From contig CATLBQ010000001.1 in the NCBI GenBank assembly GCA_949879765.1, positions 95,742 to 159,741 of the forward strand: a DNA stretch of 64,000 bases, written 5' to 3'. A program made the translations under genes and the position numbers. The notes under the pieces are model-generated. The model was not told where the DNA came from. It worked only from the letters and a program-made list of their open reading frames with translations, and did no database searches. How positions within the stretch are numbered: position 1 is the first letter of the stretch; the number at the start of each line of letters is the position of its first letter. This DNA comes from an uncultured Bacilli bacterium. Lineage in GTDB: Bacteria > Bacillota_I > Bacilli_A > ML615J-28 > CAG-313. Shown in pieces: positions 1-64,000 of this stretch.

Positions 1-558
1 TTCATCAATTTTTCTAAGTACTTTGCAAGGATTGCCAACTGCAATAACATGACTTGGTATATCTTTAGTGACAATACTTCCAGCGCCAATGACACTATGA
101 TCACCAATAGTAATACCAGGTAGTACAATTGTTCCTGCTCCAAGCCAACAATTTTTTCCAATATGAATAGGGGCATTATATTGATACCCTTTTTCGCGTA
201 GTTCGGGCAAAATAGGGTGAGCAGCTGTTGCTAGGACAACATTAGGACCAAACATTGTATAATCACCAACATAGATATAGGTATCATCTACTAGTGTTAA
301 ATTAAAGTTTGCATAAACTTTTTTACCAAAATGAACATGATGACCACCAAAATTTGCATGAAATGGCGTTTCAATATAGCAACCTTCACCGATTTCAGCA
401 AACATTGTTTTGAGCATTTCCTCTTTTTGTTTGAGTTGACTGGGTTTGAGCTGATTATATTCATATAACAAATCCAAATAACGGAGTTGTTCTTGCAAAA
501 TTGCACTATCCATAGGTAGATACAATTCTGTATTGTGCATTTTTTGTTGGACTGACAT
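1..558 (-). CDS. Sugar O-acetyltransferase, hexapeptide-repeat (maltose/galactoside O-acetyltransferase family); 3' end lies beyond the window
   Basis: The reverse translation starts at the complement of the ATG at 556-558 (MSVQQKMH...) and ends in a left-handed beta-helix hexapeptide region (...GAGSIVTKDIPSHVIAVGNPCKVLRKIDE), which is typical of Maa/LacA-type acetyltransferases. The ORF runs off the window start. Confidence 0.75.
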   Translation of the reverse strand, partial: MSVQQKMHNTELYLPMDSAILQEQLRYLDLLYEYNQLKPSQLKQKEEMLKTMFAEIGEGCYIETPFHANFGGHHVHFGKKVYANFNLTLVDDTYIYVGDYTMFGPNVVLATAAHPILPELREKGYQYNAPIHIGKNCWLGAGTIVLPGITIGDHSVIGAGSIVTKDIPSHVIAVGNPCKVLRKIDE

Positions 559-579
559 AAAGGTTCTCCGCTTCGATTT

Positions 580-1569
580 CTATCCTAATAATTGCGGAGC
601 AAAAATCAAGATGGTATTTAAAATGAGAGCAATCAAGTTATTGGTAAAATGAATCAAAATACAAGGGACAAGATTGCGTTTGGTCTTATAATATACGAAA
701 GAAAGGGCAATGGCTTGAGCGAGATAACTAAAAATACAGATAAATTCTAAGTGAAAGTCAAGCCAAGTCGCATCATGCATAATAATATTCAATAAGATTT
801 GTGCACAAGCAGGGAAAACATGGATTCCCGCAAACAGAATAGAGGATATAATAACTGGTAAAAAAGTATCTTTTTTGAATAAGCCAAATAAAGCTTTTCT
901 AAAAATCAATTCTTCTAGGACTGGTGCAATCAAAACAGTGACAATAGCGATGATAGCGTAATTGAGACCCCCACTAGCCATCAGCGTATTGATGGCTTCT
1001 TGATTTTCAGAATTACCAGGTGCCTCTAATCCAATGCTAAATATATTGGTGATGATATTGGCTATAATCGCTGCGCCATACATCATAGCAAATCCAATGC
1101 CCCACCATTTGAGATAAAATTTGGCATTTCCAGAAAAGCGCTTCATATCCTTTATCAATTTGAAGCCAATCAGAGGGAAGACAACTGCACAAGCCCCAAC
1201 ATAGGTTAAAAAGTTTGTCCAAGTGAGGGTTGTGTTGTAATAATCTAAATATTCTTTTGACCCTTCTATCATATTGTCTATAGAGTAACCCTTGATGATG
1301 AGTACCACGAAAGAAATAATCACCGATAGAATACTAGCAACAATATAAAAAAAGGCGAAATAAGCAACCAGAGTGATAATATATTTGGAACGAGATGCTT
1401 GATCTTCTATATAAATGGGTTCAGCACTACATAGTCCCTGAGCTATCATATTGTCCTTTTTCTTTCGATAGCGGATGCCTAAAAACACGCCAAGAAAAGT
1501 GCCAATCATGATACACAATGTGACGAGTATCATTTGTATTAATAAAATAGTATTGGAATTTAAATTCAT
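580..1569 (-). CDS. CPBP family intramembrane glutamic endopeptidase (CAAX protease/Abi family), polytopic membrane protein
   Basis: 329 aa, with many TM segments. It has the three CPBP motifs: EExxxR (LEELIFRKALFG), FxxxH (LFAGIHVF) and HxxxN (IHFTNN). There is an AGGAGA RBS upstream of the start at 1569. Confidence 0.7.
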   Translation of the reverse strand: MNLNSNTILLIQMILVTLCIMIGTFLGVFLGIRYRKKKDNMIAQGLCSAEPIYIEDQASRSKYIITLVAYFAFFYIVASILSVIISFVVLIIKGYSIDNMIEGSKEYLDYYNTTLTWTNFLTYVGACAVVFPLIGFKLIKDMKRFSGNAKFYLKWWGIGFAMMYGAAIIANIITNIFSIGLEAPGNSENQEAINTLMASGGLNYAIIAIVTVLIAPVLEELIFRKALFGLFKKDTFLPVIISSILFAGIHVFPACAQILLNIIMHDATWLDFHLEFICIFSYLAQAIALSFVYYKTKRNLVPCILIHFTNNLIALILNTILIFAPQLLG

Positions 1570-1675
1570 AAGATATCTTTCTCCTTTAAAATTAGTATAT
1601 CACAAATCCAATAAAAAATAAAGCAAATTAGCATAATTTGGACAAAAAAACATACAATGAAATGCGAGGTGGAAT

Positions 1676-2524
1676 ATGAAAAAGAAAATTATAATTGGAA
1701 TTTTTATTTTAATTGTATTGGTTACATTAATAGCCATTCCCAAAACAACGTATCAAAAATGGTTTGGAAAAACGCCAAGTGATGTGGGAAAAGAGAAAAC
1801 AGAATATCAACGTATCTTTTTAGTCAATGGAAAAAATAAGTTAGTGGGTGTAAAAGTATATGTTGATCAAATTGAGGAAAATCAAATTTTACAAAAGTGG
1901 AATTTATTAACTAAAAATGTAAGTGTTTTGCCAGAAGGGTATTCATCTTCAATCACACCTTCTACAGCACTTGAAAAATATGAATTAGATGGACATACGT
2001 TGGTCATGCATGTGTCAGAAGATATCCTAAGATCTGCGGGGAAATTAGCTGTGGATGCCCTAGCATGGACATTTTGTGATGATGAGATTGATAAAATTGT
2101 GTTGATGTTAGACGGAAAACCAGTTACAACCATTAATGATTATAGTTTCACGAAAATCAGTAAAGCAACAGGAACCAATTATGTATATGAGACTTCTTAC
2201 TTATTAGAGTCAGATTATACAACGGTCATTTATCAAGAAAATGATACCATTTTCCCAGTTACCTATTTTTATCAGTCAAAAAATGAATGTGAATATGTCA
2301 TTCAAAAAATTTTAGCCAAATCGAATCTAGAGACATTAGCATTTACTTATGAACAAACCGAGACTGCCATTCAAATATCGTTTACAGACTTAACCAATCT
2401 AGACACAACGTTAAAAGAAACAATTGAACAGACCATTGGCTTCAATTTCAAGGTAGATACGTTGACCATTAATGGAAAAGATACAACCCTTTATGAAAAA
2501 ACATTTGCTGAGGTAAAGAACTAG
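1676..2524 (+). CDS. Hypothetical membrane-anchored or secreted protein (N-terminal TM/signal anchor)
   Basis: 282-aa ORF with a hydrophobic N-terminus (IIIGIFILIVLVTLIAI) and an AGGTGG-like RBS (gcgaggtggaatATG). I recognise no catalytic motif. Confidence 0.4.
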   Translation: MKKKIIIGIFILIVLVTLIAIPKTTYQKWFGKTPSDVGKEKTEYQRIFLVNGKNKLVGVKVYVDQIEENQILQKWNLLTKNVSVLPEGYSSSITPSTALEKYELDGHTLVMHVSEDILRSAGKLAVDALAWTFCDDEIDKIVLMLDGKPVTTINDYSFTKISKATGTNYVYETSYLLESDYTTVIYQENDTIFPVTYFYQSKNECEYVIQKILAKSNLETLAFTYEQTETAIQISFTDLTNLDTTLKETIEQTIGFNFKVDTLTINGKDTTLYEKTFAEVKN

Positions 2525-2587
2525 CAAATGTTCTTTTTGCTTTTCTTTTTTTCCTTTTTATTATATGATATAGACACAAAGAGGTGA

Positions 2588-3184
2588 ATGATGAAAGTAT
2601 TATTAGCAACTAAAAATAAGCACAAGGTCAAAGAATTAACACATATTTTTGAAAATAGTCAATTGGAGATTGTATTACTGAATTTAACTGATTTTCCAGA
2701 AATAGAAGAACCAGTAGAAGATGGGCATACATTTATCGAAAATGCCATCATTAAGGCCAAATACTATTATGCTCACTTTGGCATACCCGTTATCAGTGAT
2801 GATTCGGGGATTGTAGTTGATGCCTTAGATGGTGCACCAGGCATTTATAGTGCGAGGTATGCTTCAGTGAATCAAGCAAATGCGAGTAGTGCAGATAACA
2901 GGAAGAAATTGCTAGCGGAAATGGAAGGGATTACACAAAGAAACGCTCATTTCGAATGTGCAATGGTATATTATGATGGAACAACGTGTTTCACATCAAC
3001 TGGAAAAACCGAAGGGTTGATTTTAGAAAAAGAGGTAGGTCATAATGGATTTGGATATGATACGCTATTTTATGCATCTGAATATGAAAAACCTATGGGG
3101 CTACTCAGTGAAGATGAAAAAAATCAGATCAGCCATCGTGGGAAAGCAAGTAGAGCGTTGATTCAACAATTAATGATGAAATAA
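2588..3184 (+). CDS. rdgB: Non-canonical purine NTP pyrophosphatase (dITP/XTP pyrophosphatase, RdgB/HAM1 family)
   Basis: 198 aa. The N-terminal LLATKNKHKVKE matches the Ham1 lysine motif. The FGYD and SHRG motifs sit near the C-terminus. Confidence 0.8.
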   Translation: MMKVLLATKNKHKVKELTHIFENSQLEIVLLNLTDFPEIEEPVEDGHTFIENAIIKAKYYYAHFGIPVISDDSGIVVDALDGAPGIYSARYASVNQANASSADNRKKLLAEMEGITQRNAHFECAMVYYDGTTCFTSTGKTEGLILEKEVGHNGFGYDTLFYASEYEKPMGLLSEDEKNQISHRGKASRALIQQLMMK

Positions 3185-3207
3185 AGAAAAAAAACTTACC
3201 ACTTTAT

Positions 3208-3236
3208 TTTACAAAAAAACAAAAATATTGTATAAT
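3208..3236 (+). promoter_or_regulatory. Sigma-A type promoter upstream of rpsU (TTTACA, 17 nt spacer, TATAAT)
   Basis: TTTACA at 3208-3213, a 17-nt spacer, and TATAAT at 3231-3236 with TG immediately upstream. Confidence 0.5.
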
Positions 3237-3271
3237 ATTCATGAATTAGGGTTGAAAGGGGTGACTAAAAG

Positions 3272-3454
3272 ATGCCAAAGACAGTTGTAAGAGAAAACGA
3301 CACATTAGATGAAGCTTTAAAGAGATTCAAGAGAGATGTTTCTAGATCTGGAACCCTTGTTGAAGCCCGCAAACGTCAACATTACATGAAACCTAGCGAC
3401 ATTCGTAAGGAAAAAAGAAGAGCTGCTAGAAAAAATGGCGGTCGTTCTCATTAA
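3272..3454 (+). CDS. rpsU: 30S ribosomal protein S21
   Basis: 60 aa: [54 protein letters not shown], a canonical S21 sequence. Confidence 0.95.
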
Positions 3455-3533
3455 TGTTAGATGCTACCAAACCATCGCTTGGTAGTTTTTATTTTAAATT
3501 GGATAAAAATTGAAGGAAAGGAACAAATAAAAT

Positions 3534-3950
3534 ATGAAATTTTGTGAACAATGTGGAGCAAAAATCGATGATCAAGATACAGTTTGTGCTTATTGTGGTC
3601 ATCAATTGAGCCCAAAAGTACAAAACACCCAAGAAACGCAATACCAAACTGTAGAACAAACGGATTTAACACACACTTCAGCATCTTCAATGAAGCCAAT
3701 GCAAACTTCTGATGTAGCAAGTAAAGCAGCCAATACTGGTTTTATTTTAGGATTAGTTAGTATTGTCGCATGGTTTTTACCAATTGTAGGATATCCTGTT
3801 ACCATTTGTGGAATCGTGTATTCTGTAAAAGGTCTAAAGGCTAATCCAAATGGTAAGGCAATCGCTGGTTTGATTTTATCCATTATCTTTTTAATTGTGA
3901 CATTGGTCAATAGTTTTTTAGGTATAATTCTTGAATTACAAAATCTATAA
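3534..3950 (+). CDS. Zinc-ribbon domain membrane protein (N-terminal CxxC...CxxC ribbon, C-terminal two-TM DUF4190-like region)
   Basis: 138 aa. The N-terminus reads MKFCEQCGAKIDDQDTVCAYCGH, and the C-terminal half is hydrophobic. Confidence 0.6.
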   Translation: MKFCEQCGAKIDDQDTVCAYCGHQLSPKVQNTQETQYQTVEQTDLTHTSASSMKPMQTSDVASKAANTGFILGLVSIVAWFLPIVGYPVTICGIVYSVKGLKANPNGKAIAGLILSIIFLIVTLVNSFLGIILELQNL

Positions 3951-3975
3951 ACAATTCATGATGAATAGTAGAAAA

Positions 3976-3997
3976 AGTGGGCAGTCCCACTTTTTTT
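3976..3997 (+). terminator. Rho-independent terminator after the zinc-ribbon gene
   Basis: Stem AGTGGG / CCCACT with loop cagt, followed by a T7 run. Confidence 0.7.
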
Positions 3998-4041
3998 GTT
4001 CTTTTTTTTGTGCGCCTCCATATAATAGTAGTGGTGTTAGA

Positions 4042-4290
4042 ATGAATTTTGCAAAACAACTATTAGGTAATCAAAAAATATCCGTTTTTTTAGATAAAAA
4101 TGGGATTTGCCATCAAGCTAGTCTTTATAATGTAAAAGAACTGAAATTGTGTCAATCCAATCAGATTGAGATTGATCATTTTATCATTAGGGGACAAGAT
4201 TTGATGATTACTAGAATGGAGGATTATGAAATTACAATTGAAGGAAAAATTGAAAAAATGGAGTTTACCCAAGCCGAAACAAAAATCTAG
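4042..4290 (+). CDS. yqfC: Sporulation protein YqfC-like small protein
   Basis: 83-aa ORF from the internal ATG at 4042 (the longer supplied ORF would overlap the upstream terminator). It lies immediately upstream of and overlaps the YqfD-like gene, as in the Bacillus yqfC-yqfD pair. Confidence 0.4.
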   Translation: MNFAKQLLGNQKISVFLDKNGICHQASLYNVKELKLCQSNQIEIDHFIIRGQDLMITRMEDYEITIEGKIEKMEFTQAETKI

Positions 4291-5413
4291 ACAACGCTAT
4301 TTGGTAAAAACCCATTCCCAATATGTCGGTTTACTGAATGGGCTATCCATATATCACTTACAGGCTAATGATGAAACCATATCCTTTTTGTGCAATCAAA
4401 AATCACTAGAGGCACTTCAAAAATACGAGATTCCCTTATCTATTGTCGATCGAAAAAAGAAATTTATTTCGTCCTTTTTTTTGCGAAAAAAAATAGTATG
4501 GATAGGGCTTTTTTTTCTACTAGGCATTTTTTTGCTCAATCAAGTGTTTATTCGTGAAATTGATTTTGCAAATTCAAATCAAGACCCCAATGTATATTGG
4601 TCGGTTAAAAAATATACCAAACGTATTGGTCCTTACTTGTATTTGACCAAAAGCGTAAATGAAGTATCACAAGAATTGAGGACAATATATTACCAGTATG
4701 CCTATGTTGGCATTCAAAAACGGGGTGCAAAATTATGGATTGATATTGAACATCAAGATGTAAGCGCCGAAGAAGAAAATAAACAGCCCCTCTATGGTGA
4801 ATACATTGCAAAATACGATGCGTTCATTACATCCATTGATTTAAAAGCGGGTGTACCGATTGCTGAAATTGGAGAGGTGGTACGCAAGGGAAGTTTACTG
4901 GCAACTAGCAATACTCAGTATAAAGATGCCCTGTATAATAAAGATAAATTTGTGCCTTTAGTAGGAGAAGTGTATGGTGAAGTGCATACGTATGAAACGT
5001 ATACCGTGCTTAAAAAAGAGGAAACATTGGTATATACAGGAGAGGAAAAAAAGACGTATGCTTTTCAATTTTTCAATCATTTGTTTGCGCGAGATGAAAA
5101 ATATTATCCATATGAACATAAAAAATCTTATGAACGCTTCTCATTATTTCAAAAAATTAAACTGATGGAATGCATTACCTACGAAAAAAAGCGGGTAGAG
5201 ATAGAGCGTAATGAGGCTGAGGCGAAGAAGATATCAGAACTTAACATATATCAAAATTTTGAAAAAGAACGAACAAATCAAAAGGAAAAAATCGTTTCTA
5301 TACAACTCTTACATAACGAAGAATCAGAAACAGATTATACATTTGTATACTTGGTTACTGCCTATAGAAATATTGCAGAATTTCGTACGTTTGGACTTGC
5401 TGAAGAACATTAA
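4226..5413 (+). CDS. yqfD: Sporulation protein YqfD-like (single-pass membrane protein)
   Basis: 395 aa. The N-terminal region, a central TM (IVWIGLFFLLGIFLL) and a long C-terminal domain fit the YqfD family. The position between rpsU and glyQS/dnaG parallels the Bacillus yqf region. Confidence 0.45.
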   Translation: MKLQLKEKLKKWSLPKPKQKSRQRYLVKTHSQYVGLLNGLSIYHLQANDETISFLCNQKSLEALQKYEIPLSIVDRKKKFISSFFLRKKIVWIGLFFLLGIFLLNQVFIREIDFANSNQDPNVYWSVKKYTKRIGPYLYLTKSVNEVSQELRTIYYQYAYVGIQKRGAKLWIDIEHQDVSAEEENKQPLYGEYIAKYDAFITSIDLKAGVPIAEIGEVVRKGSLLATSNTQYKDALYNKDKFVPLVGEVYGEVHTYETYTVLKKEETLVYTGEEKKTYAFQFFNHLFARDEKYYPYEHKKSYERFSLFQKIKLMECITYEKKRVEIERNEAEAKKISELNIYQNFEKERTNQKEKIVSIQLLHNEESETDYTFVYLVTAYRNIAEFRTFGLAEEH

Positions 5414-5466
5414 ATCTTTAGCAAGTTCTTTTTTATGAAAAAAATTTGAAAATAAATTGATAAACG

Positions 5467-5495
5467 TTGACATTTTACGAAAAATCGGGTATAAT
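5467..5495 (+). promoter_or_regulatory. Sigma-A promoter of the glyQS-dnaG-rpoD operon (TTGACA, 17 nt spacer, TATAAT)
   Basis: Perfect TTGACA at 5467-5472 and TATAAT at 5490-5495. The leader to the start codon is only about 55 nt. Confidence 0.65.
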
Positions 5496-5548
5496 ATATA
5501 AGTAAAATGGGTTAAAATCGAATGAAATACGGAAGAAGGTAAAAAAGT

Positions 5549-6916
5549 ATGGAAATAACAATGGAAAAATTTGTTGCATATCTCAAACAACTCGGTTTTG
5601 TCTATCAAGGAAGTGAAATATATGGTGGACTAGCCAATACATGGGATTATGGTCCATTAGGTGTAGAATTAAAAAATAATTTGAAAAAGTTATGGTGGAA
5701 GGCATTTGTTCAAACTTCACCTACTAATGTTGGGATTGATTCTGCCATTTTAATGAATCCTCAAACTTGGGTGGCAACAGGACATGTTGGTGGATTTAGT
5801 GATCCTTTGATTGATTGTAAGCATTGTCATACAAGACATCGTGCTGATAAGTTGATTGAAGATTTCACCAAAGGAGAAATAACTGGTGATGGTTGGTCAA
5901 ACGAGCAATTGTATCAATATGTAGTGGACAATCATATTGCTTGCCCTTCATGTGGAAAAAGTGAGTTTACGGAAATTCGTCAATTCAATTTGATGTTCCA
6001 AACACACCAAGGTGTATTAGAAGATGCTAAAACGGTAGTATATTTACGGCCTGAAACTGCTCAAGGCATATTTTTGAATTTTAAAAATGTAGCAAGAACA
6101 TCGAGAAAGAAAGTGCCTTTTGGCATCGGACAAATTGGGAAGAGTTTCCGCAATGAAATTACACCAGGTAACTTCATTTTTAGAACAAGAGAATTTGAAC
6201 AAATGGAGTTGGAATTTTTCTGCAAACCAGATACGGATTTAGAGTGGTTTGATTATTGGAAACAATTTTGTCTTGACTTTTTGACAAATATTGGAATTCG
6301 TAAAGAATTGATTCGTACAAGAGATCATGCCAAAGAAGAACTAAGTTTTTATTCTAAGGCAACCACCGATATAGAATTTCAATTTTTCTTTGGTTGGGGA
6401 GAATTGTGGGGTATTGCGGATAGAACGGATTATGACTTAAGTGTTCACCAAAACCATTCAGGAGAGAACCTCATGTATTTGGATCCTGAAACGGGTGAAA
6501 AATATTTGCCATATGTAGTGGAACCAAGTTTAGGCGTAGAGCGTTTATTACTTGCTATATTGACGAGTGCATATGAAGAACAGATACTATCCGATGGCGA
6601 AACACGCGAAATTTTACATTTTGATCCTCGTGTTGCTCCAGTTAAAGTGGCAGTTTTACCTCTTGTCAATAAGTTAAGTGAACAAGCTACTGCGTTGTAT
6701 CAACAACTGAGTCAATATTTTGTGTGTGAATATGATGCAAGTGGGAAAATTGGTAAGCGATATAGACGTCAAGATGCCATTGGTACACCATATTGCATTA
6801 CCATTGACTTTGACACATTAGAAAATCAAACCGTGACTGTACGAGACCGAGATACGATGGAACAAACCCGTCTTCATATGGATGAATTATTGAATTTCTT
6901 TAGAGATAAATTTTAA
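5549..6916 (+). CDS. glyQS: Glycine--tRNA ligase (dimeric class II type)
   Basis: 455 aa with [30 protein letters not shown] near the N-terminus, then class II motifs and an anticodon-binding C-terminus. Confidence 0.9.
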
Positions 6917-6949
6917 AATAGATTTTTGAAAATCAGAAAGGGGTAGACT

Positions 6950-8761
6950 GTGATACCACAACATATCAAAAAACAGATTATCGATCAAACGAATATTGTT
7001 GAAGTTGTGGGTGAAGTCGTATCACTTGCAAAAAAGGGAAGCAGTTATTTTGGCCTATGTCCCTTTCATGATGATAAACATCCTTCAATGAGTGTAAATA
7101 ATGAAAAGAAGATGTTCAATTGCTTTAGTTGTAATACCAAAGGAAATGTTATTTTCTTCTTTTCAAAGTTTCATCATTTGACTGAGGATCAAGCGACCAT
7201 TCAACTTGCCAAACGATTGGGGATTGAAATATCGGAGCAAACAAGTAAAGAAGCCCTTCAACAAGAGCGTCTCTTTAAAACAATGAAAGAGGCAAGTAAT
7301 TTTTATCATTTTTATTTAAACAATAGTCAAGAAGGCTTGATAGCAAAACAATATTTGCGTGAACGAGGCATTGATGATCACTTGATTGAAACATTACAAA
7401 TTGGTCTTGCTAGTAGTGAAAGAGATTATTTGTATCAAGCATTAAAGGGGAAAAATTGTTCAGAATTAGATCAAGTCGAACTTGGACTGATTAAATTAGA
7501 CGATAAAAGTCAAGCATATGATGTATTTCGCCAACGGATTATGTTTCCAGTAACCAATCCAAGCGGTCAGGTTGCGGGTTTTAGTGGCCGAATCTATCAA
7601 GCATCAGATCAGGCCAAATATATTAATTCGGCTGATAATGCTATTTTTCATAAGGGACAAATTTTGTATCACTTTTATGAGGCATTATCGGAGATTCGCA
7701 AGCAAGATAAAGTCATGCTGCTGGAAGGATTTATGGATGTAATTGCTTGTATGAAAGCAGGCATAGGATATGGGGTTGCCACTATGGGTACGGCCCTAAC
7801 GAAAGAGCATATTCAATTGTTGCTTGGTGTGACGAAAAATATTGTATTATGCTTTGACGGAGATGATGCGGGCATTCATGCTATGAAACGCTCAGCTGGT
7901 TTATTAGCACGTTTTGGAATTTTACCGAAAGCTGTTGTTTTGCCCAATCATTTGGATCCAGATGAATATGCCAAAAAGCATGGTGGCGACGCTTTATGTA
8001 ATTATATTAGACAACATGAGAAAAGCGTATATGACTGGTTATATGATATAGCGATTCAGCATACTGTATTCAATGATTTAGAAAGTATGGAAAAGCTCAA
8101 GAAAAATGTATTTGAATTTTTGCGTTTTTCCAAACAAAATACAATTGTTGAACATTTTCTAAAGAAATTATCCACCGATTTAGATGTTTCAGTTGAGACA
8201 TTAAAGCAAGATTTTGGCACATTATCGACTTATGCACCTGAGATTGAGGCAGTAGAAATCCTACCTACAATAGAAAAATCGTTTTCTACCAAACCAATCG
8301 AAATTAAGAAACGGGTATTTCGGGCTTATGATGTTGTGATTCGACATATGATTGAATCTAAGAAAAAGTTTTTGGCTTTTAATGAAAAATTTGAAAATAC
8401 ATTTTATATTGATAATAGGCTTTCAATTTATTTCGATTTCATCAAAAAAATGGGCATATATTTTGCGGAAAACGATGAAATGGATGAAGAAGATTTTATG
8501 ATGCTAGCCACATCGCTAGACACGAGTAGTGAATTGAAATCTTATACAGCGTTTGCTAAACGTATTTTAACGGATACAATGGTAAATGTAAATGATAATA
8601 CTGAATTTGAACAATGTTTGCAAGCCATTGAGGATTGTGTTCATGAATTATCACAGGCGAACCTTTATAATAAAGCAATGGGGTCAAAAAACAATGAAGA
8701 TATTCAAAAGTTTGAGACGATTCGAAAAAGACAAGTAAAAATTGTGTCTGGGGAGGATTAA
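6950..8761 (+). CDS. dnaG: DNA primase
   Basis: 603 aa with a GTG start. It has a CHC2 zinc finger (CPFHDDKHPSMSV...FNCFSCNTKGN) followed by a TOPRIM region (EGFMDVIA). Confidence 0.9.
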   Translation: MIPQHIKKQIIDQTNIVEVVGEVVSLAKKGSSYFGLCPFHDDKHPSMSVNNEKKMFNCFSCNTKGNVIFFFSKFHHLTEDQATIQLAKRLGIEISEQTSKEALQQERLFKTMKEASNFYHFYLNNSQEGLIAKQYLRERGIDDHLIETLQIGLASSERDYLYQALKGKNCSELDQVELGLIKLDDKSQAYDVFRQRIMFPVTNPSGQVAGFSGRIYQASDQAKYINSADNAIFHKGQILYHFYEALSEIRKQDKVMLLEGFMDVIACMKAGIGYGVATMGTALTKEHIQLLLGVTKNIVLCFDGDDAGIHAMKRSAGLLARFGILPKAVVLPNHLDPDEYAKKHGGDALCNYIRQHEKSVYDWLYDIAIQHTVFNDLESMEKLKKNVFEFLRFSKQNTIVEHFLKKLSTDLDVSVETLKQDFGTLSTYAPEIEAVEILPTIEKSFSTKPIEIKKRVFRAYDVVIRHMIESKKKFLAFNEKFENTFYIDNRLSIYFDFIKKMGIYFAENDEMDEEDFMMLATSLDTSSELKSYTAFAKRILTDTMVNVNDNTEFEQCLQAIEDCVHELSQANLYNKAMGSKNNEDIQKFETIRKRQVKIVSGED

Positions 8762-10030
8762 ATGTTAGACGAAATTTTATATAAAGAACAAATTGATCAA
8801 ATCAAAGAGTATGTAAAGAAAAATCAATACATATCACTTATAAAAATTGGGGAAATATTTGAGAACAATCTTACAGATGAATTATTAGATGATTTGGTAG
8901 AGTATTTAGACAATGAAGGTGTAGAAATTACCAAAAATAGTGAAGAAGTCCCAAGCGAAGAGGAATTGTTGACCGAAATCATTGATGATGATTTTGAGGC
9001 TTTTGTAGAAGACCTTGAAACCGATGATGAATTGAATGATTTGGTTACAGCAGTAGATAGTGAAATTAAAGTTTCTGACTTTGAGGATATTGTGACTAGT
9101 GGCTATTCAGCCGATGATCCTGTGAAAATGTATTTACACGATATCGGGCAAATTGATTTATTGACAATCAATCAAGAATCTGAATTTGCAAGAATGTATC
9201 AAGAATCATTGATGTGTCAAGAAAAAATCAATGCTTATAAGAAACAAGGAAAGCAAATTTCAGAAGAAGAAATGGAAGAATTGAATCAAAAAATTGAGGC
9301 AGGAGAAGAAGCTAGAAAGATTCTTATTGAGTCCAATTTGAGATTGGTCGTATCAATTGCTAAAAAATATTTGGGACGTGGATTGCTTTTATTAGATCTC
9401 ATTCAAGAAGGCAATATGGGGTTGATGAAGGCGGTCAATAAATTTGATCCTACCAAGGGATTCAAATTTTCTACTTATGCTACATGGTGGATTCGTCAAG
9501 CCATTACTCGGGCAATTGCGGATAATGCAAGAACAATCCGTATTCCGGTACATATGGTGGAAACCATCAATAAATTGGTTCGTACAACTAGAAGATTGAC
9601 CCAAGAAAAGCGTCGTGAACCTACACCAGAAGAAATTGCGGCAGAAATGAAAATATCTGTTGAAAAAGTTCAAACGATTCAACGGATTGCGCAAGAGCCA
9701 ATTTCATTTGATGCTACGGTAGGTGAAGACGATGATTCTAGTCTAGGCGATTTTATTGATGACAAAGAAACCCTCAATCCACTAGAATATACGCAAAATA
9801 TGATTTATCGTGAAGAAATTGAAAAAGTATTACAGACCCTAACGCCTAGGGAAGAAAAAGTAATTCGGTTAAGATATGGATTAGATGATAATCGACCTAG
9901 AACGCTAGAAGAAGTGGGAAAAGAATTTGGGGTTACACGTGAAAGAATCAGACAAATTGAAGCCAAAGCAATTCGAAGATTACGTCATCCAAGTAGATTG
10001 AAGCGGTTAGAACAACACCGTGTCAAATAA
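8762..10030 (+). CDS. rpoD: RNA polymerase primary sigma factor (sigma-70/SigA)
   Basis: 422 aa with region 2 ([29 protein letters not shown]) and region 4 ([27 protein letters not shown]). The start codon directly follows the dnaG stop, with a GGAGG RBS. Confidence 0.95.
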
Positions 10031-10078
10031 AATGAAAAAATGTAGGGTCAACCCTATATTTGTGCTATAAGAGGATTT

Positions 10079-10759
10079 ATGTTATCAAAACGATTAATGG
10101 CCGTTTTAGATTATATCGGCCCAAATGAAAAAATTGTCGATGTAGGTTGCGATCATGGTTATTTGGCTAAGGCTGCTGTTGCAAAGGGTGTTCAGTACGT
10201 TCAATTGGTAGACAATAAAACGATGCCCCTTGCTAGAGCAAAAGCGAATCTTTCCGCTATAGAACAAGATGCAAATATCATCTATACGCTTGCAAGCGGA
10301 TTAACTTTAGTGACAGATGAAATAACGGTTGCTTGCATTTGTGGAATGGGGGGAGATTTGATTGCATCTATTTTAGAGGAATCTAAAAAACAAGCTCAAA
10401 GAATGCATTATTTGCTCCTTCAACCCAATACCAAGGTTGAGCATCTAAGAGCCTATTTATCGCAACAGGCATTTCTTATTTTAGATGAACAATGGGTAGT
10501 AGAAAAAGAAAAATATTACCCTATTTTAAAGGTACAATATGTTCCAGATACACTACCATTATCGTCGCTAGAAATTGCGTATGGTCCTTGTTTGTTACGC
10601 CATCCAAGCGATACGTTTATCGCCTATTTGAAAAGAAGAAGGACGGAACTCGATACAATTGTACAAACATTAGATGTATCTAGTCAAGATTATGCAAAGA
10701 TTGATTTGCAAATACAAGAAATTGAGGAAGTACTACATGGAATTAAAGAAAATCATTGA
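10079..10759 (+). CDS. trmK: tRNA (adenine22-N1)-methyltransferase TrmK
   Basis: 226 aa. It has the SAM-binding sequence VDVGCDHGYLAKAAV near the N-terminus and sits downstream of rpoD, as yqfN does in Bacillus. Confidence 0.8.
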   Translation: MLSKRLMAVLDYIGPNEKIVDVGCDHGYLAKAAVAKGVQYVQLVDNKTMPLARAKANLSAIEQDANIIYTLASGLTLVTDEITVACICGMGGDLIASILEESKKQAQRMHYLLLQPNTKVEHLRAYLSQQAFLILDEQWVVEKEKYYPILKVQYVPDTLPLSSLEIAYGPCLLRHPSDTFIAYLKRRRTELDTIVQTLDVSSQDYAKIDLQIQEIEEVLHGIKENH

Positions 10760-11519
10760 AACATTAGAAAAAATGTATCCAAGTTGCCTCGCAAGCCACT
10801 TTGATATAGGAAAAATTGGCTTGCAATTTGGAGACAAAAATGCGGATATTCGTAAAATAATGATCGCACTAGATGGTACAAGTGCAGTTGTGCAAGAAGC
10901 AGTTGATCGACAAGTAGATTTGTTGCTTACGCATCATCCTTTTTTATTTACACCTATGCTATCACTTGACTATCAGTCTGTTTGGGGGCAAAAACTGCAG
11001 AATGTCTTTTCCCATCAATTGAATATCTACGCTATGCATACCAATTTTGATGTAGCTATGCATGGAATGAATGATTTACTAGCCAAAATAATCGGGTTAA
11101 GCAAGATTACTCCCACAAAACCAGAAATAGATGCATCTTGTTTTATGAGAATGGGATATATTGAGCCGGTGCGTTTGGATGTATTTGCGCATCTAGTAAA
11201 AGAGCAATTAGGAGAAGAGGCTGTTCGTGTTGTTGGCTCTCCTAATAAGATGATTCGCAAAGTTGGCATTGTGGGTGGTGCAGGTTGTAGTGAGTTGCAA
11301 CAAGCCATTCAAGAAGGCTGTGACTGTTTTATTACAGGTGAAATCAAACACAATTATGCCATAGATGCGATGGAAAATGATTTTGCCTTAATTGAGGTGA
11401 GTCATAGTGTAGAAACATGGTGTAAGCACTATTTGAAGGGTGAGTTAGAACGCCTATTTGAAGGTGTCGAAATTGTGGTATCAGAGGTGGAAAAGGCCCC
11501 TTTTTGGTGGGTAAAGTGA
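10737..11519 (+). CDS. Nif3 family dinuclear metal center protein (YqfO/GTP cyclohydrolase 1 type 2 homolog)
   Basis: ORF from MELKKIIETLEKMYP, start chosen at 10737, overlapping the trmK stop by 23 nt. It has the conserved His/Glu metal ligands (THHPF, EVSHS). Confidence 0.75.
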   Translation: MELKKIIETLEKMYPSCLASHFDIGKIGLQFGDKNADIRKIMIALDGTSAVVQEAVDRQVDLLLTHHPFLFTPMLSLDYQSVWGQKLQNVFSHQLNIYAMHTNFDVAMHGMNDLLAKIIGLSKITPTKPEIDASCFMRMGYIEPVRLDVFAHLVKEQLGEEAVRVVGSPNKMIRKVGIVGGAGCSELQQAIQEGCDCFITGEIKHNYAIDAMENDFALIEVSHSVETWCKHYLKGELERLFEGVEIVVSEVEKAPFWWVK

Positions 11520-11541
11520 AAACTAAAAAATGTTTTTTTAG

Positions 11542-11576
11542 CCGTTGAGAGCGTTTTCAGCGGCTTTTTTTTCGGA
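11542..11576 (+). terminator. Rho-independent terminator ending the rpoD-trmK-nif3 transcription unit
   Basis: GCCGTTGA...TCAGCGGC stem (7 of 8 bp) followed by a T8 run. Confidence 0.55.
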
Positions 11577-11590
11577 ATATGGCTTTCATT

Positions 11591-11619
11591 TCTTGAAAAG
11601 AAAGCAGAAATTTGATACA
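11591..11619 (+). promoter_or_regulatory. Candidate promoter (TTGAAA, 17 nt spacer, TACAAT) for a small upstream ORF
   Basis: TTGAAA at 11591-11596 and TACAAT at 11614-11619, which is 54 nt upstream of a GGAGG-preceded ATG. Confidence 0.35.
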
Positions 11620-11672
11620 ATAAAAGAAAAAGTATTTGATTTAATTATTATCAAACATAACGGAGGAAAAAA

Positions 11673-11747
11673 ATGGAAAAAAATCAATCAAAAATGAATG
11701 ACAATTTTTACACTGATTGCATGATGATTCACACCAACAGCGTGTGA
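11673..11747 (+). CDS. Candidate 24-aa small ORF (MEKNQSKMNDNFYTDCMMIHTNSV) with a strong SD
   Basis: GGAGG at 11662-11666, a 6-nt spacer, then ATG. The ORF ends in TGA and is followed by the 5-bp hairpin AGACAgcggTGTCT and a T-rich stretch. I have no homology evidence. Confidence 0.25.
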   Translation: MEKNQSKMNDNFYTDCMMIHTNSV

Positions 11748-11830
11748 AAAAATGTAGGAAGACAGCGGTGTCTGTTTATTTCAAAGAAGTGCAAATTGCT
11801 GCGCTAAAGCGATTTAAATATGCAAATTAT

Positions 11831-11859
11831 ATTTAATTTTTCGACAATTATGGTATAAT
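11831..11859 (+). promoter_or_regulatory. Promoter of the giant surface-protein/Opp locus (extended -10 TGgTATAAT) overlapped by a CodY-like box
   Basis: TGGTATAAT at 11851-11859. AATTTTTCGACAATT at 11835-11849 matches about 10 of 15 positions of the CodY consensus AATTTTCWGAAAATT. Confidence 0.45.
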
Positions 11860-11898
11860 TAACAAGATTACAAAAAAATCATGAGAGGAGATGCAAAA

Positions 11899-14800
11899 AT
11901 GAAAATTTTTAGAAAGACGTTAATCATATGCGGATTGTTTTGTGCACTATTTATTATAGGGTGTGCAAAACCTGCAGATTCTTTAGAAAATTCTAAAAAT
12001 CCAAATCATAATGGTACATCTGATTCATTCAAATTAGATGTTAGTCAAGTTACTGCTGACTTAAAAGCAGATTTTATTGATTCGCTCAATAAAGATTTGG
12101 TAAAGGAAATCGCAGACTTAAAAAAAGATGAAGAAGTAGGGGTGATCATTACATTATCAGATCAATCACTTGTTTCAGATTATCTTTTATCAAGTGCTGA
12201 AAATTTTGAAGCATATTCAAAAACAAAAGCATATAAAGTATTGCAAAGAACTTTATTCAGTAAACAAAAACAATTGATTGAATTACTAGAACAAAAACGA
12301 CTAGTTAAAGAAGTAAAATATCAATACGAAACAATATTAGATGGTATCTATGTTCGAACAAAGGCAAGTAATGTTCAAGCCATTACCCAATTGCCTGGGG
12401 TAGAAAGAGTGATGGTGTCTAATACGTATGATAAACCTGATGCGGTAACCAATCCAGTTCAAGTTTATGATACGGGTATTTTTGATAGTAGCGATGTAAA
12501 ATATACTGGAAAAGGTACAATTGTTGCGGTTTTAGATACAGGATGTGACTATACACATACGGCTTTTACAACACATGAAGTTATCGATCCATTGTATTCA
12601 AGAGATGACATTGAAGGGATGCTAGATGGGCTTTTTGCTAATCGCTATACCGCAGATTTAGAAACTCGTGATGTATATTATTCTAGCAAGATTCCTTATG
12701 GATACGATTATGCCGATAAGGATCCAGATATTATGCCATACGAAAGTGAACATGGTACACACGTTGCTGGTATTATTGGTGGATATGATGATACCATTTG
12801 TGGTGTTGCAATTGATACTCAATTGGCAATCATGAAAGTATTCTCAGACTACAAGCAAGGTGCTGAAGATGGAGATATCTTAGCGGCTTTAGAGGACTCT
12901 GTAAAATTAGGTGTAGATGCTATCAACATGAGTTTAGGTACTTCTTGTGGATTTACACGTGAAGAAGATGAGGCATATAAGAGTGAGATTTATGACAATA
13001 TTGAAAAAGCTGGAATTAGTTTAGTTGTTGCTGCATCAAATGACCATAGCAGTGCGTATGGTTCTGAGCAAGGAAATACCAATAAGGCTTCTAATCCAGA
13101 CTCTGCTACAGTAGGTTCACCATCTACTTATCATGCGGCATTATCTGTTGCTTCTATTAACGGAAATATGGATAAGTATATGCTTGCTAATGGTAATCAA
13201 ACTGTCTTTTTCTTAGAATCATTTAATCAATCTGCTAAAGAATATAATTTTTATGAAATGTTAGGTATTCCAAACAATCAATCTGTTGTTTATGATTACG
13301 TAACTGTTCCTGGATTTGGACTTAGTGCAAATTATACAGGTTTAGATATTCAGGGAAAAATTGCCCTTGTAAAGCGTGGAGATATTTCTTTTGAAGAAAA
13401 AGTTCAATATGCGTATGAAGCAGGTGCGATTGCATGTATCGTATATAACAATGTATTTGGTGATATTGTTATGACAGTAGGTAATAACTTACAAATCCCA
13501 ACTGTATCAATTTCTAAAGATGATGGAGTAAAATTGGCTTCAGTACCAAGCGGAAAAATTGAATTCAATATGAATAATATTGCTGGACCATTTATGTCTG
13601 ACTTCTCTAGTTGGGGACCTACACCAAATCTTGAATTAAAACCTGAAATCACGGCGCATGGTGGAAATATTTTATCGGCGATTCCTGGTGGAGGATATGA
13701 TAAATTAAGTGGAACCTCTATGGCTTGTCCAAATATGTGTGGTGTTGCGGTATTGGTTCGTCAATATGTAAAAGAAAAATTCCCTGGCCTTTCGACTACA
13801 GAGATTAGAGATATGGTTAACCAATTGGTGACTTCAACGGCAACAATTGCGTTAGACCGCTTAGGCAATCCATATTCACCTAGAAAACAAGGAGCTGGAC
13901 TTGCTAGTTTGTTCAATGCCGTAAATACCAAAGCATATTTGACGGTTGATGGCAAAAATGTGGCGAAAGCAGAACTTGGTGATGATCCAAAACGTACTGG
14001 TGTATATGAGTTTGAATTCAATTTAATCAATATGTCCGATCAAGCATTACGCTATGACTTATCTTCTGTTGTAATGACCGAAACCCTTTCATCTTCTGAC
14101 GAAGAATATGTAGCAGAACTAGGTTATATTTTAGATGGAAAGACAAGTTATGCTGTAAGCAATGGGACTTTAAATGGAACTGTTTGCGAAGTGGCTGCTG
14201 GTGCGACTTCTGTTGTAAAAGTAAAAATTACCCTCTCTGATGCTGATAAAAATTATTTGAACCGTTATTTCAAAAACGGTATGTATGTAGAAGGATTTAT
14301 AAAATTAAAATCATTATCAAATGATGTTGATTTAAATATTCCTTATCTTGCTTTTTATGGAGACTGGTCTGAAGCACCAATATTCGATTTAGACTATTAT
14401 ACTGTTGAAACAGAGTCTCATAATAATGCAATTGATGATGAAGATAAAATTAAAGCTGACTATTATGCAACTAAGCCACTTGGTAAATATTATTATGACT
14501 ATATTATCCCTCTAGGTAGTTATGTATACACGATGGATGAATCCTTATATAATCCAATTCCTGCAACGATGGAACATGCAGCAGTATCCTATTTTACAGA
14601 CTGCATTAGTGGAATATATGGTGTATTTACGGGTCTTTTAAGAGGTGCAAAAGAATTAAGTATTGAAATTAAAAATGAACTAACAGGAGAAGTAATTTGG
14701 GAAAATACCGAATACAATTGTTATAAATCGCACTACAGTGGTGCACCTAGACCATATTATTGCGATATTGATCTTGAAGCAGGAGATCTTGCGCTAGACA

Positions 14801-17800
14801 ATAATGCGAAATATGTGGTAACGATGAAAGCTAAACTCGACTGGAATAGTACAGAAAACAATCTAAATGATAGTTATAGTTTTTCTTTCTACGTTGATTA
14901 TGAAACACCTCGTGTGTTAGGTGCCAATTACCGAAAGGTATATGATAAGTCTGAAGAACGGTATCATTATTTTGTTGATTTAGAAGTTTATGATAACCAC
15001 TATGTCCAATCTATTCGCCCTGTTGTACTATATACCAATGAGGCGACTGGCAAATTGACGTATACGTCTTTAACTGATAATCCAATTCCGGTATATCAAA
15101 AGAATCGTGGTGAAAAAACCATTGTTGAAGTTGAAATTACAGATTACATGGATATCATCAAAGAAACCAATTTATCGGAAGGTCTTGCTTTCCATATCGA
15201 TGACTATGCGATGAATTCGAATATCTACTATATTTCTTTACCAGAATTAGATAGCAAAAATTTGGCTTTTACTGAAGATACATTAGAAGTGAGTGTAAAT
15301 GATACATTTGATTTAAGACAATTGATGAAGGTAAATGGTCAAGAAGGCATCAATACAGATTACTTAGGTAACTTAAGTTGGACTTCTACAAATCCTTCAG
15401 TAGTAAAAGTGTCTGGTGGTCAAATTGAGGCGCTTCAAGAAGGAAAAGCAACCATTCTTTGTGAAAGTTTAGTCACACATAAACGAATTTCAATTGTAAT
15501 CAATGTTGCAGCGAAGAATGACAATGATAATCCGTTATCTGGAGCCAATGTAGGTCTAGAAGATTTAAAATTTGTTTCTTACAATACATTATTTGCTTTT
15601 GAAAGTGATAACGACCACAGTGAGATTGGTTTAACTGGGTCTATTAATTTCTTTGATACGAAACCAAGCATTTCTTGCTATCCTAGTGAGAGTGTGAAAT
15701 TAAATTATGTGTTAAAACCATGGAATTTAAATGAAGATCGTTATACATTATCTTATAGTTCATCCAATGAAAAAGTAGTTCAAGTCGATAAAAACGGTGT
15801 GGTGACTGCTGTAGGTGAAGGTAAAGCTAGAATTAGCCTTCGTATCACCATTGATGGAAAAACCTCTACATTAGTAGCTCGTTGTGAAGTTACGGTAAAG
15901 AGTCCATTCATTGTAGAAAATCGTACACTTACAGAATATAAAGGTCTTGGTGGGGATGTTGTCATTCCTGATGACCTTGGAATTATGTATATTGGTTCTT
16001 TTGCATTCTGTCATTATAAGGTAGACAATAAAATAGAACCAGAAGATCCAGATGATTTTGATTCAAAAAAGATTCCTTTTGGAAATGATACGATTACATC
16101 AGTTGTCATTCCTGAAGGTGTTGAAGAAATTCAAAAATATGCATTCTATCAATGTACAGCATTAAGAAGAGTGAATCTTCCTACAAGTTGTACCAAAATA
16201 TATGAATATGCATTTTATAATGATACAGCATTACAACAAATCAATCTTGAAAATGTAGTTGTTATTGCAGCAAGAACATTTTATAATTGTGAAAGTTTAT
16301 TAGAAACAGATACAGCAAAAGCCAATACAATTGGTGAAGAAGCTTTTGCAAAATGTAAAAATATTCGTTCTGCTGATTTAAGAGAACTAAAAAGAAGTGG
16401 TAAAAATGCCTTTTTAGATTGTATCCGTTTATCTACAGTATTACTTGGAAAATGGACAAAATTGAGTGAAGGTATCTTTACGAATACAAGATTAACTGAG
16501 GTTACTGTATATAGCACATATGTACCTGATCAAGCATTTAAAGGCTGTGAAAGATTAACCAAAATTTCTTTTGAAAACGAATTGACTTATTTAGGAGATG
16601 CTGTTTTTGAAGGATGTCTTCGTCTTGAAAATATTGAATTCAAAAAAGGCGTTGAATATATGGGAACCGATTTGGTTAATGGTTGTAATGCGTTAAAGAC
16701 ATTAACTCTTCCATCATCAGAAGTAGAAATTGCTGATTATGCCTTCCAAAATAGTGGTATCGAAACGGTTGTTTTTGCTAAAGATACTTACATTGTATCT
16801 GCTGGTGGTAGTTTATTCAAATCTTGTGATCGTTTACAACAAATTGATGCTAGTGCATCTCAATATTATGCATATAAAGATGGCGCATTATATACTCAAG
16901 ATTTAAAGACCTTGATGTTGATTCATCCAAATACATTACTTTCTATTTACAATGTACCTGATTCTGTTGAATATATTGCACCATCTGCAGTATCTTGTAA
17001 TGAAAGTTTAACTGCTATTTATTTTAGTAACTCTTCTCAAATAAAAGAAATCGGAGCCAATGCTTTTGCGGAATGTCCAAATTTACAAATGGTAACTTTA
17101 CCAAACCATGATGTAACGATTGGGAATCACGCATTCTTCTATTGTCCAAAATTAGAAACTGTTAATGTCAATTTTGTAACTGCTATAGGAGATTATGCAT
17201 TCTCTTATACCAATGTAAGAAATATTACGATTGCTGAGGGAGCAACGCTTGGTGAAGGTGCCTTCTATCAAACAAGCAATTTATATGAACTTGTTCTTGG
17301 GGCTAATGTTCAAATTGGATTTGGTTCTTTCTCAAAGAGTGGGATTGTGAACGTTCAAATGCCAGAAGCTGGTGGTGTAGTCATTGGCGATCAAGCATTT
17401 GCTCTAAACCAATCATTGATGAGCATTGATTTAACCAAAGCTACTGGTAAAATTGGTGATGCTGCATTCTATAATTGTTCTAAATTAACTAGTATTGCTT
17501 TTGATCAAATTGAAGAAATTGGGGATCGAGCATTTGCAGATTGTACACGCCTTGAATCAGTAGAACTAGGTACAACATTGACAAAAATTGGTGAAAGTGC
17601 CTTTGCGCAATATGCAACAGGTTCAACATCTGGGGCTGCGTTTACATCGTTAGTCCTTCCAGATAGTTTAGTATACATTGGAGCAGATGCGTTCCATGGC
17701 TGTCGTTTGTTAGAAAGTATTGATTTAAATCAAGTTACAACAATTGGTGAACAAGCTTTTGCACATTGTGTGCAATTGGCTAGTGTTACACTAGGCGAGG

Positions 17801-19338
17801 GACTAAAGCATTTATCTGATAGTATTTTCTATGGTTGTAGTCAACTTGTAAGTATTAATTTAGAAAATGTAGAGACCATTGCTCGTGCGGTTTTCTATTC
17901 CACAAGCCTTGAACAAATCAATTTGGCTAAGGTTACACGCGTCGATGATTCTGCTTTCCTAAATTGTGGAAACTTAATGGAAGTTTATGCCCCATGTCTT
18001 CAATATATTGGTCAAATGGCCTTCCAATCCACAGGTCTTACGCAAATTGATTTACCAGCATTAGAAGAAGTCAAAGCACAAGCCTTTTACCAAACAAAAA
18101 TTGCAGAGTTTGGTATATCTGAAAATTTAACTTCTGTTGAGTATACTGCCTTTATGGGTATGGATGATTTAACTCATTTTTATGCATATGGTGATCCATA
18201 TAAACAAGATACGATTGCATTTAGTAATGTGATTTTAGATCAAGGGGTATTGTATACAATTTTACCTGATGGTAGTTATCAACTTGTTCAATATCCAGTT
18301 GCTAAAACTGATGAAACATACACGGTGTTAGATGGTACTACTCGATTAGATTATTTCAGCGCTGCTTATAATGAATATATTCAAAGGGTTGTATTCCCAA
18401 CTAGTTTAAAAGCAATTGCCAATGGGGCGTTCTATGGTTGTAGTCAACTTAACGAAGTAGAATTCAATTCTTATTATGCACCACAATTAGAAGGAACAAT
18501 GACTTTGGCATCTCAAGTCAAACCTACTCCAGAAACATATGAAGCATTTGATATTTTATATGGTCATGATTATTATTATTTTGCGGGAGCAGGATTGCAA
18601 TACTACTATGCTATGGTTTATCAAAACTTCATTGATACTGTTGGTAAAAAGTATCAGCCAATGACATACATTTATCCTGAAAATAGTAGTGGATATGATT
18701 CCATTTTGTACACAGTTTATTTTAAAGATAAAGTAGATGAAGAAGGAAATCGTATTACAACTGGCTTCACAATGGATAATTTTGCTATCAATTTTAATGA
18801 AGCGATAAAATTGTTACCAGACACTGTTACTTTTAAAGATGAGACGGTGATTCGAAATGCTAGAACAGCATATAATGCTTTATTGATGCACGAAGAACAA
18901 CTTTCCTTTATTTCACAAGAAGATGTAGCAAAATTAATTGAAAAAGAAACAGCTCTAAATGTTTTATTGATGAACCGTACACTTGAACGAATTTATGTTG
19001 TAGAAAACTCAAAATATTCATACGACCAAATCAAAGCAGCGTATCTTCAATTCTCTAAATTAACAAAAGAAGAAGTTGATTTACTAGAAAATGCTTCTCA
19101 ATTAGATGAAGCTATTGCTAAACTTGAAGCTGCGATGAAGCAAAAAGTTGACTTTAACAAAGAATACAACGAGTATGAACCAGTAAAAGAACTACCAGAA
19201 CCTACCCCAACTCCTGAACCTGAGCCTAAAAATAATACCGCAATTATAGTGGTATCCATTCTTGGTGGTATTTTAGTGATTGCAGGTGGCGTGGTTTTAG
19301 TACTGTATTTGCTCAAAAAGAAAGGAAATAAGAAATGA
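11899..19338 (+). CDS. Giant cell-surface subtilisin-like serine protease (S8) with PA domain insert, Big_2 Ig-like domains, long BspA-type leucine-rich repeat array, Pro/Thr/Glu linker and C-terminal TM anchor; N-terminal lipoprotein signal
   Basis: Start at the ATG at 11899 with an AGAGGAG RBS. The lipobox is FIIGC. The catalytic triad motifs are VLDTGCDYTHTAF (Asp), HGTHVAGIIGG (His) and GTSMACPNM (Ser). The PA-like insert reads GKIALVKRGDISFEEKVQYAYEAGAIACIVYN. A Big_2 domain is seen at NPSVVKVSGGQIEALQEGKATI. Dozens of LRR_5-like repeats have the pattern IGxxAFxxCxxLxxI. The C-terminus reads EPTPTPEPEP, then a TM helix (IIVVSILGGILVIAGGVVLVLYLL), then KKKGNKK. Confidence 0.85.
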   Translation: MKIFRKTLIICGLFCALFIIGCAKPADSLENSKNPNHNGTSDSFKLDVSQVTADLKADFIDSLNKDLVKEIADLKKDEEVGVIITLSDQSLVSDYLLSSAENFEAYSKTKAYKVLQRTLFSKQKQLIELLEQKRLVKEVKYQYETILDGIYVRTKASNVQAITQLPGVERVMVSNTYDKPDAVTNPVQVYDTGIFDSSDVKYTGKGTIVAVLDTGCDYTHTAFTTHEVIDPLYSRDDIEGMLDGLFANRYTADLETRDVYYSSKIPYGYDYADKDPDIMPYESEHGTHVAGIIGGYDDTICGVAIDTQLAIMKVFSDYKQGAEDGDILAALEDSVKLGVDAINMSLGTSCGFTREEDEAYKSEIYDNIEKAGISLVVAASNDHSSAYGSEQGNTNKASNPDSATVGSPSTYHAALSVASINGNMDKYMLANGNQTVFFLESFNQSAKEYNFYEMLGIPNNQSVVYDYVTVPGFGLSANYTGLDIQGKIALVKRGDISFEEKVQYAYEAGAIACIVYNNVFGDIVMTVGNNLQIPTVSISKDDGVKLASVPSGKIEFNMNNIAGPFMSDFSSWGPTPNLELKPEITAHGGNILSAIPGGGYDKLSGTSMACPNMCGVAVLVRQYVKEKFPGLSTTEIRDMVNQLVTSTATIALDRLGNPYSPRKQGAGLASLFNAVNTKAYLTVDGKNVAKAELGDDPKRTGVYEFEFNLINMSDQALRYDLSSVVMTETLSSSDEEYVAELGYILDGKTSYAVSNGTLNGTVCEVAAGATSVVKVKITLSDADKNYLNRYFKNGMYVEGFIKLKSLSNDVDLNIPYLAFYGDWSEAPIFDLDYYTVETESHNNAIDDEDKIKADYYATKPLGKYYYDYIIPLGSYVYTMDESLYNPIPATMEHAAVSYFTDCISGIYGVFTGLLRGAKELSIEIKNELTGEVIWENTEYNCYKSHYSGAPRPYYCDIDLEAGDLALDNNAKYVVTMKAKLDWNSTENNLNDSYSFSFYVDYETPRVLGANYRKVYDKSEERYHYFVDLEVYDNHYVQSIRPVVLYTNEATGKLTYTSLTDNPIPVYQKNRGEKTIVEVEITDYMDIIKETNLSEGLAFHIDDYAMNSNIYYISLPELDSKNLAFTEDTLEVSVNDTFDLRQLMKVNGQEGINTDYLGNLSWTSTNPSVVKVSGGQIEALQEGKATILCESLVTHKRISIVINVAAKNDNDNPLSGANVGLEDLKFVSYNTLFAFESDNDHSEIGLTGSINFFDTKPSISCYPSESVKLNYVLKPWNLNEDRYTLSYSSSNEKVVQVDKNGVVTAVGEGKARISLRITIDGKTSTLVARCEVTVKSPFIVENRTLTEYKGLGGDVVIPDDLGIMYIGSFAFCHYKVDNKIEPEDPDDFDSKKIPFGNDTITSVVIPEGVEEIQKYAFYQCTALRRVNLPTSCTKIYEYAFYNDTALQQINLENVVVIAARTFYNCESLLETDTAKANTIGEEAFAKCKNIRSADLRELKRSGKNAFLDCIRLSTVLLGKWTKLSEGIFTNTRLTEVTVYSTYVPDQAFKGCERLTKISFENELTYLGDAVFEGCLRLENIEFKKGVEYMGTDLVNGCNALKTLTLPSSEVEIADYAFQNSGIETVVFAKDTYIVSAGGSLFKSCDRLQQIDASASQYYAYKDGALYTQDLKTLMLIHPNTLLSIYNVPDSVEYIAPSAVSCNESLTAIYFSNSSQIKEIGANAFAECPNLQMVTLPNHDVTIGNHAFFYCPKLETVNVNFVTAIGDYAFSYTNVRNITIAEGATLGEGAFYQTSNLYELVLGANVQIGFGSFSKSGIVNVQMPEAGGVVIGDQAFALNQSLMSIDLTKATGKIGDAAFYNCSKLTSIAFDQIEEIGDRAFADCTRLESVELGTTLTKIGESAFAQYATGSTSGAAFTSLVLPDSLVYIGADAFHGCRLLESIDLNQVTTIGEQAFAHCVQLASVTLGEGLKHLSDSIFYGCSQLVSINLENVETIARAVFYSTSLEQINLAKVTRVDDSAFLNCGNLMEVYAPCLQYIGQMAFQSTGLTQIDLPALEEVKAQAFYQTKIAEFGISENLTSVEYTAFMGMDDLTHFYAYGDPYKQDTIAFSNVILDQGVLYTILPDGSYQLVQYPVAKTDETYTVLDGTTRLDYFSAAYNEYIQRVVFPTSLKAIANGAFYGCSQLNEVEFNSYYAPQLEGTMTLASQVKPTPETYEAFDILYGHDYYYFAGAGLQYYYAMVYQNFIDTVGKKYQPMTYIYPENSSGYDSILYTVYFKDKVDEEGNRITTGFTMDNFAINFNEAIKLLPDTVTFKDETVIRNARTAYNALLMHEEQLSFISQEDVAKLIEKETALNVLLMNRTLERIYVVENSKYSYDQIKAAYLQFSKLTKEEVDLLENASQLDEAIAKLEAAMKQKVDFNKEYNEYEPVKELPEPTPTPEPEPKNNTAIIVVSILGGILVIAGGVVLVLYLLKKKGNKK

Positions 19339-28775: not shown

Positions 28776-29414
28776 CTATTTCTTATGAAAAGAAATTTTG
28801 TTTTCAGTACCTTGAATCAAGCGAACAATATTGGAACGATGTTTGAATATCACAAGACCATTGGCTATGAACAACGTAGCTAGGAAAAAGGTATCATGAA
28901 AACCAGGGATAAGTGGATCAAGAATAAAATAACCAACAATTAAACTGATACTAGTAATGATGGAAGCCAAAGATACATATCGCGTTGTAGTGACTACAAT
29001 TACAAAAATAATAAAGGAAAACAGCGCTAAAGGCCAACTATAAGCAATGATGACACCACTTAGACAAGAAATTCCTTTTCCTCCTTTAAATTTTAGATAA
29101 ACAGGAAAAAGATGACCTAAGATGGCCAACATCCCATAAACCAGTGGATGAATTTGTAATACGAAAAAAGGATCACGATAGTCAAACGCATATTTTGAAA
29201 TCAAAACAAAACAAGCCCCTTTTAGCGCATCTAATAGGTAAACCAAAAAGCCCCATTTGGTGCCTAGGGTTCTAAGTGCATTGGTGGCCCCAATATTATG
29301 ACTTCCTTTGTTTCGAATATCCACACCGCGCCATTTTCCAATTAAATAGCCAAAAGGAATGGAACCAATGAAATAAGAGGCCATCATCATTAAAATTGGA
29401 CAAAGTATCCCCAT
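28776..29414 (-). CDS. plsY: Glycerol-3-phosphate acyltransferase PlsY (acyl-phosphate dependent)
   Basis: 212 aa. The N-terminus is SYFIGSIPFGYLIGK, and the GSHNIGATNALRTLG motif is present. Its position next to parE/parC matches Bacillus. Confidence 0.85.
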   Translation of the reverse strand: MGILCPILMMMASYFIGSIPFGYLIGKWRGVDIRNKGSHNIGATNALRTLGTKWGFLVYLLDALKGACFVLISKYAFDYRDPFFVLQIHPLVYGMLAILGHLFPVYLKFKGGKGISCLSGVIIAYSWPLALFSFIIFVIVVTTTRYVSLASIITSISLIVGYFILDPLIPGFHDTFFLATLFIANGLVIFKHRSNIVRLIQGTENKISFHKK

Positions 29415-29562
29415 AATATATCCTCCTTTTTATATTGGTTTTATTATACTATCATCTCAATTTTTTTTCAAATGATATTCATTTTTTTTGCAAAAAAGAA
29501 ATATCGAAAAATGTCAAATTATCGATTTATCTATGGTTTAGTTATATTTTTTAACTATTTTT

Positions 29563-29592
29563 CTTGCAAAAAAAAAGGGGTTATGTTATAAT
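29563..29592 (+). promoter_or_regulatory. Promoter upstream of parE (TTGCAA, 17 nt spacer, extended -10 TGTTATAAT)
   Basis: TTGCAA at 29563-29568 and TGTTATAAT at 29584-29592. Confidence 0.45.
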
Positions 29593-29636
29593 GGAAATAA
29601 TGATTGAAAAAAATTGTAAAAGGGAGTGGAAAAAAT

Positions 29637-31577
29637 ATGGCGAAAGTAGCTAATGTCTACAATGAAGATTCGATTCAGGTATTGCAAGGGCTAGAAGCCG
29701 TTCGCAAACGACCTGGTATGTATATTGGATCAACCGATGCAAGAGGATTGCATCATTTGGTATGGGAAATTGTCGACAATGCGATTGATGAGGCACTATC
29801 TGGATATGGTTCACAAATTATTGTAAATATTCATAAGGATAATAGCGTAGAAGTTATCGATAATGGTCGAGGAATTCCTACTGGTATACACAAAGTTGAA
29901 AAACGCCCTACTCCTGAGGTTATTTTCAATACTTTACATGCGGGGGGAAAGTTTGATGCAGAGGGGGGATACAAAGTATCTGGAGGTCTTCATGGTGTAG
30001 GTTCATCTGTTGTCAATGCACTAAGTGAATGGCTAACTGTAACAATACATCGTGATGGAAAAATCTATAATCAAACCTATCGCAATGGTGGAAAAATAAT
30101 CGATAAACCAAGAAATTTGGGAGAAACCAAAAGAACAGGTTCAGCCATTCATTTCAAACCTGATCCAAAGATTTTTTCATCGACTATTTTTGAATATAAG
30201 ACGATAGCACAACGGTTAAAAGAATCAGCTTATTTGATCAAAGGATTAAGAATTGATTTAAATGACTTAAGAACCAATAAAAGTGATAGCTTTCATTATG
30301 AAAATGGAATTGTCGAATTTATCAAAAGCTTATGTGCTGGAAAAGACGCGCTATATGATCCGGTTTTTCTAAGTGGCAATCTATCCAAAATTAATATCGA
30401 AGTTGCCTTGATGTATTGTGAAAAAACATATAATGAAAATATTTTATCGTTTGTCAATAATATTCGTACAAGAGATGGTGGTACACATGAAGTCGGCTTT
30501 AAATCAGCTATTACTAGAGCATTTAATGATCATGCACGATTAATTGGGGCATTAAAGGATAAGGATTTGAATTTGGATGGTGCAGATATTCGAGAAGGAC
30601 TAACAGCCATTATTTCAATTCGAGTACCTGAAGATTTATTGCAATTTGAAGGACAAACCAAAAATAAATTGGGCACGCCTGAGGCCAAACCTGCTGTTGA
30701 GCAAGTTGTATATGATCAAGTGAAATCATATCTTGCGGAAAACGGTCAGATTTCTTCCAATTTGATAGGTAAAGCCATTCGTGCTTCTAAAGCAAGAGAA
30801 GCAGCAAAAAAAGCACGTGATGAAATTCGAATGGTTAAACAAAAGACTTCTAAACCAGCGAATTTGATTGGAAAATTAACACCAGCACAATACAAGAATC
30901 CAAATAAAAACGAATTATTTTTAGTAGAAGGTGATTCAGCTGGAGGTACAGCAAAGCAAGGTAGAGATCGAACATTTCAAGCGATTTTGCCACTACGCGG
31001 TAAAGTTATCAATACAGCAAAAGCCAAACTAGAAGAAGTACTGAAAAATGAAGAAATTATGTCCATTATTAATGCTATAGGTGGTGGATTTGGTAGAGAA
31101 TTTGATGTGTCTAAATCCAACTACAGCAAAGTCATCATCATGACCGATGCGGACACCGATGGTGCACATATTCAAATTTTGTTGTTAACTTTCTTTTATC
31201 GATATATGAAACCTTTGGTAGAAAATGGAATGGTGTATATTGCTACACCTCCACTATATAAAATTACGTATAAAAATGTGGTAGAATATGCTTGGACAGA
31301 TGAAGAATTACGTGAAAAAATTCAAAAGAAGAATGTTCAAATTCAGCGCTATAAAGGATTAGGAGAAATGAATGATCAACAGTTGTGGGAAACGACTATG
31401 GATCCTGAAAGAAGAACCTTAATTCAAGTCTTGATAGGTGAAGAAGGGGCTGCAGAAAATAAGATGAATATTTTGATGGGTGATGACGTAGAACCAAGAA
31501 GAGAATGGATCGAAAATAATGTTGTATTTGATGCGGATGATAACTTTGTGTTAGAGGATGTGAATGAAGATGAGTAG
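29637..31577 (+). CDS. parE: Type IIA topoisomerase ATPase subunit; called topoisomerase IV subunit B (ParE) from context
   Basis: GHKL ATPase and TOPRIM motifs are present ([37 protein letters not shown]). The start is at 29637 with an AGGGAG RBS. It sits beside plsY and away from an origin-type dnaA/gyrB context, as Bacillus parE-parC does. Confidence 0.65.
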
Positions 31578-34035
31578 TACATCAAAAAAAGTCGAAAAAT
31601 TTGTTGAAACATATGTAATAGAAAACTTTGAAAATATTATGGGAGATCGATTTGGTCGATATTCCAAATATATTATTCAAGACAGAGCTTTGCCAGATGT
31701 TCGTGATGGATTAAAGCCTGTACAACGTCGTATTTTGTTTGCTATGTTTAAACTTGGATTAACCTCGAACAAGCCCTTTAAAAAGTCTGCACGTATTGTA
31801 GGGGATGTTATCGGTAAATATCATCCACATGGAGATACAGCTGTATATGATGCAATGGTACGGATGAGTCAAGAATTTAAGATTCTGTTGCCACTTGTCG
31901 ATATGCATGGTAACAATGGTAGTATTGATGGTGACCCTGCTGCTGCAATGCGTTATACGGAAGCACGAATGAGTAAATTTTCTGAATTGATGCTAGAAGA
32001 TATCCACAAACATACTGTTGGCTTTGTTCCAAATTTTGATGATGAGGAATTAGAACCCATCGTTTTGCCATCAAAGTTTCCTAACGTACTTGTCAATGGG
32101 GCAAGTGGTATTTCTGCTGGTTATGCAACGGAAATTCCTCCACATAATCCTGGTGAGGTGATTGATGCTACAATTTATCGCATCGAACATCCTGCTTGTA
32201 CAACCGCTGAATTGATGCAGTTTGTACAAGGACCAGATTTTCCAACGGGGGCAATTGTGCAAGGCATTGAAGGACTAAGAGATGCTTATGAAACAGGAAG
32301 AGGGAAGGTTATTGTCACTTCTAAATATGAAATTGACACTACAAAAGTAGAACCAAGAATCATAGTGACAGAAATTCCTTTCGATGTCAATAAGGCTGTA
32401 CTGTTGCGTAAAATGAGTGATGTCCTACAAGCCAAAGGCGTAGATGGGGTAAAAATGATTCGAGATGAGTCAAGTAGACAAGGTCAACGAATCGTAATTG
32501 ATATTCGTCGTGATGTCAATCCTGAAACTATTTTGAGTTTTTTGCTCAAACAAACCGATTTACAAACGAGTTATAATTTCAATATGGTAGCTATATCACA
32601 AGGCAGACCTATGCAAATGGGGCTTGCGGATATACTCGATGCATACATTGCACACCAAAAAGAAGTTGTAACAAATAAGTGTAACTTTGAATTAGAAAAG
32701 GATTTAAAACGCTCTGAAGTTGTACAAGGATTGATCTCGATGGTTTCTATTTTGGATGCTGTAATTGCAACCATTCGAAATTCAAAAAATAAATCTGATG
32801 CAAAGGAAAACATCATTTCTAAATATGGGTTTACGGAAATACAAGCGGAAGCAATTGTGATGTTACAATTGTATCGTTTAACCAATACAGATATTTTTGC
32901 TTTAAAGACAGAGCAAAAAGAATTAGAACAAGAAATTAAGAAATTGCGACACATTTTATCAAGTGAAACAGCATTGATTAAAGTCATTGTCAATGAATTA
33001 GGTCGAGTAAAACAAGCCATCGATAGACCAAGAAAAACTCAGGTACAACACGAAATTACAGAAGTAGAAGTAAAAACGGAGGAATTCATTGCTAAAGAAG
33101 ATGTCATTTTGATGATTACACATGATGGATATTTAAAACGTCTAAGCAAAAAGGCTTTCTTTGGCACAAATGAACCAACGAAATTAAAAGATGGCGATGT
33201 TATCAGCGATATTTACGAAGTATCGACAACCGATACATTGATTCAATTTACGGATCGAGGCAATTATGTATTCTTACCAATCCATAAAATACCTGAATCG
33301 AAACATAAAGATCAAGGTATTCATGTGAGTACATTGATAGGAATGGAAACCAATGAAAAAGTGATTTTCTCATTCCCTGTATCGGATTTCAATGAAGAAA
33401 AATATGTTCTCCTTGCGACAAAATCAGGCTTAATCAAGCGAATTCAATTGTCTAGTTTGTACGTTACTCGATACTCTAAGGCATTAAAAGCCACCAAATT
33501 AAAAGATGATGATGCGGTAATGAGTGCCGATGTTGCTAAGGGCAGTCAGTATGAAGTGGTTATTGCTACCAAAGATGGCTTTATGAATCGTTATGATGCA
33601 TCTGAAGTAAGTGTAATTGAACCGGCTTCTTTTGGGGTGAAGTCTATCGAATTAAAGAATCGTCCTAATGATTATGTAGTAGGGGCCAAATATGTAAGTG
33701 AGAAAGACATTGTTTTGATTTTAACAAATCGGGGCAATATCAAACGAATGAGACCTGAGGAAATTAACAAAGGAAAGAAGAACAATGTAGGAAAAATGTA
33801 TTTGAAGACGGTTCGCTCGAATATGCATGAAGCGATTGATTTAGAGGTAATTCATGCTAAGAACGCCAATAGCGATTTGGCTAGTTATGTATTCTGCGAA
33901 AAGGGATTCATTGAAATTGATTATACGATTTTAAGAACAGCTATTGCGGATAACGGGAAGAAGTTTGTGCCAGCTGAAAATGGTAAGCCATATGAAATTG
34001 TTATTTGCCGAAATGATATGGATTTAGAACTCTAA
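31564..34035 (+). CDS. parC: Type IIA topoisomerase subunit A; called topoisomerase IV subunit A (ParC) from context
   Basis: 823 aa. The active-site Tyr region reads [11 protein letters not shown]. It also has [21 protein letters not shown]. The start overlaps the parE stop. Confidence 0.65.
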
Positions 34036-34104
34036 AAATTATTTATCATTATAAGGCAAATAAAAAACGAAATATGGTATAATGTGTCAAGTGAGGTGAA
34101 GAAC

Positions 34105-36150
34105 ATGTTTAAAATTGCCATTGATGGACCCGCTGGATCAGGAAAATCTACTATCTCAAAAATAATTGCGAAAGAATTGAATTTTGAATATATCGATACG
34201 GGAGCAATGTATCGCGCAATTACGTTAAAGGCGATTCGTTTAGGAATTGATATGGAAAACCCTGAGGCTTATGGGTTCTTAGCAAATACTGAATTAGATG
34301 TTTGCAATGGACGTTTTATTATGGATGGTGAAGATGTAAGCGATGCAATTCGCAGCGTCGAAGTTACCAATCAAGTTTCTACACCTTCTAAAATAGAAGT
34401 AGTCAGAGATTATCTTGTTGATTATCAACGTAAAATCAGCAATGCAAAGAATTGTATCATGGATGGTCGTGATATTGGAACAGTTGTATTAAAAGACGCC
34501 TCACTGAAAATCTATTTGGATGCGCGAGTTGAATGCCGCGCAAGAAGAAGAATGATGGAGCGTGCTGAAAAGGGAATACATTTGACCCTTGAACAGACCA
34601 TCCAAGAGATTGAACTTCGTGATTGGAAAGATTCCACACGTAAGTATAGCCCTCTTCGTTGTGCAGAGGATGCTATAGTCATTGATAGTACCGATTTATC
34701 AATTGATGAAGTAGTTAGTCGGATTATAAATTTAGTGATTGAGAGGAAAAACAAAATGAGTAAAGGTACTTACACTGAGGGACAAAACGTTAGAGGATGC
34801 ATTATCAATGTGACCAAGGATGCAATCTATTTAATTTTAGGGGAAGATGAGAAAGGCGTTATCTACAGCAACGATTTAAAAGATTATACAGAAGGTCAAA
34901 AACTTTACAATCTATATCATGAGGGTGAAGAATTTGAAGCAAGCGTAAAAACTGTAGGTAAGGATCGCAAAACTGGCGAACCACTTTATATTTTATCTAC
35001 CAAACTAGAAGATGAAAAAGCAAAATTAAGCATTTTTGAAGAAATCAAAGAAAAGGATGAAATCATCAAAGCAAAAGTAACCCGCATTACTGCAGTTGGT
35101 GCAGATATGGATTACAAAGGATTTAAATTATTCTTACCAGCAAAATTCATTGATTTGAAAGAAGATGCATTGAAAACGTTAAAGGGTCAAGTATTAGATG
35201 TAATGGTTATTTATGTCAATAAGGATCGTTTCCAAGTGACTGTATCTAACGTAATGGCTATGAAAAAGCAATATCGTCTTGCTAAGGAAGCAGCATATGC
35301 GGCAATTTCAGAAGGAATGGAAATAACTGGAGAAGTTGTCAATGTACTTCCATATGGTGCAATCATTAACCTCGGTGAAGTGAGTGGTTTATTACACCAA
35401 TCAGAAATTGATCATAAGCCTATTAGAAATGTTGCCAATCGTCTAAAAGTAGGCGATAAAGTAAATGTAAAAGTAATCGGAATCAATGGAAATAAGATTT
35501 CTTTATCTATGAAAGCTCTTGTTCCACACCCATGGGATGTTTTAAAAGAACAATATCATGTAGGTGATGTGTTTGAAGGAACAGTACAAAAAATTATTCC
35601 TGCAGGTGTATTGATTACGTTAACATCTGAATATGCTGGACTAATGCCAAGAGGTGAATATTCTTGGTTCAGTAATGTGAAAATTGAAGATAATGTCCAA
35701 GAGGGTTCAACATTAAAAGTACAAGTGATGAATATCGATGATGAGAAAAAACGGGTAAGTTTATCTCATAAAGTGACTTTGGAAAATACTTGGGTAGATA
35801 TCAAACTACGTAGAGGCGAAAAAATTTCAGTTGTATTAGCAAGTACAACTGAACATGGAGCACTTGTCAATTACAAGAATGTTCAAGGTTTCTTACCAAT
35901 CAATGAAGTCACTAGTTTAAAGCGTATTTCAAAAGTTGATGAAGTATTCCCTATCGGTAGTACGATTGAAGTAATGGTTCAAGAATGTGATCCATCTGTT
36001 GCTAAATTGCGCGTTAGTGCAAAAGCAGTTGAGGTGGCCAAAGAAAGGGCTACTTTTGACAAATATATCGAACAACAAGACAAAGAAACACCAACTAGTA
36101 CAATCGGTGATTTACTTGGTGATCTTCGTTTTGATAAGGACGAAGACTAA
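34105..36150 (+). CDS. cmk-rpsA: In-frame fusion of cytidylate kinase (Cmk, N-terminal ~217 aa) and a ribosomal protein S1 homolog (C-terminal ~465 aa, four S1 domains)
   Basis: Start at the ATG at 34105 (GAGGTG RBS). The Cmk P-loop is IAIDGPAGSGKSTISK and the lid region is also present. There is no stop before MSKGTYTEGQ at 34756. S1 repeats follow (for example GEVVNVLPYGAIINLG and GTVQKIIPAGVLITL). An internal AGAGGA RBS lies 9 nt before the ATG at 34756. Confidence 0.8.
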   Translation: MFKIAIDGPAGSGKSTISKIIAKELNFEYIDTGAMYRAITLKAIRLGIDMENPEAYGFLANTELDVCNGRFIMDGEDVSDAIRSVEVTNQVSTPSKIEVVRDYLVDYQRKISNAKNCIMDGRDIGTVVLKDASLKIYLDARVECRARRRMMERAEKGIHLTLEQTIQEIELRDWKDSTRKYSPLRCAEDAIVIDSTDLSIDEVVSRIINLVIERKNKMSKGTYTEGQNVRGCIINVTKDAIYLILGEDEKGVIYSNDLKDYTEGQKLYNLYHEGEEFEASVKTVGKDRKTGEPLYILSTKLEDEKAKLSIFEEIKEKDEIIKAKVTRITAVGADMDYKGFKLFLPAKFIDLKEDALKTLKGQVLDVMVIYVNKDRFQVTVSNVMAMKKQYRLAKEAAYAAISEGMEITGEVVNVLPYGAIINLGEVSGLLHQSEIDHKPIRNVANRLKVGDKVNVKVIGINGNKISLSMKALVPHPWDVLKEQYHVGDVFEGTVQKIIPAGVLITLTSEYAGLMPRGEYSWFSNVKIEDNVQEGSTLKVQVMNIDDEKKRVSLSHKVTLENTWVDIKLRRGEKISVVLASTTEHGALVNYKNVQGFLPINEVTSLKRISKVDEVFPIGSTIEVMVQECDPSVAKLRVSAKAVEVAKERATFDKYIEQQDKETPTSTIGDLLGDLRFDKDED

Positions 36151-36155
36151 TCTGT

Positions 36156-37484
36156 ATGAAACGTGGCACTGTAGCAATTATCGGGCGTCCGAATGTGGGA
36201 AAATCCAGTTTGTTTAATCGACTTTCCGGAGAAAAATTGGCCATTACAGATGATGTCAGTGGGATTACCAGAGACCGTTTATATACGCAATGTGAATGGT
36301 TGGATCAAGAGTTTTCTTTGATTGATACAGGAGGGATTGAACTCAAGCAAGTTCCTTTTATGGAAGAGATCAAAGCACAAGCAGAACTTGCCATTGATGA
36401 GGCTGATTTGATTCTTTTGGTCACTGATGGTAGAGTGGGAATCACAAATGGTGATGAAGATGTAATGCGTATATTACATAGAAGCAAGAAACCGGTAATT
36501 GTTGCGGCAAACAAAATAGACGATGTAAAATTCATGGATAATATCTATGAATTTTATAATTTAGGCGCAGAAGAAGTATTTGCTGTAAGTGCATTACATG
36601 GGATTGGCATTGGCGATATGCTCGATTGCATCGTCCGCCTTTTACCAGAAAAGAAAATAAAAAAATATGAAGACACCATTGAATTTTGTATTATTGGTCA
36701 ACCCAATGTAGGAAAGAGCTCATTAACGAATGCTATACTTGGAACAGAACGCGTTATTGTTAGTGACATTGCGGGTACGACACGTGATGCAATCGATTCA
36801 AAATTCACCAAAGATGGGAAAGATTATGTTGTTATCGATACAGCAGGTATTAGAAAACAAGGAAAAATATATGAAAATGCAGAAAAATATAGCGTATTGA
36901 GAGCATTAAAAGCCATAGAACGTTCAAGTATAGTTCTATTTGTACTAGATGGAACAAAGGATATTGAAGAACAAGACAAGCGAATTGCGGGTTATGCTTC
37001 TGAATATAATAAAGGGGTTATCATTGTTGTCAATAAATGGGATGCAGTTGAAAAAGATGAAAAGTCTATGAAGGCATATACTGAAAAAATCAGAAGTCAT
37101 TTCTTATTTTTGAGTTATGCACCCATTGTATTTGTTTCTGCACTTAAAAATCAACGTATTCATACCTTGTTTGAACAAATTGGTATAGTGTATGAGAATT
37201 ACAATAGAAGAATTGCGACCAATGTAATGAATGACATTCTATTAGATGCCTCTATTATGAATCAGGCACCAATATTCAATGGTGATCGTATTCGAATTTA
37301 TTATGGTTCACAAGTAGAAATCACACCACCAACAATAGTACTATTTGTAAATGATCCAAGCTATATGCACTTTTCATATCAACGTTATATTGAAAATCGT
37401 TTACGAGAGGCTTTTCTACTAGAAGGAACACCGATTAAAATTATATTAAGGAAGAAGGAAAATGAATGGAAAAGATTTCAGTGA
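36156..37484 (+). CDS. der: Ribosome biogenesis GTPase Der (EngA), tandem GTPase domains plus KH-like domain
   Basis: G1 motifs are GRPNVGKSSLFN and GQPNVGKSSLTN, with DTGG and DTAG. Confidence 0.9.
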   Translation: MKRGTVAIIGRPNVGKSSLFNRLSGEKLAITDDVSGITRDRLYTQCEWLDQEFSLIDTGGIELKQVPFMEEIKAQAELAIDEADLILLVTDGRVGITNGDEDVMRILHRSKKPVIVAANKIDDVKFMDNIYEFYNLGAEEVFAVSALHGIGIGDMLDCIVRLLPEKKIKKYEDTIEFCIIGQPNVGKSSLTNAILGTERVIVSDIAGTTRDAIDSKFTKDGKDYVVIDTAGIRKQGKIYENAEKYSVLRALKAIERSSIVLFVLDGTKDIEEQDKRIAGYASEYNKGVIIVVNKWDAVEKDEKSMKAYTEKIRSHFLFLSYAPIVFVSALKNQRIHTLFEQIGIVYENYNRRIATNVMNDILLDASIMNQAPIFNGDRIRIYYGSQVEITPPTIVLFVNDPSYMHFSYQRYIENRLREAFLLEGTPIKIILRKKENEWKRFQ

Positions 37485-38467
37485 TTGGCGCTGGGAGCTG
37501 GGGGAGTGCCCTAGCAAGAATATTAGGTGATAATCAACATGATGTCTTACTATATGATACCGATTGTGATGTTGTCAATGAAATCAATCAATATCACACC
37601 AATTTAAAAAAATTGCCAGTTGGGCGCTTGCCTGAGCGTGTGAAAGCTACAAATGTGATGAAAGAGGCATTGGACTTCGCACAGATTGTGATTTTGGCTG
37701 TTCCAACTAAGGTTTTGCGTGAAGTACTTGGCCAAATGAATCAATATCTGACTTCTGCTAAATTATTTGTCAATACTTCAAAGGCTTTAGAACCGAAAAC
37801 TTTTCTTCGGGTTTCTGAAGTATTGCGCGAAGTGATTGATGAATCTTATATTCAAGGATTTGTTGCTCTAACGGGACCATCTCATGCAGAAGAAGTAATA
37901 CGACAAATGTTAACAACGATTTGTGCGGTAAGTAATAACCGAGCAGATGCCATAAAAGTGCAACACTTATTTAATAATCACACTTATTTTAGAGTATATA
38001 CGGGAAGTGATTTGATTGGATCTGAACTTTGTGGATCCATTAAAAATGTATATGCGATTGCATCGGGTATGTTAGAAGGGCTTGGCCTTGGAGACAATGC
38101 GAGAGCAGGTCTTATCTCAAGAGCACTCGTAGAGATGAAACGCATTGTCGTTGCACTAGGGGCAAAAGAGGAAACCCTATATGGCTTAACCGGTATTGGC
38201 GATTTGGTGGTTACCACCACTTCACATCATTCACGTAACTTTCAAGCTGGTGTAAAACTTGCTCAAGGAAAAAATTTGGATGAGACCATTGCATCAATGT
38301 CAATGGTAGTAGAGGGAGCAAGAACGGCTGAGGCTGTCTATTTGAAATCAAAAGCATTGGGGCTAGAAACACCAATCATTGACGCGGTATATCGTGTCAT
38401 TTATGAGAAACAAGGTGTACAAGAAGCAGTAAATGAATTGATGATGCGTTCTTTGAAAGAAGAATAG
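37466..38467 (+). CDS. gpsA: NAD(P)H-dependent glycerol-3-phosphate dehydrogenase
   Basis: The Rossmann motif is MEKISVIGAGSWGSALA. It overlaps the der stop, and cmk-rpsA-der-gpsA matches the Bacillus order. Confidence 0.9.
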   Translation: MEKISVIGAGSWGSALARILGDNQHDVLLYDTDCDVVNEINQYHTNLKKLPVGRLPERVKATNVMKEALDFAQIVILAVPTKVLREVLGQMNQYLTSAKLFVNTSKALEPKTFLRVSEVLREVIDESYIQGFVALTGPSHAEEVIRQMLTTICAVSNNRADAIKVQHLFNNHTYFRVYTGSDLIGSELCGSIKNVYAIASGMLEGLGLGDNARAGLISRALVEMKRIVVALGAKEETLYGLTGIGDLVVTTTSHHSRNFQAGVKLAQGKNLDETIASMSMVVEGARTAEAVYLKSKALGLETPIIDAVYRVIYEKQGVQEAVNELMMRSLKEE

Positions 38468-38492
38468 AGGAAATAGAGTCTACATTAGGATG

Positions 38493-38528
38493 ATCTATTG
38501 AAACATCGACTAGATATGATACTAGTCG
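38493..38528 (+). terminator. Strong Rho-independent terminator after gpsA
   Basis: Perfect 12-bp stem AACATCGACTAG / CTAGTCGATGTT followed by a T5 run. Confidence 0.85.
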
Positions 38529-38687
38529 ATGTTTTTATTAAGGAGATAGGATAGGTGATAACAGAAGGATGAAATACTATCGTTTCTTTATTTCTATTAT
38601 TTTTTATGACCTGTTCATTAAAAAAATTTTTCTTCATAAAAATAAGAAGACAAGCATATTTTTGTTTCCAAGTGAAATACTAAAGAT

Positions 38688-39842
38688 ATGAAAAAAATAA
38701 TATGTTTATTGATGATGATGGCTTTTGTGCTTTGTTCGTGTCAAAAAAAGCCAATAGGTGGACAAACACAAATGGCAATGATAAAAGAATTCTATTTTGA
38801 CGAAACGCAGCAAATGAGATATTCAAGTGTTGATGATCAAATTGATACACAATTGTTTTTGAAAATCCAACAGACCTATCAAAAAATCAGTGAAAATCAT
38901 CATACGCCAATTCATCTCAACTGCGAATCCTATTGGAATGAAAAAATAGTTAGTTATTTGGTTCATTTTTATGCACCAAATGTAGAAATGTTAAAAACCT
39001 ATCATTTTGATCTAAGGAGTAAACAATCTATTCAAATCAATTCTAAGCAACTAAAAAACGCATTGGATGCACATTTTGATCATCAATTCAGTTTTGATAC
39101 TCAGGATATGGGACTGATTCAAACAAGTATCCAATCTGATGGTTTTCACGTATATTTGTCGCCATTACTAACGAAAAATAAAACGGAAGAAGTCATTTTA
39201 CCTTATGAGGAAAGTTGGTTAGAAAAAGAGGTAGAACTAACTACACCATTATTGAAGCTTATTGCCATTACATTTGACGATGGTCCTAGTGCTTGGTCCA
39301 AGGAACTAGTGGATTTGTTAGATGAATTGGATATTGTCGCAACTTTTTTTGTCTTAGGTGGAAATGTAGAACGTTATTCTAACGAATTAAAGTACATTGC
39401 TTCTCACGGACATGAAATTGGTAATCATTCTTACAATCATCCTGATTTTAAAAAATTGACACTAGATCAAGCACTCTTAGAGATTGAGAAGACGCAACAA
39501 ATAGTTTATGAGACAATTCATAAATATCCAAGGTTGTTTCGGTTTCCGTATGGTTCTGTTCATCAAGAAGTCCTTCATCGTATATCCCTTCGGAGTATTT
39601 TATGGACAGCAGATTCGTTAGATTGGCAGTGTTATGATAGTCAGTGGATTATTGAACAAATGAAAAAGCAAGTTAAGGAACATGGAATCATGCTCTTTCA
39701 CGATTTCAAATATTACAATCAGAAGGCCATTATCCAATTGGTAAAAGATTTGAAAGCAGAAGGATACACTTTTGTCACAGTGACAGAATTGCTAGGATTT
39801 TATGGCGAGGAAGATTTTTTAGAGTCAAAAAATTATTTTTAA
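38688..39842 (+). CDS. Lipoprotein with C-terminal polysaccharide deacetylase (NodB homology) domain
   Basis: Signal peptide MMMAFVLCSC. NodB motifs TFDDGP and HGHEIGNHSYNH, then RFPYG and LFHD. Confidence 0.75.
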   Translation: MKKIICLLMMMAFVLCSCQKKPIGGQTQMAMIKEFYFDETQQMRYSSVDDQIDTQLFLKIQQTYQKISENHHTPIHLNCESYWNEKIVSYLVHFYAPNVEMLKTYHFDLRSKQSIQINSKQLKNALDAHFDHQFSFDTQDMGLIQTSIQSDGFHVYLSPLLTKNKTEEVILPYEESWLEKEVELTTPLLKLIAITFDDGPSAWSKELVDLLDELDIVATFFVLGGNVERYSNELKYIASHGHEIGNHSYNHPDFKKLTLDQALLEIEKTQQIVYETIHKYPRLFRFPYGSVHQEVLHRISLRSILWTADSLDWQCYDSQWIIEQMKKQVKEHGIMLFHDFKYYNQKAIIQLVKDLKAEGYTFVTVTELLGFYGEEDFLESKNYF

Positions 39843-39986
39843 TGTTAAATTTAAAGGAATATTTTGCAAAAATATTCCTTTTTGTATTGTCTTGTAGTTT
39901 TTTAATAAAACAATATCAATTTATTGCAAAAAAGTAAAGATGATGTTATAATAAAAGTGATTTTTTAGAAGGGAAATTTGCGGAAT

Positions 39987-42137
39987 ATGACAAAAATCAC
40001 AAAAAAATTGTTATCGATGATTGCCTTTTTGGGAACACTTCTCATCTTGACATCATGTTTAAACGCCAATATGGCAATAACCAAAGTAAAATTAGAGTTT
40101 GATCAATATGATTTATATGTTGGTGAAACGCTTCAAACTCAAGTTTTTATTACTGTGAATGGAAAGGAAGAAACAGTAGAATTGGGTTATCAATCTTATG
40201 ATGAAACGATTGCTACATTTAATAATGGTGAGTTAGTTGGTGTAAATCATGGGGTAGTTCGCGTAAAAGTATATGCGAAAAATGATACAAGTGTATATGA
40301 TACTGCAATTGTTCACGTTGCTTTAGATTTGAATTACGATGTAACTTTTAATATCCCAGCGATACTTTCTCAAACGGAAGTAATTCAAATTGTACCACAA
40401 TTGCCTGAAGATGCGGATGTAGTATTAACTTATGCATCTACGAATCCTGAAGTGGTCAGTGTTGATGCACAAGGAAAATTAGTTGCTGTCAATGGTGGAA
40501 AAGCAATGGTTCAAATTCGTGTAACTAGTGCTGAAGATCAATATGTTTATCATGATTATACATTTGAAGTTGTAGTTCCTTATACGATTACATACACTAT
40601 AAATGGTGAAGTTTGTGAGACAGCTAATCCAACGACTTATATACCTGATACGGATGAAATCGTATTGGTTGCACCTAATATGCCAGGCTATATATTTGAA
40701 GGTTGGTTTGATGGAGATATTTTGGTAGAAAAAATTACCAATGAATGGACTAGCAATGTAGTATTAGAGGGAAAAGTGAGAGAATATACTATCCAAGAGG
40801 TAAAAGAAACTGCCAATGAGACTGTTGTATTCAGTGGTGTCATTACTGCTGTTTCTCCTGTGAATAGTTCTTATAACAATTTCTCTATTTTAGTCAGTGA
40901 TGATACTGCCTCTATTATGGTGTATCGTATATCTTCTAAGACATATGATTACAATGAATTTATAGCAGGTAAAACCATCAAAGTAACGGGGAAAAATACA
41001 CCATACAATGGATTGAATGAAATCGCATCAGGAGCAAAAATTGAATTTTTGGGCGAAACTGATGTACCTGGTTTTGTTGAATTAGATTATGTACCTACAA
41101 ATGAAGAATTATTGCAATTACAATGTAGTGTTGTACAACTGACATTGACTTATGTATCTGGTACGGTTGGAACGGGTACCAATGTTATATTCAAAGATGC
41201 CGATGGTCTTACTCTTACAGTAAGAGGAGATGCAAATTGGGGCAATGTTGATAAACTAGACTTAAAAGTTGATAGAAAATACACAATTACAGGATTTGTA
41301 TCTTGGTATAATGGTCCACAAATTGCCAATTTACCTAATTATCCATTTGTAGAAGCCATTGTAAATGATGAAACAATAGCGATGGACTACCTAGATCAAA
41401 TTGTTTTAGAAAGTACAGTTACTGAAGATTTACCTTTACCAAAAGTAGAAGGTGTGACTTGGACGATAAAAGAGACGAGTGCTGCTGAACTTGTAGATGG
41501 TATCGTTGTGATTACTCGCGGTGATGCTGATGTAGTGATTACACTTGTTGCGATTTATCCTTTAAATGGTGTAAATTATGCAAAGGAATTTGAAGTAACG
41601 GTAAAAGCAATGGGCACAGTAGGTCCTGTTGCCACATTTGATTTTGGTACAACTGAAGCTACAGGTTATACAGCCAACAAGAAATTAACGATTCAAAATC
41701 TAATTACTGCATCTAGTGTGCAAATTGTAGCGCATTATGCTCAAATCACAAAATCTTCTAATGCGCCTCATACAGCAATGGGATGCTTTGCAGTAATTTG
41801 TCCTGTTCGAAAGAGTAATAGTACAAAAGCTGGATATTTAGAATTTACATTTACTGATGCTGTAAAGAGTATTGAGTTTGAAGCAAGTTGGTGGTCCGCA
41901 TTAGATAAAAATAATGCTTCTAAAATTGTAAAATTTGAAGTACAATATTCTACAGATGGTGCGACTTGGACATCTGTTTCTTTAGGTAGTGCAAGTTCAC
42001 TAGACGCAAATTCCTACACAACATTTACTGTCGCTTGTCCTGATGCAAAATATGTTAGAATTTATACTGAAGGTGACAAGACATATACTAGTAATCAAAA
42101 TGCACGTATTGCTATTGATAATGTAAAATTCTTTTAA
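39987..42137 (+). CDS. Surface lipoprotein: Big_2 Ig-like domains, one Listeria-Bacteroides repeat, a conserved module of about 300 aa shared with the next gene, and a beta-rich C-terminal domain
   Basis: Lipobox LTSC. Big_2-like segments (ETLQTQVFITVNGKEETVELGYQSYDETIATFNNGELVGVNHGVVRVKVYA). The Flg_new signature is GYIFEGWFDG. The shared module reads REYTIQEVKETANETVVFSGVITAV...NPYNGLNEIA...FVEA. The start is probably the ATG at 39987, but a TTG at 39978 is possible. Confidence 0.65.
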   Translation: MTKITKKLLSMIAFLGTLLILTSCLNANMAITKVKLEFDQYDLYVGETLQTQVFITVNGKEETVELGYQSYDETIATFNNGELVGVNHGVVRVKVYAKNDTSVYDTAIVHVALDLNYDVTFNIPAILSQTEVIQIVPQLPEDADVVLTYASTNPEVVSVDAQGKLVAVNGGKAMVQIRVTSAEDQYVYHDYTFEVVVPYTITYTINGEVCETANPTTYIPDTDEIVLVAPNMPGYIFEGWFDGDILVEKITNEWTSNVVLEGKVREYTIQEVKETANETVVFSGVITAVSPVNSSYNNFSILVSDDTASIMVYRISSKTYDYNEFIAGKTIKVTGKNTPYNGLNEIASGAKIEFLGETDVPGFVELDYVPTNEELLQLQCSVVQLTLTYVSGTVGTGTNVIFKDADGLTLTVRGDANWGNVDKLDLKVDRKYTITGFVSWYNGPQIANLPNYPFVEAIVNDETIAMDYLDQIVLESTVTEDLPLPKVEGVTWTIKETSAAELVDGIVVITRGDADVVITLVAIYPLNGVNYAKEFEVTVKAMGTVGPVATFDFGTTEATGYTANKKLTIQNLITASSVQIVAHYAQITKSSNAPHTAMGCFAVICPVRKSNSTKAGYLEFTFTDAVKSIEFEASWWSALDKNNASKIVKFEVQYSTDGATWTSVSLGSASSLDANSYTTFTVACPDAKYVRIYTEGDKTYTSNQNARIAIDNVKFF

Positions 42138-42328
42138 TGAATGGAAAAACACTTATTCAACGAATAAGTGTTTTTGTTTTCTTTATAAATATAAGGAAAA
42201 GATGAGTTTACCTTCCCTTAAAAGATGAAAAAGTGGTAGATCTCACTAATTGAATAATGAAAATACTTGCAAAAGAAAAAAAGTAATGATATAATAAAAA
42301 ACGTATTATTATGAAGGGAAATACAAAT

Positions 42329-45300
42329 ATGACGAAAATGAGAAAAAGATTATTTGTAGCAGTAGCTACATTTGGTATTTTATTGATTTTGTCTGCTTGT
42401 ACGACACTAGGTGAAATCAAAGTTTCACTAAATGCAACGTATGAAGTAACAGAAGGGCAGACTATTGAAATAGCACCACTTGTCACAAAAGATGGAGCCG
42501 AATATCAAACTGCTTTGGGATATGTGTCTTTGGATACTTCCATAGCAAAATTTGTAGATGGAAAATTGACAGGCGTAAAACCTGGTCAAGTGCGTATAAA
42601 AGTATATGCGGTAGAACAACCTAAAGCCTATGCTACAGCCTTAGTAACTGTAACAAACAACAATCTACTATCTGCAACATTTGATATTGAACAAGAAATG
42701 AATGTAAATGAAACACAACAAATACATTATCAAATCACAGGAACAGAGTTAGAACCTCTTGTAAATTATCGCTCTTTAAATGAAGAAATTTTGACTGTGG
42801 ATGAAAATGGTAACCTAGTTGCAAAGTCTGAAGGTAGTGCTACTATTATTATCCGTTTGACATCTGCGAATGATCCTAGTATTTACCGTGAATATAAATA
42901 TGAAATCAAAATAACATATTATACATACTCTATAGAGTATGTGTTAAATGGGGGAAAGAATCACAAAGATAACCCAACAGGTATTCATTTGAATCAATTA
43001 CCGATAACGCTTGGTAATCCAACTAAAGCTGGATATAATTTTGTAGGTTGGTATGATAATGCTGAATTTGATAATCAATCAATTACTGTAATTGAACAAA
43101 TGGAAAATGAGCATATTCAATTGTTTGCTAAGTGGGAAAAAGTAGACTACACCATTGAATATAATTTAAATGGTGGTACCAATCATATAGATAATCCACT
43201 TGTTTACAATATTGAAACGGATACAATTACACTTTTACCTGCCACAAAAGCATATTATGTATTTGACGGATGGTATATTGGGAACATTAAGGTAGAGACT
43301 ATTCAAAAGGGTACCATAGGTAATCAAATTTTAACTGCGAAATATACACCCGTTGAATATACCATTACGTATTACTTAGATGGTGGTATGACAACCAACC
43401 GAAATGCTTATACAGTAGAGACTGAAACCATAGTTTTATCGGACGCAGTAAAAGATAATTACAATTTCCTAGGATGGTTTGACTCTACTGGTCAACAAAT
43501 TACAGAAATTGTAACTGGTACTACTGGCAATCTTGAACTTACTGCACGATATGTAGCAATTGATTATACTATTGATTATGTATTGAATGGTGGTGTAAAT
43601 CAGGAAAATAATCCAACAAAATATAATATAGAAAGCAATGATATCCTTCTTTTAGTCCCTACCAAGAATGGTTATATCTTCTTAGGATGGTTTAATGAAA
43701 AGAATGAAGAAGTTACAACCATCAAGAATGGCTCAACTGGTAATGTAACTTTACTAGCAAAATGGGAAGCTGACACTTATACAGTAACATTCGATAGTAA
43801 TGGAGGTTCAACTATAGATTCAGTTGAGTATACCATTGAATCAGAAGATATTACATTAGCTAAACCAACCAAGACGGGTTATACCTTCTTAGGATGGTTT
43901 AATGAAAAGAATGAAGAAGTTACAACCATCAAGAATGGATCAACTGGTGATTTAGCACTTACCGCTAAATGGGAAATTGTAGCATATGAAGTGGCTTTAG
44001 ATGCTGATGGTGGTGCAGATGTTGAAAATATTCAATTTACAGTAGAATCATCTTTAATTGAATTGCCATCAACAGCCAAACAGGGCTATACATTCCTTGG
44101 TTGGTTTGATGAAGCGGATCAACAGGTTAAAGCAATTGAAACGGGTACAGTAGGCAATCTTAAATTAAAAGCCAAATATCAAGTGAAGACCTATACGATT
44201 CAATATGAAGGTTTAAATGCTGGAGATAGTGCAAACAATCCTACAAAATATACCATTGAATCGAGTACAATCGTACTTCAAAATCCAATTTTAGTTAGTG
44301 GTTATATTTTTGAAGGTTGGTATAACGAAGATGACGAAGCAATTTATGAAATTAAGAGTGAAACACTTAGTGATCTTGTCATAAAAGCAAAATTAAGAGA
44401 ATATACCATTCAAGAAGTAAAGCAAACAACAAATGAAGTAGCAGTGTTTACAGGTACAATTACGGCTATTTCTGTATTGAGTAATCAATATAATAATTAC
44501 TCTATTTTAGTAAATGATGGTACTGCATCCATTATGGTTTATCGTCTTTCTAACAAAACATATGCGTACGAACAATTTGCACTGGGTCAAAAAATTAGAG
44601 TGAAAGGTCAAAATGTACCATTCAATGGACTAAATGAGATTGCAACCATTGATTCTATTGAGATTGTAGAAGAAGGTACACCACTTCAACCAATAGAATT
44701 AGAGGCTATTCCTTCAGAAGAAGAATTGCTTGCAATGCAATGCGGAATAGTAAAAATGACCCTTACATTTGTATCTGGTACTTTAGGTGCAAAACAAAAT
44801 GCAATTTTTAAAGATGCAAACGGTAAGCAGATGACAGTTCGAGGTGATAGTGACTGGGGTGTTATTGATAGTATAACATTACGTACTGGAAGAGAATACA
44901 CTATTATTGGATTTGTATCTTGGTTTAATGGACCACAAATCAGCAATGTATCTAATTATCCATTTGTTGAAGCAGTGATGACTGATGAGATGATAGCTAT
45001 GGATTATTTAGATCAAATTAAAGTAGAAAGTACAGCCACTGAAGACTTTTCATTACCATCTGTAGAAGGCGTGACTTGGACAATGAAAGAAACTAGTGCT
45101 GCAGAACTTGTAGATGGTACTGTCAATATTATTCGTGGTGAGGCTGATGTAGTGATTACACTTGTTGCCACATATACTTTGAATGGAAAAGGATACAATA
45201 AAGAATTTGATGTCATTGTTAAAAAGAAATCTTCTGGTAGTGAAGAATGGGCTTTAGTCACAAATGAATCTGAATTAAACGTAGGCGATACCATTGTTAT

Positions 45301-46405
45301 TGTGGCAAATGGTTACGATGTCGCTCTAAGTACAACGCAAAATCCAAATAATCGTGGCGAAACTGCTATTGTTAGATCTGGGAATACGATTACAATTGAT
45401 GATAATGTTCAAATTCTTACATTAGTGGGTGGAACAAAAGATGGGACATTTGGTTTTGATACAGGTAGTGGATATTTGTATGCGGCTGGTGGAACAGGTA
45501 AAAATAATTATTTAAAAGTTGAAAATAGTTTATCTGATAATTCTAGTTGGAAGATTACAATTGATGAAACTGGTGTTGCAAAAGTAATTGCCCAAGGAGA
45601 TGCAATTCGAAATGTAATACAATATAATTATACTAGTAAATTATTTTCTTGTTATGCTAGTGGTCAAAAAGATATTTCAATTTATAAACTAACTGAATCA
45701 ACTCCTTTGACCGATGAACAAATTGCCCAAAAATATTTGAACAATTTATCAGTAGTAACTGAAACCAATACTGATGTAGAGTTAACACAAGATGATAATT
45801 TGTCATGGCAATTGAATACAACTACTGATGTTGCAGAAATAGTAGAGGGTGTTTTACTTGTAACTCCAGGAGCTGCTGATGTAACAATTACGCTAGTTGC
45901 AATATATACTTTAAATGGAAAATCTTATGATAGAGAGTTTGAAATAGTAGTTAAGAAAAAGGATGAAGTTGGAACTAAGACTGAGAAAACTTATACATAT
46001 CAGTTTGTATCAGGTGCTTTAAAAACTACAGGCGGAACTGCAACATTGGGAGAAATCGATTGGACATATGGCTCAATTACATATGCAGGAATTGATACCA
46101 CAGCGGCAAAAAGAGGTTTCCAAATTGGAAGCGGTAGCAAACCAACTATGTCTTTTGTATTATCAACTAATAGTATAAAAGTAAACATAAAATCAGTAGT
46201 AATTAATGCATCCATTGCTAGTGGCGGAACTGCTAAATTGTCGGTTTCTATTGGTGGGGTGAATTATTTAGACGCACAAGCGTTGACTACTACATCAACC
46301 GATTATACTATTACACCAAATGCTTCAGGTGATATTGCAATTTCATTTGCGAATACTGCAAAGGCATTTTATATCAAATCAATTACAATTGTTTATGAAG
46401 AGTAG
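42329..46405 (+). CDS. Large surface lipoprotein (paralog of the previous gene): Big_2 domains, about nine tandem Listeria-Bacteroides repeats, the same shared module of about 300 aa, additional beta-rich domains
   Basis: Lipobox LSAC. Repeated GWYD/GWFN...LxAKW units every 66 aa or so. The shared module reads REYTIQEVKQTTNEVAVFTGTITAI...VPFNGLNEIA. The start is the ATG at 42329, with the same upstream gaagggaaat as the paralog. Confidence 0.7.
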   Translation: MTKMRKRLFVAVATFGILLILSACTTLGEIKVSLNATYEVTEGQTIEIAPLVTKDGAEYQTALGYVSLDTSIAKFVDGKLTGVKPGQVRIKVYAVEQPKAYATALVTVTNNNLLSATFDIEQEMNVNETQQIHYQITGTELEPLVNYRSLNEEILTVDENGNLVAKSEGSATIIIRLTSANDPSIYREYKYEIKITYYTYSIEYVLNGGKNHKDNPTGIHLNQLPITLGNPTKAGYNFVGWYDNAEFDNQSITVIEQMENEHIQLFAKWEKVDYTIEYNLNGGTNHIDNPLVYNIETDTITLLPATKAYYVFDGWYIGNIKVETIQKGTIGNQILTAKYTPVEYTITYYLDGGMTTNRNAYTVETETIVLSDAVKDNYNFLGWFDSTGQQITEIVTGTTGNLELTARYVAIDYTIDYVLNGGVNQENNPTKYNIESNDILLLVPTKNGYIFLGWFNEKNEEVTTIKNGSTGNVTLLAKWEADTYTVTFDSNGGSTIDSVEYTIESEDITLAKPTKTGYTFLGWFNEKNEEVTTIKNGSTGDLALTAKWEIVAYEVALDADGGADVENIQFTVESSLIELPSTAKQGYTFLGWFDEADQQVKAIETGTVGNLKLKAKYQVKTYTIQYEGLNAGDSANNPTKYTIESSTIVLQNPILVSGYIFEGWYNEDDEAIYEIKSETLSDLVIKAKLREYTIQEVKQTTNEVAVFTGTITAISVLSNQYNNYSILVNDGTASIMVYRLSNKTYAYEQFALGQKIRVKGQNVPFNGLNEIATIDSIEIVEEGTPLQPIELEAIPSEEELLAMQCGIVKMTLTFVSGTLGAKQNAIFKDANGKQMTVRGDSDWGVIDSITLRTGREYTIIGFVSWFNGPQISNVSNYPFVEAVMTDEMIAMDYLDQIKVESTATEDFSLPSVEGVTWTMKETSAAELVDGTVNIIRGEADVVITLVATYTLNGKGYNKEFDVIVKKKSSGSEEWALVTNESELNVGDTIVIVANGYDVALSTTQNPNNRGETAIVRSGNTITIDDNVQILTLVGGTKDGTFGFDTGSGYLYAAGGTGKNNYLKVENSLSDNSSWKITIDETGVAKVIAQGDAIRNVIQYNYTSKLFSCYASGQKDISIYKLTESTPLTDEQIAQKYLNNLSVVTETNTDVELTQDDNLSWQLNTTTDVAEIVEGVLLVTPGAADVTITLVAIYTLNGKSYDREFEIVVKKKDEVGTKTEKTYTYQFVSGALKTTGGTATLGEIDWTYGSITYAGIDTTAAKRGFQIGSGSKPTMSFVLSTNSIKVNIKSVVINASIASGGTAKLSVSIGGVNYLDAQALTTTSTDYTITPNASGDIAISFANTAKAFYIKSITIVYEE
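43679..43750 (+). repeat. Intragenic tandem repeat copy 1 (198-bp period, one Flg_new repeat unit)
   Basis: About 70 nt, ggttatatcttcttaggatggtttaatgaaaagaatgaagaagttacaaccatcaagaatgg..., differing by 2 nt from the copy at 43877. Confidence 0.8.
43877..43948 (+). repeat. Intragenic tandem repeat copy 2
   Basis: Near-identical to 43679-43750. It encodes the duplicated YxFLGWFNEKNEEVTTIKNGSTG. Confidence 0.8.
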
Positions 46406-46411
46406 TTATAG

Positions 46412-46439
46412 AAGAGTGGAAGTCTATCCACTCTTTTTT
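46412..46439 (+). terminator. Rho-independent terminator after the large lipoprotein gene
   Basis: AGAGTGGA agtcta TCCACTCT followed by a T6 run. Confidence 0.75.
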
Positions 46440-46486
46440 AGTCACATTTTATAGGTATTTGTCATATACTATGTTGAGGTGTTAAA

Positions 46487-46729
46487 ATGAATTTAAATAA
46501 GGTTATGAATTTTATTGCGGAGAATAATATACAACCAGAGGCAGTATTTGCGCTGGTAGAAAAAGTAAGATATTTAGATTTGACGGATGAAGCTAGTATT
46601 CGACAGGTTATTCGAGATGTGTCTAAACTTGCTGGAAAAAATTTGGATAAGGCGGAAGAAAATAAGCTTGTTCGTGATATTATGTCGAATGGGGTAAATG
46701 AAAATATCTTTAATAGTTTTAATAGTTAA
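46487..46729 (+). CDS. Small protein resembling stage VI sporulation protein F (SpoVIF/YjcC family)
   Basis: 80 aa. The pattern EASIRQVIRDVSKLAGKNLDKAEENKLVRDIMSNG resembles the SpoVIF core (TVRQVIHRVAAMANRPVSKQMEDKIVESITSGG). Confidence 0.35.
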   Translation: MNLNKVMNFIAENNIQPEAVFALVEKVRYLDLTDEASIRQVIRDVSKLAGKNLDKAEENKLVRDIMSNGVNENIFNSFNS

Positions 46730-46777
46730 GATTATCAAATTATCTAACTAAAATATGAAAAAAATAATCCTTTTTCC

Positions 46778-46806
46778 TTTACAAATTCTACCATTATGGT
46801 ATAATC
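46778..46806 (+). promoter_or_regulatory. Promoter of tldD/pmbA (TTTACA, extended -10 TGGTATAAT)
   Basis: TTTACA at 46778-46783 and TGGTATAAT ending at 46806. Confidence 0.45.
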
Positions 46807-46825
46807 TACAAAAAGGAGGGATTAC

Positions 46826-48241
46826 ATGAGTGTAAATCATAAAGTAGTTTTTGGCATTGATGAAAAGATGGCCAAAGAAATTTTGGAAACGGCCTTATCC
46901 ACTGGTGGTGAGTTTGCTGAAGTATATATGGAAAATACAACAAGCGAAGTCTTCCAAATGCGGTCAGGTAAATTATCAAATGCGAATGTTTCGAAGGTTA
47001 AAGGTGCCGCTATTCGAATTATCAAAGATGGTATGGAGGTAAATTGTTCTGTAACCATTTGTACACCGAAAGTATTGTTGGAAAAGGCAAAACTTTTAGC
47101 AGGTAGTTTTTCAGATGAAAGAAAAACAGAAGTGCTCCCTTTTCAGGAAAAGAAGGTTGAACTCGTTGTAAATCCAAAACGTGTGCGCGGTGATGATGCT
47201 AGTGAAGAAGTACAGTTGTTGCAAAAATCAACAGAAGGTGCATTTGCGTATAGTTCTGAAATTGTTCAAGTCATTGCATCAATTGTCAAAAAAGAACAAC
47301 ACATGTTTGTTTTTGCAAGTGATGGGACTTGGCAAACTGATTATCGTTGCAATACGCGTTTGGCTTGTCAAGCCGTTGCGAGTGATGGCAAAGATATGCA
47401 ACCCGGTTTTTCATCATTTGGTCGTAACCAAGGAATGGAAATGTTTGAAGGATTTGATGCGAGCGACTTTGGTAAACGTGTGGCATCTGACGCAGTAGAG
47501 ATGCTACATGCAGAGCAAATGCAAGGTGGTGAAATGCCAGTTGTAATTCACAATGGCTTTGGTGGGGTTATCCTCCATGAAGCATGTGTACATGGGTTAG
47601 AGGCTACTTCAGTTGCTAAGGGAATGAGTGTGTTTTGTGGTAAATTAGGAGAAAAAGTTGCTAGTGATATTGTAAATGCTGTAGATGATGGGACCAATCT
47701 TAATGCATGGGGTTCTATCAATGTAGATGATGAGGGAACACCATCCAAATGTAATGTCTTGATTGAAAATGGAATTTTAAAATCTTACCTTGTGGATAAG
47801 AAGAATGCCAAGAAAATGAATCATCCAATTACTGGATCATCAAGAAGAGAGTCCTATAAGTATCAGACTACATCACGTATGACCAATACATATTTTTTAA
47901 ATGGGACATCAACATTTGAAGAGATTATTGCTAATACGGAAAAAGGATTGTTTGCCAAAGAAATGGGTGGTGGCAGTGTAAATCCAGCAACAGGAGAATT
48001 TAATTTTGCTGTCAATGTCGCTTATTTGATCGAAAATGGTAAAATCACAAAGCCAGTAAAAGGAGCTACTCTTGTAGGTTCTGGTAAAGACGTACTACTA
48101 CGTATTGATATGATTGCTGATAATTTATCATGTGGATATGGTATGTGTGGTTCTAGTAGCGGTTCTATTCCAACGATAGTAGGTCAACCTACGATTCGGG
48201 TTTCACACATGACTGTAGGTGGAAAAGGAGGAAATGCATAA
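46826..48241 (+). CDS. tldD: TldD-type metalloprotease (TldD/PmbA family, HExxxH-containing subunit)
   Basis: 471 aa. The HEACVHGLE metal-binding motif is present and the C-terminus is Gly-rich. Confidence 0.8.
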   Translation: MSVNHKVVFGIDEKMAKEILETALSTGGEFAEVYMENTTSEVFQMRSGKLSNANVSKVKGAAIRIIKDGMEVNCSVTICTPKVLLEKAKLLAGSFSDERKTEVLPFQEKKVELVVNPKRVRGDDASEEVQLLQKSTEGAFAYSSEIVQVIASIVKKEQHMFVFASDGTWQTDYRCNTRLACQAVASDGKDMQPGFSSFGRNQGMEMFEGFDASDFGKRVASDAVEMLHAEQMQGGEMPVVIHNGFGGVILHEACVHGLEATSVAKGMSVFCGKLGEKVASDIVNAVDDGTNLNAWGSINVDDEGTPSKCNVLIENGILKSYLVDKKNAKKMNHPITGSSRRESYKYQTTSRMTNTYFLNGTSTFEEIIANTEKGLFAKEMGGGSVNPATGEFNFAVNVAYLIENGKITKPVKGATLVGSGKDVLLRIDMIADNLSCGYGMCGSSSGSIPTIVGQPTIRVSHMTVGGKGGNA

Positions 48242-49572
48242 TGGAATTACAAAAAATTATTGAAAAAGGATTGGCTTTAGGATTAGAAGAAGTTGAAGTA
48301 TATGCCAATCTATCTGAAAGTAATACATTAAAACTCAACGATGGAGCTTTGGAAGCATATGATGTAAAATCTTTATTTGGGGTATCCATTCGAGCTTTGT
48401 ATCAAGGAAAGATGGGATATGTGTATACCGAAACGCTTGAAGATGAGGCAGTGGATGAAATTTTACAACAATTATTACAAAATATTCAAGTTTTAGATGC
48501 AACCGAACCTGAATTTATGTATGGTGCTGGGGCTAATTATCAACCAGTTCCTCCATTGATTTCTGATTATTCAAAGTATACAACGGCAGACAAACTAGCG
48601 ATGTTGCAGAAATTAGAACAGGATGTACTAGCTACTAGTGATAAGATTAAAAAGGTTGGATATTGTCAATACACAGAAACTTCAAACCAAACGGAAATAA
48701 TTAATTCTAAGGGGTTAAATTTAAAACGAGAGCATTCATACATTTCAACATTTGTAGGTGCCTTAGCAAGTGAAAATGATCAAACTGTAATGGGATATGC
48801 GGGCGATATTAATACTTCCTTTAAAAATTTAGAGTTAGATCGCTTAGTGAAAGAATCTACAGAATCTGCACTTTCTCAACTAGGGGCTGGTTTTGTAAAA
48901 ACAGGAAACTATCCAGTTGTTTTAAAGCGAGATGTAGCCACTGAAATTTTAAGTGCTTTTTCATCTGTTTTTGAAGGAAATGCTGCACTTCTAAAGATGA
49001 CATCATTAACTGATAAGGTAGGACAAAAAGTATTAGGTGAGAATGTAACGATTATTGATGATCCTTTTTATGATGATGCTTTGGTAAAAGTATCATTTGA
49101 CGATGAAGGTGTACCATGCCAAACCAAAAAAGTAGTGGATAAAGGCGTATTTACTGGATTTATGCACAATTTAAAGACAGCGAATTTCTTCCAAACGGAA
49201 CCAACTGGGAATGGTTTTAAAGCAGGTACAGCAGGTAGTATTTCCACTTCCGCAACCAATCTATTTATTGAAGAGGGAAATTTATCCAAAGATGAAATAT
49301 TAGCAACGGTAGAAGAAGGCATATTTGTAACTGAGGTTAATGGTTTACATGCTGGATTGAATCCTATTTCAGGTGATTTTAATGTTCAGGCTTCGGGATT
49401 CATGATTCGAAATGGAAAATTAGCTGAACCAATTACATTATTTGTTGTATCAGGTAATTTTTATGAAATGATGAATCAAGTAGAAGCAATTGGTAATGAC
49501 ATTGAAAAACGATTTGTAGGAGTTGCTTCACCAACATTAAAAATTAAGTCATTGGCTATTTCAGGGAAATAA
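48241..49572 (+). CDS. pmbA: TldE/PmbA-type partner protein (TldD/PmbA family, no HExxxH)
   Basis: 443 aa. The start ATG overlaps the tldD stop (ATAATG), and it has the PmbA/TldD fold signature GSGNFYE near the C-terminus. Confidence 0.75.
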   Translation: MELQKIIEKGLALGLEEVEVYANLSESNTLKLNDGALEAYDVKSLFGVSIRALYQGKMGYVYTETLEDEAVDEILQQLLQNIQVLDATEPEFMYGAGANYQPVPPLISDYSKYTTADKLAMLQKLEQDVLATSDKIKKVGYCQYTETSNQTEIINSKGLNLKREHSYISTFVGALASENDQTVMGYAGDINTSFKNLELDRLVKESTESALSQLGAGFVKTGNYPVVLKRDVATEILSAFSSVFEGNAALLKMTSLTDKVGQKVLGENVTIIDDPFYDDALVKVSFDDEGVPCQTKKVVDKGVFTGFMHNLKTANFFQTEPTGNGFKAGTAGSISTSATNLFIEEGNLSKDEILATVEEGIFVTEVNGLHAGLNPISGDFNVQASGFMIRNGKLAEPITLFVVSGNFYEMMNQVEAIGNDIEKRFVGVASPTLKIKSLAISGK

Positions 49573-49620
49573 TATCCTTTTTCATAGGAATTCTGACATT
49601 ATTTTGATATATACGAGAAT

Positions 49621-49670
49621 GGCATGCGATTTTCCAAAGATGATCGTATGCCTTTTATTTGTGCTTTTTT
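49621..49670 (+). terminator. Terminator after pmbA (10-bp stem with one G-U pair, 12-nt loop, T-rich tail)
   Basis: GGCATGCGAT ... ATCGTATGCC followed by TTTTATTTGTGCTTTTTT. Confidence 0.6.
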
Positions 49671-49747
49671 AAAGGAAATATAATCAAATTTAACCCCAAA
49701 AAAGAGATTTTATGGTATAATACTAACGTTTTATGGAGGAATTATGT

Positions 49748-51460
49748 ATGAAAGCAAGTAAAATGTTGGTTGCAACATTAAAAGAAGCTCCCAATGAGGC
49801 GATTATTTCTAGCCATATTTTATTGATTCGTGCTGGAATGATTCGAAAACTGGTAGCTGGTGTATACAATTATTTGCCACTCGGCCTTCGCGTATTGCAC
49901 AAAATAGAAAATATTATTCGTGAAGAGATGGATGAGGCAGGAGCACTTGAGTTTTTGTCTTCCGCAGTTCAACCCAAGGAATTATGGGTAGAATCAGGAA
50001 GATGGCAAAAATATGGTCCTGAGTTGATGCGTTTTACTGATCGCCACGATCGTGAATTTTGTTTAGGACCTACCCATGAAGAAATTTTTACTGATTTGGT
50101 ACGCAATGAAATCAAATCGCGTAAAAACTTGCCAATCAATTTATATCAAATTCAAACCAAATATCGTGACGAATTAAGACCACGTTTTGGCTTGATGCGA
50201 GGGCGTGAATTCATTATGAAAGACGCTTATTCATTTGATATGACGGTAGAAGGCCTAGATGCATCTTATCAACAAATGTATCAAACATATGAAAAAATAT
50301 TTACACGTTTGGGGATTATATATAAAATCGTATTAGCAGATACAGGTGCTATCGGTGGAACAGGTTCTCATCAATTTATGGCTCTTTCTGATGTGGGAGA
50401 AAGTGATATCATTTATTGTCAACATTGTGGGTATGCGGCTGACCAAGAAAAGGCTGAATCGATAACCCTAGTTAATGAAGATAAAGTAGAAGAAATGATG
50501 GTTGAAAAAGTATATACTCCACACCAAAAGTCAATTGAGGAAATTTCAACGTATTTAGGCGTAGATAAACAGAAGGTTATCAAAAGTATGGTGTATATGA
50601 ACTTAGCTAGCAATCAACCCGTGCTTGTTCTTGTTCGTGGTGACCGAGATGTGAATCCAATCAAAGTGGTGAATCATTTGGGAATTGCCGAACACGAATT
50701 GGTGCTTGCAAGTTATGAACAAATCCTTGAACTTGGTTCTGTTGAAGGATTTGTAGGCCCTATGGGAATCAATTGCCAGATTTTAATTGATGATGAGGTC
50801 ATTCTGATTCAAAATGCAGTAGCAGGAGCAAATGAGAAAGACTATCATATAAAGAATGTCAATTATCCAAGGGATTTTCAAGGTGAAGTCCTTCAACTTC
50901 GTTCTACAGTAGCTGGAGATTTATGTCCTAAATGTCATCAACCCCTTCAAATGGAAAGAGGAATTGAAATTGGCCAAATTTTCAAATTAGGAACCAAGTA
51001 CTCATTGCCAATGGGTTGTACCTATCAAGATGAGCAGGGAAAAAATCAGCCAATGATAATGGGATGTTATGGTATAGGTGTGACAAGAACGATGTCAAGT
51101 ATCATTGAGCAAAATCATGATGAGCATGGTATCATTTGGCCACTGAATGTGGCTCCATATCATGTGGTTGTTGTTCCAATTCAGTATAGTGACCCTGTGA
51201 TGAAAGAAGGTGCCGATTATATTTATAATCAATTGAAAAAGGCCCATATAGAAGTGATCTTGGATGATCGTGATGCCAAACCTGGTTTTAAATTCAAAGA
51301 CTGGGAATTGATCGGTATTCCTTATATGATTACAGTAGGAAGAAAAGCAAGTGAATCCATTTGTGAATTTAAGATTCGTAAATCATTAGAAAAAACCGAG
51401 ATGGGCTATGATGAGGCGATTCGTCAAGTCATTGATGCTGTAGATCAAATGAATCAGTAA
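49748..51460 (+). CDS. proS: Proline--tRNA ligase (bacterial type with INS editing domain)
   Basis: Start at the ATG at 49748 (GGAGG, 8-nt spacer). The N-terminus is LVATLKEAPNEAIISSHILLIRAGMIRKL. Class II motifs and the anticodon-binding domain follow. It is 571 aa from this start. Confidence 0.9.
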   Translation: MKASKMLVATLKEAPNEAIISSHILLIRAGMIRKLVAGVYNYLPLGLRVLHKIENIIREEMDEAGALEFLSSAVQPKELWVESGRWQKYGPELMRFTDRHDREFCLGPTHEEIFTDLVRNEIKSRKNLPINLYQIQTKYRDELRPRFGLMRGREFIMKDAYSFDMTVEGLDASYQQMYQTYEKIFTRLGIIYKIVLADTGAIGGTGSHQFMALSDVGESDIIYCQHCGYAADQEKAESITLVNEDKVEEMMVEKVYTPHQKSIEEISTYLGVDKQKVIKSMVYMNLASNQPVLVLVRGDRDVNPIKVVNHLGIAEHELVLASYEQILELGSVEGFVGPMGINCQILIDDEVILIQNAVAGANEKDYHIKNVNYPRDFQGEVLQLRSTVAGDLCPKCHQPLQMERGIEIGQIFKLGTKYSLPMGCTYQDEQGKNQPMIMGCYGIGVTRTMSSIIEQNHDEHGIIWPLNVAPYHVVVVPIQYSDPVMKEGADYIYNQLKKAHIEVILDDRDAKPGFKFKDWELIGIPYMITVGRKASESICEFKIRKSLEKTEMGYDEAIRQVIDAVDQMNQ

Positions 51461-51480
51461 TAATTTAGTAATAGACATTA

Positions 51481-51516
51481 AAACTGGTATTTGAATTGAT
51501 TCATACCAGTTTTTTA
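51481..51516 (+). terminator. Rho-independent terminator after proS
   Basis: 10-bp stem AAACTGGTAT / ATACCAGTTT followed by a T5 run. Confidence 0.8.
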
Positions 51517-51682
51517 ATATATATGTATTTCCATAAATATGTATAGATTTCTAATGTGTATTGTATAAAAGGAAAAATATTGTACATACTATAATCAAGA
51601 GCAGTGTATTATAGCGATTGAATGAATAGTGAATAGGTAAATCAAGTTTTCGAGCGCGCAGAGCGCTTTTTTATTTAACAAT

Positions 51683-51711
51683 TTGACATTTTTTCTCTTT
51701 TTTGGTAAAAT
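51683..51711 (+). promoter_or_regulatory. Candidate promoter of marR-plsY2-glycosyltransferase (TTGACA, 17 nt spacer, TAAAAT)
   Basis: TTGACA at 51683-51688, then a 17-nt spacer, then TAAAAT. Confidence 0.4.
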
Positions 51712-51740
51712 ATCTTCTAGTGAAAGGTAATGGTGAGCAA

Positions 51741-52154
51741 ATGAAAAATAATGAACTTGTCCACAAATTAATCTATCTATTGAAGAAAAAAAATCACCCT
51801 TTATCAGAGATGCAACATTTTGATCAAGGTGAAAATGGAATTCTTCAAACCCTTTATGTGTATGAGCAAAATAAAGAAAAAGAATTAACGCCAAGTGAAC
51901 TATCCAAGATTCAACAACTATCTAGTGGCAGAATTGCTACTACTTTAAAAACCCTAGAAAAAAAGCAATTGATTGAACGTACGACGGATGGAGAAGACAA
52001 ACGCCGAAGCATTGTCCAATTGACTAAAAAGGGAAGAGAAGTCGCGGAAAAAATCATCAAAATTACATTGCAAAAATTTGAGAATATTGTAGAAAAATTG
52101 GGCGAACAAGACGCGCTAGAATTCATTCGGATTCTCAAAAGACTAGCAGAATAG
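51741..52154 (+). CDS. MarR family transcriptional regulator
   Basis: The winged-helix region reads ELTPSELSKIQQLSSGRIATTLKTLEKKQLIERTTDGEDKRRSIVQLTKKGREVAEKI. The start was chosen at the ATG at 51741. Confidence 0.75.
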   Translation: MKNNELVHKLIYLLKKKNHPLSEMQHFDQGENGILQTLYVYEQNKEKELTPSELSKIQQLSSGRIATTLKTLEKKQLIERTTDGEDKRRSIVQLTKKGREVAEKIIKITLQKFENIVEKLGEQDALEFIRILKRLAE

Positions 52155-52162
52155 GAGTGCAT

Positions 52163-52801
52163 ATGATAGATTTTGTATTCAATAATCGATATATGAGTTG
52201 TCTTTTTTTCTGCATCATCGGATATTTATGTGGAAGTGTTATGTTTGCCTATTGGATTCCAAAATGGATAAAGCATATCGATACAATTCAAGAAACTGAT
52301 GATGGGAATCCTGGTGCAACCAATGCTTTTAAAAATGCAGGTATCCACTGTGGAATGCTCTGCTTGCTACTTGATATGGCAAAAGGCGCTTTTCCCGTCT
52401 ATTTATCTCGTTATTTTGTGGAAGAAAGCTGGATAGGTTTTAGTTTGATTATGATATGTCCGCTGATTGGACATGCCTTTCCTCTGTATCAAAAATTTCA
52501 TCATGGCGGCAAATGTATTGCGACAAGTTTTGGTGTTTTGATTGGGCTTTTTCCGGATTTAAAACTTGGCTTTTCTTTGGCCATTTGGTATATTCTGTTT
52601 TCAACGCTCATCATCATTCAACCCCATGCCTTACGCACCATTGTTACTTACGGCGGTTTTATCATAACCAGTTTTTTCTTTACAACCAATTGGTTTATCC
52701 TAATTGGTTGTGCTTGCATGGCAATTATTGTGGTTTGTAGACATTTGAAATCTTTAAAAGAAAGTGAGGAAAGAAAAATCCAATGGGTTTTTCGACAATA
52801 A
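52163..52801 (+). CDS. Second, divergent PlsY-family acyltransferase paralog
   Basis: About 212 aa with a GGAG RBS. It has DDGNPGATNAFKNAGIHCGMLCLLLDMAKGAFPVYL (the GNxGATN signature) and multiple TM segments. Confidence 0.65.
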   Translation: MIDFVFNNRYMSCLFFCIIGYLCGSVMFAYWIPKWIKHIDTIQETDDGNPGATNAFKNAGIHCGMLCLLLDMAKGAFPVYLSRYFVEESWIGFSLIMICPLIGHAFPLYQKFHHGGKCIATSFGVLIGLFPDLKLGFSLAIWYILFSTLIIIQPHALRTIVTYGGFIITSFFFTTNWFILIGCACMAIIVVCRHLKSLKESEERKIQWVFRQ

Positions 52802-52804
52802 ATC

Positions 52805-53929
52805 ATGAATATATTATTACTATCTTGTAAAACAGGGGGTGGTCATGATGCTTGTGCAAATGCCTTGAAAGAGCAATTTGAACAAATGGGACATTCCGCC
52901 TTTGTATTCGACTATTTGCAATTAGCAGGTGAGAAGGTCGCCAAACGGGTGGCGAATACATATGTAAAAACAGTTCAAAGAGCACCTAAATTATTTGGGG
53001 CTGTCTATCGGATAGGGATGTTTGTAAGCAAACACTCAGAGCATTCACCCATTTATTTGGCAAATAAAAAGATGGCCAAATACTTAGAGCCATATTTGAA
53101 AGCGCATGATTATGATGCTATTGTAATGACCCATCTTTTTCCAGCTGAGACGCTAACCTATATGAAACGCACAGGCATAACATTACCTCCTCATATTATG
53201 GTGATGACTGATTATACCTGCATTCCTTTTTTGGAAGAGACAGATTGTGATGCCTACATTGTCCCCCATCCTGCACTTCAAGAGGAGTGTATTGCTAGGG
53301 GGATGGATAAAGAAAAATTACACCCTTTTGGTATTCCATTTAGCCCCAAAATTTTAACACATTTGACCAAAGAAGAAGCAAGGCAGAAATTACAATTGCC
53401 ACTAGAGCAATCAGTCACTTTGCTGGTTGGAGGAAGCATGGGAGCTGGTAATTTGACTAAACTGGTGAAAAATTTTTCAAAGCATCCTCAAGCTACCCAT
53501 GTGCAATTGGTGGTGATTTGTGGGAACAATCAGAAAGTCTATCGTAAATTATCAAAAATTTGTTTGGCAGATTCACGTTTTATTTTATTGAAACATACGA
53601 ATGAAATGCCTTTATATATGAAAGCGGCTGATATGATTTATACAAAACCTGGTGGTCTAACCACAACAGAAGCCGCAGCTACTCGAATTCCTCTTGTACA
53701 TACATTTCCTATACCTGGATGTGAAAATGCCAATTTAACCTTTTTCAATACACTAGGTATGTCGGTCTCTGCTCCTGATGCAGAAGGATTGGTGGATGTA
53801 GGATTATCGCTTCTTGAATCTGAAGTGGAACAAGAACGGATGAGAAGAGCACAAGAGACAAATGTTTCTCGTAAGACTACGCAAGATGTTGCAGAATTTA
53901 TACTTTCAATGGTACAAAAAAGCAAGTAG
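52805..53929 (+). CDS. Diacylglycerol glycosyltransferase (MGDG-synthase-like/UgtP-type processive glycolipid synthase)
   Basis: The N-terminus reads MNILLLSCKTGGGHDACANALKEQFEQMGH (MGDG_synth domain). The C-terminal half is a GT-B glycosyltransferase (KPGGLTTTEAAATRIPLV). Confidence 0.7.
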   Translation: MNILLLSCKTGGGHDACANALKEQFEQMGHSAFVFDYLQLAGEKVAKRVANTYVKTVQRAPKLFGAVYRIGMFVSKHSEHSPIYLANKKMAKYLEPYLKAHDYDAIVMTHLFPAETLTYMKRTGITLPPHIMVMTDYTCIPFLEETDCDAYIVPHPALQEECIARGMDKEKLHPFGIPFSPKILTHLTKEEARQKLQLPLEQSVTLLVGGSMGAGNLTKLVKNFSKHPQATHVQLVVICGNNQKVYRKLSKICLADSRFILLKHTNEMPLYMKAADMIYTKPGGLTTTEAAATRIPLVHTFPIPGCENANLTFFNTLGMSVSAPDAEGLVDVGLSLLESEVEQERMRRAQETNVSRKTTQDVAEFILSMVQKSK

Positions 53930-53933
53930 ATTT

Positions 53934-54452
53934 CTACTTGCTTTCATTTTTAAATAGACGAAATTGTCCTTCATCAATCAAACGAGCCCCATATACATCG
54001 GTGGTAGGTTTAACAAAAACAATCTCAGATTCATTGATATATTTGACAATTTTTTTGGGTTTAGGGGAAAGAATGACGATTTTTTGAACTGTAGGTGCAA
54101 CATCTGCTTTCATAAAGTCAACCATTTCTGTTAGGTATCTCTTTTTGGGTTGGACTTTTCCTGGCGCACTTCCTGCACCATATTTCACTTCCCAAGTGGT
54201 TCTATTGTTGATTTGTACTTCAGAAAAAGGTGGCAAAATTAGAAATTTAATATAATAGATAGAACTTTGTATTTCCAAATAAAAATCATAGAATTGCTGA
54301 TTCCCTTCATGAAGAGAATAGGCCAAATTTGACTTATTAAGATATTCGATGAAAGTCGATATGGCTTTTTTTCTTTTGATTTTAGGCAAGAAATTGCTCC
54401 ATACAAGTCCAATTATTAGGCATAAAATGATAAAAATAATAAGAATTGGCAT
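53934..54452 (-). CDS. Membrane-anchored NERD-like domain protein (hypothetical)
   Basis: 173-aa CDS from MPILIIF with an AGGAGG RBS at a 7-nt spacer. It has an N-terminal TM. The YYIKFLILPPFSEVQINNRTTWEVKYG and GKVQPKKRYLTEMVDFMKA segments are compatible with NERD, but the assignment is tentative. Confidence 0.35.
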   Translation of the reverse strand: MPILIIFIILCLIIGLVWSNFLPKIKRKKAISTFIEYLNKSNLAYSLHEGNQQFYDFYLEIQSSIYYIKFLILPPFSEVQINNRTTWEVKYGAGSAPGKVQPKKRYLTEMVDFMKADVAPTVQKIVILSPKPKKIVKYINESEIVFVKPTTDVYGARLIDEGQFRLFKNESK

Positions 54453-54566
54453 ATTTTTCCTCCTTTTAAAACATAACACTTTTGACATCTTTTTTCAAGT
54501 CAAATACGTTACTTTTTTTGCAAAATTTGATGAAAGTTGAAATAAATATTTTCATTAGTTAATTGG

Positions 54567-54595
54567 TTGAAAGGGAATTCATTTTGTAATATAAT
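54567..54595 (+). promoter_or_regulatory. Sigma-A promoter of nrdDG (TTGAAA, 17 nt spacer, TATAAT)
   Basis: TTGAAA at 54567-54572 and TATAAT at 54590-54595. Confidence 0.6.
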
Positions 54596-54637
54596 TGTGA
54601 ACAGTTTGAAAAAAAATATTTGCAGGAGGAAAGATGT

Positions 54638-56962
54638 ATGGTAAAAAAAATTATCAAAAGAGATGGAAGAAAAAGGGTATTTGACTCAAAGAAAATTGAG
54701 AATGCGGTATATAAAGCCCAACTTGCTTGTGGACAAGATGACCCTGCCCTTGTAGCCACTGTTACAGAAAAGGTTATTGCTGAAATCAATGCACAATATG
54801 AAAATTATATTTCGGTTGAGAATGTTCAAAATATTATTGAAAATGTATTGATTGAAATGGGGGAAGTCGAAGTTGCAAAGACCTACATCAAATATCGTGC
54901 TGAACGAACGAAAGTAAGAGAAAGAAAAACCCATTTGATGCAGTCGCTTCATGATATTACATTTAAAGATTCGAAAGATGAAGATGCAAAGCGTGAAAAT
55001 GCAAATATCAATGCAGATACACCTATGGGGATGATGTTAAAATACGGTAGTGAATCTGCTAAACAATTTTATTTAAATGATTTAATTAAACCAGAATTTG
55101 CCACTGCTCATATCAACGGAGATATTCATATTCATGATCTTGACTTCTATGCTCTTACCATGACTTGCTGCCAAATTGATCTTGTAAAACTATTTAAAGG
55201 TGGTTTTTCAACAGGAGATGGATTTTTACGTGAACCCAATGGAATTAGGAGTTATTCATCGCTAGCTTGCATTGCCATTCAAGCCAACCAAAATGATCAA
55301 CATGGTGGTCAAAGTATTCCCAATTTTGATTATGCTATGGCACTTGGTGTTCGTAAAACATACAAGAAAGAATTGAGAAAAGCAATTGCTAATATGCTTC
55401 GCTATGGTGGACAACCTGTTAGTCAAGATGAAATGAAATTGTTGTTTTCTCAAATTGAAGTTGATAAGCAAAACGAAATTCGGATGAATGATGAAAAAAT
55501 GACTGAGGCAGTTTATACTGCAGTCAATGGAAAATATGGACCAATTAGTGGACAACAATTTGACATTGCTCTTCGCATTGCTATGGATGCTACAGAAGAT
55601 GCAACATATCAAGCAATGGAAGCCTTGATTCACAATCTCAATACTATGCATTCTCGTGCAGGTGCTCAAGTTCCTTTTAGTTCATTGAATTATGGTACAG
55701 ATACATCAGATGAAGGCCGAATGGTTATGCACTGTCTATTAAATGCAACGATGAAGGGGCTAGGCAATGGAGAAACACCCATTTTCCCTATTCAGATTTT
55801 TAAAGTCAAAGAAGGTATTAACTATAATCCAGAAGATCCTAACTATGATTTATTTAAAAAATCAATGTTGTGTTCAGGCAAACGCCTATTCCCTAATTTC
55901 TCTTTTATTGATGCACCTTTTAACTTACAATATTATCACGCAGGCGATTATCAAACTGAGGCTGCTTATATGGGATGTCGTACGAGGGTTATCGGTAATA
56001 CCTATGATCCAACACGTGAAATCGTGACTGGACGTGGAAATCTTAGTTTTACATCTATCAACTTACCAAGAATTGCTTTAAAACTCATGAAAATAAAGCA
56101 TACGGATGAACGAATTAGCAAATTTTATGAGCAATTAGATAAATTGATTGATTTATGTGTAGCCCAATTACTAGAGCGTTTCGAAATTCAACAAAACAAA
56201 CAAGTGTATAATTTTCCATTTCTAATGGGTCAAGGTATTTGGTTAGATAGTGATCAATTGAAGATGGAAGATAAATTGACTGAAATTTTGAAACATGGTA
56301 CGTTGACAGTTGGGTTTATAGGTTTAGCTGAAACTTTAAAGGCTTTAATTGGTGTACACCATGGGGAAAGTGAAGAAGCTCAACAATTGGGTCTAGATAT
56401 TATTGGTTATATGCGCGAGAAGATGGATAAATACTCAAAGAAATATAAATTGAATTTTTCATTAATTGCTACTCCTGCAGAAGGATTATCGGGAAGATTT
56501 GTCAAAATGGATAGAGCCTTGTTTGGCGAAATTGAGGGAATTACCAATCATAAATTCTACACAAATTCCTTCCATATCCCCGTATATTACCCTATTTCTG
56601 TGTTTGAAAAAATCAAAAAAGAAGCACCTTATCATGCTTTAACTAATGGTGGTCATATTTCATATATTGAAGTAGACGGCGATATTGCAAAAAATCTAGA
56701 TGCATTTGAATCCATAGTTCGGGCAATGAAGGAAGAAGGTATTGGATACGGAGCAGTCAATCATCCTGTTGATCGAGATAGTGTTTGTGGTTACAATGGG
56801 ATTATTGATAATGTTTGTCCTGGATGTGGCAGAACCGAAGATGATGTACCATTTGAGCGAATTAGAAGAATTACGGGCTATTTAGTAGGAACATTGGATC
56901 GTTTTAATGATGCAAAACGTGATGAAGTCGAAAATCGCGTGAAACATATGAAAACGAATTAA
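54638..56962 (+). CDS. nrdD: Anaerobic ribonucleoside-triphosphate reductase (class III RNR)
   Basis: Start at the ATG at 54638 (GGAGG RBS). The ATP-cone is VKKIIKRDGRKRVFDSKKIENAVYKA. The C-terminal Zn/Cys cluster is CGYNGIIDNVCPGCG and the glycyl-radical motif is RITGYL. Confidence 0.9.
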   Translation: MVKKIIKRDGRKRVFDSKKIENAVYKAQLACGQDDPALVATVTEKVIAEINAQYENYISVENVQNIIENVLIEMGEVEVAKTYIKYRAERTKVRERKTHLMQSLHDITFKDSKDEDAKRENANINADTPMGMMLKYGSESAKQFYLNDLIKPEFATAHINGDIHIHDLDFYALTMTCCQIDLVKLFKGGFSTGDGFLREPNGIRSYSSLACIAIQANQNDQHGGQSIPNFDYAMALGVRKTYKKELRKAIANMLRYGGQPVSQDEMKLLFSQIEVDKQNEIRMNDEKMTEAVYTAVNGKYGPISGQQFDIALRIAMDATEDATYQAMEALIHNLNTMHSRAGAQVPFSSLNYGTDTSDEGRMVMHCLLNATMKGLGNGETPIFPIQIFKVKEGINYNPEDPNYDLFKKSMLCSGKRLFPNFSFIDAPFNLQYYHAGDYQTEAAYMGCRTRVIGNTYDPTREIVTGRGNLSFTSINLPRIALKLMKIKHTDERISKFYEQLDKLIDLCVAQLLERFEIQQNKQVYNFPFLMGQGIWLDSDQLKMEDKLTEILKHGTLTVGFIGLAETLKALIGVHHGESEEAQQLGLDIIGYMREKMDKYSKKYKLNFSLIATPAEGLSGRFVKMDRALFGEIEGITNHKFYTNSFHIPVYYPISVFEKIKKEAPYHALTNGGHISYIEVDGDIAKNLDAFESIVRAMKEEGIGYGAVNHPVDRDSVCGYNGIIDNVCPGCGRTEDDVPFERIRRITGYLVGTLDRFNDAKRDEVENRVKHMKTN

Positions 56963-56976
56963 GAAAGTGGGATTCT

Positions 56977-57480
56977 ATGCAGATTCGGATAGCTGGAGAA
57001 ATTGAGGAATCGATTGTCGATGGGCCTGGAATTCGTTATGTTATTTTCACACAAGGATGCCCCCATCATTGCAAAGGATGTCATAATCCTGAAACACACG
57101 ACTTTAATCAAGGGACTTTAGTTGATGTTGATACCCTCATGGAAAAGATGAAAAAATATCCGTACATGACGGGATTGACCATTAGCGGTGGCGAACCATT
57201 TGCTCAACCGATTGCTGTACTCGAATTGATTCGTTCATATCAAGCCCTATATCCTCGAAAAAATGTATTATTATTTACGGGATATACTTATGAAGAACTA
57301 TGTGCTTTGCATCAAATAGAAATTGATGAAATTTTATCGCTTGCTAATTATTTAATTGATGGACGGTTTATTTTGGATAAACGAGATATTTCACTGGTTT
57401 ACCGGGGAAGTACCAATCAACGAATTATTGATTTACAGGCGACAAAAGTCAAAGGAGACATTGTTGAAAAATGTTTTTAA
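56977..57480 (+). CDS. nrdG: Anaerobic RNR activating protein (radical SAM)
   Basis: 167 aa with GCPHHCKGCHNPETH, a CxxxCxxC-type radical SAM motif in the NrdG arrangement. Confidence 0.85.
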   Translation: MQIRIAGEIEESIVDGPGIRYVIFTQGCPHHCKGCHNPETHDFNQGTLVDVDTLMEKMKKYPYMTGLTISGGEPFAQPIAVLELIRSYQALYPRKNVLLFTGYTYEELCALHQIEIDEILSLANYLIDGRFILDKRDISLVYRGSTNQRIIDLQATKVKGDIVEKCF

Positions 57481-57570
57481 ACATAAAAAAGGTGATAAAT
57501 TTATTTTATCGCCTTTTTATTTGACGTTCCCGAATGATAAAAATTTCATAAATTAATATGGGGTGAAAAT

Positions 57571-57906
57571 ATGAAGATAGTCGTAGGAAGTATGTCTACC
57601 AAATTACAAGAATTTCTTCGCAAATATCAATTCAATTCAAGAGTTACAGTTATTCATAAAATGTGTAATGTGAAATTAATTAAAGAACCATCTGATGTGA
57701 TTATTCCATTTGGTGTAATCAATGAATATGGTCTAGTATCGAATACACAAGTCCATCTAGAAGAATTATTGATGAGCGTTGATGTGAAAAAAATTATTTA
57801 TGGCAATATTGCAGCAAAAAACAAAATAGAAGAAATCGCAAATCGTCATCAGGTAGAAACTGTATATATGGATTTTCGTACATTAGATCGTACAGTGAAA
57901 TTATAA
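57571..57906 (+). CDS. Hypothetical protein (111 aa)
   Basis: ORF with a GGGGTG-like RBS (aatatggggtgaaaatATG) and no recognised motifs. Confidence 0.35.
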   Translation: MKIVVGSMSTKLQEFLRKYQFNSRVTVIHKMCNVKLIKEPSDVIIPFGVINEYGLVSNTQVHLEELLMSVDVKKIIYGNIAAKNKIEEIANRHQVETVYMDFRTLDRTVKL

Positions 57907-57915
57907 TTCATTTGC

Positions 57916-57944
57916 TTGAAAAAAAATGAAAATTCTTGTATAAT
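57916..57944 (+). promoter_or_regulatory. Sigma-A promoter of lepA (TTGAAA, 17 nt spacer, TATAAT)
   Basis: TTGAAA at 57916-57921 and TATAAT at 57939-57944. The leader to the lepA start is about 100 nt. Confidence 0.55.
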
Positions 57945-58051
57945 GAAAAAAGTAAAAATGTGAAAATATCCCTCGTATCAGCGAATGAAATATTTTTTTG
58001 AGGGGAATAATCAATTGAAACGCTAAAAAATGATGAAAGAGGAAGAATACA

Positions 58052-59887
58052 ATGGCCGTGCCAAGCAAAACAGAATTACTAGAAAGACAGAAAAAAATTC
58101 GTAATTTTTCAATTATAGCCCATATTGACCATGGAAAAAGTACTCTTGCCGATCGAATTCTTGAAAAAACAAAGACAGTTGATGTACGGGAAATGAAAGA
58201 ACAACTGCTTGATTCGATGGATTTAGAAAGAGAACGGGGAATTACTATTAAACTTAATGCCGTAGAACTGAATTATTTGGCAAAAGATGGTCAAGAATAT
58301 ATTTTTCATTTGATTGACACACCAGGACATGTCGATTTTACATACGAAGTATCCCGTAGTTTAGCCGCATGCGAAGGTGCTGTTTTGGTGGTGGATGCCG
58401 CCCAAGGGATTGAAGCACAAACGCTTGCGAATGTCTATCTTGCTGTAGATAATGATTTAGAAATTATCACTTTAATCAATAAAATAGATTTACCTGCGGC
58501 CGATCCTGAGCGAGTGAAAAAAGAGGTAGAAGATGTGATTGGATTAGATGCATCAGATGCCATTTTAGCAAGCGCAAAAGAAGGAATTGGCGTAGACGAT
58601 TTATTAGAACGGATTGTGGAAACCATACCTGCTCCTAGTGGCGATCCTGATGCTGCTGTTCAAGCATTGATTTTTGACTCTTATTATGATGCTTATCGAG
58701 GTGTTATTCCTTCGATTCGAATCATCAGTGGTACCATTCAAAAAGGGGATAAAATCAAGATGATGGCCACTGGTGCTGTGTATGAAGTTGTTGAACTAGG
58801 TGTGAATACGCCTAAGGAAAAAAAGCGTGATTATCTTACAGCGGGTGATGTAGGATGGGTTGCCGCAAGCATTAAGGAAGTTCAAACCGTGCATGTTGGT
58901 GATACTATCACTACACTAGAACACTGTTCAAACACACCACTTCCAGGATATCGACGAATGAATTCAATGGTGTATTGTGGACTATATCCGATTGAACCCA
59001 ATAAATATGAAGAACTGAAAGAAGCACTTGAAAAACTGCGGTTAAATGATGCAGCTCTTGTCTTTGAACCTGAAACTTCTCAAGCCCTTGGCTTTGGATT
59101 TCGAACAGGTTTTTTAGGATTACTCCATATGGATGTCATTCAGGAACGAATTGAACGTGAATTCAAGATTGACTTAATTGCGACTGCACCTAGTGTAGAA
59201 TATCATGTCCATCTCACCAATGGTCAACAAATTACCGTAGATAATCCTAGTGAAATGCCAGATTTTACGCAAATCAAGAAAATTGAAGAACCATATGTAA
59301 AAGCTACCATTATGGTGCCTAATGAATATGTTGGTGCCATTATGGAACTTTGCCAAAATAAGCGAGGTACTTTCGTTGATATGACTTATATTGAGGAAAC
59401 CCGTGTTTCTATTCATTATGATGTGCCTTTATCGGAAATTGTTTATGATTTCTTCGATCGATTAAAATCGTCGACCAAAGGTTATGCCTCTTTGGATTAT
59501 GAATTATCCGATTATCGAGAATCTAAACTCGTGAAAATGGATATCTTGTTGAATGGTGAAAAAGTAGATGCACTCAGTACCATTGTGCATAAAGACTTTG
59601 CATATCCTAGAGGACGCTCTCTTGTTCAAAAATTACGAGGCTTAATTCCTCGTCAACAATTTGAAATCCCTGTTCAAGCTGCTGTAGGCGGAAAAATTAT
59701 TGCCAGAGAAAATGTGGCGGCACTACGTAAAGATGTTTTGGCCAAATGTTATGGCGGTGACGTCAGTCGTAAGAAAAAACTTTTAGAAAAGCAAAAAGAG
59801 GGTAAAAAACGAATGAAACAAGTTGGAAGCGTCGAGATTCCTCAAGAGGCTTTCTTAGCTGTATTGAAATTAGATGATGATAACTAA
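58052..59887 (+). CDS. lepA: Elongation factor 4 (LepA)
   Basis: 611 aa with [28 protein letters not shown] and the LepA-specific C-terminal domain. Confidence 0.95.
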
Positions 59888-59912
59888 GCGATAATTTTTA
59901 TCGCTTTTTTTT
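59887..59912 (+). terminator. Rho-independent terminator after lepA
   Basis: AGCGATAA ttt TTATCGCT followed by a T8 run. Confidence 0.8.
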
Positions 59913-59987
59913 GTGGATTTTTTGCTCTAATTCCTCTTTTGATTTACAAAAAAAGAACTTTATGTTATAATACAAATAGGTGAACAT

Positions 59988-61106
59988 ATGCTAGGTCTTT
60001 ATATACACATTCCATTTTGTAATCAAATTTGTCCCTATTGTGATTTTTGCAAACGCGTATCGCAATCGTCTTATCAAACACAATATATCGATGCGCTTTT
60101 AACGGAGATGAAAATCAAAAAGTTAGATCAATATTCATTCGATACCGTATACATTGGTGGAGGAACGCCTTCAAGTCTGTCTTTAGAAAACTTAGACCGA
60201 CTATTTCTTGGAATAGAAAAAAGTATCCCCCTATCCTATTGTCAAGAGGTAACTATTGAAGTAAATCCTGAAGACATTACTGAAGAATTGGCATCTTTAC
60301 TCGCTAGGCATCATATCTCACGGGTAAGTATCGGTATTCAAACCTTTGTTCCGCATTTGCAACAAGTAATCAAACGGTTCACGACACGAGATGATATTCA
60401 TAAGAAAATAGCGCTTTTCCACCAGGTAGGTATAAATAATATCAATATTGATTTGATGTATGCGATTCCAGGTGAAACATTAGATGATGTAATCGCTGAT
60501 TTAACTTGTGCAGTATCATTACCGATTCAACACATTTCGTATTATAGTCTGATTCTTGAGGAGCACACCTTATTTTATCACTTGTATCAAAAACAAAAGC
60601 TCACTTTAATAGATGAAGAATTAGAAGAAAAAATGTACTATACAATTATAGATACGCTACAAAAGCATCAATTTCATCACTATGAAACAAGTAACTTTTC
60701 TAAAATAGGTTATGAATCCAAACACAACCTCATATATTGGAATTGTGAGTCGTATCATGCGATAGGTACAAGCTCTAGTTCGTATATCAATCATCACCGT
60801 TCTACCAATACAAGAGATCTCATATCCTATCTAGCTTATATGCAAAAGGGAGAAATTGCATTGGATGAAGATGAGGAAATTAATGAATATGAGGCGATGA
60901 AAGAAGAAGTAATATTGGGGCTTAGAAAGATTCAAGGTATAAATATCTTGGCCTTTCAAGCAAAATTTCAAAAGTCAATCATCGAAGTGTTTCCTCAAAT
61001 TCCTTTTCTTATTGAAGAAGGATTACTTGAAAAAAAACAAAATTATATTGCAATACCTTATCGCTATTTATATATTACGAATCACATTCTATTAAAAATA
61101 ATTTAG
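59988..61106 (+). CDS. hemW: Radical SAM heme chaperone HemW (HemN-like, oxygen-independent coproporphyrinogen oxidase family)
   Basis: The N-terminus reads LYIHIPFCNQICPYCDF. It sits downstream of lepA, as in Bacillus. Confidence 0.85.
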   Translation: MLGLYIHIPFCNQICPYCDFCKRVSQSSYQTQYIDALLTEMKIKKLDQYSFDTVYIGGGTPSSLSLENLDRLFLGIEKSIPLSYCQEVTIEVNPEDITEELASLLARHHISRVSIGIQTFVPHLQQVIKRFTTRDDIHKKIALFHQVGINNINIDLMYAIPGETLDDVIADLTCAVSLPIQHISYYSLILEEHTLFYHLYQKQKLTLIDEELEEKMYYTIIDTLQKHQFHHYETSNFSKIGYESKHNLIYWNCESYHAIGTSSSSYINHHRSTNTRDLISYLAYMQKGEIALDEDEEINEYEAMKEEVILGLRKIQGINILAFQAKFQKSIIEVFPQIPFLIEEGLLEKKQNYIAIPYRYLYITNHILLKII

Positions 61107-61111
61107 AATGG

Positions 61112-61672
61112 ATGATTCATTTGAAAAGAAAAATCAAGTTGACCCCGGCAGTTCAATTCAAAAGACAGTTCCTCTCCATTGTAATGGTGATACTCCTCGG
61201 TTTTTTAGTAGGTATTCTTTCAACTAACCGCTTAGAAAAAGAAGTCTATACGATTACCACCAGTACACGCTCTTTTGTTGAAATTTTTATTCATACATTT
61301 ACATTAAATTACTGGTACTTTTTTATCTTGTGGGTATGTGGTGTTTTACCCCTTGGTTTTATCATTGCCTATTTTATTGGCTTTTTTAAAAGTTTTATGA
61401 TAGGTGTCACAATTGGCATATGCATCAAAAGTAGTGGATTATTTGGCATCATTCAATATGTCAAATTTGGCATTTTGGAAATTGTAATTTTGCTTCCCAT
61501 TTTGATCTATGCTAGTTATAAAAGTATCTCGCTTTCTTTCAATGGAAGAGATCAACTTTTACAAAATAAAGAAAATTATTGGAATGTATTAGTCAAGATT
61601 ACCCTAGGGATTATTGTCTTTTCCCTTTTGACTTGTCTAAAATTCAATTTTATGGAGGCATCCCATGGATGA
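61112..61672 (+). CDS. SpoIIM-like (DUF95) polytopic membrane protein
   Basis: 186 aa with 5-6 TM segments. The LNYWYFFILWVCGVLPLGFIIAYFIGFFKSFMIGVTIG pattern parallels SpoIIM ([35 protein letters not shown]). It is adjacent to xerD, as spoIIM lies near ripX in Bacillus. Confidence 0.4.
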   Translation: MIHLKRKIKLTPAVQFKRQFLSIVMVILLGFLVGILSTNRLEKEVYTITTSTRSFVEIFIHTFTLNYWYFFILWVCGVLPLGFIIAYFIGFFKSFMIGVTIGICIKSSGLFGIIQYVKFGILEIVILLPILIYASYKSISLSFNGRDQLLQNKENYWNVLVKITLGIIVFSLLTCLKFNFMEASHG

Positions 61673-62567
61673 TTTAATCATCGAATATCAACATTATCTC
61701 GTCTCTGAGAAGATGAAAAGTGAAAATACTGTAAAATCATATGTCAGTGATTTACAGAACTATGTATATTACCTTCAACAAAAACTCATGATAGATGATG
61801 TTACATTTATTACAACTGAACATATTCAAAAATTTATGGCATATTTGAAAAAATTGGGTTATAGTGCGACGTCCTCTAGTCGAGCTTTAAGCGCTATCAA
61901 AAGTTTTCATAAATTCCTTTTGATAGAAGGACGAACCAAAATCAATCCTGCGTCGAATTTGTCTAGCCCAAAATTAGATAAAAAATTGCCAACTGTTTTG
62001 TCTATCGAAGAGGTGTTAAACTTATTGGAAAGTTTAAATGATTCTACGCCTATTCATCATCGGAATAAAGCAATGATTGAATTGATGTATGCAACTGGTT
62101 TACGAGTATCAGAACTAGTTACCCTCAAATTAACTGATCTTCATTTGACCAATAAAATGATTTCTGTCAAAGGGAAAGGAAATAAAGAACGAATAGTTCC
62201 TATTCATGACTATGCCAATCAAATTCTTCGTGACTATATCATTGAAGCTAGGTCCAAATTGGTTCATCCCACCAAAGATAGTGGTTATGTTTTTTTGAAT
62301 CATTTAGGTGGACCACTCTCTAGACAAAGTTTTTTCTTGATTTTAAAAGAGCAATGCCAGTTAGCAGGAATTACGAAAGAAGTGTCCCCTCATACGCTAA
62401 GACATAGCTTTGCTACCCATTTATTAGAAGCAGGTACTGACCTCCGTTATATTCAGGAAATGCTGGGTCATGAAGACATTTCTACTACACAAATCTATAC
62501 CCATTTATCGCAACAAAAATTAAAAGAAGTATACAAAGGAGCACATCCCCATGACAAAAGAAAATAA
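61665..62567 (+). CDS. xerD: Site-specific tyrosine recombinase XerD
   Basis: 300 aa with the catalytic region LRHSFATHLLEAGTDLRYIQEMLGHEDISTTQIYTHL and a GGAGG RBS. It sits upstream of deoB, as in Bacillus. Confidence 0.85.
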   Translation: MDDLIIEYQHYLVSEKMKSENTVKSYVSDLQNYVYYLQQKLMIDDVTFITTEHIQKFMAYLKKLGYSATSSSRALSAIKSFHKFLLIEGRTKINPASNLSSPKLDKKLPTVLSIEEVLNLLESLNDSTPIHHRNKAMIELMYATGLRVSELVTLKLTDLHLTNKMISVKGKGNKERIVPIHDYANQILRDYIIEARSKLVHPTKDSGYVFLNHLGGPLSRQSFFLILKEQCQLAGITKEVSPHTLRHSFATHLLEAGTDLRYIQEMLGHEDISTTQIYTHLSQQKLKEVYKGAHPHDKRK

Positions 62568-63756
62568 TTTTTATCGTTTTAAACGTATTTTTATCATTGT
62601 AACCGATTCTATGGGCATTGGTGAAGCACCCGATGCCAAGGCCTACAATGACTTAGGTGCCAATACATTTGGTCATATTGCCACTTACGCTGCTTCATTT
62701 GACATCCCTACCCTCAAATCACTGGGAATTGCCAATATTTGCCCCAATCCTACAATTAGTGCCGTTTTTCCACCACAAGGATTGGTGTTTCGGATGCAAG
62801 AACAAAGCACGGGAAAAGATACATTAACAGGTCATTTTGAATTGATGGGCTTAAAAGTCACCCATCCCTTTCCTTCCTTCACTGATACGGGTTTTCCTCA
62901 AGCATTGATTGAGCAACTTGAAACGTTTAGTAACCGGAAAGTTATTGGTAACATCAGTGCAAGTGGCACAGAAATAATCAAACAATTGGGAGAAGAACAA
63001 CTAGAAACAGGAGCTCTGATTGTCTACACATCAGCTGATTCTGTATTACAAATTGCCGCAAATGAAGCGGTAATTCCGCTAGAAGAATTGTATCGAATTT
63101 GTGCCTATGCAAGAAAAATTACCCTTGAAAACAAAGATTGGCAAGTGGGGAGAATCATCGCAAGACCATTTATTGGCACATCAAAAGACAATTTTGCGAG
63201 AACCACCAATCGGCATGATTATGCCATTCAACCTTTCGATAAAACTGCCCTCAATTTCTTGTCTGAAGCTGGTTTTGAGACTATTGCTGTAGGGAAAATC
63301 AACGACATCTTTGATGGCTATGGCATTACACAAAGTATACGAACGCTATCTAATCATGATGGAATGCTCAAAACAATCGACTATTTACATCAATCATTCA
63401 CAGGAATTTGTTTTACAAATTTAGTTGACTTTGATGCGCTTTATGGTCATCGTAGGGATTTAGAAGGCTATCGTAAAGCAATAGAAGAATTTGATACCGA
63501 TTTGGCTGATTTGATGTCTCAGATGAACGATGATGATTTGCTTATCGTTGTGGCAGATCACGGCAACGATCCTCTTCATCATGGTACGGATCACACTAGA
63601 GAATATGTTCCGTTTATAGGGTATTCACCTCGCATTCAAGGCAAAGTATTGCCTGATGCATCTACATTTGCCACCGTCGCCGCAACCATTTGTGATAACT
63701 TTCATGTAAAAATGCCATCAATTGGACAATCCATTTTAGGAGAAATAGAAAAATGA
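62551..63756 (+). CDS. deoB: Phosphopentomutase
   Basis: 401 aa. The N-terminus is IIVTDSMGIGEAPDA and the metal-binding residues are DHGNDP...HTRE. Confidence 0.9.
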   Translation: MTKENNFYRFKRIFIIVTDSMGIGEAPDAKAYNDLGANTFGHIATYAASFDIPTLKSLGIANICPNPTISAVFPPQGLVFRMQEQSTGKDTLTGHFELMGLKVTHPFPSFTDTGFPQALIEQLETFSNRKVIGNISASGTEIIKQLGEEQLETGALIVYTSADSVLQIAANEAVIPLEELYRICAYARKITLENKDWQVGRIIARPFIGTSKDNFARTTNRHDYAIQPFDKTALNFLSEAGFETIAVGKINDIFDGYGITQSIRTLSNHDGMLKTIDYLHQSFTGICFTNLVDFDALYGHRRDLEGYRKAIEEFDTDLADLMSQMNDDDLLIVVADHGNDPLHHGTDHTREYVPFIGYSPRIQGKVLPDASTFATVAATICDNFHVKMPSIGQSILGEIEK

Positions 63757-64000
63757 GAGAAAGATTTGAAATTAAATTTGACGAAAAATCAAAATTAGTT
63801 GTCTATAAGTGGACAAATTCAAACGTAAAAACCATCGGTTGTGTGCAAATTGCCCATGGCTTATCTGAGCATGTTACACGATATGATGCTTTTGCTAATT
63901 TTTTAGCAGATCATGGATTTATTGTACTTGCTGAAGATCACTATCAACATGGAGAGTCAGCAGAAGACCTTGAAACATTGGGACAAATCAATGATTATGA
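63753..64000 (+). CDS. Alpha/beta hydrolase (lysophospholipase/monoacylglycerol lipase-like), N-terminal part only; continues past the window end
   Basis: The start overlaps the deoB stop, with a GGAGA RBS. The N-terminus reads VQIAHGLSEHVTRYDAFANFLADHGFIVLAEDH, an HG oxyanion motif typical of this family. Confidence 0.55.
   Translation, partial: MRERFEIKFDEKSKLVVYKWTNSNVKTIGCVQIAHGLSEHVTRYDAFANFLADHGFIVLAEDHYQHGESAEDLETLGQINDY

What the first reader, a model, noticed from the sequence alone, without database searches (positions are those of the whole stretch)
11899..19338. 2,485-aa chimeric surface protein anchored at both termini: lipobox, S8 protease with PA insert, Big_2, long BspA-type LRR array, PT-rich linker, C-terminal TM
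The sequence shows an N-terminal lipoprotein signal (FIIGC) and subtilase catalytic motifs (DTG, HGTHVAG, GTSMA) with a PA-like insert. Two bacterial Ig-like regions follow. A leucine-rich repeat region of about 800 aa has the BspA/LRR_5 pattern (IGxxAFxxCxxLxxI...). Then come a coiled segment, EPTPTPEPEP, a hydrophobic helix and a KKKGNKK stop-transfer tail. There is no LPXTG. A proteinase fused to a large protein-binding LRR array and predicted to be held by both a lipid anchor and a C-terminal helix is not a described architecture for lactocepin/C5a-peptidase-like enzymes. The LRR array could bind host or dietary proteins to target proteolysis.
Basis: partly seen in the sequence, partly recalled or inferred. 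Interest (0 to 1): 0.65.

Follow-up and report, generated by a model that had tools for sequence, protein, structure and literature searches.

The report
Giant surface protease heading a peptide-uptake operon
This is a real 2,479-residue membrane-tethered subtilisin-type protease with a built-in leucine-rich-repeat stalk. It is the first gene of a widely conserved operon that also encodes an oligopeptide importer, so it most likely digests outside proteins into peptides for uptake. That makes it an uncharacterised variant of the known cell-envelope proteinase system, not a new kind of machine.

Summary
One uninterrupted ORF (11899..19338, 2,479 aa) carries a lipobox signal peptide, an S8 catalytic domain with a PA insert, Fn3/Ig-type beta-sandwich domains, about 860 aa of BspA-type LRR_5 repeats, a helical segment, a PT-rich linker and a C-terminal TM helix with a KKKGNKK tail. 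There is no LPXTG.

It is not an assembly chimera. More than 120 full-length colinear homologues exist at 47-64% identity, and deeper ones at about 32%, in uncultured gut Firmicutes with GC of 31-58%. D213, H285, N381 and S607 are invariant.

The N-terminal 1,140 aa is a complete C5a-peptidase/CEP-like module. An I9-type propeptide sits between the lipobox and the catalytic domain. The lipobox is confined to the closest clade, whereas the C-terminal helix is family-wide. 'Anchored at both ends' therefore probably applies only to the zymogen.

The gene is always followed by a Flg_new lipoprotein, an enlarged OppA, OppBCDF and a small TM protein.

Best reading: a membrane-anchored cell-envelope proteinase feeding a dedicated Opp importer. 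This is a new variant of a known kind. Public annotation calls it only 'leucine-rich repeat protein'. Interest is moderate.

The parts
11540..11565 (+). Intrinsic-terminator-like hairpin plus T-run ending the upstream dnaG-rpoD-trmK-NIF3 unit. Marks the 5' boundary of the cassette.
   Evidence: 11 pairs, 5 GC, T8 tail; upstream genes
11593..11621 (+). Promoter-like site (TTGAAA-17-TACAAT with TG). A second TGnTATAAT (TGGTATAAT) lies at about 11851-11859.
   Evidence: sequence read. Consensus match only, not shown to function.
11886..11890 (+). Ribosome-binding site AGGAG, 8 nt before ATG 11899
11899..19338 (+). CDS of the 2,479-aa S8-LRR cell-envelope proteinase (mature protein about 272 kDa, pI about 4.6)
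11899..11964 (+). Signal peptide with lipobox (K2, R5, K6; hydrophobic core; I-I-G-C22)
   Evidence: Pattern only; no SignalP available. A lipobox-like motif (loose pattern) is found in 39 of 120 homologues.
12133..12429 (+). I9-type propeptide (aa ~79-177)
   Evidence: Pfam Inhibitor_I9 E 0.0035, 18.4 bits, below the 21.2-bit cut-off, covering profile positions 3-79 of 82. Same-position hits in L004, L007, L011 and L014; L014 scores 21.5 bits, above the cut-off. AF2 pLDDT 81-90 with a beta-alpha-beta-beta-alpha-beta order.
12490..13938 (+). Subtilase S8 catalytic domain (aa ~198-680). D213 is at nt 12535-12537, H285 at 12751-12753, oxyanion N381 at 13039-13041, S607 at 13717-13719.
   Evidence: (all four residues invariant in 63 sequences)
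13279..13563 (+). PA (protease-associated) domain inserted in the catalytic domain (aa ~461-555)
   Evidence: E 4.6e-17
14005..14349 (+). fn3_5 domain (aa 703-817), equivalent to Fn1 of C5a peptidase / start of the CEP A domain
14362..15318 (+). Family-specific conserved segment plus two beta-sandwich domains (aa 822-1140). No Pfam match.
   Evidence: Found only in this giant-protein family: 238 hits among 1.84 billion representatives.
15319..15903 (+). Two Big_2-like Ig domains (aa ~1141-1335)
   Evidence: Big_2 E 1.1e-10, 2 stretches
15916..18498 (+). BspA-type LRR_5 array, about 30-37 repeats of 21-25 aa in three modules (caps at aa 1344, 1659, 2113)
   Evidence: No DNA-level tandem repeats. 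Almost no indels across the family.
18499..19173 (+). Post-LRR region (aa 2201-2290) followed by a helical-looking segment (aa ~2291-2425). No family match.
   Evidence: Least conserved part, about 0.33 identity. Not modelled.
19189..19227 (+). Pro/Thr/Glu-rich linker ELPEPTPTPEPEP
19240..19335 (+). C-terminal TM helix (aa 2448-2472) plus KKKGNKK tail. No LPXTG.
   Evidence: 117 of 120 homologues have the helix, 0 of 120 an LPXTG-like motif; 0 of 105 distant representatives have LPXTG
19335..20453 (+). 372-aa lipoprotein with a Flg_new (Listeria-Bacteroides) repeat. Its start overlaps the protease stop. Conserved accessory gene.
20457..22982 (+). Enlarged OppA-type lipoprotein (841 aa, SBP_bac_5)
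22994..25089 (+). OppB (22994..24001) and OppC (24010..25089) permeases
25093..27511 (+). OppD (25093..26268) and OppF (26222..27511) ATPases with oligo_HPY C-terminal domains
27492..27737 (+). 81-aa single-TM protein overlapping the oppF stop. An 85-87-aa gene sits at the same position in L007, L008 and L015.
   Evidence: No family hit.
28097..28127 (.). A-run/hairpin/T-run, terminator-like on both strands. Probable 3' end of the cassette.
   Evidence: reported on the - strand; symmetric sequence

Best explanation
The gene encodes an active, membrane-tethered cell-envelope proteinase (CEP). It is a subtilase of the lactocepin / C5a-peptidase type and the first gene of an eight-gene protein-to-peptide foraging operon.

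Proposed mechanism:
1. The preprotein is exported by Sec. In this clade it is lipidated at Cys22.
2. An I9-type propeptide (aa ~79-177) folds and inhibits the catalytic domain, and is then probably cleaved off.
3. The mature enzyme is then held only by its C-terminal TM helix.
4. From the membrane outward lie the PT-rich linker, the helical segment, the ~860-aa LRR solenoids, the Ig/Fn domains, and finally the S8-PA catalytic head at the tip.
5. The head cuts extracellular (dietary, host or microbial) proteins into oligopeptides.
6. The co-encoded enlarged OppA lipoprotein captures these peptides and OppBCDF imports them.
7. The LRR array takes the place of the B-domain 'shaft' of lactocepin. 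It most likely serves as a rigid spacer and as a protein-binding surface, for substrates or for the co-encoded lipoproteins.

Shown: the domain content, the intact and invariant catalytic residues, the C5a-peptidase-like fold, the family-wide C-terminal helix without LPXTG, and the conserved gene order with Opp.

Inferred: proteolytic activity, propeptide removal, co-transcription, the nutritional role and the role of the LRR array.
For: - Domains and motifs.
- Catalytic residues: D213, H285, N381 and S607 are invariant in 63 homologues at 47-64% identity.
- Closest solved relatives by sequence: C5a peptidase, SpyCEP and CEP, E 2e-66 to 2e-86 over aa ~198-870.
- By fold: the AF2 model of aa 30-1140 best matches ScpB/ScpA (E 1e-43, about 1,040 aligned columns) and SpyCEP.
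- Propeptide.
- Gene order: S8-LRR, Flg_new-type accessory, enlarged OppA, OppBCDF is kept in every related locus long enough to show it. These are L001-L005 (93-49% identity), L007, L008, L010, L012/L013 and L015 (about 32-34% identity). Host GC ranges from 31% to 58% and the upstream flanks differ. The two short loci, L011 and L014, still show the accessory homologue.
- Operon signals: stop/start overlaps (19335; 27492), a terminator only upstream at 11540-11565, and no convincing + strand terminator before about 28097.
- Parallel with lactocepin: its module order is prepro, catalytic domain with insert, A, B, H (helical), W (spacer), anchor, and it works with OppA/Opp (PMC7783315).
- Stable array: the LRR region shows almost no indels across the family and no DNA tandem repeats. 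This suggests a fixed structural part, not a phase-variable adhesin.
- Host taxonomy: labels of related MAGs and an 87%-identical ParC point to Acholeplasmatales/Anaeroplasmataceae-like Bacilli. Sortases are inferred to have been lost in that lineage (PMC10868615). This fits anchoring without LPXTG.
Against: - No activity, expression or localisation data exist; everything is inferred from sequence.
- The AF2 model is only moderate (mean pLDDT 66, with a poorly scored catalytic core), so docking of the propeptide in the active site was not examined.
- The I9 match in this protein is below Pfam's cut-off.
- No PrtM/PrsA-type maturation lipoprotein is in the window.
- No CodY-box enrichment was found that would tie the gene to nitrogen regulation.
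- Streptococcal relatives of the catalytic module are specific virulence proteases, not nutritional ones.
- Opp systems also import signalling peptides.
- The role of the LRR array is unsupported by any direct test.
Confidence: 0.68

Rival explanations
1. Host-directed colonisation or immune-evasion factor. The LRR array acts as an internalin/BspA-like adhesin for host cells or matrix, and the S8 head cleaves specific host proteins such as chemokines, complement or mucus proteins, as ScpA/ScpB and SpyCEP do.
For: The closest solved structures are streptococcal virulence proteases. LRR_5 proteins such as BspA, TpLRR and PcpA are adhesins (their roles from general knowledge). The organisms are gut-associated.
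Against: The linkage to a dedicated Opp importer is universal and ancient, and holds across hosts with GC of 31-58%. This is hard to explain by a host-specific target. The LRR region has a fixed length with almost no indels. The NCBIfam HupY/LrrG adhesin and SGO_0316 models score far below their cut-offs.
Confidence: 0.12
2. Bacteriolytic or predatory feeding tool. The LRR array binds surfaces of other microbes, the protease degrades their envelope proteins, and Opp imports the released peptides. Cultured Anaeroplasma bactoclasticum is described as bacteriolytic and proteolytic; this is recalled from memory and was not verified here.
For: Related MAGs are labelled Anaeroplasma / Anaeroplasmataceae / Acholeplasmatales. 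GC of 34% matches that genus (the genus GC value is from memory). The Opp linkage fits any protein source.
Against: The MAG labels are inconsistent; the same cluster is also labelled Prevotella, Staphylococcus and Roseburia. No lytic (peptidoglycan-cleaving) domain is present in the protein. The family is equally present in high-GC 'Clostridia' MAGs. No literature support was found in the library.
Confidence: 0.07
3. Maturation protease for secreted signalling peptides, which are then re-imported by the adjacent Opp system as in quorum-sensing circuits of Firmicutes.
For: Opp transporters import pheromone peptides in many Firmicutes (general knowledge). The protease and Opp genes are adjacent.
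Against: No RNPP-type regulator or small pro-peptide gene is conserved in the cassette. A 272-kDa enzyme with PA, Fn3 and LRR modules and an enlarged OppA is typical of bulk protein degradation, not of pheromone processing.
Confidence: 0.04
4. Artefact: a mis-assembly or frameshift-fused set of separate protease and LRR genes, or an inactive pseudo-protease used only as an adhesin.
For: None beyond the unusual size.
Against: The exact protein occurs on at least 5 independent contigs. More than 120 colinear full-length homologues exist, with deeper ones at about 32% identity aligning over about 2,400-2,600 residues. The catalytic residues are invariant.
Confidence: 0.01

Closest known systems
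Lactocepin (PrtP) and other cell-envelope proteinases of lactic acid bacteria, working with the Opp oligopeptide transporter (MEROPS family S8; domain scheme of Siezen 1999 as summarised in PMC7783315)
   Same: - Pre-pro region and an S8 catalytic domain with an inserted PA-type domain.
- Fn3-type A domain, a long extended middle region, a helical segment, a Pro/Thr-rich spacer and a C-terminal hydrophobic anchor with a basic tail.
- Functional partnership with OppA/OppBCDF to feed on extracellular protein.
   Different: - The middle 'shaft' is two Big_2 domains plus about 860 aa of LRR_5 solenoid instead of the B domain.
- The anchor is a plain TM helix with no LPXTG, so there is no covalent wall linkage.
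- This clade has an N-terminal lipobox.
- No PrtM gene lies nearby.
- The protease and opp genes are in one conserved operon; in Lactococcus, prtP/prtM and opp are separate loci (from general knowledge).
- Sequence similarity is limited to the N-terminal ~870 aa.
Streptococcal C5a peptidases ScpA/ScpB and SpyCEP/ScpC (PDB 3eif, 1xf1, 8bty, 7edd, 5xya, 6vjb)
   Same: Best sequence and fold matches for aa ~198-1140: S8 with PA insert followed by three Fn3-type domains.
   Different: - Only about 21-23% identity.
- The streptococcal enzymes are about 1,100-1,650 aa, LPXTG-anchored, lack LRRs, are not encoded with Opp, and are narrow-specificity virulence factors.
- The NCBIfam SGO_0316/0317 LPXTG peptidase model scores 274 bits against a cut-off of 1,400.
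BspA-type LRR_5 surface proteins (Tannerella BspA, Treponema TpLRR/LrrA, pneumococcal PcpA, and gut-bacterial LRR_5 proteins of unknown function 4fs7, 4gt6, 4h09)
   Same: The repeat type and the cap motifs of aa ~1340-2200.
   Different: Those are stand-alone adhesins or unknowns of 200-1,100 aa without a protease. Here the array is an internal part of an enzyme, and its repeat number is fixed across the family.
Dentilisin (PrtP) of Treponema denticola, a lipidated surface S8 protease complex (recalled from general knowledge, not tested here)
   Same: A subtilase held at the cell surface by a lipid anchor, in an organism that also uses LRR surface proteins.
   Different: Dentilisin is a small S8 lipoprotein in a multi-protein complex in an outer membrane. 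It has no fused LRR array, no C-terminal TM helix and no Opp operon.

Membership tests
Subtilases (MEROPS/Pfam S8, PF00082) | Pfam Peptidase_S8 match above the gathering score | tested here: met
   148.1 bits against a 21.8-bit cut-off, E 4.5e-43
Subtilases (MEROPS/Pfam S8, PF00082) | Catalytic Asp-His-Ser in that order, plus the oxyanion Asn | tested here: met
   D213, H285, N381 and S607 sit in canonical motifs and are invariant in 63 homologues
Subtilases (MEROPS/Pfam S8, PF00082) | Proteolytic activity | not testable with these tools
   Needs an enzyme assay
Cell-envelope proteinase / C5a-peptidase group of S8 | PA domain inserted in the catalytic domain, followed by Fn3-type domains | tested here: met
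   PA E 4.6e-17 and fn3_5 E 3.3e-11. The fold match to ScpA/ScpB covers about 1,040 columns.
Cell-envelope proteinase / C5a-peptidase group of S8 | N-terminal signal peptide plus a removable propeptide | tested here: inconclusive
   The signal peptide is present by pattern. The I9 match is sub-threshold here (18.4 against 21.2 bits), above threshold in one relative, and recurs at the same position in 5 of 10 members. The AF2 fold is consistent. Cleavage itself is not testable here.
Cell-envelope proteinase / C5a-peptidase group of S8 | LPXTG sortase signal for covalent wall anchoring (typical, though not universal, in the group) | tested here: not met
   No LPXTG in this protein. None in 120 close homologues or in 105 distant representatives. 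No sortase domain in any ORF of at least 150 aa in the window.
NCBIfam NF040553 SGO_0316/SGO_0317 LPXTG-anchored serine peptidase family | Score at or above the curated cut-off (1,400 bits) | tested here: not met
   274.1 bits, covering only aa 62-827
Lactocepin system | Adjacent PrtM/PrsA-type PPIase maturation lipoprotein | tested here: not met
   No rotamase/PpiC domain in any annotated ORF of the window. It could lie elsewhere in the genome.
BspA-type LRR proteins (Pfam LRR_5, PF13306) | LRR_5 match above the gathering score, in multiple copies | tested here: met
   429 bits against a 27.7-bit cut-off, 7 stretches. PDB relatives 4fs7, 4gt6, 4h09, TpLRR and PcpA.
NCBIfam NF047961 adhesin HupY/LrrG | Score at or above the curated cut-off (1,250 bits) | tested here: not met
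   120.7 bits
Bacterial lipoproteins | Basic n-region, hydrophobic core, and lipobox [LVI][ASTVI][GAS]C | tested here: met
   MKIFRKTLIICGLFCALFIIG-C22. Pattern only. Lgt/Lsp processing is not testable. A lipobox-like motif (loose pattern) is found in only 39 of 120 homologues.
Opp-type oligopeptide ABC importer (operon partner) | SBP_bac_5 binding protein, two BPD_transp_1 permeases (one with OppC_N) and two ABC ATPases with oligo_HPY | tested here: met
   The NCBIfam Opp4A equivalog scores below its cut-off (92.8 against 650 bits), so the OppA is divergent and enlarged.
Exosortase/rhombosortase-type C-terminal sorting signals (PEP-CTERM, GlyGly-CTERM) | Conserved short motif directly before the TM helix, and an NCBIfam CTERM model hit | tested here: not met
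   No such NCBIfam hit. The residues before the helix vary freely among homologues.

The most novel reading that the evidence does not exclude
The cassette could be a Gram-positive (Firmicute/mollicute-type) counterpart of a nutrient-utilisation locus, but for protein. It is an ancient, vertically kept eight-gene unit. In this reading the protease's fixed ~35-repeat LRR platform physically docks the co-encoded Flg_new lipoprotein and the enlarged OppA, forming a surface 'proteolysome'. That assembly would capture protein, cut it and hand the peptides directly to the importer. The LRR array would then be an assembly scaffold rather than an adhesin or a passive stalk.
Probability: 0.15. Interest if true: 0.65.

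Novelty: new variant of a known kind. Interest (0 to 1): 0.4.

Why it matters
- Protein breakdown by gut anaerobes is poorly assigned to genes. It drives ammonia, branched-chain fatty acid and amine production in rumen and colon.
- This family is large, deeply conserved and present across many uncultured gut Firmicutes. In every locus examined that extends far enough downstream it is wired to a peptide importer.
- Public annotation hides it under the name 'leucine-rich repeat protein'.
- Recognising it as a cell-envelope proteinase plus Opp operon gives a concrete, testable marker for proteolytic potential in MAGs. It also gives a natural example of a CEP anchored by a TM helix instead of sortase.
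- It does not overturn any current concept.

Tried and rejected
- **Wall-less host as a full explanation of the missing LPXTG.** Only partly tenable.
  - ParC and the MAG labels point to Acholeplasmatales/Anaeroplasmataceae-like Bacilli.
  - PMC10868615 infers sortase loss in that lineage.
  - However, the window carries Pfam-level YqfD, SpoIIM, Germane and PgdA/PdaB-like genes.
  - The same paper reports mur and sporulation genes in many Anaeroplasmataceae.
  - High-GC 'Clostridia' relatives use the same TM anchor.
- **CodY box in the leader.** There is one 3-mismatch site at 11835-11849. The window as a whole has fewer such sites than chance (9 against 18 expected), so this is no evidence.
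- **Rfam and tRNA scans of the window.** Nothing found.
- **Isolated AF2 model of aa 822-1140.** pLDDT 61; Foldseek gave only generic Ig/Fab/PapD-type hits. The first ~90 residues of the segment (aa 822-910) scored poorly in both models even though they are highly conserved.
- **Pfam on the C-terminal aa 2291-2439.** No significant family.
- **PDB and NCBIfam on the 372-aa accessory lipoprotein.** Only the Flg_new repeat was recognised.
- **PEP-CTERM or GlyGly-CTERM-like reading of 'PEPEP...TM...KKK'.** Rejected: no model hit and no conservation.
- **Literature searches for an S8+LRR_5 fusion, a protease-Opp operon in gut bacteria, mollicute subtilisin lipoproteins, and Anaeroplasma proteolysis.** Nothing relevant was found.
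- **DNA tandem repeats in the LRR region.** None.
Full report
**Observation**

The window holds one uninterrupted ORF on the + strand, 11881..19338.

The likely start is ATG 11899, as in the finding's coordinates. AGGAG lies 8 nt upstream. The closest homologues begin MK(I/L)IKK, and some gene callers give 2,479 aa. The protein is therefore 2,479 aa; 2,485 aa counts from the upstream ATG.

- Pfam finds Peptidase_S8 (E 4.5e-43, aa 204-667), PA (4.6e-17, aa 468-546), fn3_5 (3.3e-11), Big_2 and LRR_5 (1.9e-130, seven stretches).
- The motif positions were located exactly: lipobox FIIGC ending at C22, D213, H285, N381, S607, the linker ELPEPTPTPEPEP at 2431-2443, a 25-residue hydrophobic helix at 2448-2472, and KKKGNKK at the end.
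- There is no LPXTG.
- The LRR region runs from about aa 1340 to 2200. Its repeats are 21-25 residues long, in three modules that each open with the usual LRR_5 cap motif.

**Not an artefact, and not rare**

- The exact protein is on at least five independent contigs, the longest about 280 kb, from a JGI metagenome.
- A search of 5.8 billion clustered proteins returned 120 or more full-length (2,460-2,640 aa) homologues at 47-64% identity with the same Pfam set.
- In a 63-sequence alignment the four catalytic residues are invariant. The proteins are colinear with almost no gaps over all 2,479 positions, including the LRR array.
- Conservation is highest in the catalytic domain (about 0.73 identity to the query) and in aa 826-950. 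It is lower in the LRR region (0.42) and lowest in the C-terminal helical and linker parts (about 0.3).
- A profile-free phmmer search with aa 822-1140, which has no Pfam match, was run against 1.84 billion representatives. It found only 238 proteins. Almost all complete ones are 2,200-2,900 aa and carry the match at the same relative position. This segment is therefore private to a deep family of giant proteins.
- Crude motif checks were run on the 105 representatives of at least 2,000 aa. They show S8 motifs in 83, eight or more LRR motifs in 88, a strong C-terminal hydrophobic helix in 84, and LPXTG in none. Most of the failures look like strict-pattern misses, borderline hydrophobicity scores or truncated gene calls.
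- tblastn against fetched loci shows colinear alignment over about 2,400-2,600 residues at 32-34% identity in most of these distant loci (about 1,140 residues in L014), with GC of 40-58%.
- NCBI names these proteins only 'leucine-rich repeat protein'.

**What the parts are**

- *Catalytic module.* By sequence, the best solved relatives of aa ~198-870 are streptococcal C5a peptidases, SpyCEP and a 'cell envelope proteinase' (E 2e-66 for the single sequence, 2e-86 for the family profile).
- *Fold.* An AF2 model of aa 30-1140 built on 63 sequences is only moderate (mean pLDDT 66). Even so, its best Foldseek matches are ScpB/ScpA (E 1e-43, about 1,040 aligned columns) and SpyCEP. The N-terminal 1,140 residues are thus a complete C5a-peptidase/CEP-type module: S8 with a PA insert followed by three Fn3-type sandwiches.
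- *Propeptide.* The model's most confident N-terminal part is aa ~79-174 (pLDDT 81-90), with the order beta-alpha-beta-beta-alpha-beta.
  - Pfam Inhibitor_I9 matches aa 83-177 over nearly its whole length. The match is sub-threshold (E 0.0035, 18.4 bits against a 21.2-bit cut-off).
  - The same weak hit recurs at the same position in 5 of 10 family members tested. One of them is above the cut-off.
- *Middle region.* After the protease module come two Big_2-like domains and then the LRR_5 modules. The closest solved relatives of the LRR modules are gut-bacterial LRR_5 proteins of unknown function (4fs7, 4gt6, 4h09), TpLRR and PcpA.
- *C-terminal region.* The last ~180 residues before the linker look helical by sequence and match no family.
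- *Repeat age.* There are no DNA-level tandem repeats, so the array is old and diverged.

**Anchoring**

- Across 120 homologues, the C-terminal helix with a basic tail is present in 117, and an LPXTG-like motif in none.
- A lipobox-like motif, scored with a loose pattern, occurs in 39. A clear lipobox is seen mainly in the clade closest to this window. Most relatives at about 50% identity have ordinary signal peptides.
- No conserved motif precedes the helix, and no NCBIfam CTERM sorting model matches.
- The conserved anchor is therefore the C-terminal TM helix.
- The lipobox lies upstream of a probable propeptide. CEP and C5a-peptidase enzymes remove this propeptide autocatalytically (established knowledge; PrtP autoprocessing is noted in PMC7783315).
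This step is inferred, not shown.

**Context: the main new finding**

- *Upstream.* dnaG, rpoD, trmK and a NIF3 gene lie upstream, followed by a good terminator at 11540-11565.
- *Downstream.* With overlapping or near-abutting ends come:
  - a 372-aa lipoprotein with a Flg_new repeat (19335..20453);
  - an 841-aa OppA-type lipoprotein;
  - OppB, OppC, OppD and OppF (20457..27511);
  - an 81-aa single-TM protein that overlaps the oppF stop.
- *Conservation.* The order protease, Flg_new-type accessory, enlarged OppA, OppBCDF, often followed by the small protein, is kept in every related locus long enough to show it.
  - Close to mid-range relatives: L001-L005 (93% to 49% identity), and L007 and L008 (about 50%).
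  - Distant relatives: L010, L012/L013 and L015 (32-34% identity).
  - The upstream neighbours differ between these loci.
  - The two short loci, L011 and L014, still show the accessory homologue.
- *Meaning.* A cell-envelope proteinase working with OppA/Opp is the classical proteolytic system of lactic acid bacteria.
  - The module order of lactocepin is prepro, catalytic domain with insert, A, B, H (helical), W (spacer), anchor (Siezen's scheme, as summarised in PMC7783315).
  - This protein parallels that order almost module for module. The Big_2 and LRR_5 region stands in for the B domain, and a plain TM helix stands in for the LPXTG anchor.

**Host**

- The window has 34% GC.
- Related MAGs carry inconsistent labels: Anaeroplasma bactoclasticum, Anaeroplasmataceae bacterium, uncultured Bacilli bacterium, and also Prevotella, Staphylococcus and Roseburia for the same cluster.
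- The window's ParC is 87% identical to that of an 'Acholeplasmatales bacterium' MAG.
- The window also has Pfam-level YqfD, SpoIIM and Germane domains and a PgdA/PdaB-like deacetylase. These are below NCBIfam equivalog cut-offs.
- This mix fits PMC10868615. That paper reports sporulation and mur genes in many Anaeroplasmataceae genomes and infers loss of sortases at the node ancestral to Acholeplasmatales, Izemoplasmatales and ML615J-28.
- Sortase loss would explain the lack of LPXTG and the many lipoproteins here. All five predicted surface proteins read in the window have lipoboxes.
- It cannot be the whole story, because high-GC 'Clostridia' relatives use the same TM anchor.

**Mechanism proposed**

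The preprotein is exported and, in this clade, lipidated. The I9 propeptide assists folding and is then removed. The mature ~250-kDa enzyme stays tethered by its C-terminal helix. The linker, the helical segment and the LRR solenoids hold the catalytic head away from the membrane. At about 5 Å rise per repeat, the LRR solenoids would span on the order of 15-18 nm; this is an estimate from general LRR geometry. Extracellular proteins are cut into oligopeptides, which the enlarged OppA lipoprotein captures and OppBCDF imports.

The LRR array is most simply a rigid shaft that also offers a protein-binding face. Its fixed repeat number across the family argues against a rapidly varying adhesin. 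Whether it binds substrates, the co-encoded lipoproteins, host surfaces or other microbes is open.

**Rivals**

- *Host-directed protease-adhesin.* The streptococcal relatives and the adhesin roles of LRR_5 proteins suggest this. The universal Opp linkage across very different hosts speaks against it.
- *Bacteriolytic feeding.* This fits the Anaeroplasma labels and my unverified recollection of that organism's phenotype. It has no direct support, and no lytic domain is present.
- *Pheromone processing.* No conserved precursor or regulator gene is in the cassette.
- *Artefact or dead enzyme.* Refuted.

**Comparison and novelty**

- It works like a CEP-plus-Opp system.
- It is a member of the S8 subtilases and of the PA/Fn3-bearing CEP/C5a-peptidase structural group.
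- It fails the LPXTG criterion and the curated NCBIfam SGO_0316 model (274 against 1,400 bits).
- Its LRR part is LRR_5 but not the HupY/LrrG equivalog.
- I found no paper describing an S8+LRR_5 fusion or this operon. The searchable library is limited to open-access papers.
- I rate it a new variant of a known kind. It is worth characterising as a marker of proteolytic capacity in uncultured gut Firmicutes, but it is not conceptually surprising. Interest 0.4.

Noticed in passing
window 27492..27737 (+): An 81-aa single-TM ORF overlaps the oppF stop. A gene of 85-87 aa sits at the same position after oppF in L007, L008 and L015. It seems to be a conserved eighth gene of the cassette and matches no family.
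   Followed up: partly
window ~11674..11748 (+), inside the 380-nt leader 11566..11898: A 24-codon ORF (MEKNQSKMNDNFYTDCMMIHTNSV) with an AGGAGG-like ribosome-binding site lies between the upstream terminator and the protease start. It could be a leader peptide or could arise by chance. No Rfam element is present there.
   Followed up: no
window 39978..42137 and 42311..46405 (+): Two adjacent paralogous lipoproteins (719 and 1,364 aa) carry Flg_new repeats and share long, nearly colinear N-terminal and central blocks. They are further large surface proteins of unknown function, anchored by lipoboxes only.
   Followed up: no
window 4226..5413, 1676..2524, 61112..61672, 38688..39842: Pfam-level YqfD, Germane, SpoIIM and PdaB/PgdA-like genes sit in a genome whose ParC is 87% identical to an 'Acholeplasmatales bacterium' MAG. 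All score below NCBIfam equivalog cut-offs. This fits the report (PMC10868615) that many Anaeroplasmataceae genomes keep sporulation and mur genes.
   Followed up: partly
window 34084..36150 (+): A single 688-aa ORF fuses cytidylate kinase (Cmk) with S1 RNA-binding repeats of ribosomal protein S1 type.
   Followed up: no
window 28776..29414 (-), 52157..52801 (+), 52805..53929 (+): Two PlsY (glycerol-3-phosphate acyltransferase) paralogues are present. An MGDG-synthase-type glycosyltransferase lies next to the second one, behind a MarR-type regulator. This looks like a membrane glycolipid module.
   Followed up: no
window, whole (1..64000): 35 of 39 ORFs of at least 150 aa are on the + strand. 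GC skew is positive up to about 60 kb and then drops to about zero. A XerC/D-type recombinase gene lies at 61665..62567.
   Followed up: no
L012 12622..18960 and L013 7810..14148; L007 26379 onward: In some distant relatives, a 2,112-aa Flg_new/Glug protein lies between the protease gene and the small Flg_new-type accessory gene. In another locus, a 2,832-aa Flg_new+LRR_5 protein follows the Opp genes. The cassette seems to attract further giant surface proteins.
   Followed up: no
NCBI records MCM1259442.1 / MCM1349698.1 / MCM1514231.1 / MCM1130257.1: Near-identical proteins are assigned by submitters to Prevotella sp., Staphylococcus sp., Roseburia sp. and Anaeroplasma bactoclasticum. The taxonomic labels of these MAGs are unreliable. 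The product name 'leucine-rich repeat protein' hides the protease.
   Followed up: partly

Follow-up and report, generated by a model that had tools for sequence, protein, structure and literature searches.

The window, the whole stretch of 64,000 nucleotides from an uncultured Bacilli bacterium that was analysed here, contains on its forward strand an open reading frame (34105–36150) in which direct reading of the sequence finds an entire cytidylate kinase (Cmk) that runs on in frame into an S1-repeat protein. The frame is open over 681 codons from the ATG at 34105 to the TAA at 36148–36150. Codons 1–217 (34105–34755) encode the Cmk moiety, including the P-loop (34126–34152) and a C-terminal helix, and the remaining 464 codons plus the TAA (34756–36150) encode the S1-repeat moiety, as delimited by PF00575 and an AlphaFold model. 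The GTG at 34084, with which the longest version of the ORF begins, was rejected as the start codon, as all homologues begin with MFKIAIDG at 34105. This start is preceded by the Shine-Dalgarno (SD) site GAGGTGA (34093–34099, forward strand; anti-SD duplex energy −11.7 kcal/mol) and, further upstream of the fusion gene, by a candidate extended −10 promoter element, TGgTATAAT (34075–34083, forward strand), which was read by eye and was not called in the consensus promoter scan because a good −35 hexamer is lacking. The ORF of der (GTPase EngA; 36156–37484, forward strand) follows 5 nt downstream of the fusion.

At the junction, which reads ...ATT GAG AGG AAA AAC AAA ATG AGT..., an internal ATG (34756–34758, forward strand) encodes Met218 and is in frame with the first start, (34756 − 34105)/3 being 217; conservation and the split S1 genes described below mark it as the putative ancestral rpsA start. 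An internal SD sequence, GAGAGG, coincides with the codons for E213 and R214 (34741–34746, forward strand), and the SD duplex is separated from the ATG by 7 nt, a functional spacing. The original prediction of an in-frame cmk-rpsA fusion with an internal ribosome-binding site and start codon is thus borne out by direct reading, with one small correction: the motif AGAGGA (34742–34747) was counted to lie 8 nt, rather than 9 nt, before the ATG.

Judged by profile and motifs, the N-terminal moiety is a type 1 cytidylate kinase. The Pfam family Cytidylate_kin (PF02224), a model of 211 positions, spans residues 4–211 (E = 3.8e-72), and the TIGR00017 cmk model scores 228.3 bits with the whole protein and 233 bits with the Cmk half, passing its cut-off of 135.55. 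The P-loop GPAGSGKST occupies codons 8–16, and GPAGxGKST, DTGAMYR, DGRDIGT, the arginines R145/R148/R149/R153, and R172-D173-x-K-D-S-x-R are invariant in 26 fused homologues. The models for Cmk-Der (NF007071), PanC-Cmk (NF010004), and AroA-Cmk (NF008816) fusions also match the Cmk half, far below their cut-offs; these proteins show that cmk, as in the present case, is prone to fusion with the genes next to it on the chromosome, but the partners are different.

The C-terminal moiety is, on its profile scores, a divergent S1-type protein. The Pfam S1 match of the whole protein (E = 4.3e-43) falls into 4 stretches, and four S1 domains had originally been predicted; five beta-barrels in the S1 part of the AlphaFold model and separate PF00575 scans of each segment argue instead for five S1-like units, at approximately 34786–34998, 35062–35247, 35320–35508, 35569–35766, and 35821–36018. 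The respective scores are 20.1, 32.8, 54.3, 46.5, and 36.8 bits, the first being slightly below the PF00575 cut-off of 22 bits. A conserved C-terminal helix and tail (36019–36147) follow. No NCBIfam S1 equivalog cut-off was reached (NF004952, 243.8 versus 524; NF005208, 241.9 versus 368; TIGR00717, 227.2 versus 577), and the top NCBIfam match of the S1 half, NF000907/PRK00087, scored 250.8 bits versus a cut-off of 624. For low-G+C Gram-positive S1 homologues, ribosome binding has been questioned (discussion in PMC2760812). With pLDDT<50 at residues 218–221, Met218 lies in a low-confidence flexible linker, and the pTM of 0.37 for the fusion points to independent domains; in this model, Met218 is free of structural constraint.

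The best 120 homologue clusters all consist of full-length fusions (676–742 aa, down to 56% identity), and the comparison with orthologous loci suggested in the original prediction thereby rules out a sequencing error. NCBI, JGI, and Logan assemblies contain the identical 681-aa protein, the same length of 681 aa recurs in 11 of 12 members of its 90% cluster, and the frame stays open through linkers of differing sequence and length in all 17 fused loci whose DNA was read. The gene order cmk-S1-der-gpsA is present in the window and its relatives; parE-parC-fusion-der-gpsA synteny is kept in L107–L112, the downstream der neighbour carries MMR_HSR1/KH_dom-like Pfam matches in L106–L112, and cmk-S1 adjacency occurs in many of the phyla sampled. 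Scans of genome contigs and of metagenomes yielded samples of loci and not censuses; among 80 sampled cmk loci from GTDB species, 3 were fused, just one of those three being a Bacilli relative, in agreement with the earlier view that such a fusion is atypical of Firmicutes. The precedent named for it, in Treponema pallidum, is indeed known, but Cmk-S1 fusion is much commoner than that single case implied: apart from Treponema TP0279, no fewer than 35 distant clusters are fused. A literature search found no paper on a Firmicutes Cmk-S1 fusion or on its internal start. The fusion characterises a whole clade of gut Bacilli that are uncultured. Furthermore, each fused linker has 2–5 single-substitution routes to a stop codon; because the linkers nevertheless stay open, the fused state appears to be under selection.

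More detailed comparisons of the junction revealed conservation that the amino acid sequence does not demand. Met218 is invariant in 26 of 26 fused proteins, with the adjoining linker residues varying, and the junction codon is ATG in 17 of 17 fused loci. At the junction arginine (R214), 4–5 codons upstream of the methionine, AGG is used in 14 of 15 fused orthologues (54–81% amino acid identity), the other one having AGA-GG, versus 6 of 223 (2.7%) at 15 other conserved arginine columns of the same sequences (Fisher p = 4e-17), and the glycine after R214 is encoded by GGC in 9 of 10 cases versus 37 of 324 (11%) elsewhere (p = 8e-8)—p-values that overstate independence, since the 15 orthologues share phylogeny. 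AGG accounts for 1–12% of arginine codons in the flanking genes. Saturation of synonymous sites is nevertheless indicated by the other conserved arginine columns, whose codons are fully scrambled among the orthologues.

The predicted strength of the site is likewise that of a start signal. In the window, the SD:anti-SD energy at the junction is −9.7 kcal/mol, compared with a median of −9.8 for the best starts of 31 long ORFs. Ranked against 16,027 internal codon positions, it falls in the top 0.8%, and against 349 internal ATGs that are in frame, in the top 0.6%. The anti-SD in these calculations is the generic Bacillota 16S tail, since the window has no 16S gene. Over the 15 orthologous genes, the energies range from −7.5 to −11.0 kcal/mol, about equal to those of the cmk start, and the junction SD ranks 3–22 of about 645 in-frame positions in each gene. 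The raw gap between the SD duplex and the ATG is 7–10 nt in the fused loci, within the functional range. Judged by these synonymous-site comparisons, the internal SD and ATG are selected at the nucleotide level beyond the needs of the protein; this is what the earlier idea of a retained start signal serving both products predicts. Two further candidate signals were discarded: a constant aligned SD-to-ATG spacing over two linker-length classes was not robust (register-corrected, 4–8 nt), and the AGY codon of Ser219 (14 of 14, making ATGA) was rejected, as other serine columns also keep one codon family. Weak mRNA structure at the junction was not seen (mean percentile 0.39 over 15 genes), so this hallmark of start sites is absent.

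Relatives in which the two parts are separate bear directly on the junction site. In L093 and L094, there is no cmk at the locus, and the ATG homologous to that of the junction starts S1, preceded by a GAAAGGGG leader that is likewise homologous; in L093, this junction-homologous ATG is the sole S1 start. L095 is split relative to its fused sister L106 by a 1-nt deletion, giving an ATGA stop/start overlap. L093 and L095 nest in the fused clade with a bootstrap of 100 in a neighbour-joining tree, and the fusion-then-fission direction for these two rests on that tree, some internal nodes of which are weak. The S1-only clusters P0139 and P0140 also begin at the Met218 equivalent, as do the separate S1 genes of L093, L094, and L095. 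From these split genes, it appears that the junction site can act as an S1 start.

In the closest unfused relatives, cmk and rpsA overlap or abut, and the rpsA SD lies within the 3′ end of cmk. L015 (Bathyoplasma) reads ...GAG AGG GGA TTT AAT C-ATG-GA AGA TTT TAA, L010 (Acholeplasmataceae) reads ...AAG GAG AAC AAG C-ATG-GA GAT TAA, and L002 reads AAG AGG AGC TAA ACC ATG; the rpsA ATG is out of frame with cmk in the unfused outgroups. The combination of the same SD with an out-of-frame ATG in these outgroups suggests that the fusion arose through an indel that merged the frames. In the ancestor, cmk and rpsA would have overlapped tightly: the final codons of cmk would have contained the rpsA SD, and the rpsA ATG would have stood in another frame, until an indel of 1–2 nt between SD and ATG merged the two. 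The earlier proposal that separate cmk and rpsA genes had merged is thus upheld by the arrangement in unfused relatives, except that the event was likely an indel and not a point mutation of the cmk stop codon.

Overall, the locus is best read, with a probability of about three in four, as an old and selectively maintained fusion derived from an overlapping gene pair, in which one mRNA with two starts would yield both Cmk-S1 and free S1. A complete rpsA initiation region, namely a GAR-AGG(-GG) SD, a spacer of 7–10 nt, and an ATG, appears to persist in the fused ORF, and its survival there argues that one mRNA is read from two starts. The ATG at 34105 is predicted to give the 681-aa Cmk-S1 protein of about 77 kDa, and that at 34756 a free, five-domain S1-type RNA-binding protein of 464 aa and about 52 kDa, which would begin with (M)SKGT and have the N-terminal peptide (M)SKGTYTEGQNVR; the amount of S1 would then be set independently of the kinase. 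On the evidence of conservation, internal initiation probably takes place. Against the two-product reading, initiation within an actively translated ORF can be inefficient, with elongating ribosomes occluding the site. A separate transcript for S1 gained no candidate: the consensus scan for sigma-70 promoters found no forward-strand site in 34105–34756, and 13 sites in the whole region versus 18.8 in shuffles. A TTGATG-N16-TATAAA arrangement noticed on visual inspection does not satisfy the −10 criterion, and its positions vary among orthologues. Structured RNA searches of the window gave no Rfam match and no tRNA.

Were the fusion the only product, the GAGAGG/GAAAGGGG and ATG might be kept for a ribosome pause between the domains that helps Cmk to fold as it is made, or because the protein itself needs Glu-Arg-(Gly) and Met. 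The SD does lie where the C-terminal helix of Cmk ends and one domain gives way to the next, and both the missing S1-only promoter inside cmk in the consensus scan and the unreduced mRNA structure at the junction would fit; SD-induced pausing is, however, disputed. A requirement for arginine leaves the rare AGG unexplained (14 of 15 versus 2.7% elsewhere), and Met218 is invariant, and always 7–10 nt past the SD duplex, despite lying in a disordered stretch (pLDDT<50). Moreover, the unfused relatives hold a purine-rich SD over other residues (KKEN in L010 and KRS in L002), and an SD that is kept while the amino acids differ indicates that the RNA signal is what is conserved. With the junction site being also the sole S1 start in L093, synthesis of the fusion alone is considered improbable.

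Two other explanations turn on the A-rich linker (AAAAACAAAATG), a sequence prone to indel errors. That such an indel or a base-calling error hid the cmk stop codon or frame, so that there are really two genes, draws some plausibility from L095, which is set apart from its fused sister by just such an indel of 1 nt. This artefact is nonetheless hardly conceivable given the identical protein in the NCBI, JGI, and Logan records and in 11 of 12 cluster members, at least 120 further fused clusters from independent samples and assemblers, and open frames over varied linkers in 17 of 17 fused loci. Alternatively, ribosome or polymerase slippage on the linker could give a third product, freeing Cmk and coupling re-initiation at the S1 ATG. 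Both alternative frames do stop at once (TGA of ATGA, and TAA in AGT AAA), a +1-frame TGA overlaps the ATG in 15 of 15 fused loci, A7–A8 runs directly precede the ATG in L083, L107, L109, and L112, and in L095 the +1-frame TGA does terminate cmk. The A-runs, however, are not conserved, with many lineages carrying GGCTTTAAAACT or GGCTTAATTAAA; a stimulatory structure was not found; stops in the other frames are to be expected where the sequence is AT-rich; and the AGY serine codon that gives rise to ATGA shows no greater conservation than other serine columns, which also keep to one codon family. Programmed frameshifting or slippage at the linker, unsupported by conservation, is therefore regarded as very unlikely.

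Within the two-product reading, it is doubtful, although conceivable, that the tethered Cmk-S1 protein has a function of its own and is maintained by selection, recycling CMP to CDP beside mRNA and its decay or beside the ribosome. Such a role would explain the adjacency of cmk and rpsA almost everywhere, repeated fusion in several phyla, and linkers in which stops, although easily reached, have not been fixed; in that case, the internal start would govern the proportions of tethered and free S1.

Among known systems, T. pallidum TP0279 shares the architecture, with N-terminal Cmk and C-terminal S1 repeats in a single uninterrupted ORF, and stems from the same conserved cmk-rpsA neighbourhood as the fusion described here. 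In another spirochaete fusion, L006, the junction likewise carries AGGAG, which precedes an in-frame ATG by about 10 nt. The spirochaete fusions, however, share 26–37% identity with the protein of the window, are longer (about 780–860 aa), and have a Gram-negative-type S1 and a long acidic linker. Spirochaetes are, in addition, mixed, with L006 fused and L008 and L009 unfused through a single in-frame stop; because of this, and because the nearest outgroups L010, L015, and L002 are unfused, the spirochaete fusion and that of the clade in question are, on the loci compared, independent and convergent.

Dual in-frame products are made by internal initiation from infB (IF2 alpha and beta), clpB, and cheA. 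Further internal-initiation products are a type III secretion C-ring protein (PMC4295842) and Cas11b (PMC11899642). These dual-start genes resemble the fusion gene in that an in-frame SD and start lie within the ORF, with a full-length and a C-terminal product, both predicted in the present case. In infB, clpB, cheA, the C-ring gene, and Cas11b, the short product has been shown experimentally, whereas here it is inferred from synonymous-site conservation; furthermore, the start here would be the ancestral one of a formerly separate gene and not one that evolved within a gene.

The IspH(LytB)-S1 fusion of Clostridia and Fusobacteria (NCBIfam NF000907/PRK00087; Salah et al., 2009, PMC2760812) similarly places a housekeeping enzyme N-terminal to a Gram-positive-type S1-repeat protein. 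The enzyme is a different one, and the protein of the window matches just the S1 half of NF000907. The E. coli cmk-rpsA operon (Fricke et al., 1995, as cited in PMC8565310) has the same order, and signals within the cmk coding region likewise make S1 expression partly independent of cmk. There, cmk and rpsA are two genes and these signals are promoters, whereas here the genes are fused and the embedded signal would be a translation-initiation region. E. coli Cmk is also reported to influence 5′-end-dependent mRNA decay (PMC8565310).

The finding leaves current understanding intact and is a fairly ordinary case of gene fusion. Its interest lies in a series that would run from overlapping genes through fusion by a frame-merging indel to fission by a 1-nt indel, with the downstream translation signals persisting throughout; this series suggests that fusion is tolerable because the downstream protein can still be made alone. 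A clade with both free and kinase-tethered S1 would also offer a handle on the unexplained, near-universal linkage of cmk and rpsA. In addition, the fusion proteins carry the NCBI product name "(d)CMP kinase", which hides the sole S1-type protein at the locus, so surveys would score the clade as lacking rpsA. Taxonomic labels vary as well: relatives in the fused clade are labelled Bacilli, Erysipelotrichaceae, or "Anaeroplasma" MAGs, and the MAG labels inside the protein cluster of the fusion disagree with one another, naming Anaeroplasma bactoclasticum, Prevotella sp., and Staphylococcus sp.

The fusion is encoded on the plus strand by an ORF of 681 uninterrupted codons, running from the ATG at 34105, with GAGGTGA ending 5 nt before it, to the TAA at 36148–36150, in the gene order parE-parC-[cmk-S1]-der-gpsA. 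Codons 1–217 specify a complete cytidylate kinase (PF02224, aa 4–211, E = 3.8e-72) whose catalytic motifs are all invariant among 26 aligned fusion proteins, and TIGR00017 scores the fusion at 228 bits against a cut-off of 135.55. The remaining 464 codons, from the ATG at 34756 onward, specify five OB/S1 units, one more than the four S1 domains originally predicted; the AlphaFold model has five β-barrels in this half, and PF00575 was matched by all five segments when scanned singly, the first weakly (20.1 bits). In this S1 moiety (34756–36147), the N-terminal unit is degenerate (20 bits), the C-terminus is a conserved helix and tail (...KERxxFDKYxxxQxxExPTSTIGDLLG), and the NCBIfam bS1 equivalog models all fall below their own cut-offs. 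The window also holds two very large plus-strand ORFs, at 11881–19338 (2485 aa) and 42311–46405 (1364 aa).

That two genes were joined only by an assembly error is extremely improbable, because the identical 681-aa protein is on record in NCBI, JGI, and Logan assemblies, the best 120 homologous clusters (≥56% identity) are all 676–742 aa with both Cytidylate_kin and S1 Pfam domains, and the frame is open in 17 of 17 fused loci read as DNA, despite linkers differing in sequence and length. Of the 12 proteins in its 90% cluster, 11 are 681 aa long, and parE-parC-fusion-der(-gpsA) synteny is common to six diverse members. The best 120 homologues, named only "(d)CMP kinase" by NCBI, come from Bacilli, Erysipelotrichaceae, or "Anaeroplasma" MAGs, and the closest DNA relatives among the matches listed come from human-gut metagenomes.

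The junction between the halves reads ATT GAG AGG AAA AAC AAA ATG AGT, in which the ATG at 34756 is codon 218, in frame as claimed in the original prediction, with AGAGGA separated from it by 8 nt rather than 9. Among the 26 aligned proteins, Glu213, Arg214, Met218, and Ser219 are invariant and the intervening residues variable, with one residue inserted in most lineages. Codons were compared in 15 fused orthologues, whose pairwise identity (54–81%, median 61%) implies scrambled synonymous sites. Arg214 is encoded by AGG in 14 of these and by AGA followed by GG in the other, whereas these orthologues use AGG for 6 of 223 codons (2.7%) at their 15 remaining conserved Arg columns (Fisher p = 4e-17), and longer linkers encode the Gly after Arg214 by GGC in 9 of 10 cases versus 37 of 324 elsewhere (p = 8e-8), both p-values overstating independence since the orthologues are mutually related. 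In the flanking genes, AGG makes up 1–12% of Arg codons. The conserved string, GAGAGG or GAAAGGGG, pairs with a generic Bacillota anti-Shine-Dalgarno (SD) sequence at −7.5 to −11.0 kcal/mol, with 7–10 nt between the paired block and the ATG. It equals the cmk start SD in strength and stands at or near the top of the in-frame SD sites in all 15 genes (rank 3–22 of ~645 in-frame positions, rank 3 reflecting ties only with neighboring codons sharing the same SD). The junction in the window, at −9.7 kcal/mol, is within the top 0.6–0.8% of internal positions and on a par with the median of −9.8 that 31 long ORFs show at their best starts. Scans for promoters of an S1-only transcript, local mRNA folding and the Ser codon family at the junction as start-site signals, and Rfam and tRNA searches were negative or uninformative.

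Judged from these alignments, codon conservation at the DNA level is the decisive signal that the internal start exceeds a relic, and the SD and ATG are under nucleotide-level selection. In the AlphaFold model (26-sequence alignment; mean pLDDT 80, pTM 0.37), residues 218–221, directly after the Cmk C-terminal helix, form the only inter-domain stretch with pLDDT <50, so that a structural role does not explain the invariant Met. Furthermore, unfused relatives have a purine-rich SD in the corresponding position, where it spans codons for other residues, KKEN in L010 (Acholeplasmataceae) and KRS in the outgroup L002, indicating that the RNA signal rather than the peptide is conserved. One mRNA would then have two starts, with ATG 34105 yielding the 681-aa Cmk-S1 and ATG 34756 a free 464-aa S1, and internal initiation would uncouple S1 supply from the kinase; we assign this reading a probability of about 0.75, and the original observation and interpretation hold as a whole. 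The main rival, in which only the fusion protein is made and the junction SD is conserved for another reason, appears unlikely, and slippage-derived free Cmk as an add-on product is less likely still.

Split relatives bear on the same start. At two loci lacking cmk (L093 and L094; parC-S1-der-gpsA), S1 begins at the homologous ATG behind GAACGAAAGGGGTTCAACATC, a leader that is homologous to the linker of the fused genes; in L093 (2405–2540), and also in L094, 135 nt of spacer containing a TG-extended −10 (ATATGATATAAT) come before the retained GAAAGGGG leader. In L095 (1–60), the junction ...AAT GAA AGG GGC TTA ATG AAA TGA has one nucleotide of TTAAT(T)AAAATG fewer than that of its fused sister L106 (3620–3660), a deletion that may reflect either true gene fission or, the contig being an old metagenomic one, a homopolymer error; the TGA overlaps the S1 ATG, and cmk is terminated by the TGA of ATGA. 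In a neighbor-joining tree of the S1 moiety with unfused L010, L015 (Bathyoplasma), and L002 as outgroup, L095 pairs with L106 (bootstrap 100) and L093 falls within a 100%-supported group of fusions. In an exhaustive search, the S1-only clusters P0139 and P0140 (51% identity) also begin at the junction Met. Thus, 1-nt changes can turn the fused state into the split one and back, and translation of S1 from the junction start is evidently sufficient.

With respect to origin, cmk of L015 ends GTT AGC GAG AGG GGA TTT AAT CAT GGA AGA TTT TAA (LVSERGFNHGRF*), and the ATG embedded there, shifted by one nucleotide from the cmk frame, starts rpsA; the arrangement in L010 is the same, and the L015 Cmk C-terminus is near-identical to "LVNERGFK-M" of the fusions. 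Two such overlapping genes would therefore be fused most simply by an indel of 1–2 nt after the SD and before the ATG, so that the proposed merger of separate genes stands, with an indel likely in place of loss of the cmk stop. Just one in-frame stop separates the SD from the ATG in L002 (AAG AGG AGC TAA ACC ATG) and in two spirochaetes, L008 and L009, where a point mutation would suffice. Overlaps of parE/parC (14 nt, 31564–31577) and der/gpsA (19 nt, 37466–37484) in the window fit a compact genome in which overlapping pairs, the presumed precursor, are common.

Every fused linker offers 2–5 single-substitution routes to a stop (e.g., AAA to TAA), which would recreate a layout working in other bacteria. 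Yet, in a clade with saturated synonymous sites, the reading frame has remained open in all but two lineages (L093 and L095); this suggests, short of proof, that the tethered form is of use.

Only 3 of 80 cmk loci sampled from GTDB are fused (L001, Bacilli MAG; L003, unclassified; L006, Spirochaetia), in keeping with the predicted rarity in Firmicutes, but an exhaustive representative search found at least 35 further clusters (684–1002 aa, 28–40% identity) with N-terminal Cmk and S1 repeats, in most of which a K/R/G/E-rich patch is followed within a few residues by a Met. The junction of the spirochaete fusion L006 reads CAGGAGAATGATAAAAAT-ATG, and T. pallidum TP0279, the precedent cited originally, is annotated as bifunctional Cmk/S1. 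IspH-S1 fusions have been described (PMC2760812), and, according to PMC8565310, the E. coli cmk-rpsA operon carries rpsA promoters within cmk. Our literature search found no paper on a Firmicutes Cmk-S1 fusion or its internal start; the fusion is of a known kind in a previously undescribed Firmicutes case, distinguished by unusually clear comparative evidence for a retained ancestral internal translation start.

Other sampled Erysipelotrichaceae (Anaerorhabdus L014, L018, and Bulleidia L079), together with L076 among the Erysipelotrichaceae/Bacilli MAGs, carry cmk but lack an S1-type gene in the 3 kb that follow it, so the linkage was broken or S1 lost in parts of the group. The fused relatives L108, L109, L111, and L112 encode a SpoVIF-family protein (PF14069) immediately after der/gpsA. 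Some members of the clade, at least, have therefore kept sporulation genes, which speaks against these being typical wall-less Mollicutes, notwithstanding the "Anaeroplasma" label of the MAGs. A distant homologue, P0182 (850 aa), appears to continue from Cmk into an IspH/LytB-like N-terminus (…NNGFCHGVLRAV…), which makes it a candidate triple fusion, Cmk-IspH(-S1).

Follow-up and report, generated by a model that had tools for sequence, protein, structure and literature searches.

Two neighbouring genes, here called A and B, encode predicted lipoproteins in a 64-kb stretch of DNA from an uncultured Bacilli bacterium (the window). They share a long conserved block and differ strongly in length. 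How are the two genes related, what does the block consist of, and what might it bind?

Relationship and selection

39987..42137, + strand: gene A, ORF of a 716-aa lipoprotein
42329..46405, + strand: gene B, ORF of a 1358-aa lipoprotein

Both open reading frames are on the + strand, and BLASTP confirmed the preliminary description of A and B as adjacent tandem paralogues. The proteins were 58% identical over 347 aa (E 1e-125; A196-540 against B625-971, with B numbered from ATG 42311), and their N-terminal parts were 36% identical over 247 aa (E 1e-37). The identity of the common block, judged by eye to be about 60%, was found to be 63% over 276 aa (REYTIQEVK to (T/I)VK) in a pairwise alignment with zero gaps. 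The block is not low-complexity in A or B. All domains of both proteins were found to be under purifying selection; dN/dS was 0.07-0.22 in every domain of A and 0.05-0.35 in B. The OB domains of A (see below) were among its most constrained parts (0.07-0.10). The two genes probably arose by a lineage-specific tandem duplication of one modular surface lipoprotein gene.

Transcription and translation signals

39924..39952, + strand: promoter-like site of gene A, TTGCAA, 17 nt, TG-TATAAT (consensus scan, 10/12 matches, extended -10)
39968..39974, + strand: RBS GAAGGGA of gene A, read directly from the sequence
42145..42175, + strand: intrinsic terminator 3' of gene A, 14-bp stem followed by a T run
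42267..42295, + strand: promoter-like site of gene B, TTGCAA, 17 nt, TG-TATAAT (consensus scan)

The open reading frame listed for gene A runs further 5' to a TTG at 39978; the L007 orthologue is 716 aa. For gene B an alternative upstream start, ATG 42311, would give 1364 aa. ATG 42329 is better supported, since the RBS motif of gene A also precedes it at the same distance (9 nt), while ATG 42311 has no RBS. Gene B was colinear with the homologue P0003 over its entire length.

The 5' regions of the two genes had been called near-identical. This holds for the functional motifs common to both, i.e., the -35 TTGCAA, the 17-nt spacer, the extended -10 TGnTATAAT, the RBS GAAGGGAAAT and ATGAC, and the promoter-like sites align with each other, but the rest is only moderately similar AT-rich DNA. 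Genes A and B are predicted to be transcribed independently, each from its own promoter. Both are monocistronic, and their neighbours are housekeeping genes (gpsA, a deacetylase gene, spoVIF, and tldD/pmbA). No homologue of SNase or SBP_bac_8 was found in the 64-kb window.

Anchor and stalk

39987..40058, + strand: A, lipoprotein signal peptide, lipobox L-T-S-C, Cys24 (read from the translation)
40059..40571, + strand: A, two Ig-like (Big_2-type) domains, aa 25-195 (Pfam Big_2)
40572..40778, + strand: A, single Flg_new (Listeria-Bacteroides) repeat, aa 196-264 (Pfam PF09479, 29.3 bits, cut-off 27)
42329..42400, + strand: B, lipoprotein signal peptide, lipobox L-S-A-C (read from the translation)
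42401..42916, + strand: B, two Ig-like domains (BLASTP match to the N-terminus of A)
42917..44395, + strand: B, seven tandem Flg_new repeats, variable stalk (PF09479, 228 bits, 7 stretches)

Both proteins carry the lipoprotein signal peptides that had been noted, MTKITKKLLSMIAFLGTLLILTS/C and MTKMRKRLFVAVATFGILLILSA/C. Big_2 domains had been assigned to both; A exceeded the cut-off (23.3 vs 22.8 bits) whereas B remained below it at 15.8 bits, and the N-terminal Ig-like domains of the two proteins were 34-39% identical. The single Flg_new repeat of A was confirmed by a PF09479 match with one GWF motif. For B the earlier count of about nine repeats was too high, as exactly seven were found (seven GW[FY] motifs and seven Pfam stretches). 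Repeat content varies across species and strains, and so does repeat number, with counts of 5, 7, at least 8, and 9.

The shared head

40779..41078, + strand: A, OB fold 1 (OB1), aa 265-364
41079..41363, + strand: A, OB fold 2 (OB2), aa 365-459, WYNGPQ motif at its end (Foldseek tandem-OB matches 5z7d, 1jmc and 4l5r; hhalign)
41364..41606, + strand: A, aBig_2 (atrophied Ig), aa 460-540 (PF20578, 18.8-19 bits, cut-off 27)
44396..44695, + strand: B, OB fold 1, 57% identity to OB1 of A
44696..44980, + strand: B, OB fold 2, 59% identity to OB2 of A
44981..45223, + strand: B, aBig_2, first copy (PF20578, 26 bits, cut-off 27)
45704..45955, + strand: B, aBig_2, second copy, 40% identity to A461-540 (domain HMM match)

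The preliminary description treated the shared block as one unknown module. The block is real, but it is composite, and its remote relationship to DUF5689 means that it can no longer be called entirely new. A high-confidence AlphaFold model (pLDDT 95.1, pTM 0.84) contained two five-stranded barrels and an Ig-like domain, and shows the block, as modelled, to be two tandem OB folds followed by an aBig_2 Ig-like domain. The aBig_2 of A was 75% identical to the first copy in B, and homologues scored far above the PF20578 cut-off. Missing from the earlier domain list for B were an additional domain of 160 aa and the second copy of aBig_2.

AlphaFold, Foldseek, and matches to RPA32 and PF01336 agreed with the OB-like N-terminal part proposed earlier. 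The family profile matched RPA32 in PDB (6i52, E 9e-6) and 50 of 93 homologues matched PF01336; A and B themselves were below the Pfam thresholds for PF01336 and DUF5689. The best Foldseek matches in PDB were tandem-OB DNA binders, with p204 HINab-dsDNA at E 6e-7 together with RPA70 AB-ssDNA, p202 HIN-dsDNA, Teb1 AB, and CST. Structure searches with the OB pair gave nucleic-acid binders almost exclusively, class II tRNA synthetases included. OB folds also occur that bind sugars and proteins. Compared to RPA70 DBD-A/B, HIN-200 proteins (AIM2/p202/p204), Teb1, and CST, identity was 10-22% and the whole-model TM only 0.3-0.47. The proteins compared are basic and located inside the cell; A and B are acidic and predicted to be extracellular. 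The OB pair has a pI of 4.3-4.8 and a net charge of -8 to -9. Its acidity is family-wide, which argues against simple electrostatic DNA binding; the family alignment contained zero invariant basic residues.

By hhalign OB1-OB2 aligned with residues 431-618 of P0113 (probability 98%), a region that Pfam matches to full-length DUF5689 at 63.9 bits, and B itself had a weak DUF5689 match across OB1-OB2 (E 0.014). The proposed likeness to OB domains of secreted nucleases was supported by weak matches to the N-terminal OB part of ExeM/NucH (NF033681), for OB1 of B (E 1.3e-3) and for the homologue P0006 (E 5e-9). These profile matches support OB1-OB2 as a probable remote relative of DUF5689 and of the OB regions of ExeM/NucH/YhcR type. 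The nuclease domain is absent, as had been stated: domain searches of A and B detected no EEP, SNase, Endonuclease_1 or phosphoesterase domain, and zero catalytic domains were found in either.

Tip domains

41607..42134, + strand: A, C-terminal beta-sandwich, discoidin/CBM32-like, aa 541-716, pI 7.9
45224..45703, + strand: B, 160-aa domain X, absent from A
45956..46402, + strand: B, C-terminal beta-sandwich, pI 8.7

The C-termini of A and B were unrelated in sequence (BLASTP E 0.09). That of A scored 25.3 bits against F5_F8_type_C (cut-off 28.2) and matched the CBM32 structure 5zu6 (E 1.6e-3; E 6e-3 by profile); this domain is also found at the C-terminal end of P0051 and P0085. The C-terminal domain of B, with weak PDB hints to CBM36/CBM60 (E 0.017-0.05), is also C-terminal in P0059, P0086, P0103, and P0150. 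Domain X had zero Pfam or NCBIfam matches, and its sole PDB hint, the HA17 beta-trefoil, was non-significant (E 0.15). P0121, P0128, and P0135 carry it at their C-terminus. All faint hints for these domains are to carbohydrate binders (CBM32, CBM36/60, ricin-like trefoil).

Distribution and genomic context of homologues

The block is rare, with 379 cluster representatives in 1.8 billion proteins. A lipobox-like N-terminus was found in 115/147 family members and a nuclease domain in only one of 93 homologues; most members are lipoproteins, and catalytic fusion almost never occurs. Other members have up to nine or more tandem copies of OB1.

Six of the seven non-syntenic homologues examined (P0004, P0005, P0006, P0007, P0010, and P0013; 31-37% identity to A over the block) were located in operons encoding an ABC importer, an SNase nuclease, a multi-OB lipoprotein, DHH phosphoesterases, and SurE. 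The OB gene lies directly 3' of the SNase lipoprotein gene and the ABC importer with SBP_bac_8, and usually 5' of two DHH/DHHA1 genes and surE. The operon-linked members share the acidity of the OB pair. This context makes nucleic acid a more likely ligand than glycan.

Comparison with known systems

DUF5689 (PF18942) includes DdbD of the Bacteroides thetaiotaomicron DNA-utilisation locus ddbABCDEF; in its authors' model DdbD is p202-like and binds DNA as the partner of a TonB-dependent transporter (bioRxiv 10.1101/2025.03.18.642099). Its DNA binding is a structural prediction rather than a measurement. The family also includes RA0C_RS04920, needed for natural transformation in Riemerella anatipestifer (PMC8459023). 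Like A and B, the DUF5689 surface lipoproteins of Bacteroidota are lipid-anchored and non-catalytic, with tandem OB folds followed by more beta-sandwich domains, and DdbD has the same p202/p204 HIN-dsDNA structural neighbours that Foldseek gave here for the A/B block (bioRxiv 10.1101/2025.03.18.642099). However, both A and B miss the Pfam threshold (a score was obtained for B only, 15.7 vs 28.6 bits), and they have no TonB-dependent transporter partner or outer membrane context, carry Ig/Flg_new stalks and aBig_2, and lie outside a nuclease locus.

YhcR of Bacillus subtilis, ExeM/NucH (NF033681) of Shewanella, and streptococcal SWAN/SsnA likewise have extracytoplasmic, envelope-anchored OB domains of PF01336 type, often as a tandem pair, but A and B lack their EEP, SNase, Endonuclease_1 or phosphoesterase domains. 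The nuclease activity of ExeM depends on its OB region (PMC6085458). The Mycoplasma agalactiae cluster MAG_5030-5070 combines an SNase, an ABC transporter, and the P80 solute-binding lipoprotein for nucleotide scavenging (PMC3585158). It resembles the operons of the close OB-block homologues with their SNase lipoprotein, SBP lipoprotein, and ABC importer, although a multi-OB lipoprotein was not described there (PMC3585158) and A and B are uncoupled from any such cluster in the window.

Proposed function and alternatives

We hold with about even confidence that A and B are non-catalytic capture or adhesion proteins for extracellular nucleic acid, carried on a short and a long stalk. The N-terminal Cys would lipid-anchor each protein, and the two Ig-like domains plus Flg_new repeats (one in A, seven in B) would form a stalk that holds the conserved head off the membrane. 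In the head, tandem OB folds would be followed by aBig_2 and one or more variable beta-sandwich tips. The tandem OB unit would be the ligand-binding core, which binds extracellular nucleic acid at the cell surface, whether DNA, RNA or oligonucleotides. Captured nucleic acid could be kept for nucleases and importers encoded elsewhere, or the cell could be attached to a matrix containing eDNA. The analyses show the paralogy, the domain anatomy, the OB fold, the homology to the family, purifying selection, and the operon context of homologues, while we infer surface exposure, the nucleic acid ligand, and a role of stalk length. With stalks of two lengths, one kind of binding unit would sit nearer to the membrane in A and farther from it in B. 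This reading is weakened by the acidity of the OB pair, by the faintly lectin-like character of the C-terminal domains, and by the absence of nuclease genes beside A and B.

It is also conceivable, if rather unlikely, that A and B are adhesins for glycans or host ligands. Carbohydrate would then be bound by the C-terminal beta-sandwiches and possibly by the OB folds (oligosaccharide), the OB pair would act chiefly as a rigid spacer, and tip specificity would have diverged between the paralogues. The discoidin/CBM32-like C-terminus of A and the faint hints in B agree with this, as do tips that differ between A and B and are the only non-acidic domains. An Ig-like and Flg_new architecture is typical for adhesins, e.g., internalins, and the acidic OB units are a poor fit to DNA binding. 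However, every CBM hint was under its family threshold, structure searches with the OB pair gave almost only nucleic-acid binders, and the OB domains are constrained as much as the tip of A, or more. Beside A, B, and the homologues examined there were zero glycoside hydrolase or polysaccharide-utilisation genes; nuclease and nucleotide-salvage genes were found instead.

In homologues the OB lipoprotein gene comes directly after the SNase gene. This would suit an OB pair that is a protein-docking scaffold, recruiting an enzyme such as a nuclease (secreted or lipoprotein) to the surface without binding nucleic acid itself, and its acidic surface would suit a basic nuclease. We regard this as improbable, because A and B have no nuclease neighbour, and the up to nine or more tandem OB1 copies of other family members suggest multivalent contact with a polymer rather than the docking of a single partner. 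We find it very improbable that A and B are variable surface antigens that mainly coat the cell and, by varying their repeat number, evade immunity or phages, with OB and Ig domains having no specific ligand. The Flg_new stalk does vary by strain and species and has inserted domains, assembly breaks fall within the repeats, and the nearest labelled genome comes from the mollicutes, which are known for their variable lipoproteins. Against this, TRF found zero DNA-level tandem repeats, no homopolymer or short-repeat phase-variation tracts were found, purifying selection extends to all domains, and the OB block is conserved in distant lineages and is found within functional operons.

Two Tandem Genes for Predicted Lipoproteins With a Common Block

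Genes A and B are long open reading frames arranged head to tail on the forward strand, encoding proteins of 716 and 1358 aa. The pair comprises:

39924-39952, sigma-70-like promoter of A: TTGCAA, 17 nt, TGnTATAAT (extended -10)
39978/39987-42137, + strand, gene A
42145-42175, strong terminator between A and B
42267-42295, sigma-70-like promoter of B, hexamers and extended -10 as in A
42311/42329-46405, + strand, gene B

Since each gene has its own promoter and a strong terminator separates them, A and B are predicted to be transcribed independently. Both have the RBS motif GAAGGGA 9-12 nt upstream of an ATGAC start, and for B the position of this motif supports the ATG at 42329 (1358 aa) as the probable start codon over the upstream ATG at 42311. 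The 5' regions had been described as near-identical; the functional motifs are indeed common to both genes, while the remainder is not near-identical.

At both N-termini a basic n-region and a hydrophobic h-region precede a lipobox of the form [LVI][ASTVI][GAS]C recognized by SPase II (A: MTKITKK...LILTSC, lipobox LTS/C; B: MTKMRKR...LILSAC, lipobox LSA/C), and the two proteins are therefore predicted lipoproteins. Their description as adjacent paralogs was borne out by BLASTP, in which 347 aa aligned at 58% identity (E 1e-125) and the N-terminal 247 aa at 36%. The shared block, judged by eye to be about 60% identical, was 63% identical over 276 aa with 0 gaps. Low-complexity or repeat-driven similarity was ruled out by this gapless alignment and by 379 independent relatives. 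The order of domains was found to be:

A: signal peptide, two Ig-like domains (Big_2-type), one Flg_new repeat, shared block, 176-aa C-terminal domain
B: signal peptide, two Ig-like domains, seven Flg_new repeats, shared block, 160-aa domain X, second aBig_2, 149-aa C-terminal domain

Identity between A and B was highest in aBig_2 (75%), followed by OB2 (59%) and OB1 (57%), and was 34-39% in the Ig-like domains. The OB1-OB2-aBig_2 block spans aa 265-540 in A and aa 690-965 in B; beyond it lie the C-terminal domain of A at aa 541-716, domain X of B at aa 966-1125 and the C-terminal domain of B at aa 1210-1358.

Composition and Fold of the Shared Block

The preliminary description treated the block as a single module of about 300 aa. 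The shared block is real, but searches with three sub-profiles showed it to be a composite of three separately mobile domains: D1 (OB1, ~95 aa), found in arrays of at least nine copies in other proteins, D2 (OB2, ~95 aa) and D3 (aBig_2). When 1.84 billion cluster representatives were searched exhaustively by HMMER, a two-sequence profile returned 379 proteins at E ≤1e-3 and 90 at E ≤1e-10, and only a few proteins had the full D1-D2-D3 order. A lipobox-like N-terminus was present in about 115 of 147 block matches. A word-indexed protein search gave no match with the block of A and seven matches with profile A3, an alignment of 27 sequences of D1-D2(-D3) units; a genome scan with profile A1 recovered two close relatives only.

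The AlphaFold2 model of D1-D2-D3 obtained from the 27-sequence alignment (pLDDT 95.1, pTM 0.84) replaced an unusable model based on two sequences (pLDDT 57). It contains two five-stranded barrels with a short helix each, followed by a helix and a beta-sandwich, and the barrels have the closed OB topology with the helix between strands 3 and 4. The best Foldseek match in the PDB was the tandem-OB DNA binder p204 HINab with dsDNA (E 6e-7); the other top matches were RPA70 DBD-A/B with ssDNA, p202 HIN with dsDNA, Teb1 AB and CST, with anticodon-binding domains of class II aaRS coming next. At the sequence level profile A3 matched RPA32 (6i52) with an E-value of 9e-6. The earlier guess of an OB fold in the N-terminal part of the block was thereby found correct, and extends to two consecutive domains. 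A PDB sequence search with the single block as query yielded chance antibody matches, which were discarded.

Family Assignment of the OB Domains

The Pfam family tRNA_anti-codon (PF01336) gave no match to A or B even at E ≤10, and its gathering score was not reached. Its cut-off of 27 was passed by the homologs P0004 (52.1 bits), P0006 (38.9 bits) and P0013 (33.6 bits), and 50 of 93 homologs searched with Pfam had a match (E ≤1e-3 or 1e-4). Since homologs match PF01336 and the family profile matches RPA32, we place A and B in the PF01336-type OB superfamily by remote homology. The same 93 proteins contained aBig_2 (43 proteins), BOF (8), LTD (5), DUF5689 (3) and the ComEC-type OB domain DUF4131 (3); a single protein had a nuclease catalytic domain (Endonuclease_1). 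The aBig_2 domains of A (18.8-19 bits) and B (26 bits) score below the PF20578 cut-off of 27, with relatives scoring up to E 5e-126.

Against DUF5689 (PF18942) the block of B scored 15.7 bits (E 0.014; gathering score 28.6) and A gave no match. The homolog P0113 showed that the tandem-OB unit as a whole is homologous to a genuine DUF5689 member: its residues 431-618 match DUF5689 positions 19-217 of 217 (63.9 bits, Pfam), and hhalign aligned columns 11-197 of A3, which span OB1-OB2, to the same residues with a probability of 98.1% (E 1.2e-13). The nuclease family ExeM/NucH (NF033681) was matched weakly and in its OB part alone (17.7 and 12.5 bits, cut-off 300); in these weak NCBIfam comparisons OB1 matched the N-terminal OB part with E-values of 1.3e-3 for B, 0.049 for A and 5e-9 for P0006. 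In ExeM/NucH an EEP catalytic domain comes after the OB region. EEP is absent from this position in A and B, and the searches found no catalytic domain in either protein, in agreement with the earlier statement that they carry no nuclease domain.

Gene Neighborhoods of the Homologs

The closest non-syntenic homologs are 31-37% identical over the block. We examined the gene neighborhoods of 8 of the 379 representatives; the following operons lie on low-GC gut metagenome contigs.

Operons encoding homologs of the shared block
L013 910-13913 (P0006), L016 333-13573 (P0007) and L018 1138-13677 (P0010; contig stops before any Pfam-assigned SurE): ABC ATPase, two permeases, SBP_bac_8, SNase, multi-OB lipoprotein, two DHH/DHHA1, SurE
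L017 831-9446 (P0005; contig cut upstream): P0005, second OB/aBig_2 protein, DHH, DHH, SurE
L015 528-6799 (P0013): SBP_bac_8, SNase homolog, P0013
L009 1468-11052 (P0004; 25% GC): ABC and SBP, SNase, P0004, LTD-SNase

The genes of P0004, P0006, P0007, P0010 and P0013 lie in SNase plus ABC operons of the MAG_5040 type, and all SNase, LTD-SNase and SBP products of the homolog loci have a lipobox. The sole uninformative context was that of P0034, from an organism of 49% GC. The conserved operon looks like a complete extracellular nucleic-acid scavenging pathway including an unannotated, non-catalytic OB component. As the six loci probably correspond to about three independent lineages, the association is suggestive, not statistical.

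A tblastn search of the 64-kb window found no SNase or SBP_bac_8 homolog, with proteins of both kinds from L009, L013 and L015 as queries. A and B therefore appear to be uncoupled from the SNase/ABC operon, at least locally.

L017, which represents another lineage, has at 831-6708 an OB/aBig_2 lipoprotein gene of 1276 aa next to one of 636 aa, so that tandem pairing of a long and a short family member seems to recur independently.

Origin of the Pair and Variation of the Stalk

In a more distant relative (30% GC) the homolog P0003, which is of B type, colinear and has five Flg_new repeats, occupies by itself the syntenic position that follows cmk-rpsA, der and gpsA. This indicates that B has the ancestral architecture and that A arose by duplication within the lineage, with its stalk shortened and its tip changed. 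In the syntenic site of L008 the deacetylase gene is missing along with gene A. The pair is kept in same-species strains and in two relatives that are ~83-86% identical over the shared block. Comparison of the window with the syntenic contig L007 (~82% nucleotide identity) showed every domain to be under purifying selection, with dN/dS of 0.05-0.35. OB1, OB2 and the C-terminal domain of A were among the most constrained (0.07-0.10), and domain X and the C-terminus of B were the least (0.27-0.35).

The number of Flg_new repeats had been put at one in A and about nine in B. The count for A held; in B we found seven (PF09479, cut-off 27: A 29.3 bits, B 228 bits; TIGR02543: B 159.9 bits). The stalk is the variable part of B: P0003 has 5 repeats, the window and L007 each have 7, L006 has 9, and L002 has at least 8, its count being interrupted by a scaffold gap. 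No DNA-level tandem repeat was found by TRF in the Flg_new region, and the repeats are diverged at ~70% nucleotide identity.

Several assemblies end within the repeats. In same-species assemblies the break or N gap falls precisely at repeats 4 and 5 (L002 17826-17925; ends of L003, L004 and L005), which have a long identical stretch in common (LGWFNEKNEEVTTIKNGSTG). L002 has one repeat missing from the window. The apparent frameshift in its B gene is the scaffold gap of 100 N, and we rejected a pseudogene. Two of the nine repeats in the B ortholog of L006 (~3950-5150; MAG 'Anaeroplasma bactoclasticum') carry an identical insert of ~130 aa, apparently helical (YIYRNREEAAAAFLQDFNNFANASY...SKWTAIDATNTTIELK), giving a perfect duplication of ~199 aa within the stalk.

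Comparison With Known DNA-Linked OB Proteins

The DUF5689 family includes DdbD of the B. thetaiotaomicron DNA-utilization locus, modeled by its authors as a DNA-binding protein resembling p202 that partners a TonB-dependent transporter (bioRxiv 10.1101/2025.03.18.642099), and RA0C_RS04920 of Riemerella, which is needed for natural transformation (PMC8459023). DNA binding by DdbD, the best-studied relative, is itself only predicted from modeling. In the DdbC/DdbD arrangement the partner is a TonB-dependent transporter encoded next door within a nuclease locus, whereas A and B are adjoined by gpsA, a polysaccharide deacetylase gene, spoVIF and tldD/pmbA. The M. agalactiae cluster of SNase, ABC and P80 is thought to scavenge nucleic-acid precursors (PMC3585158); the homolog operons follow this logic and add a non-catalytic multi-OB lipoprotein. 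In Shewanella ExeM, deletion of the two-OB region nearly abolished nuclease activity (PMC6085458), and YhcR-type OB domains also occur in streptococcal wall-anchored nucleases (PMC4118848).

The component domains of A and B (lipoprotein signal, Big_2, Flg_new, OB fold and aBig_2) are of known kinds, and DUF5689/DdbD already provides the idea of a lipoprotein that binds DNA at the surface through OB folds. In the searchable literature we found no description of a rare unit of tandem OB folds and aBig_2 in low-GC monoderms, of its conserved place in SNase/ABC/DHH/SurE operons, or of its short- and long-stalk duplication outside such an operon.

The Ligand of the Tandem OB Unit

Fold, family links and operon context of the homologs agree in suggesting that the tandem OB unit binds nucleic acid. 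The lack of a detected catalytic domain, together with the multivalent OB arrays in family members, suggests capture or retention rather than cleavage. Several observations call for caution: the OB units are acidic throughout the family (pI 4.3-4.8), the family alignment contains no invariant basic residue, and A and B are without nuclease neighbors. We consider the chances about even that A and B are non-catalytic proteins that bind extracellular nucleic acid while anchored at the surface, A on a short stalk and B on a long one, with additional tip domains that are possibly lectin-like.

The tips themselves are another reason for caution, with faint similarities to CBM32, CBM36/60 and trefoil domains. 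The C-terminus of A scored 25.3 bits against F5/8 type C/CBM32 (PF00754), below the cut-off of 28.2, and matched the CBM32 structure 5zu6 with an E-value of 1.6e-3, which is suggestive only. The C-terminal domains of A and B have no detectable relationship (E 0.09). PDB profile searches with domain X and the C-terminus of B gave nothing significant, and neither choice-of-anchor-J nor other NCBIfam models matched the tip domains. That A and B are adhesins for glycans or host ligands draws on these tips and on the acidic OB units, and is set against the DNA-binding matches of the OB pair; we regard it as rather unlikely. A role as docking scaffold for a nuclease, for which the position of the homolog genes directly behind the SNase gene speaks and to which the SNase-free window runs counter, appears improbable. 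Least credible is that A and B are variable antigens without a ligand, a reading for which the changing repeat number of B speaks and against which the purifying selection on every domain stands. A protein search against phage sequences gave no match, and a PHROGs 'tail protein' match in the Ig-like region was judged uninformative.

A wider reading, which we put forward tentatively, is that A and B belong to an undescribed family that fishes for DNA, ancestrally for scavenging, and form here an uncoupled pair of bifunctional adhesins. The OB1-OB2-aBig_2 proteins would be non-catalytic, often multivalent surface lipoproteins carried by low-GC Bacillota and by mollicute-like gut bacteria, a monoderm counterpart of the DdbD/DUF5689 DNA-binding lipoproteins of Bacteroidota. 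Ancestrally they would have acted with SNase, an ABC importer, DHH phosphoesterases and SurE in extracellular nucleic-acid scavenging. In this genome the unit would have been duplicated, moved off the nuclease operon and placed on a short and a long stalk, where differing lectin-like tips might let A and B link eDNA to glycans within the gut matrix.

Extracellular DNA serves as a nutrient, as scaffold material in biofilms and as the substrate of natural transformation, and to our knowledge its retention by monoderm gut bacteria is poorly understood. Only recently has a Bacteroidota DUF5689 lipoprotein been linked to DNA utilization and transformation. If the block binds nucleic acid, an equivalent component would be identified for low-GC Gram-positive and mollicute-like bacteria, the conserved unannotated gene in SNase/ABC/DHH/SurE operons would be accounted for, and a compact 200-aa domain pair would be available for testing; A and B would then be a natural experiment with one binding unit on two stalk lengths and with different tips. 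If it binds another ligand, it would still be a component that turns up repeatedly in gut metagenomes, in large surface proteins that lack annotation.

The Organism and Other Loci in the Window

The window has a GC content of 34%, and the nearest labeled genome is a MAG named Anaeroplasma bactoclasticum (86% amino acid identity over the block). Two genes flanking the A/B pair are unexpected for the wall-less, non-sporulating Anaeroplasma that this MAG suggests:

38688-39842, + strand, lipoprotein polysaccharide deacetylase
46487-46729, + strand, SpoVIF (stage VI sporulation) homolog, 53 bits

Since both are encoded in the window, we did not assume a wall-less lifestyle. Contig L007 (JAMPDF010000001.1, 557 kb, 34% GC) is labeled 'Prevotella sp.' and has the gene order cmk-rpsA, der, gpsA, deacetylase, A, B, tldD, pmbA. 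Given its synteny with the window and ~82% identity, the label or the binning is almost certainly wrong.

Further loci were observed in the window:

11881-19338, + strand, 2485-aa protein with subtilase S8, PA, Fn3-like and many BspA-type LRR domains (LRR_5 429 bits)
19335-20453, 372-aa Flg_new protein
20457-22982, 841-aa SBP_bac_5 protein, followed by oligopeptide ABC genes
34084-36150, + strand, fusion of cytidylate kinase and ribosomal protein S1 (four S1 domains), 688 aa, GTG start

The region 11881-22982 and the oligopeptide ABC genes look like a cluster for a cell-envelope proteinase and peptide uptake. The cytidylate kinase-S1 fusion is kept in all related loci.
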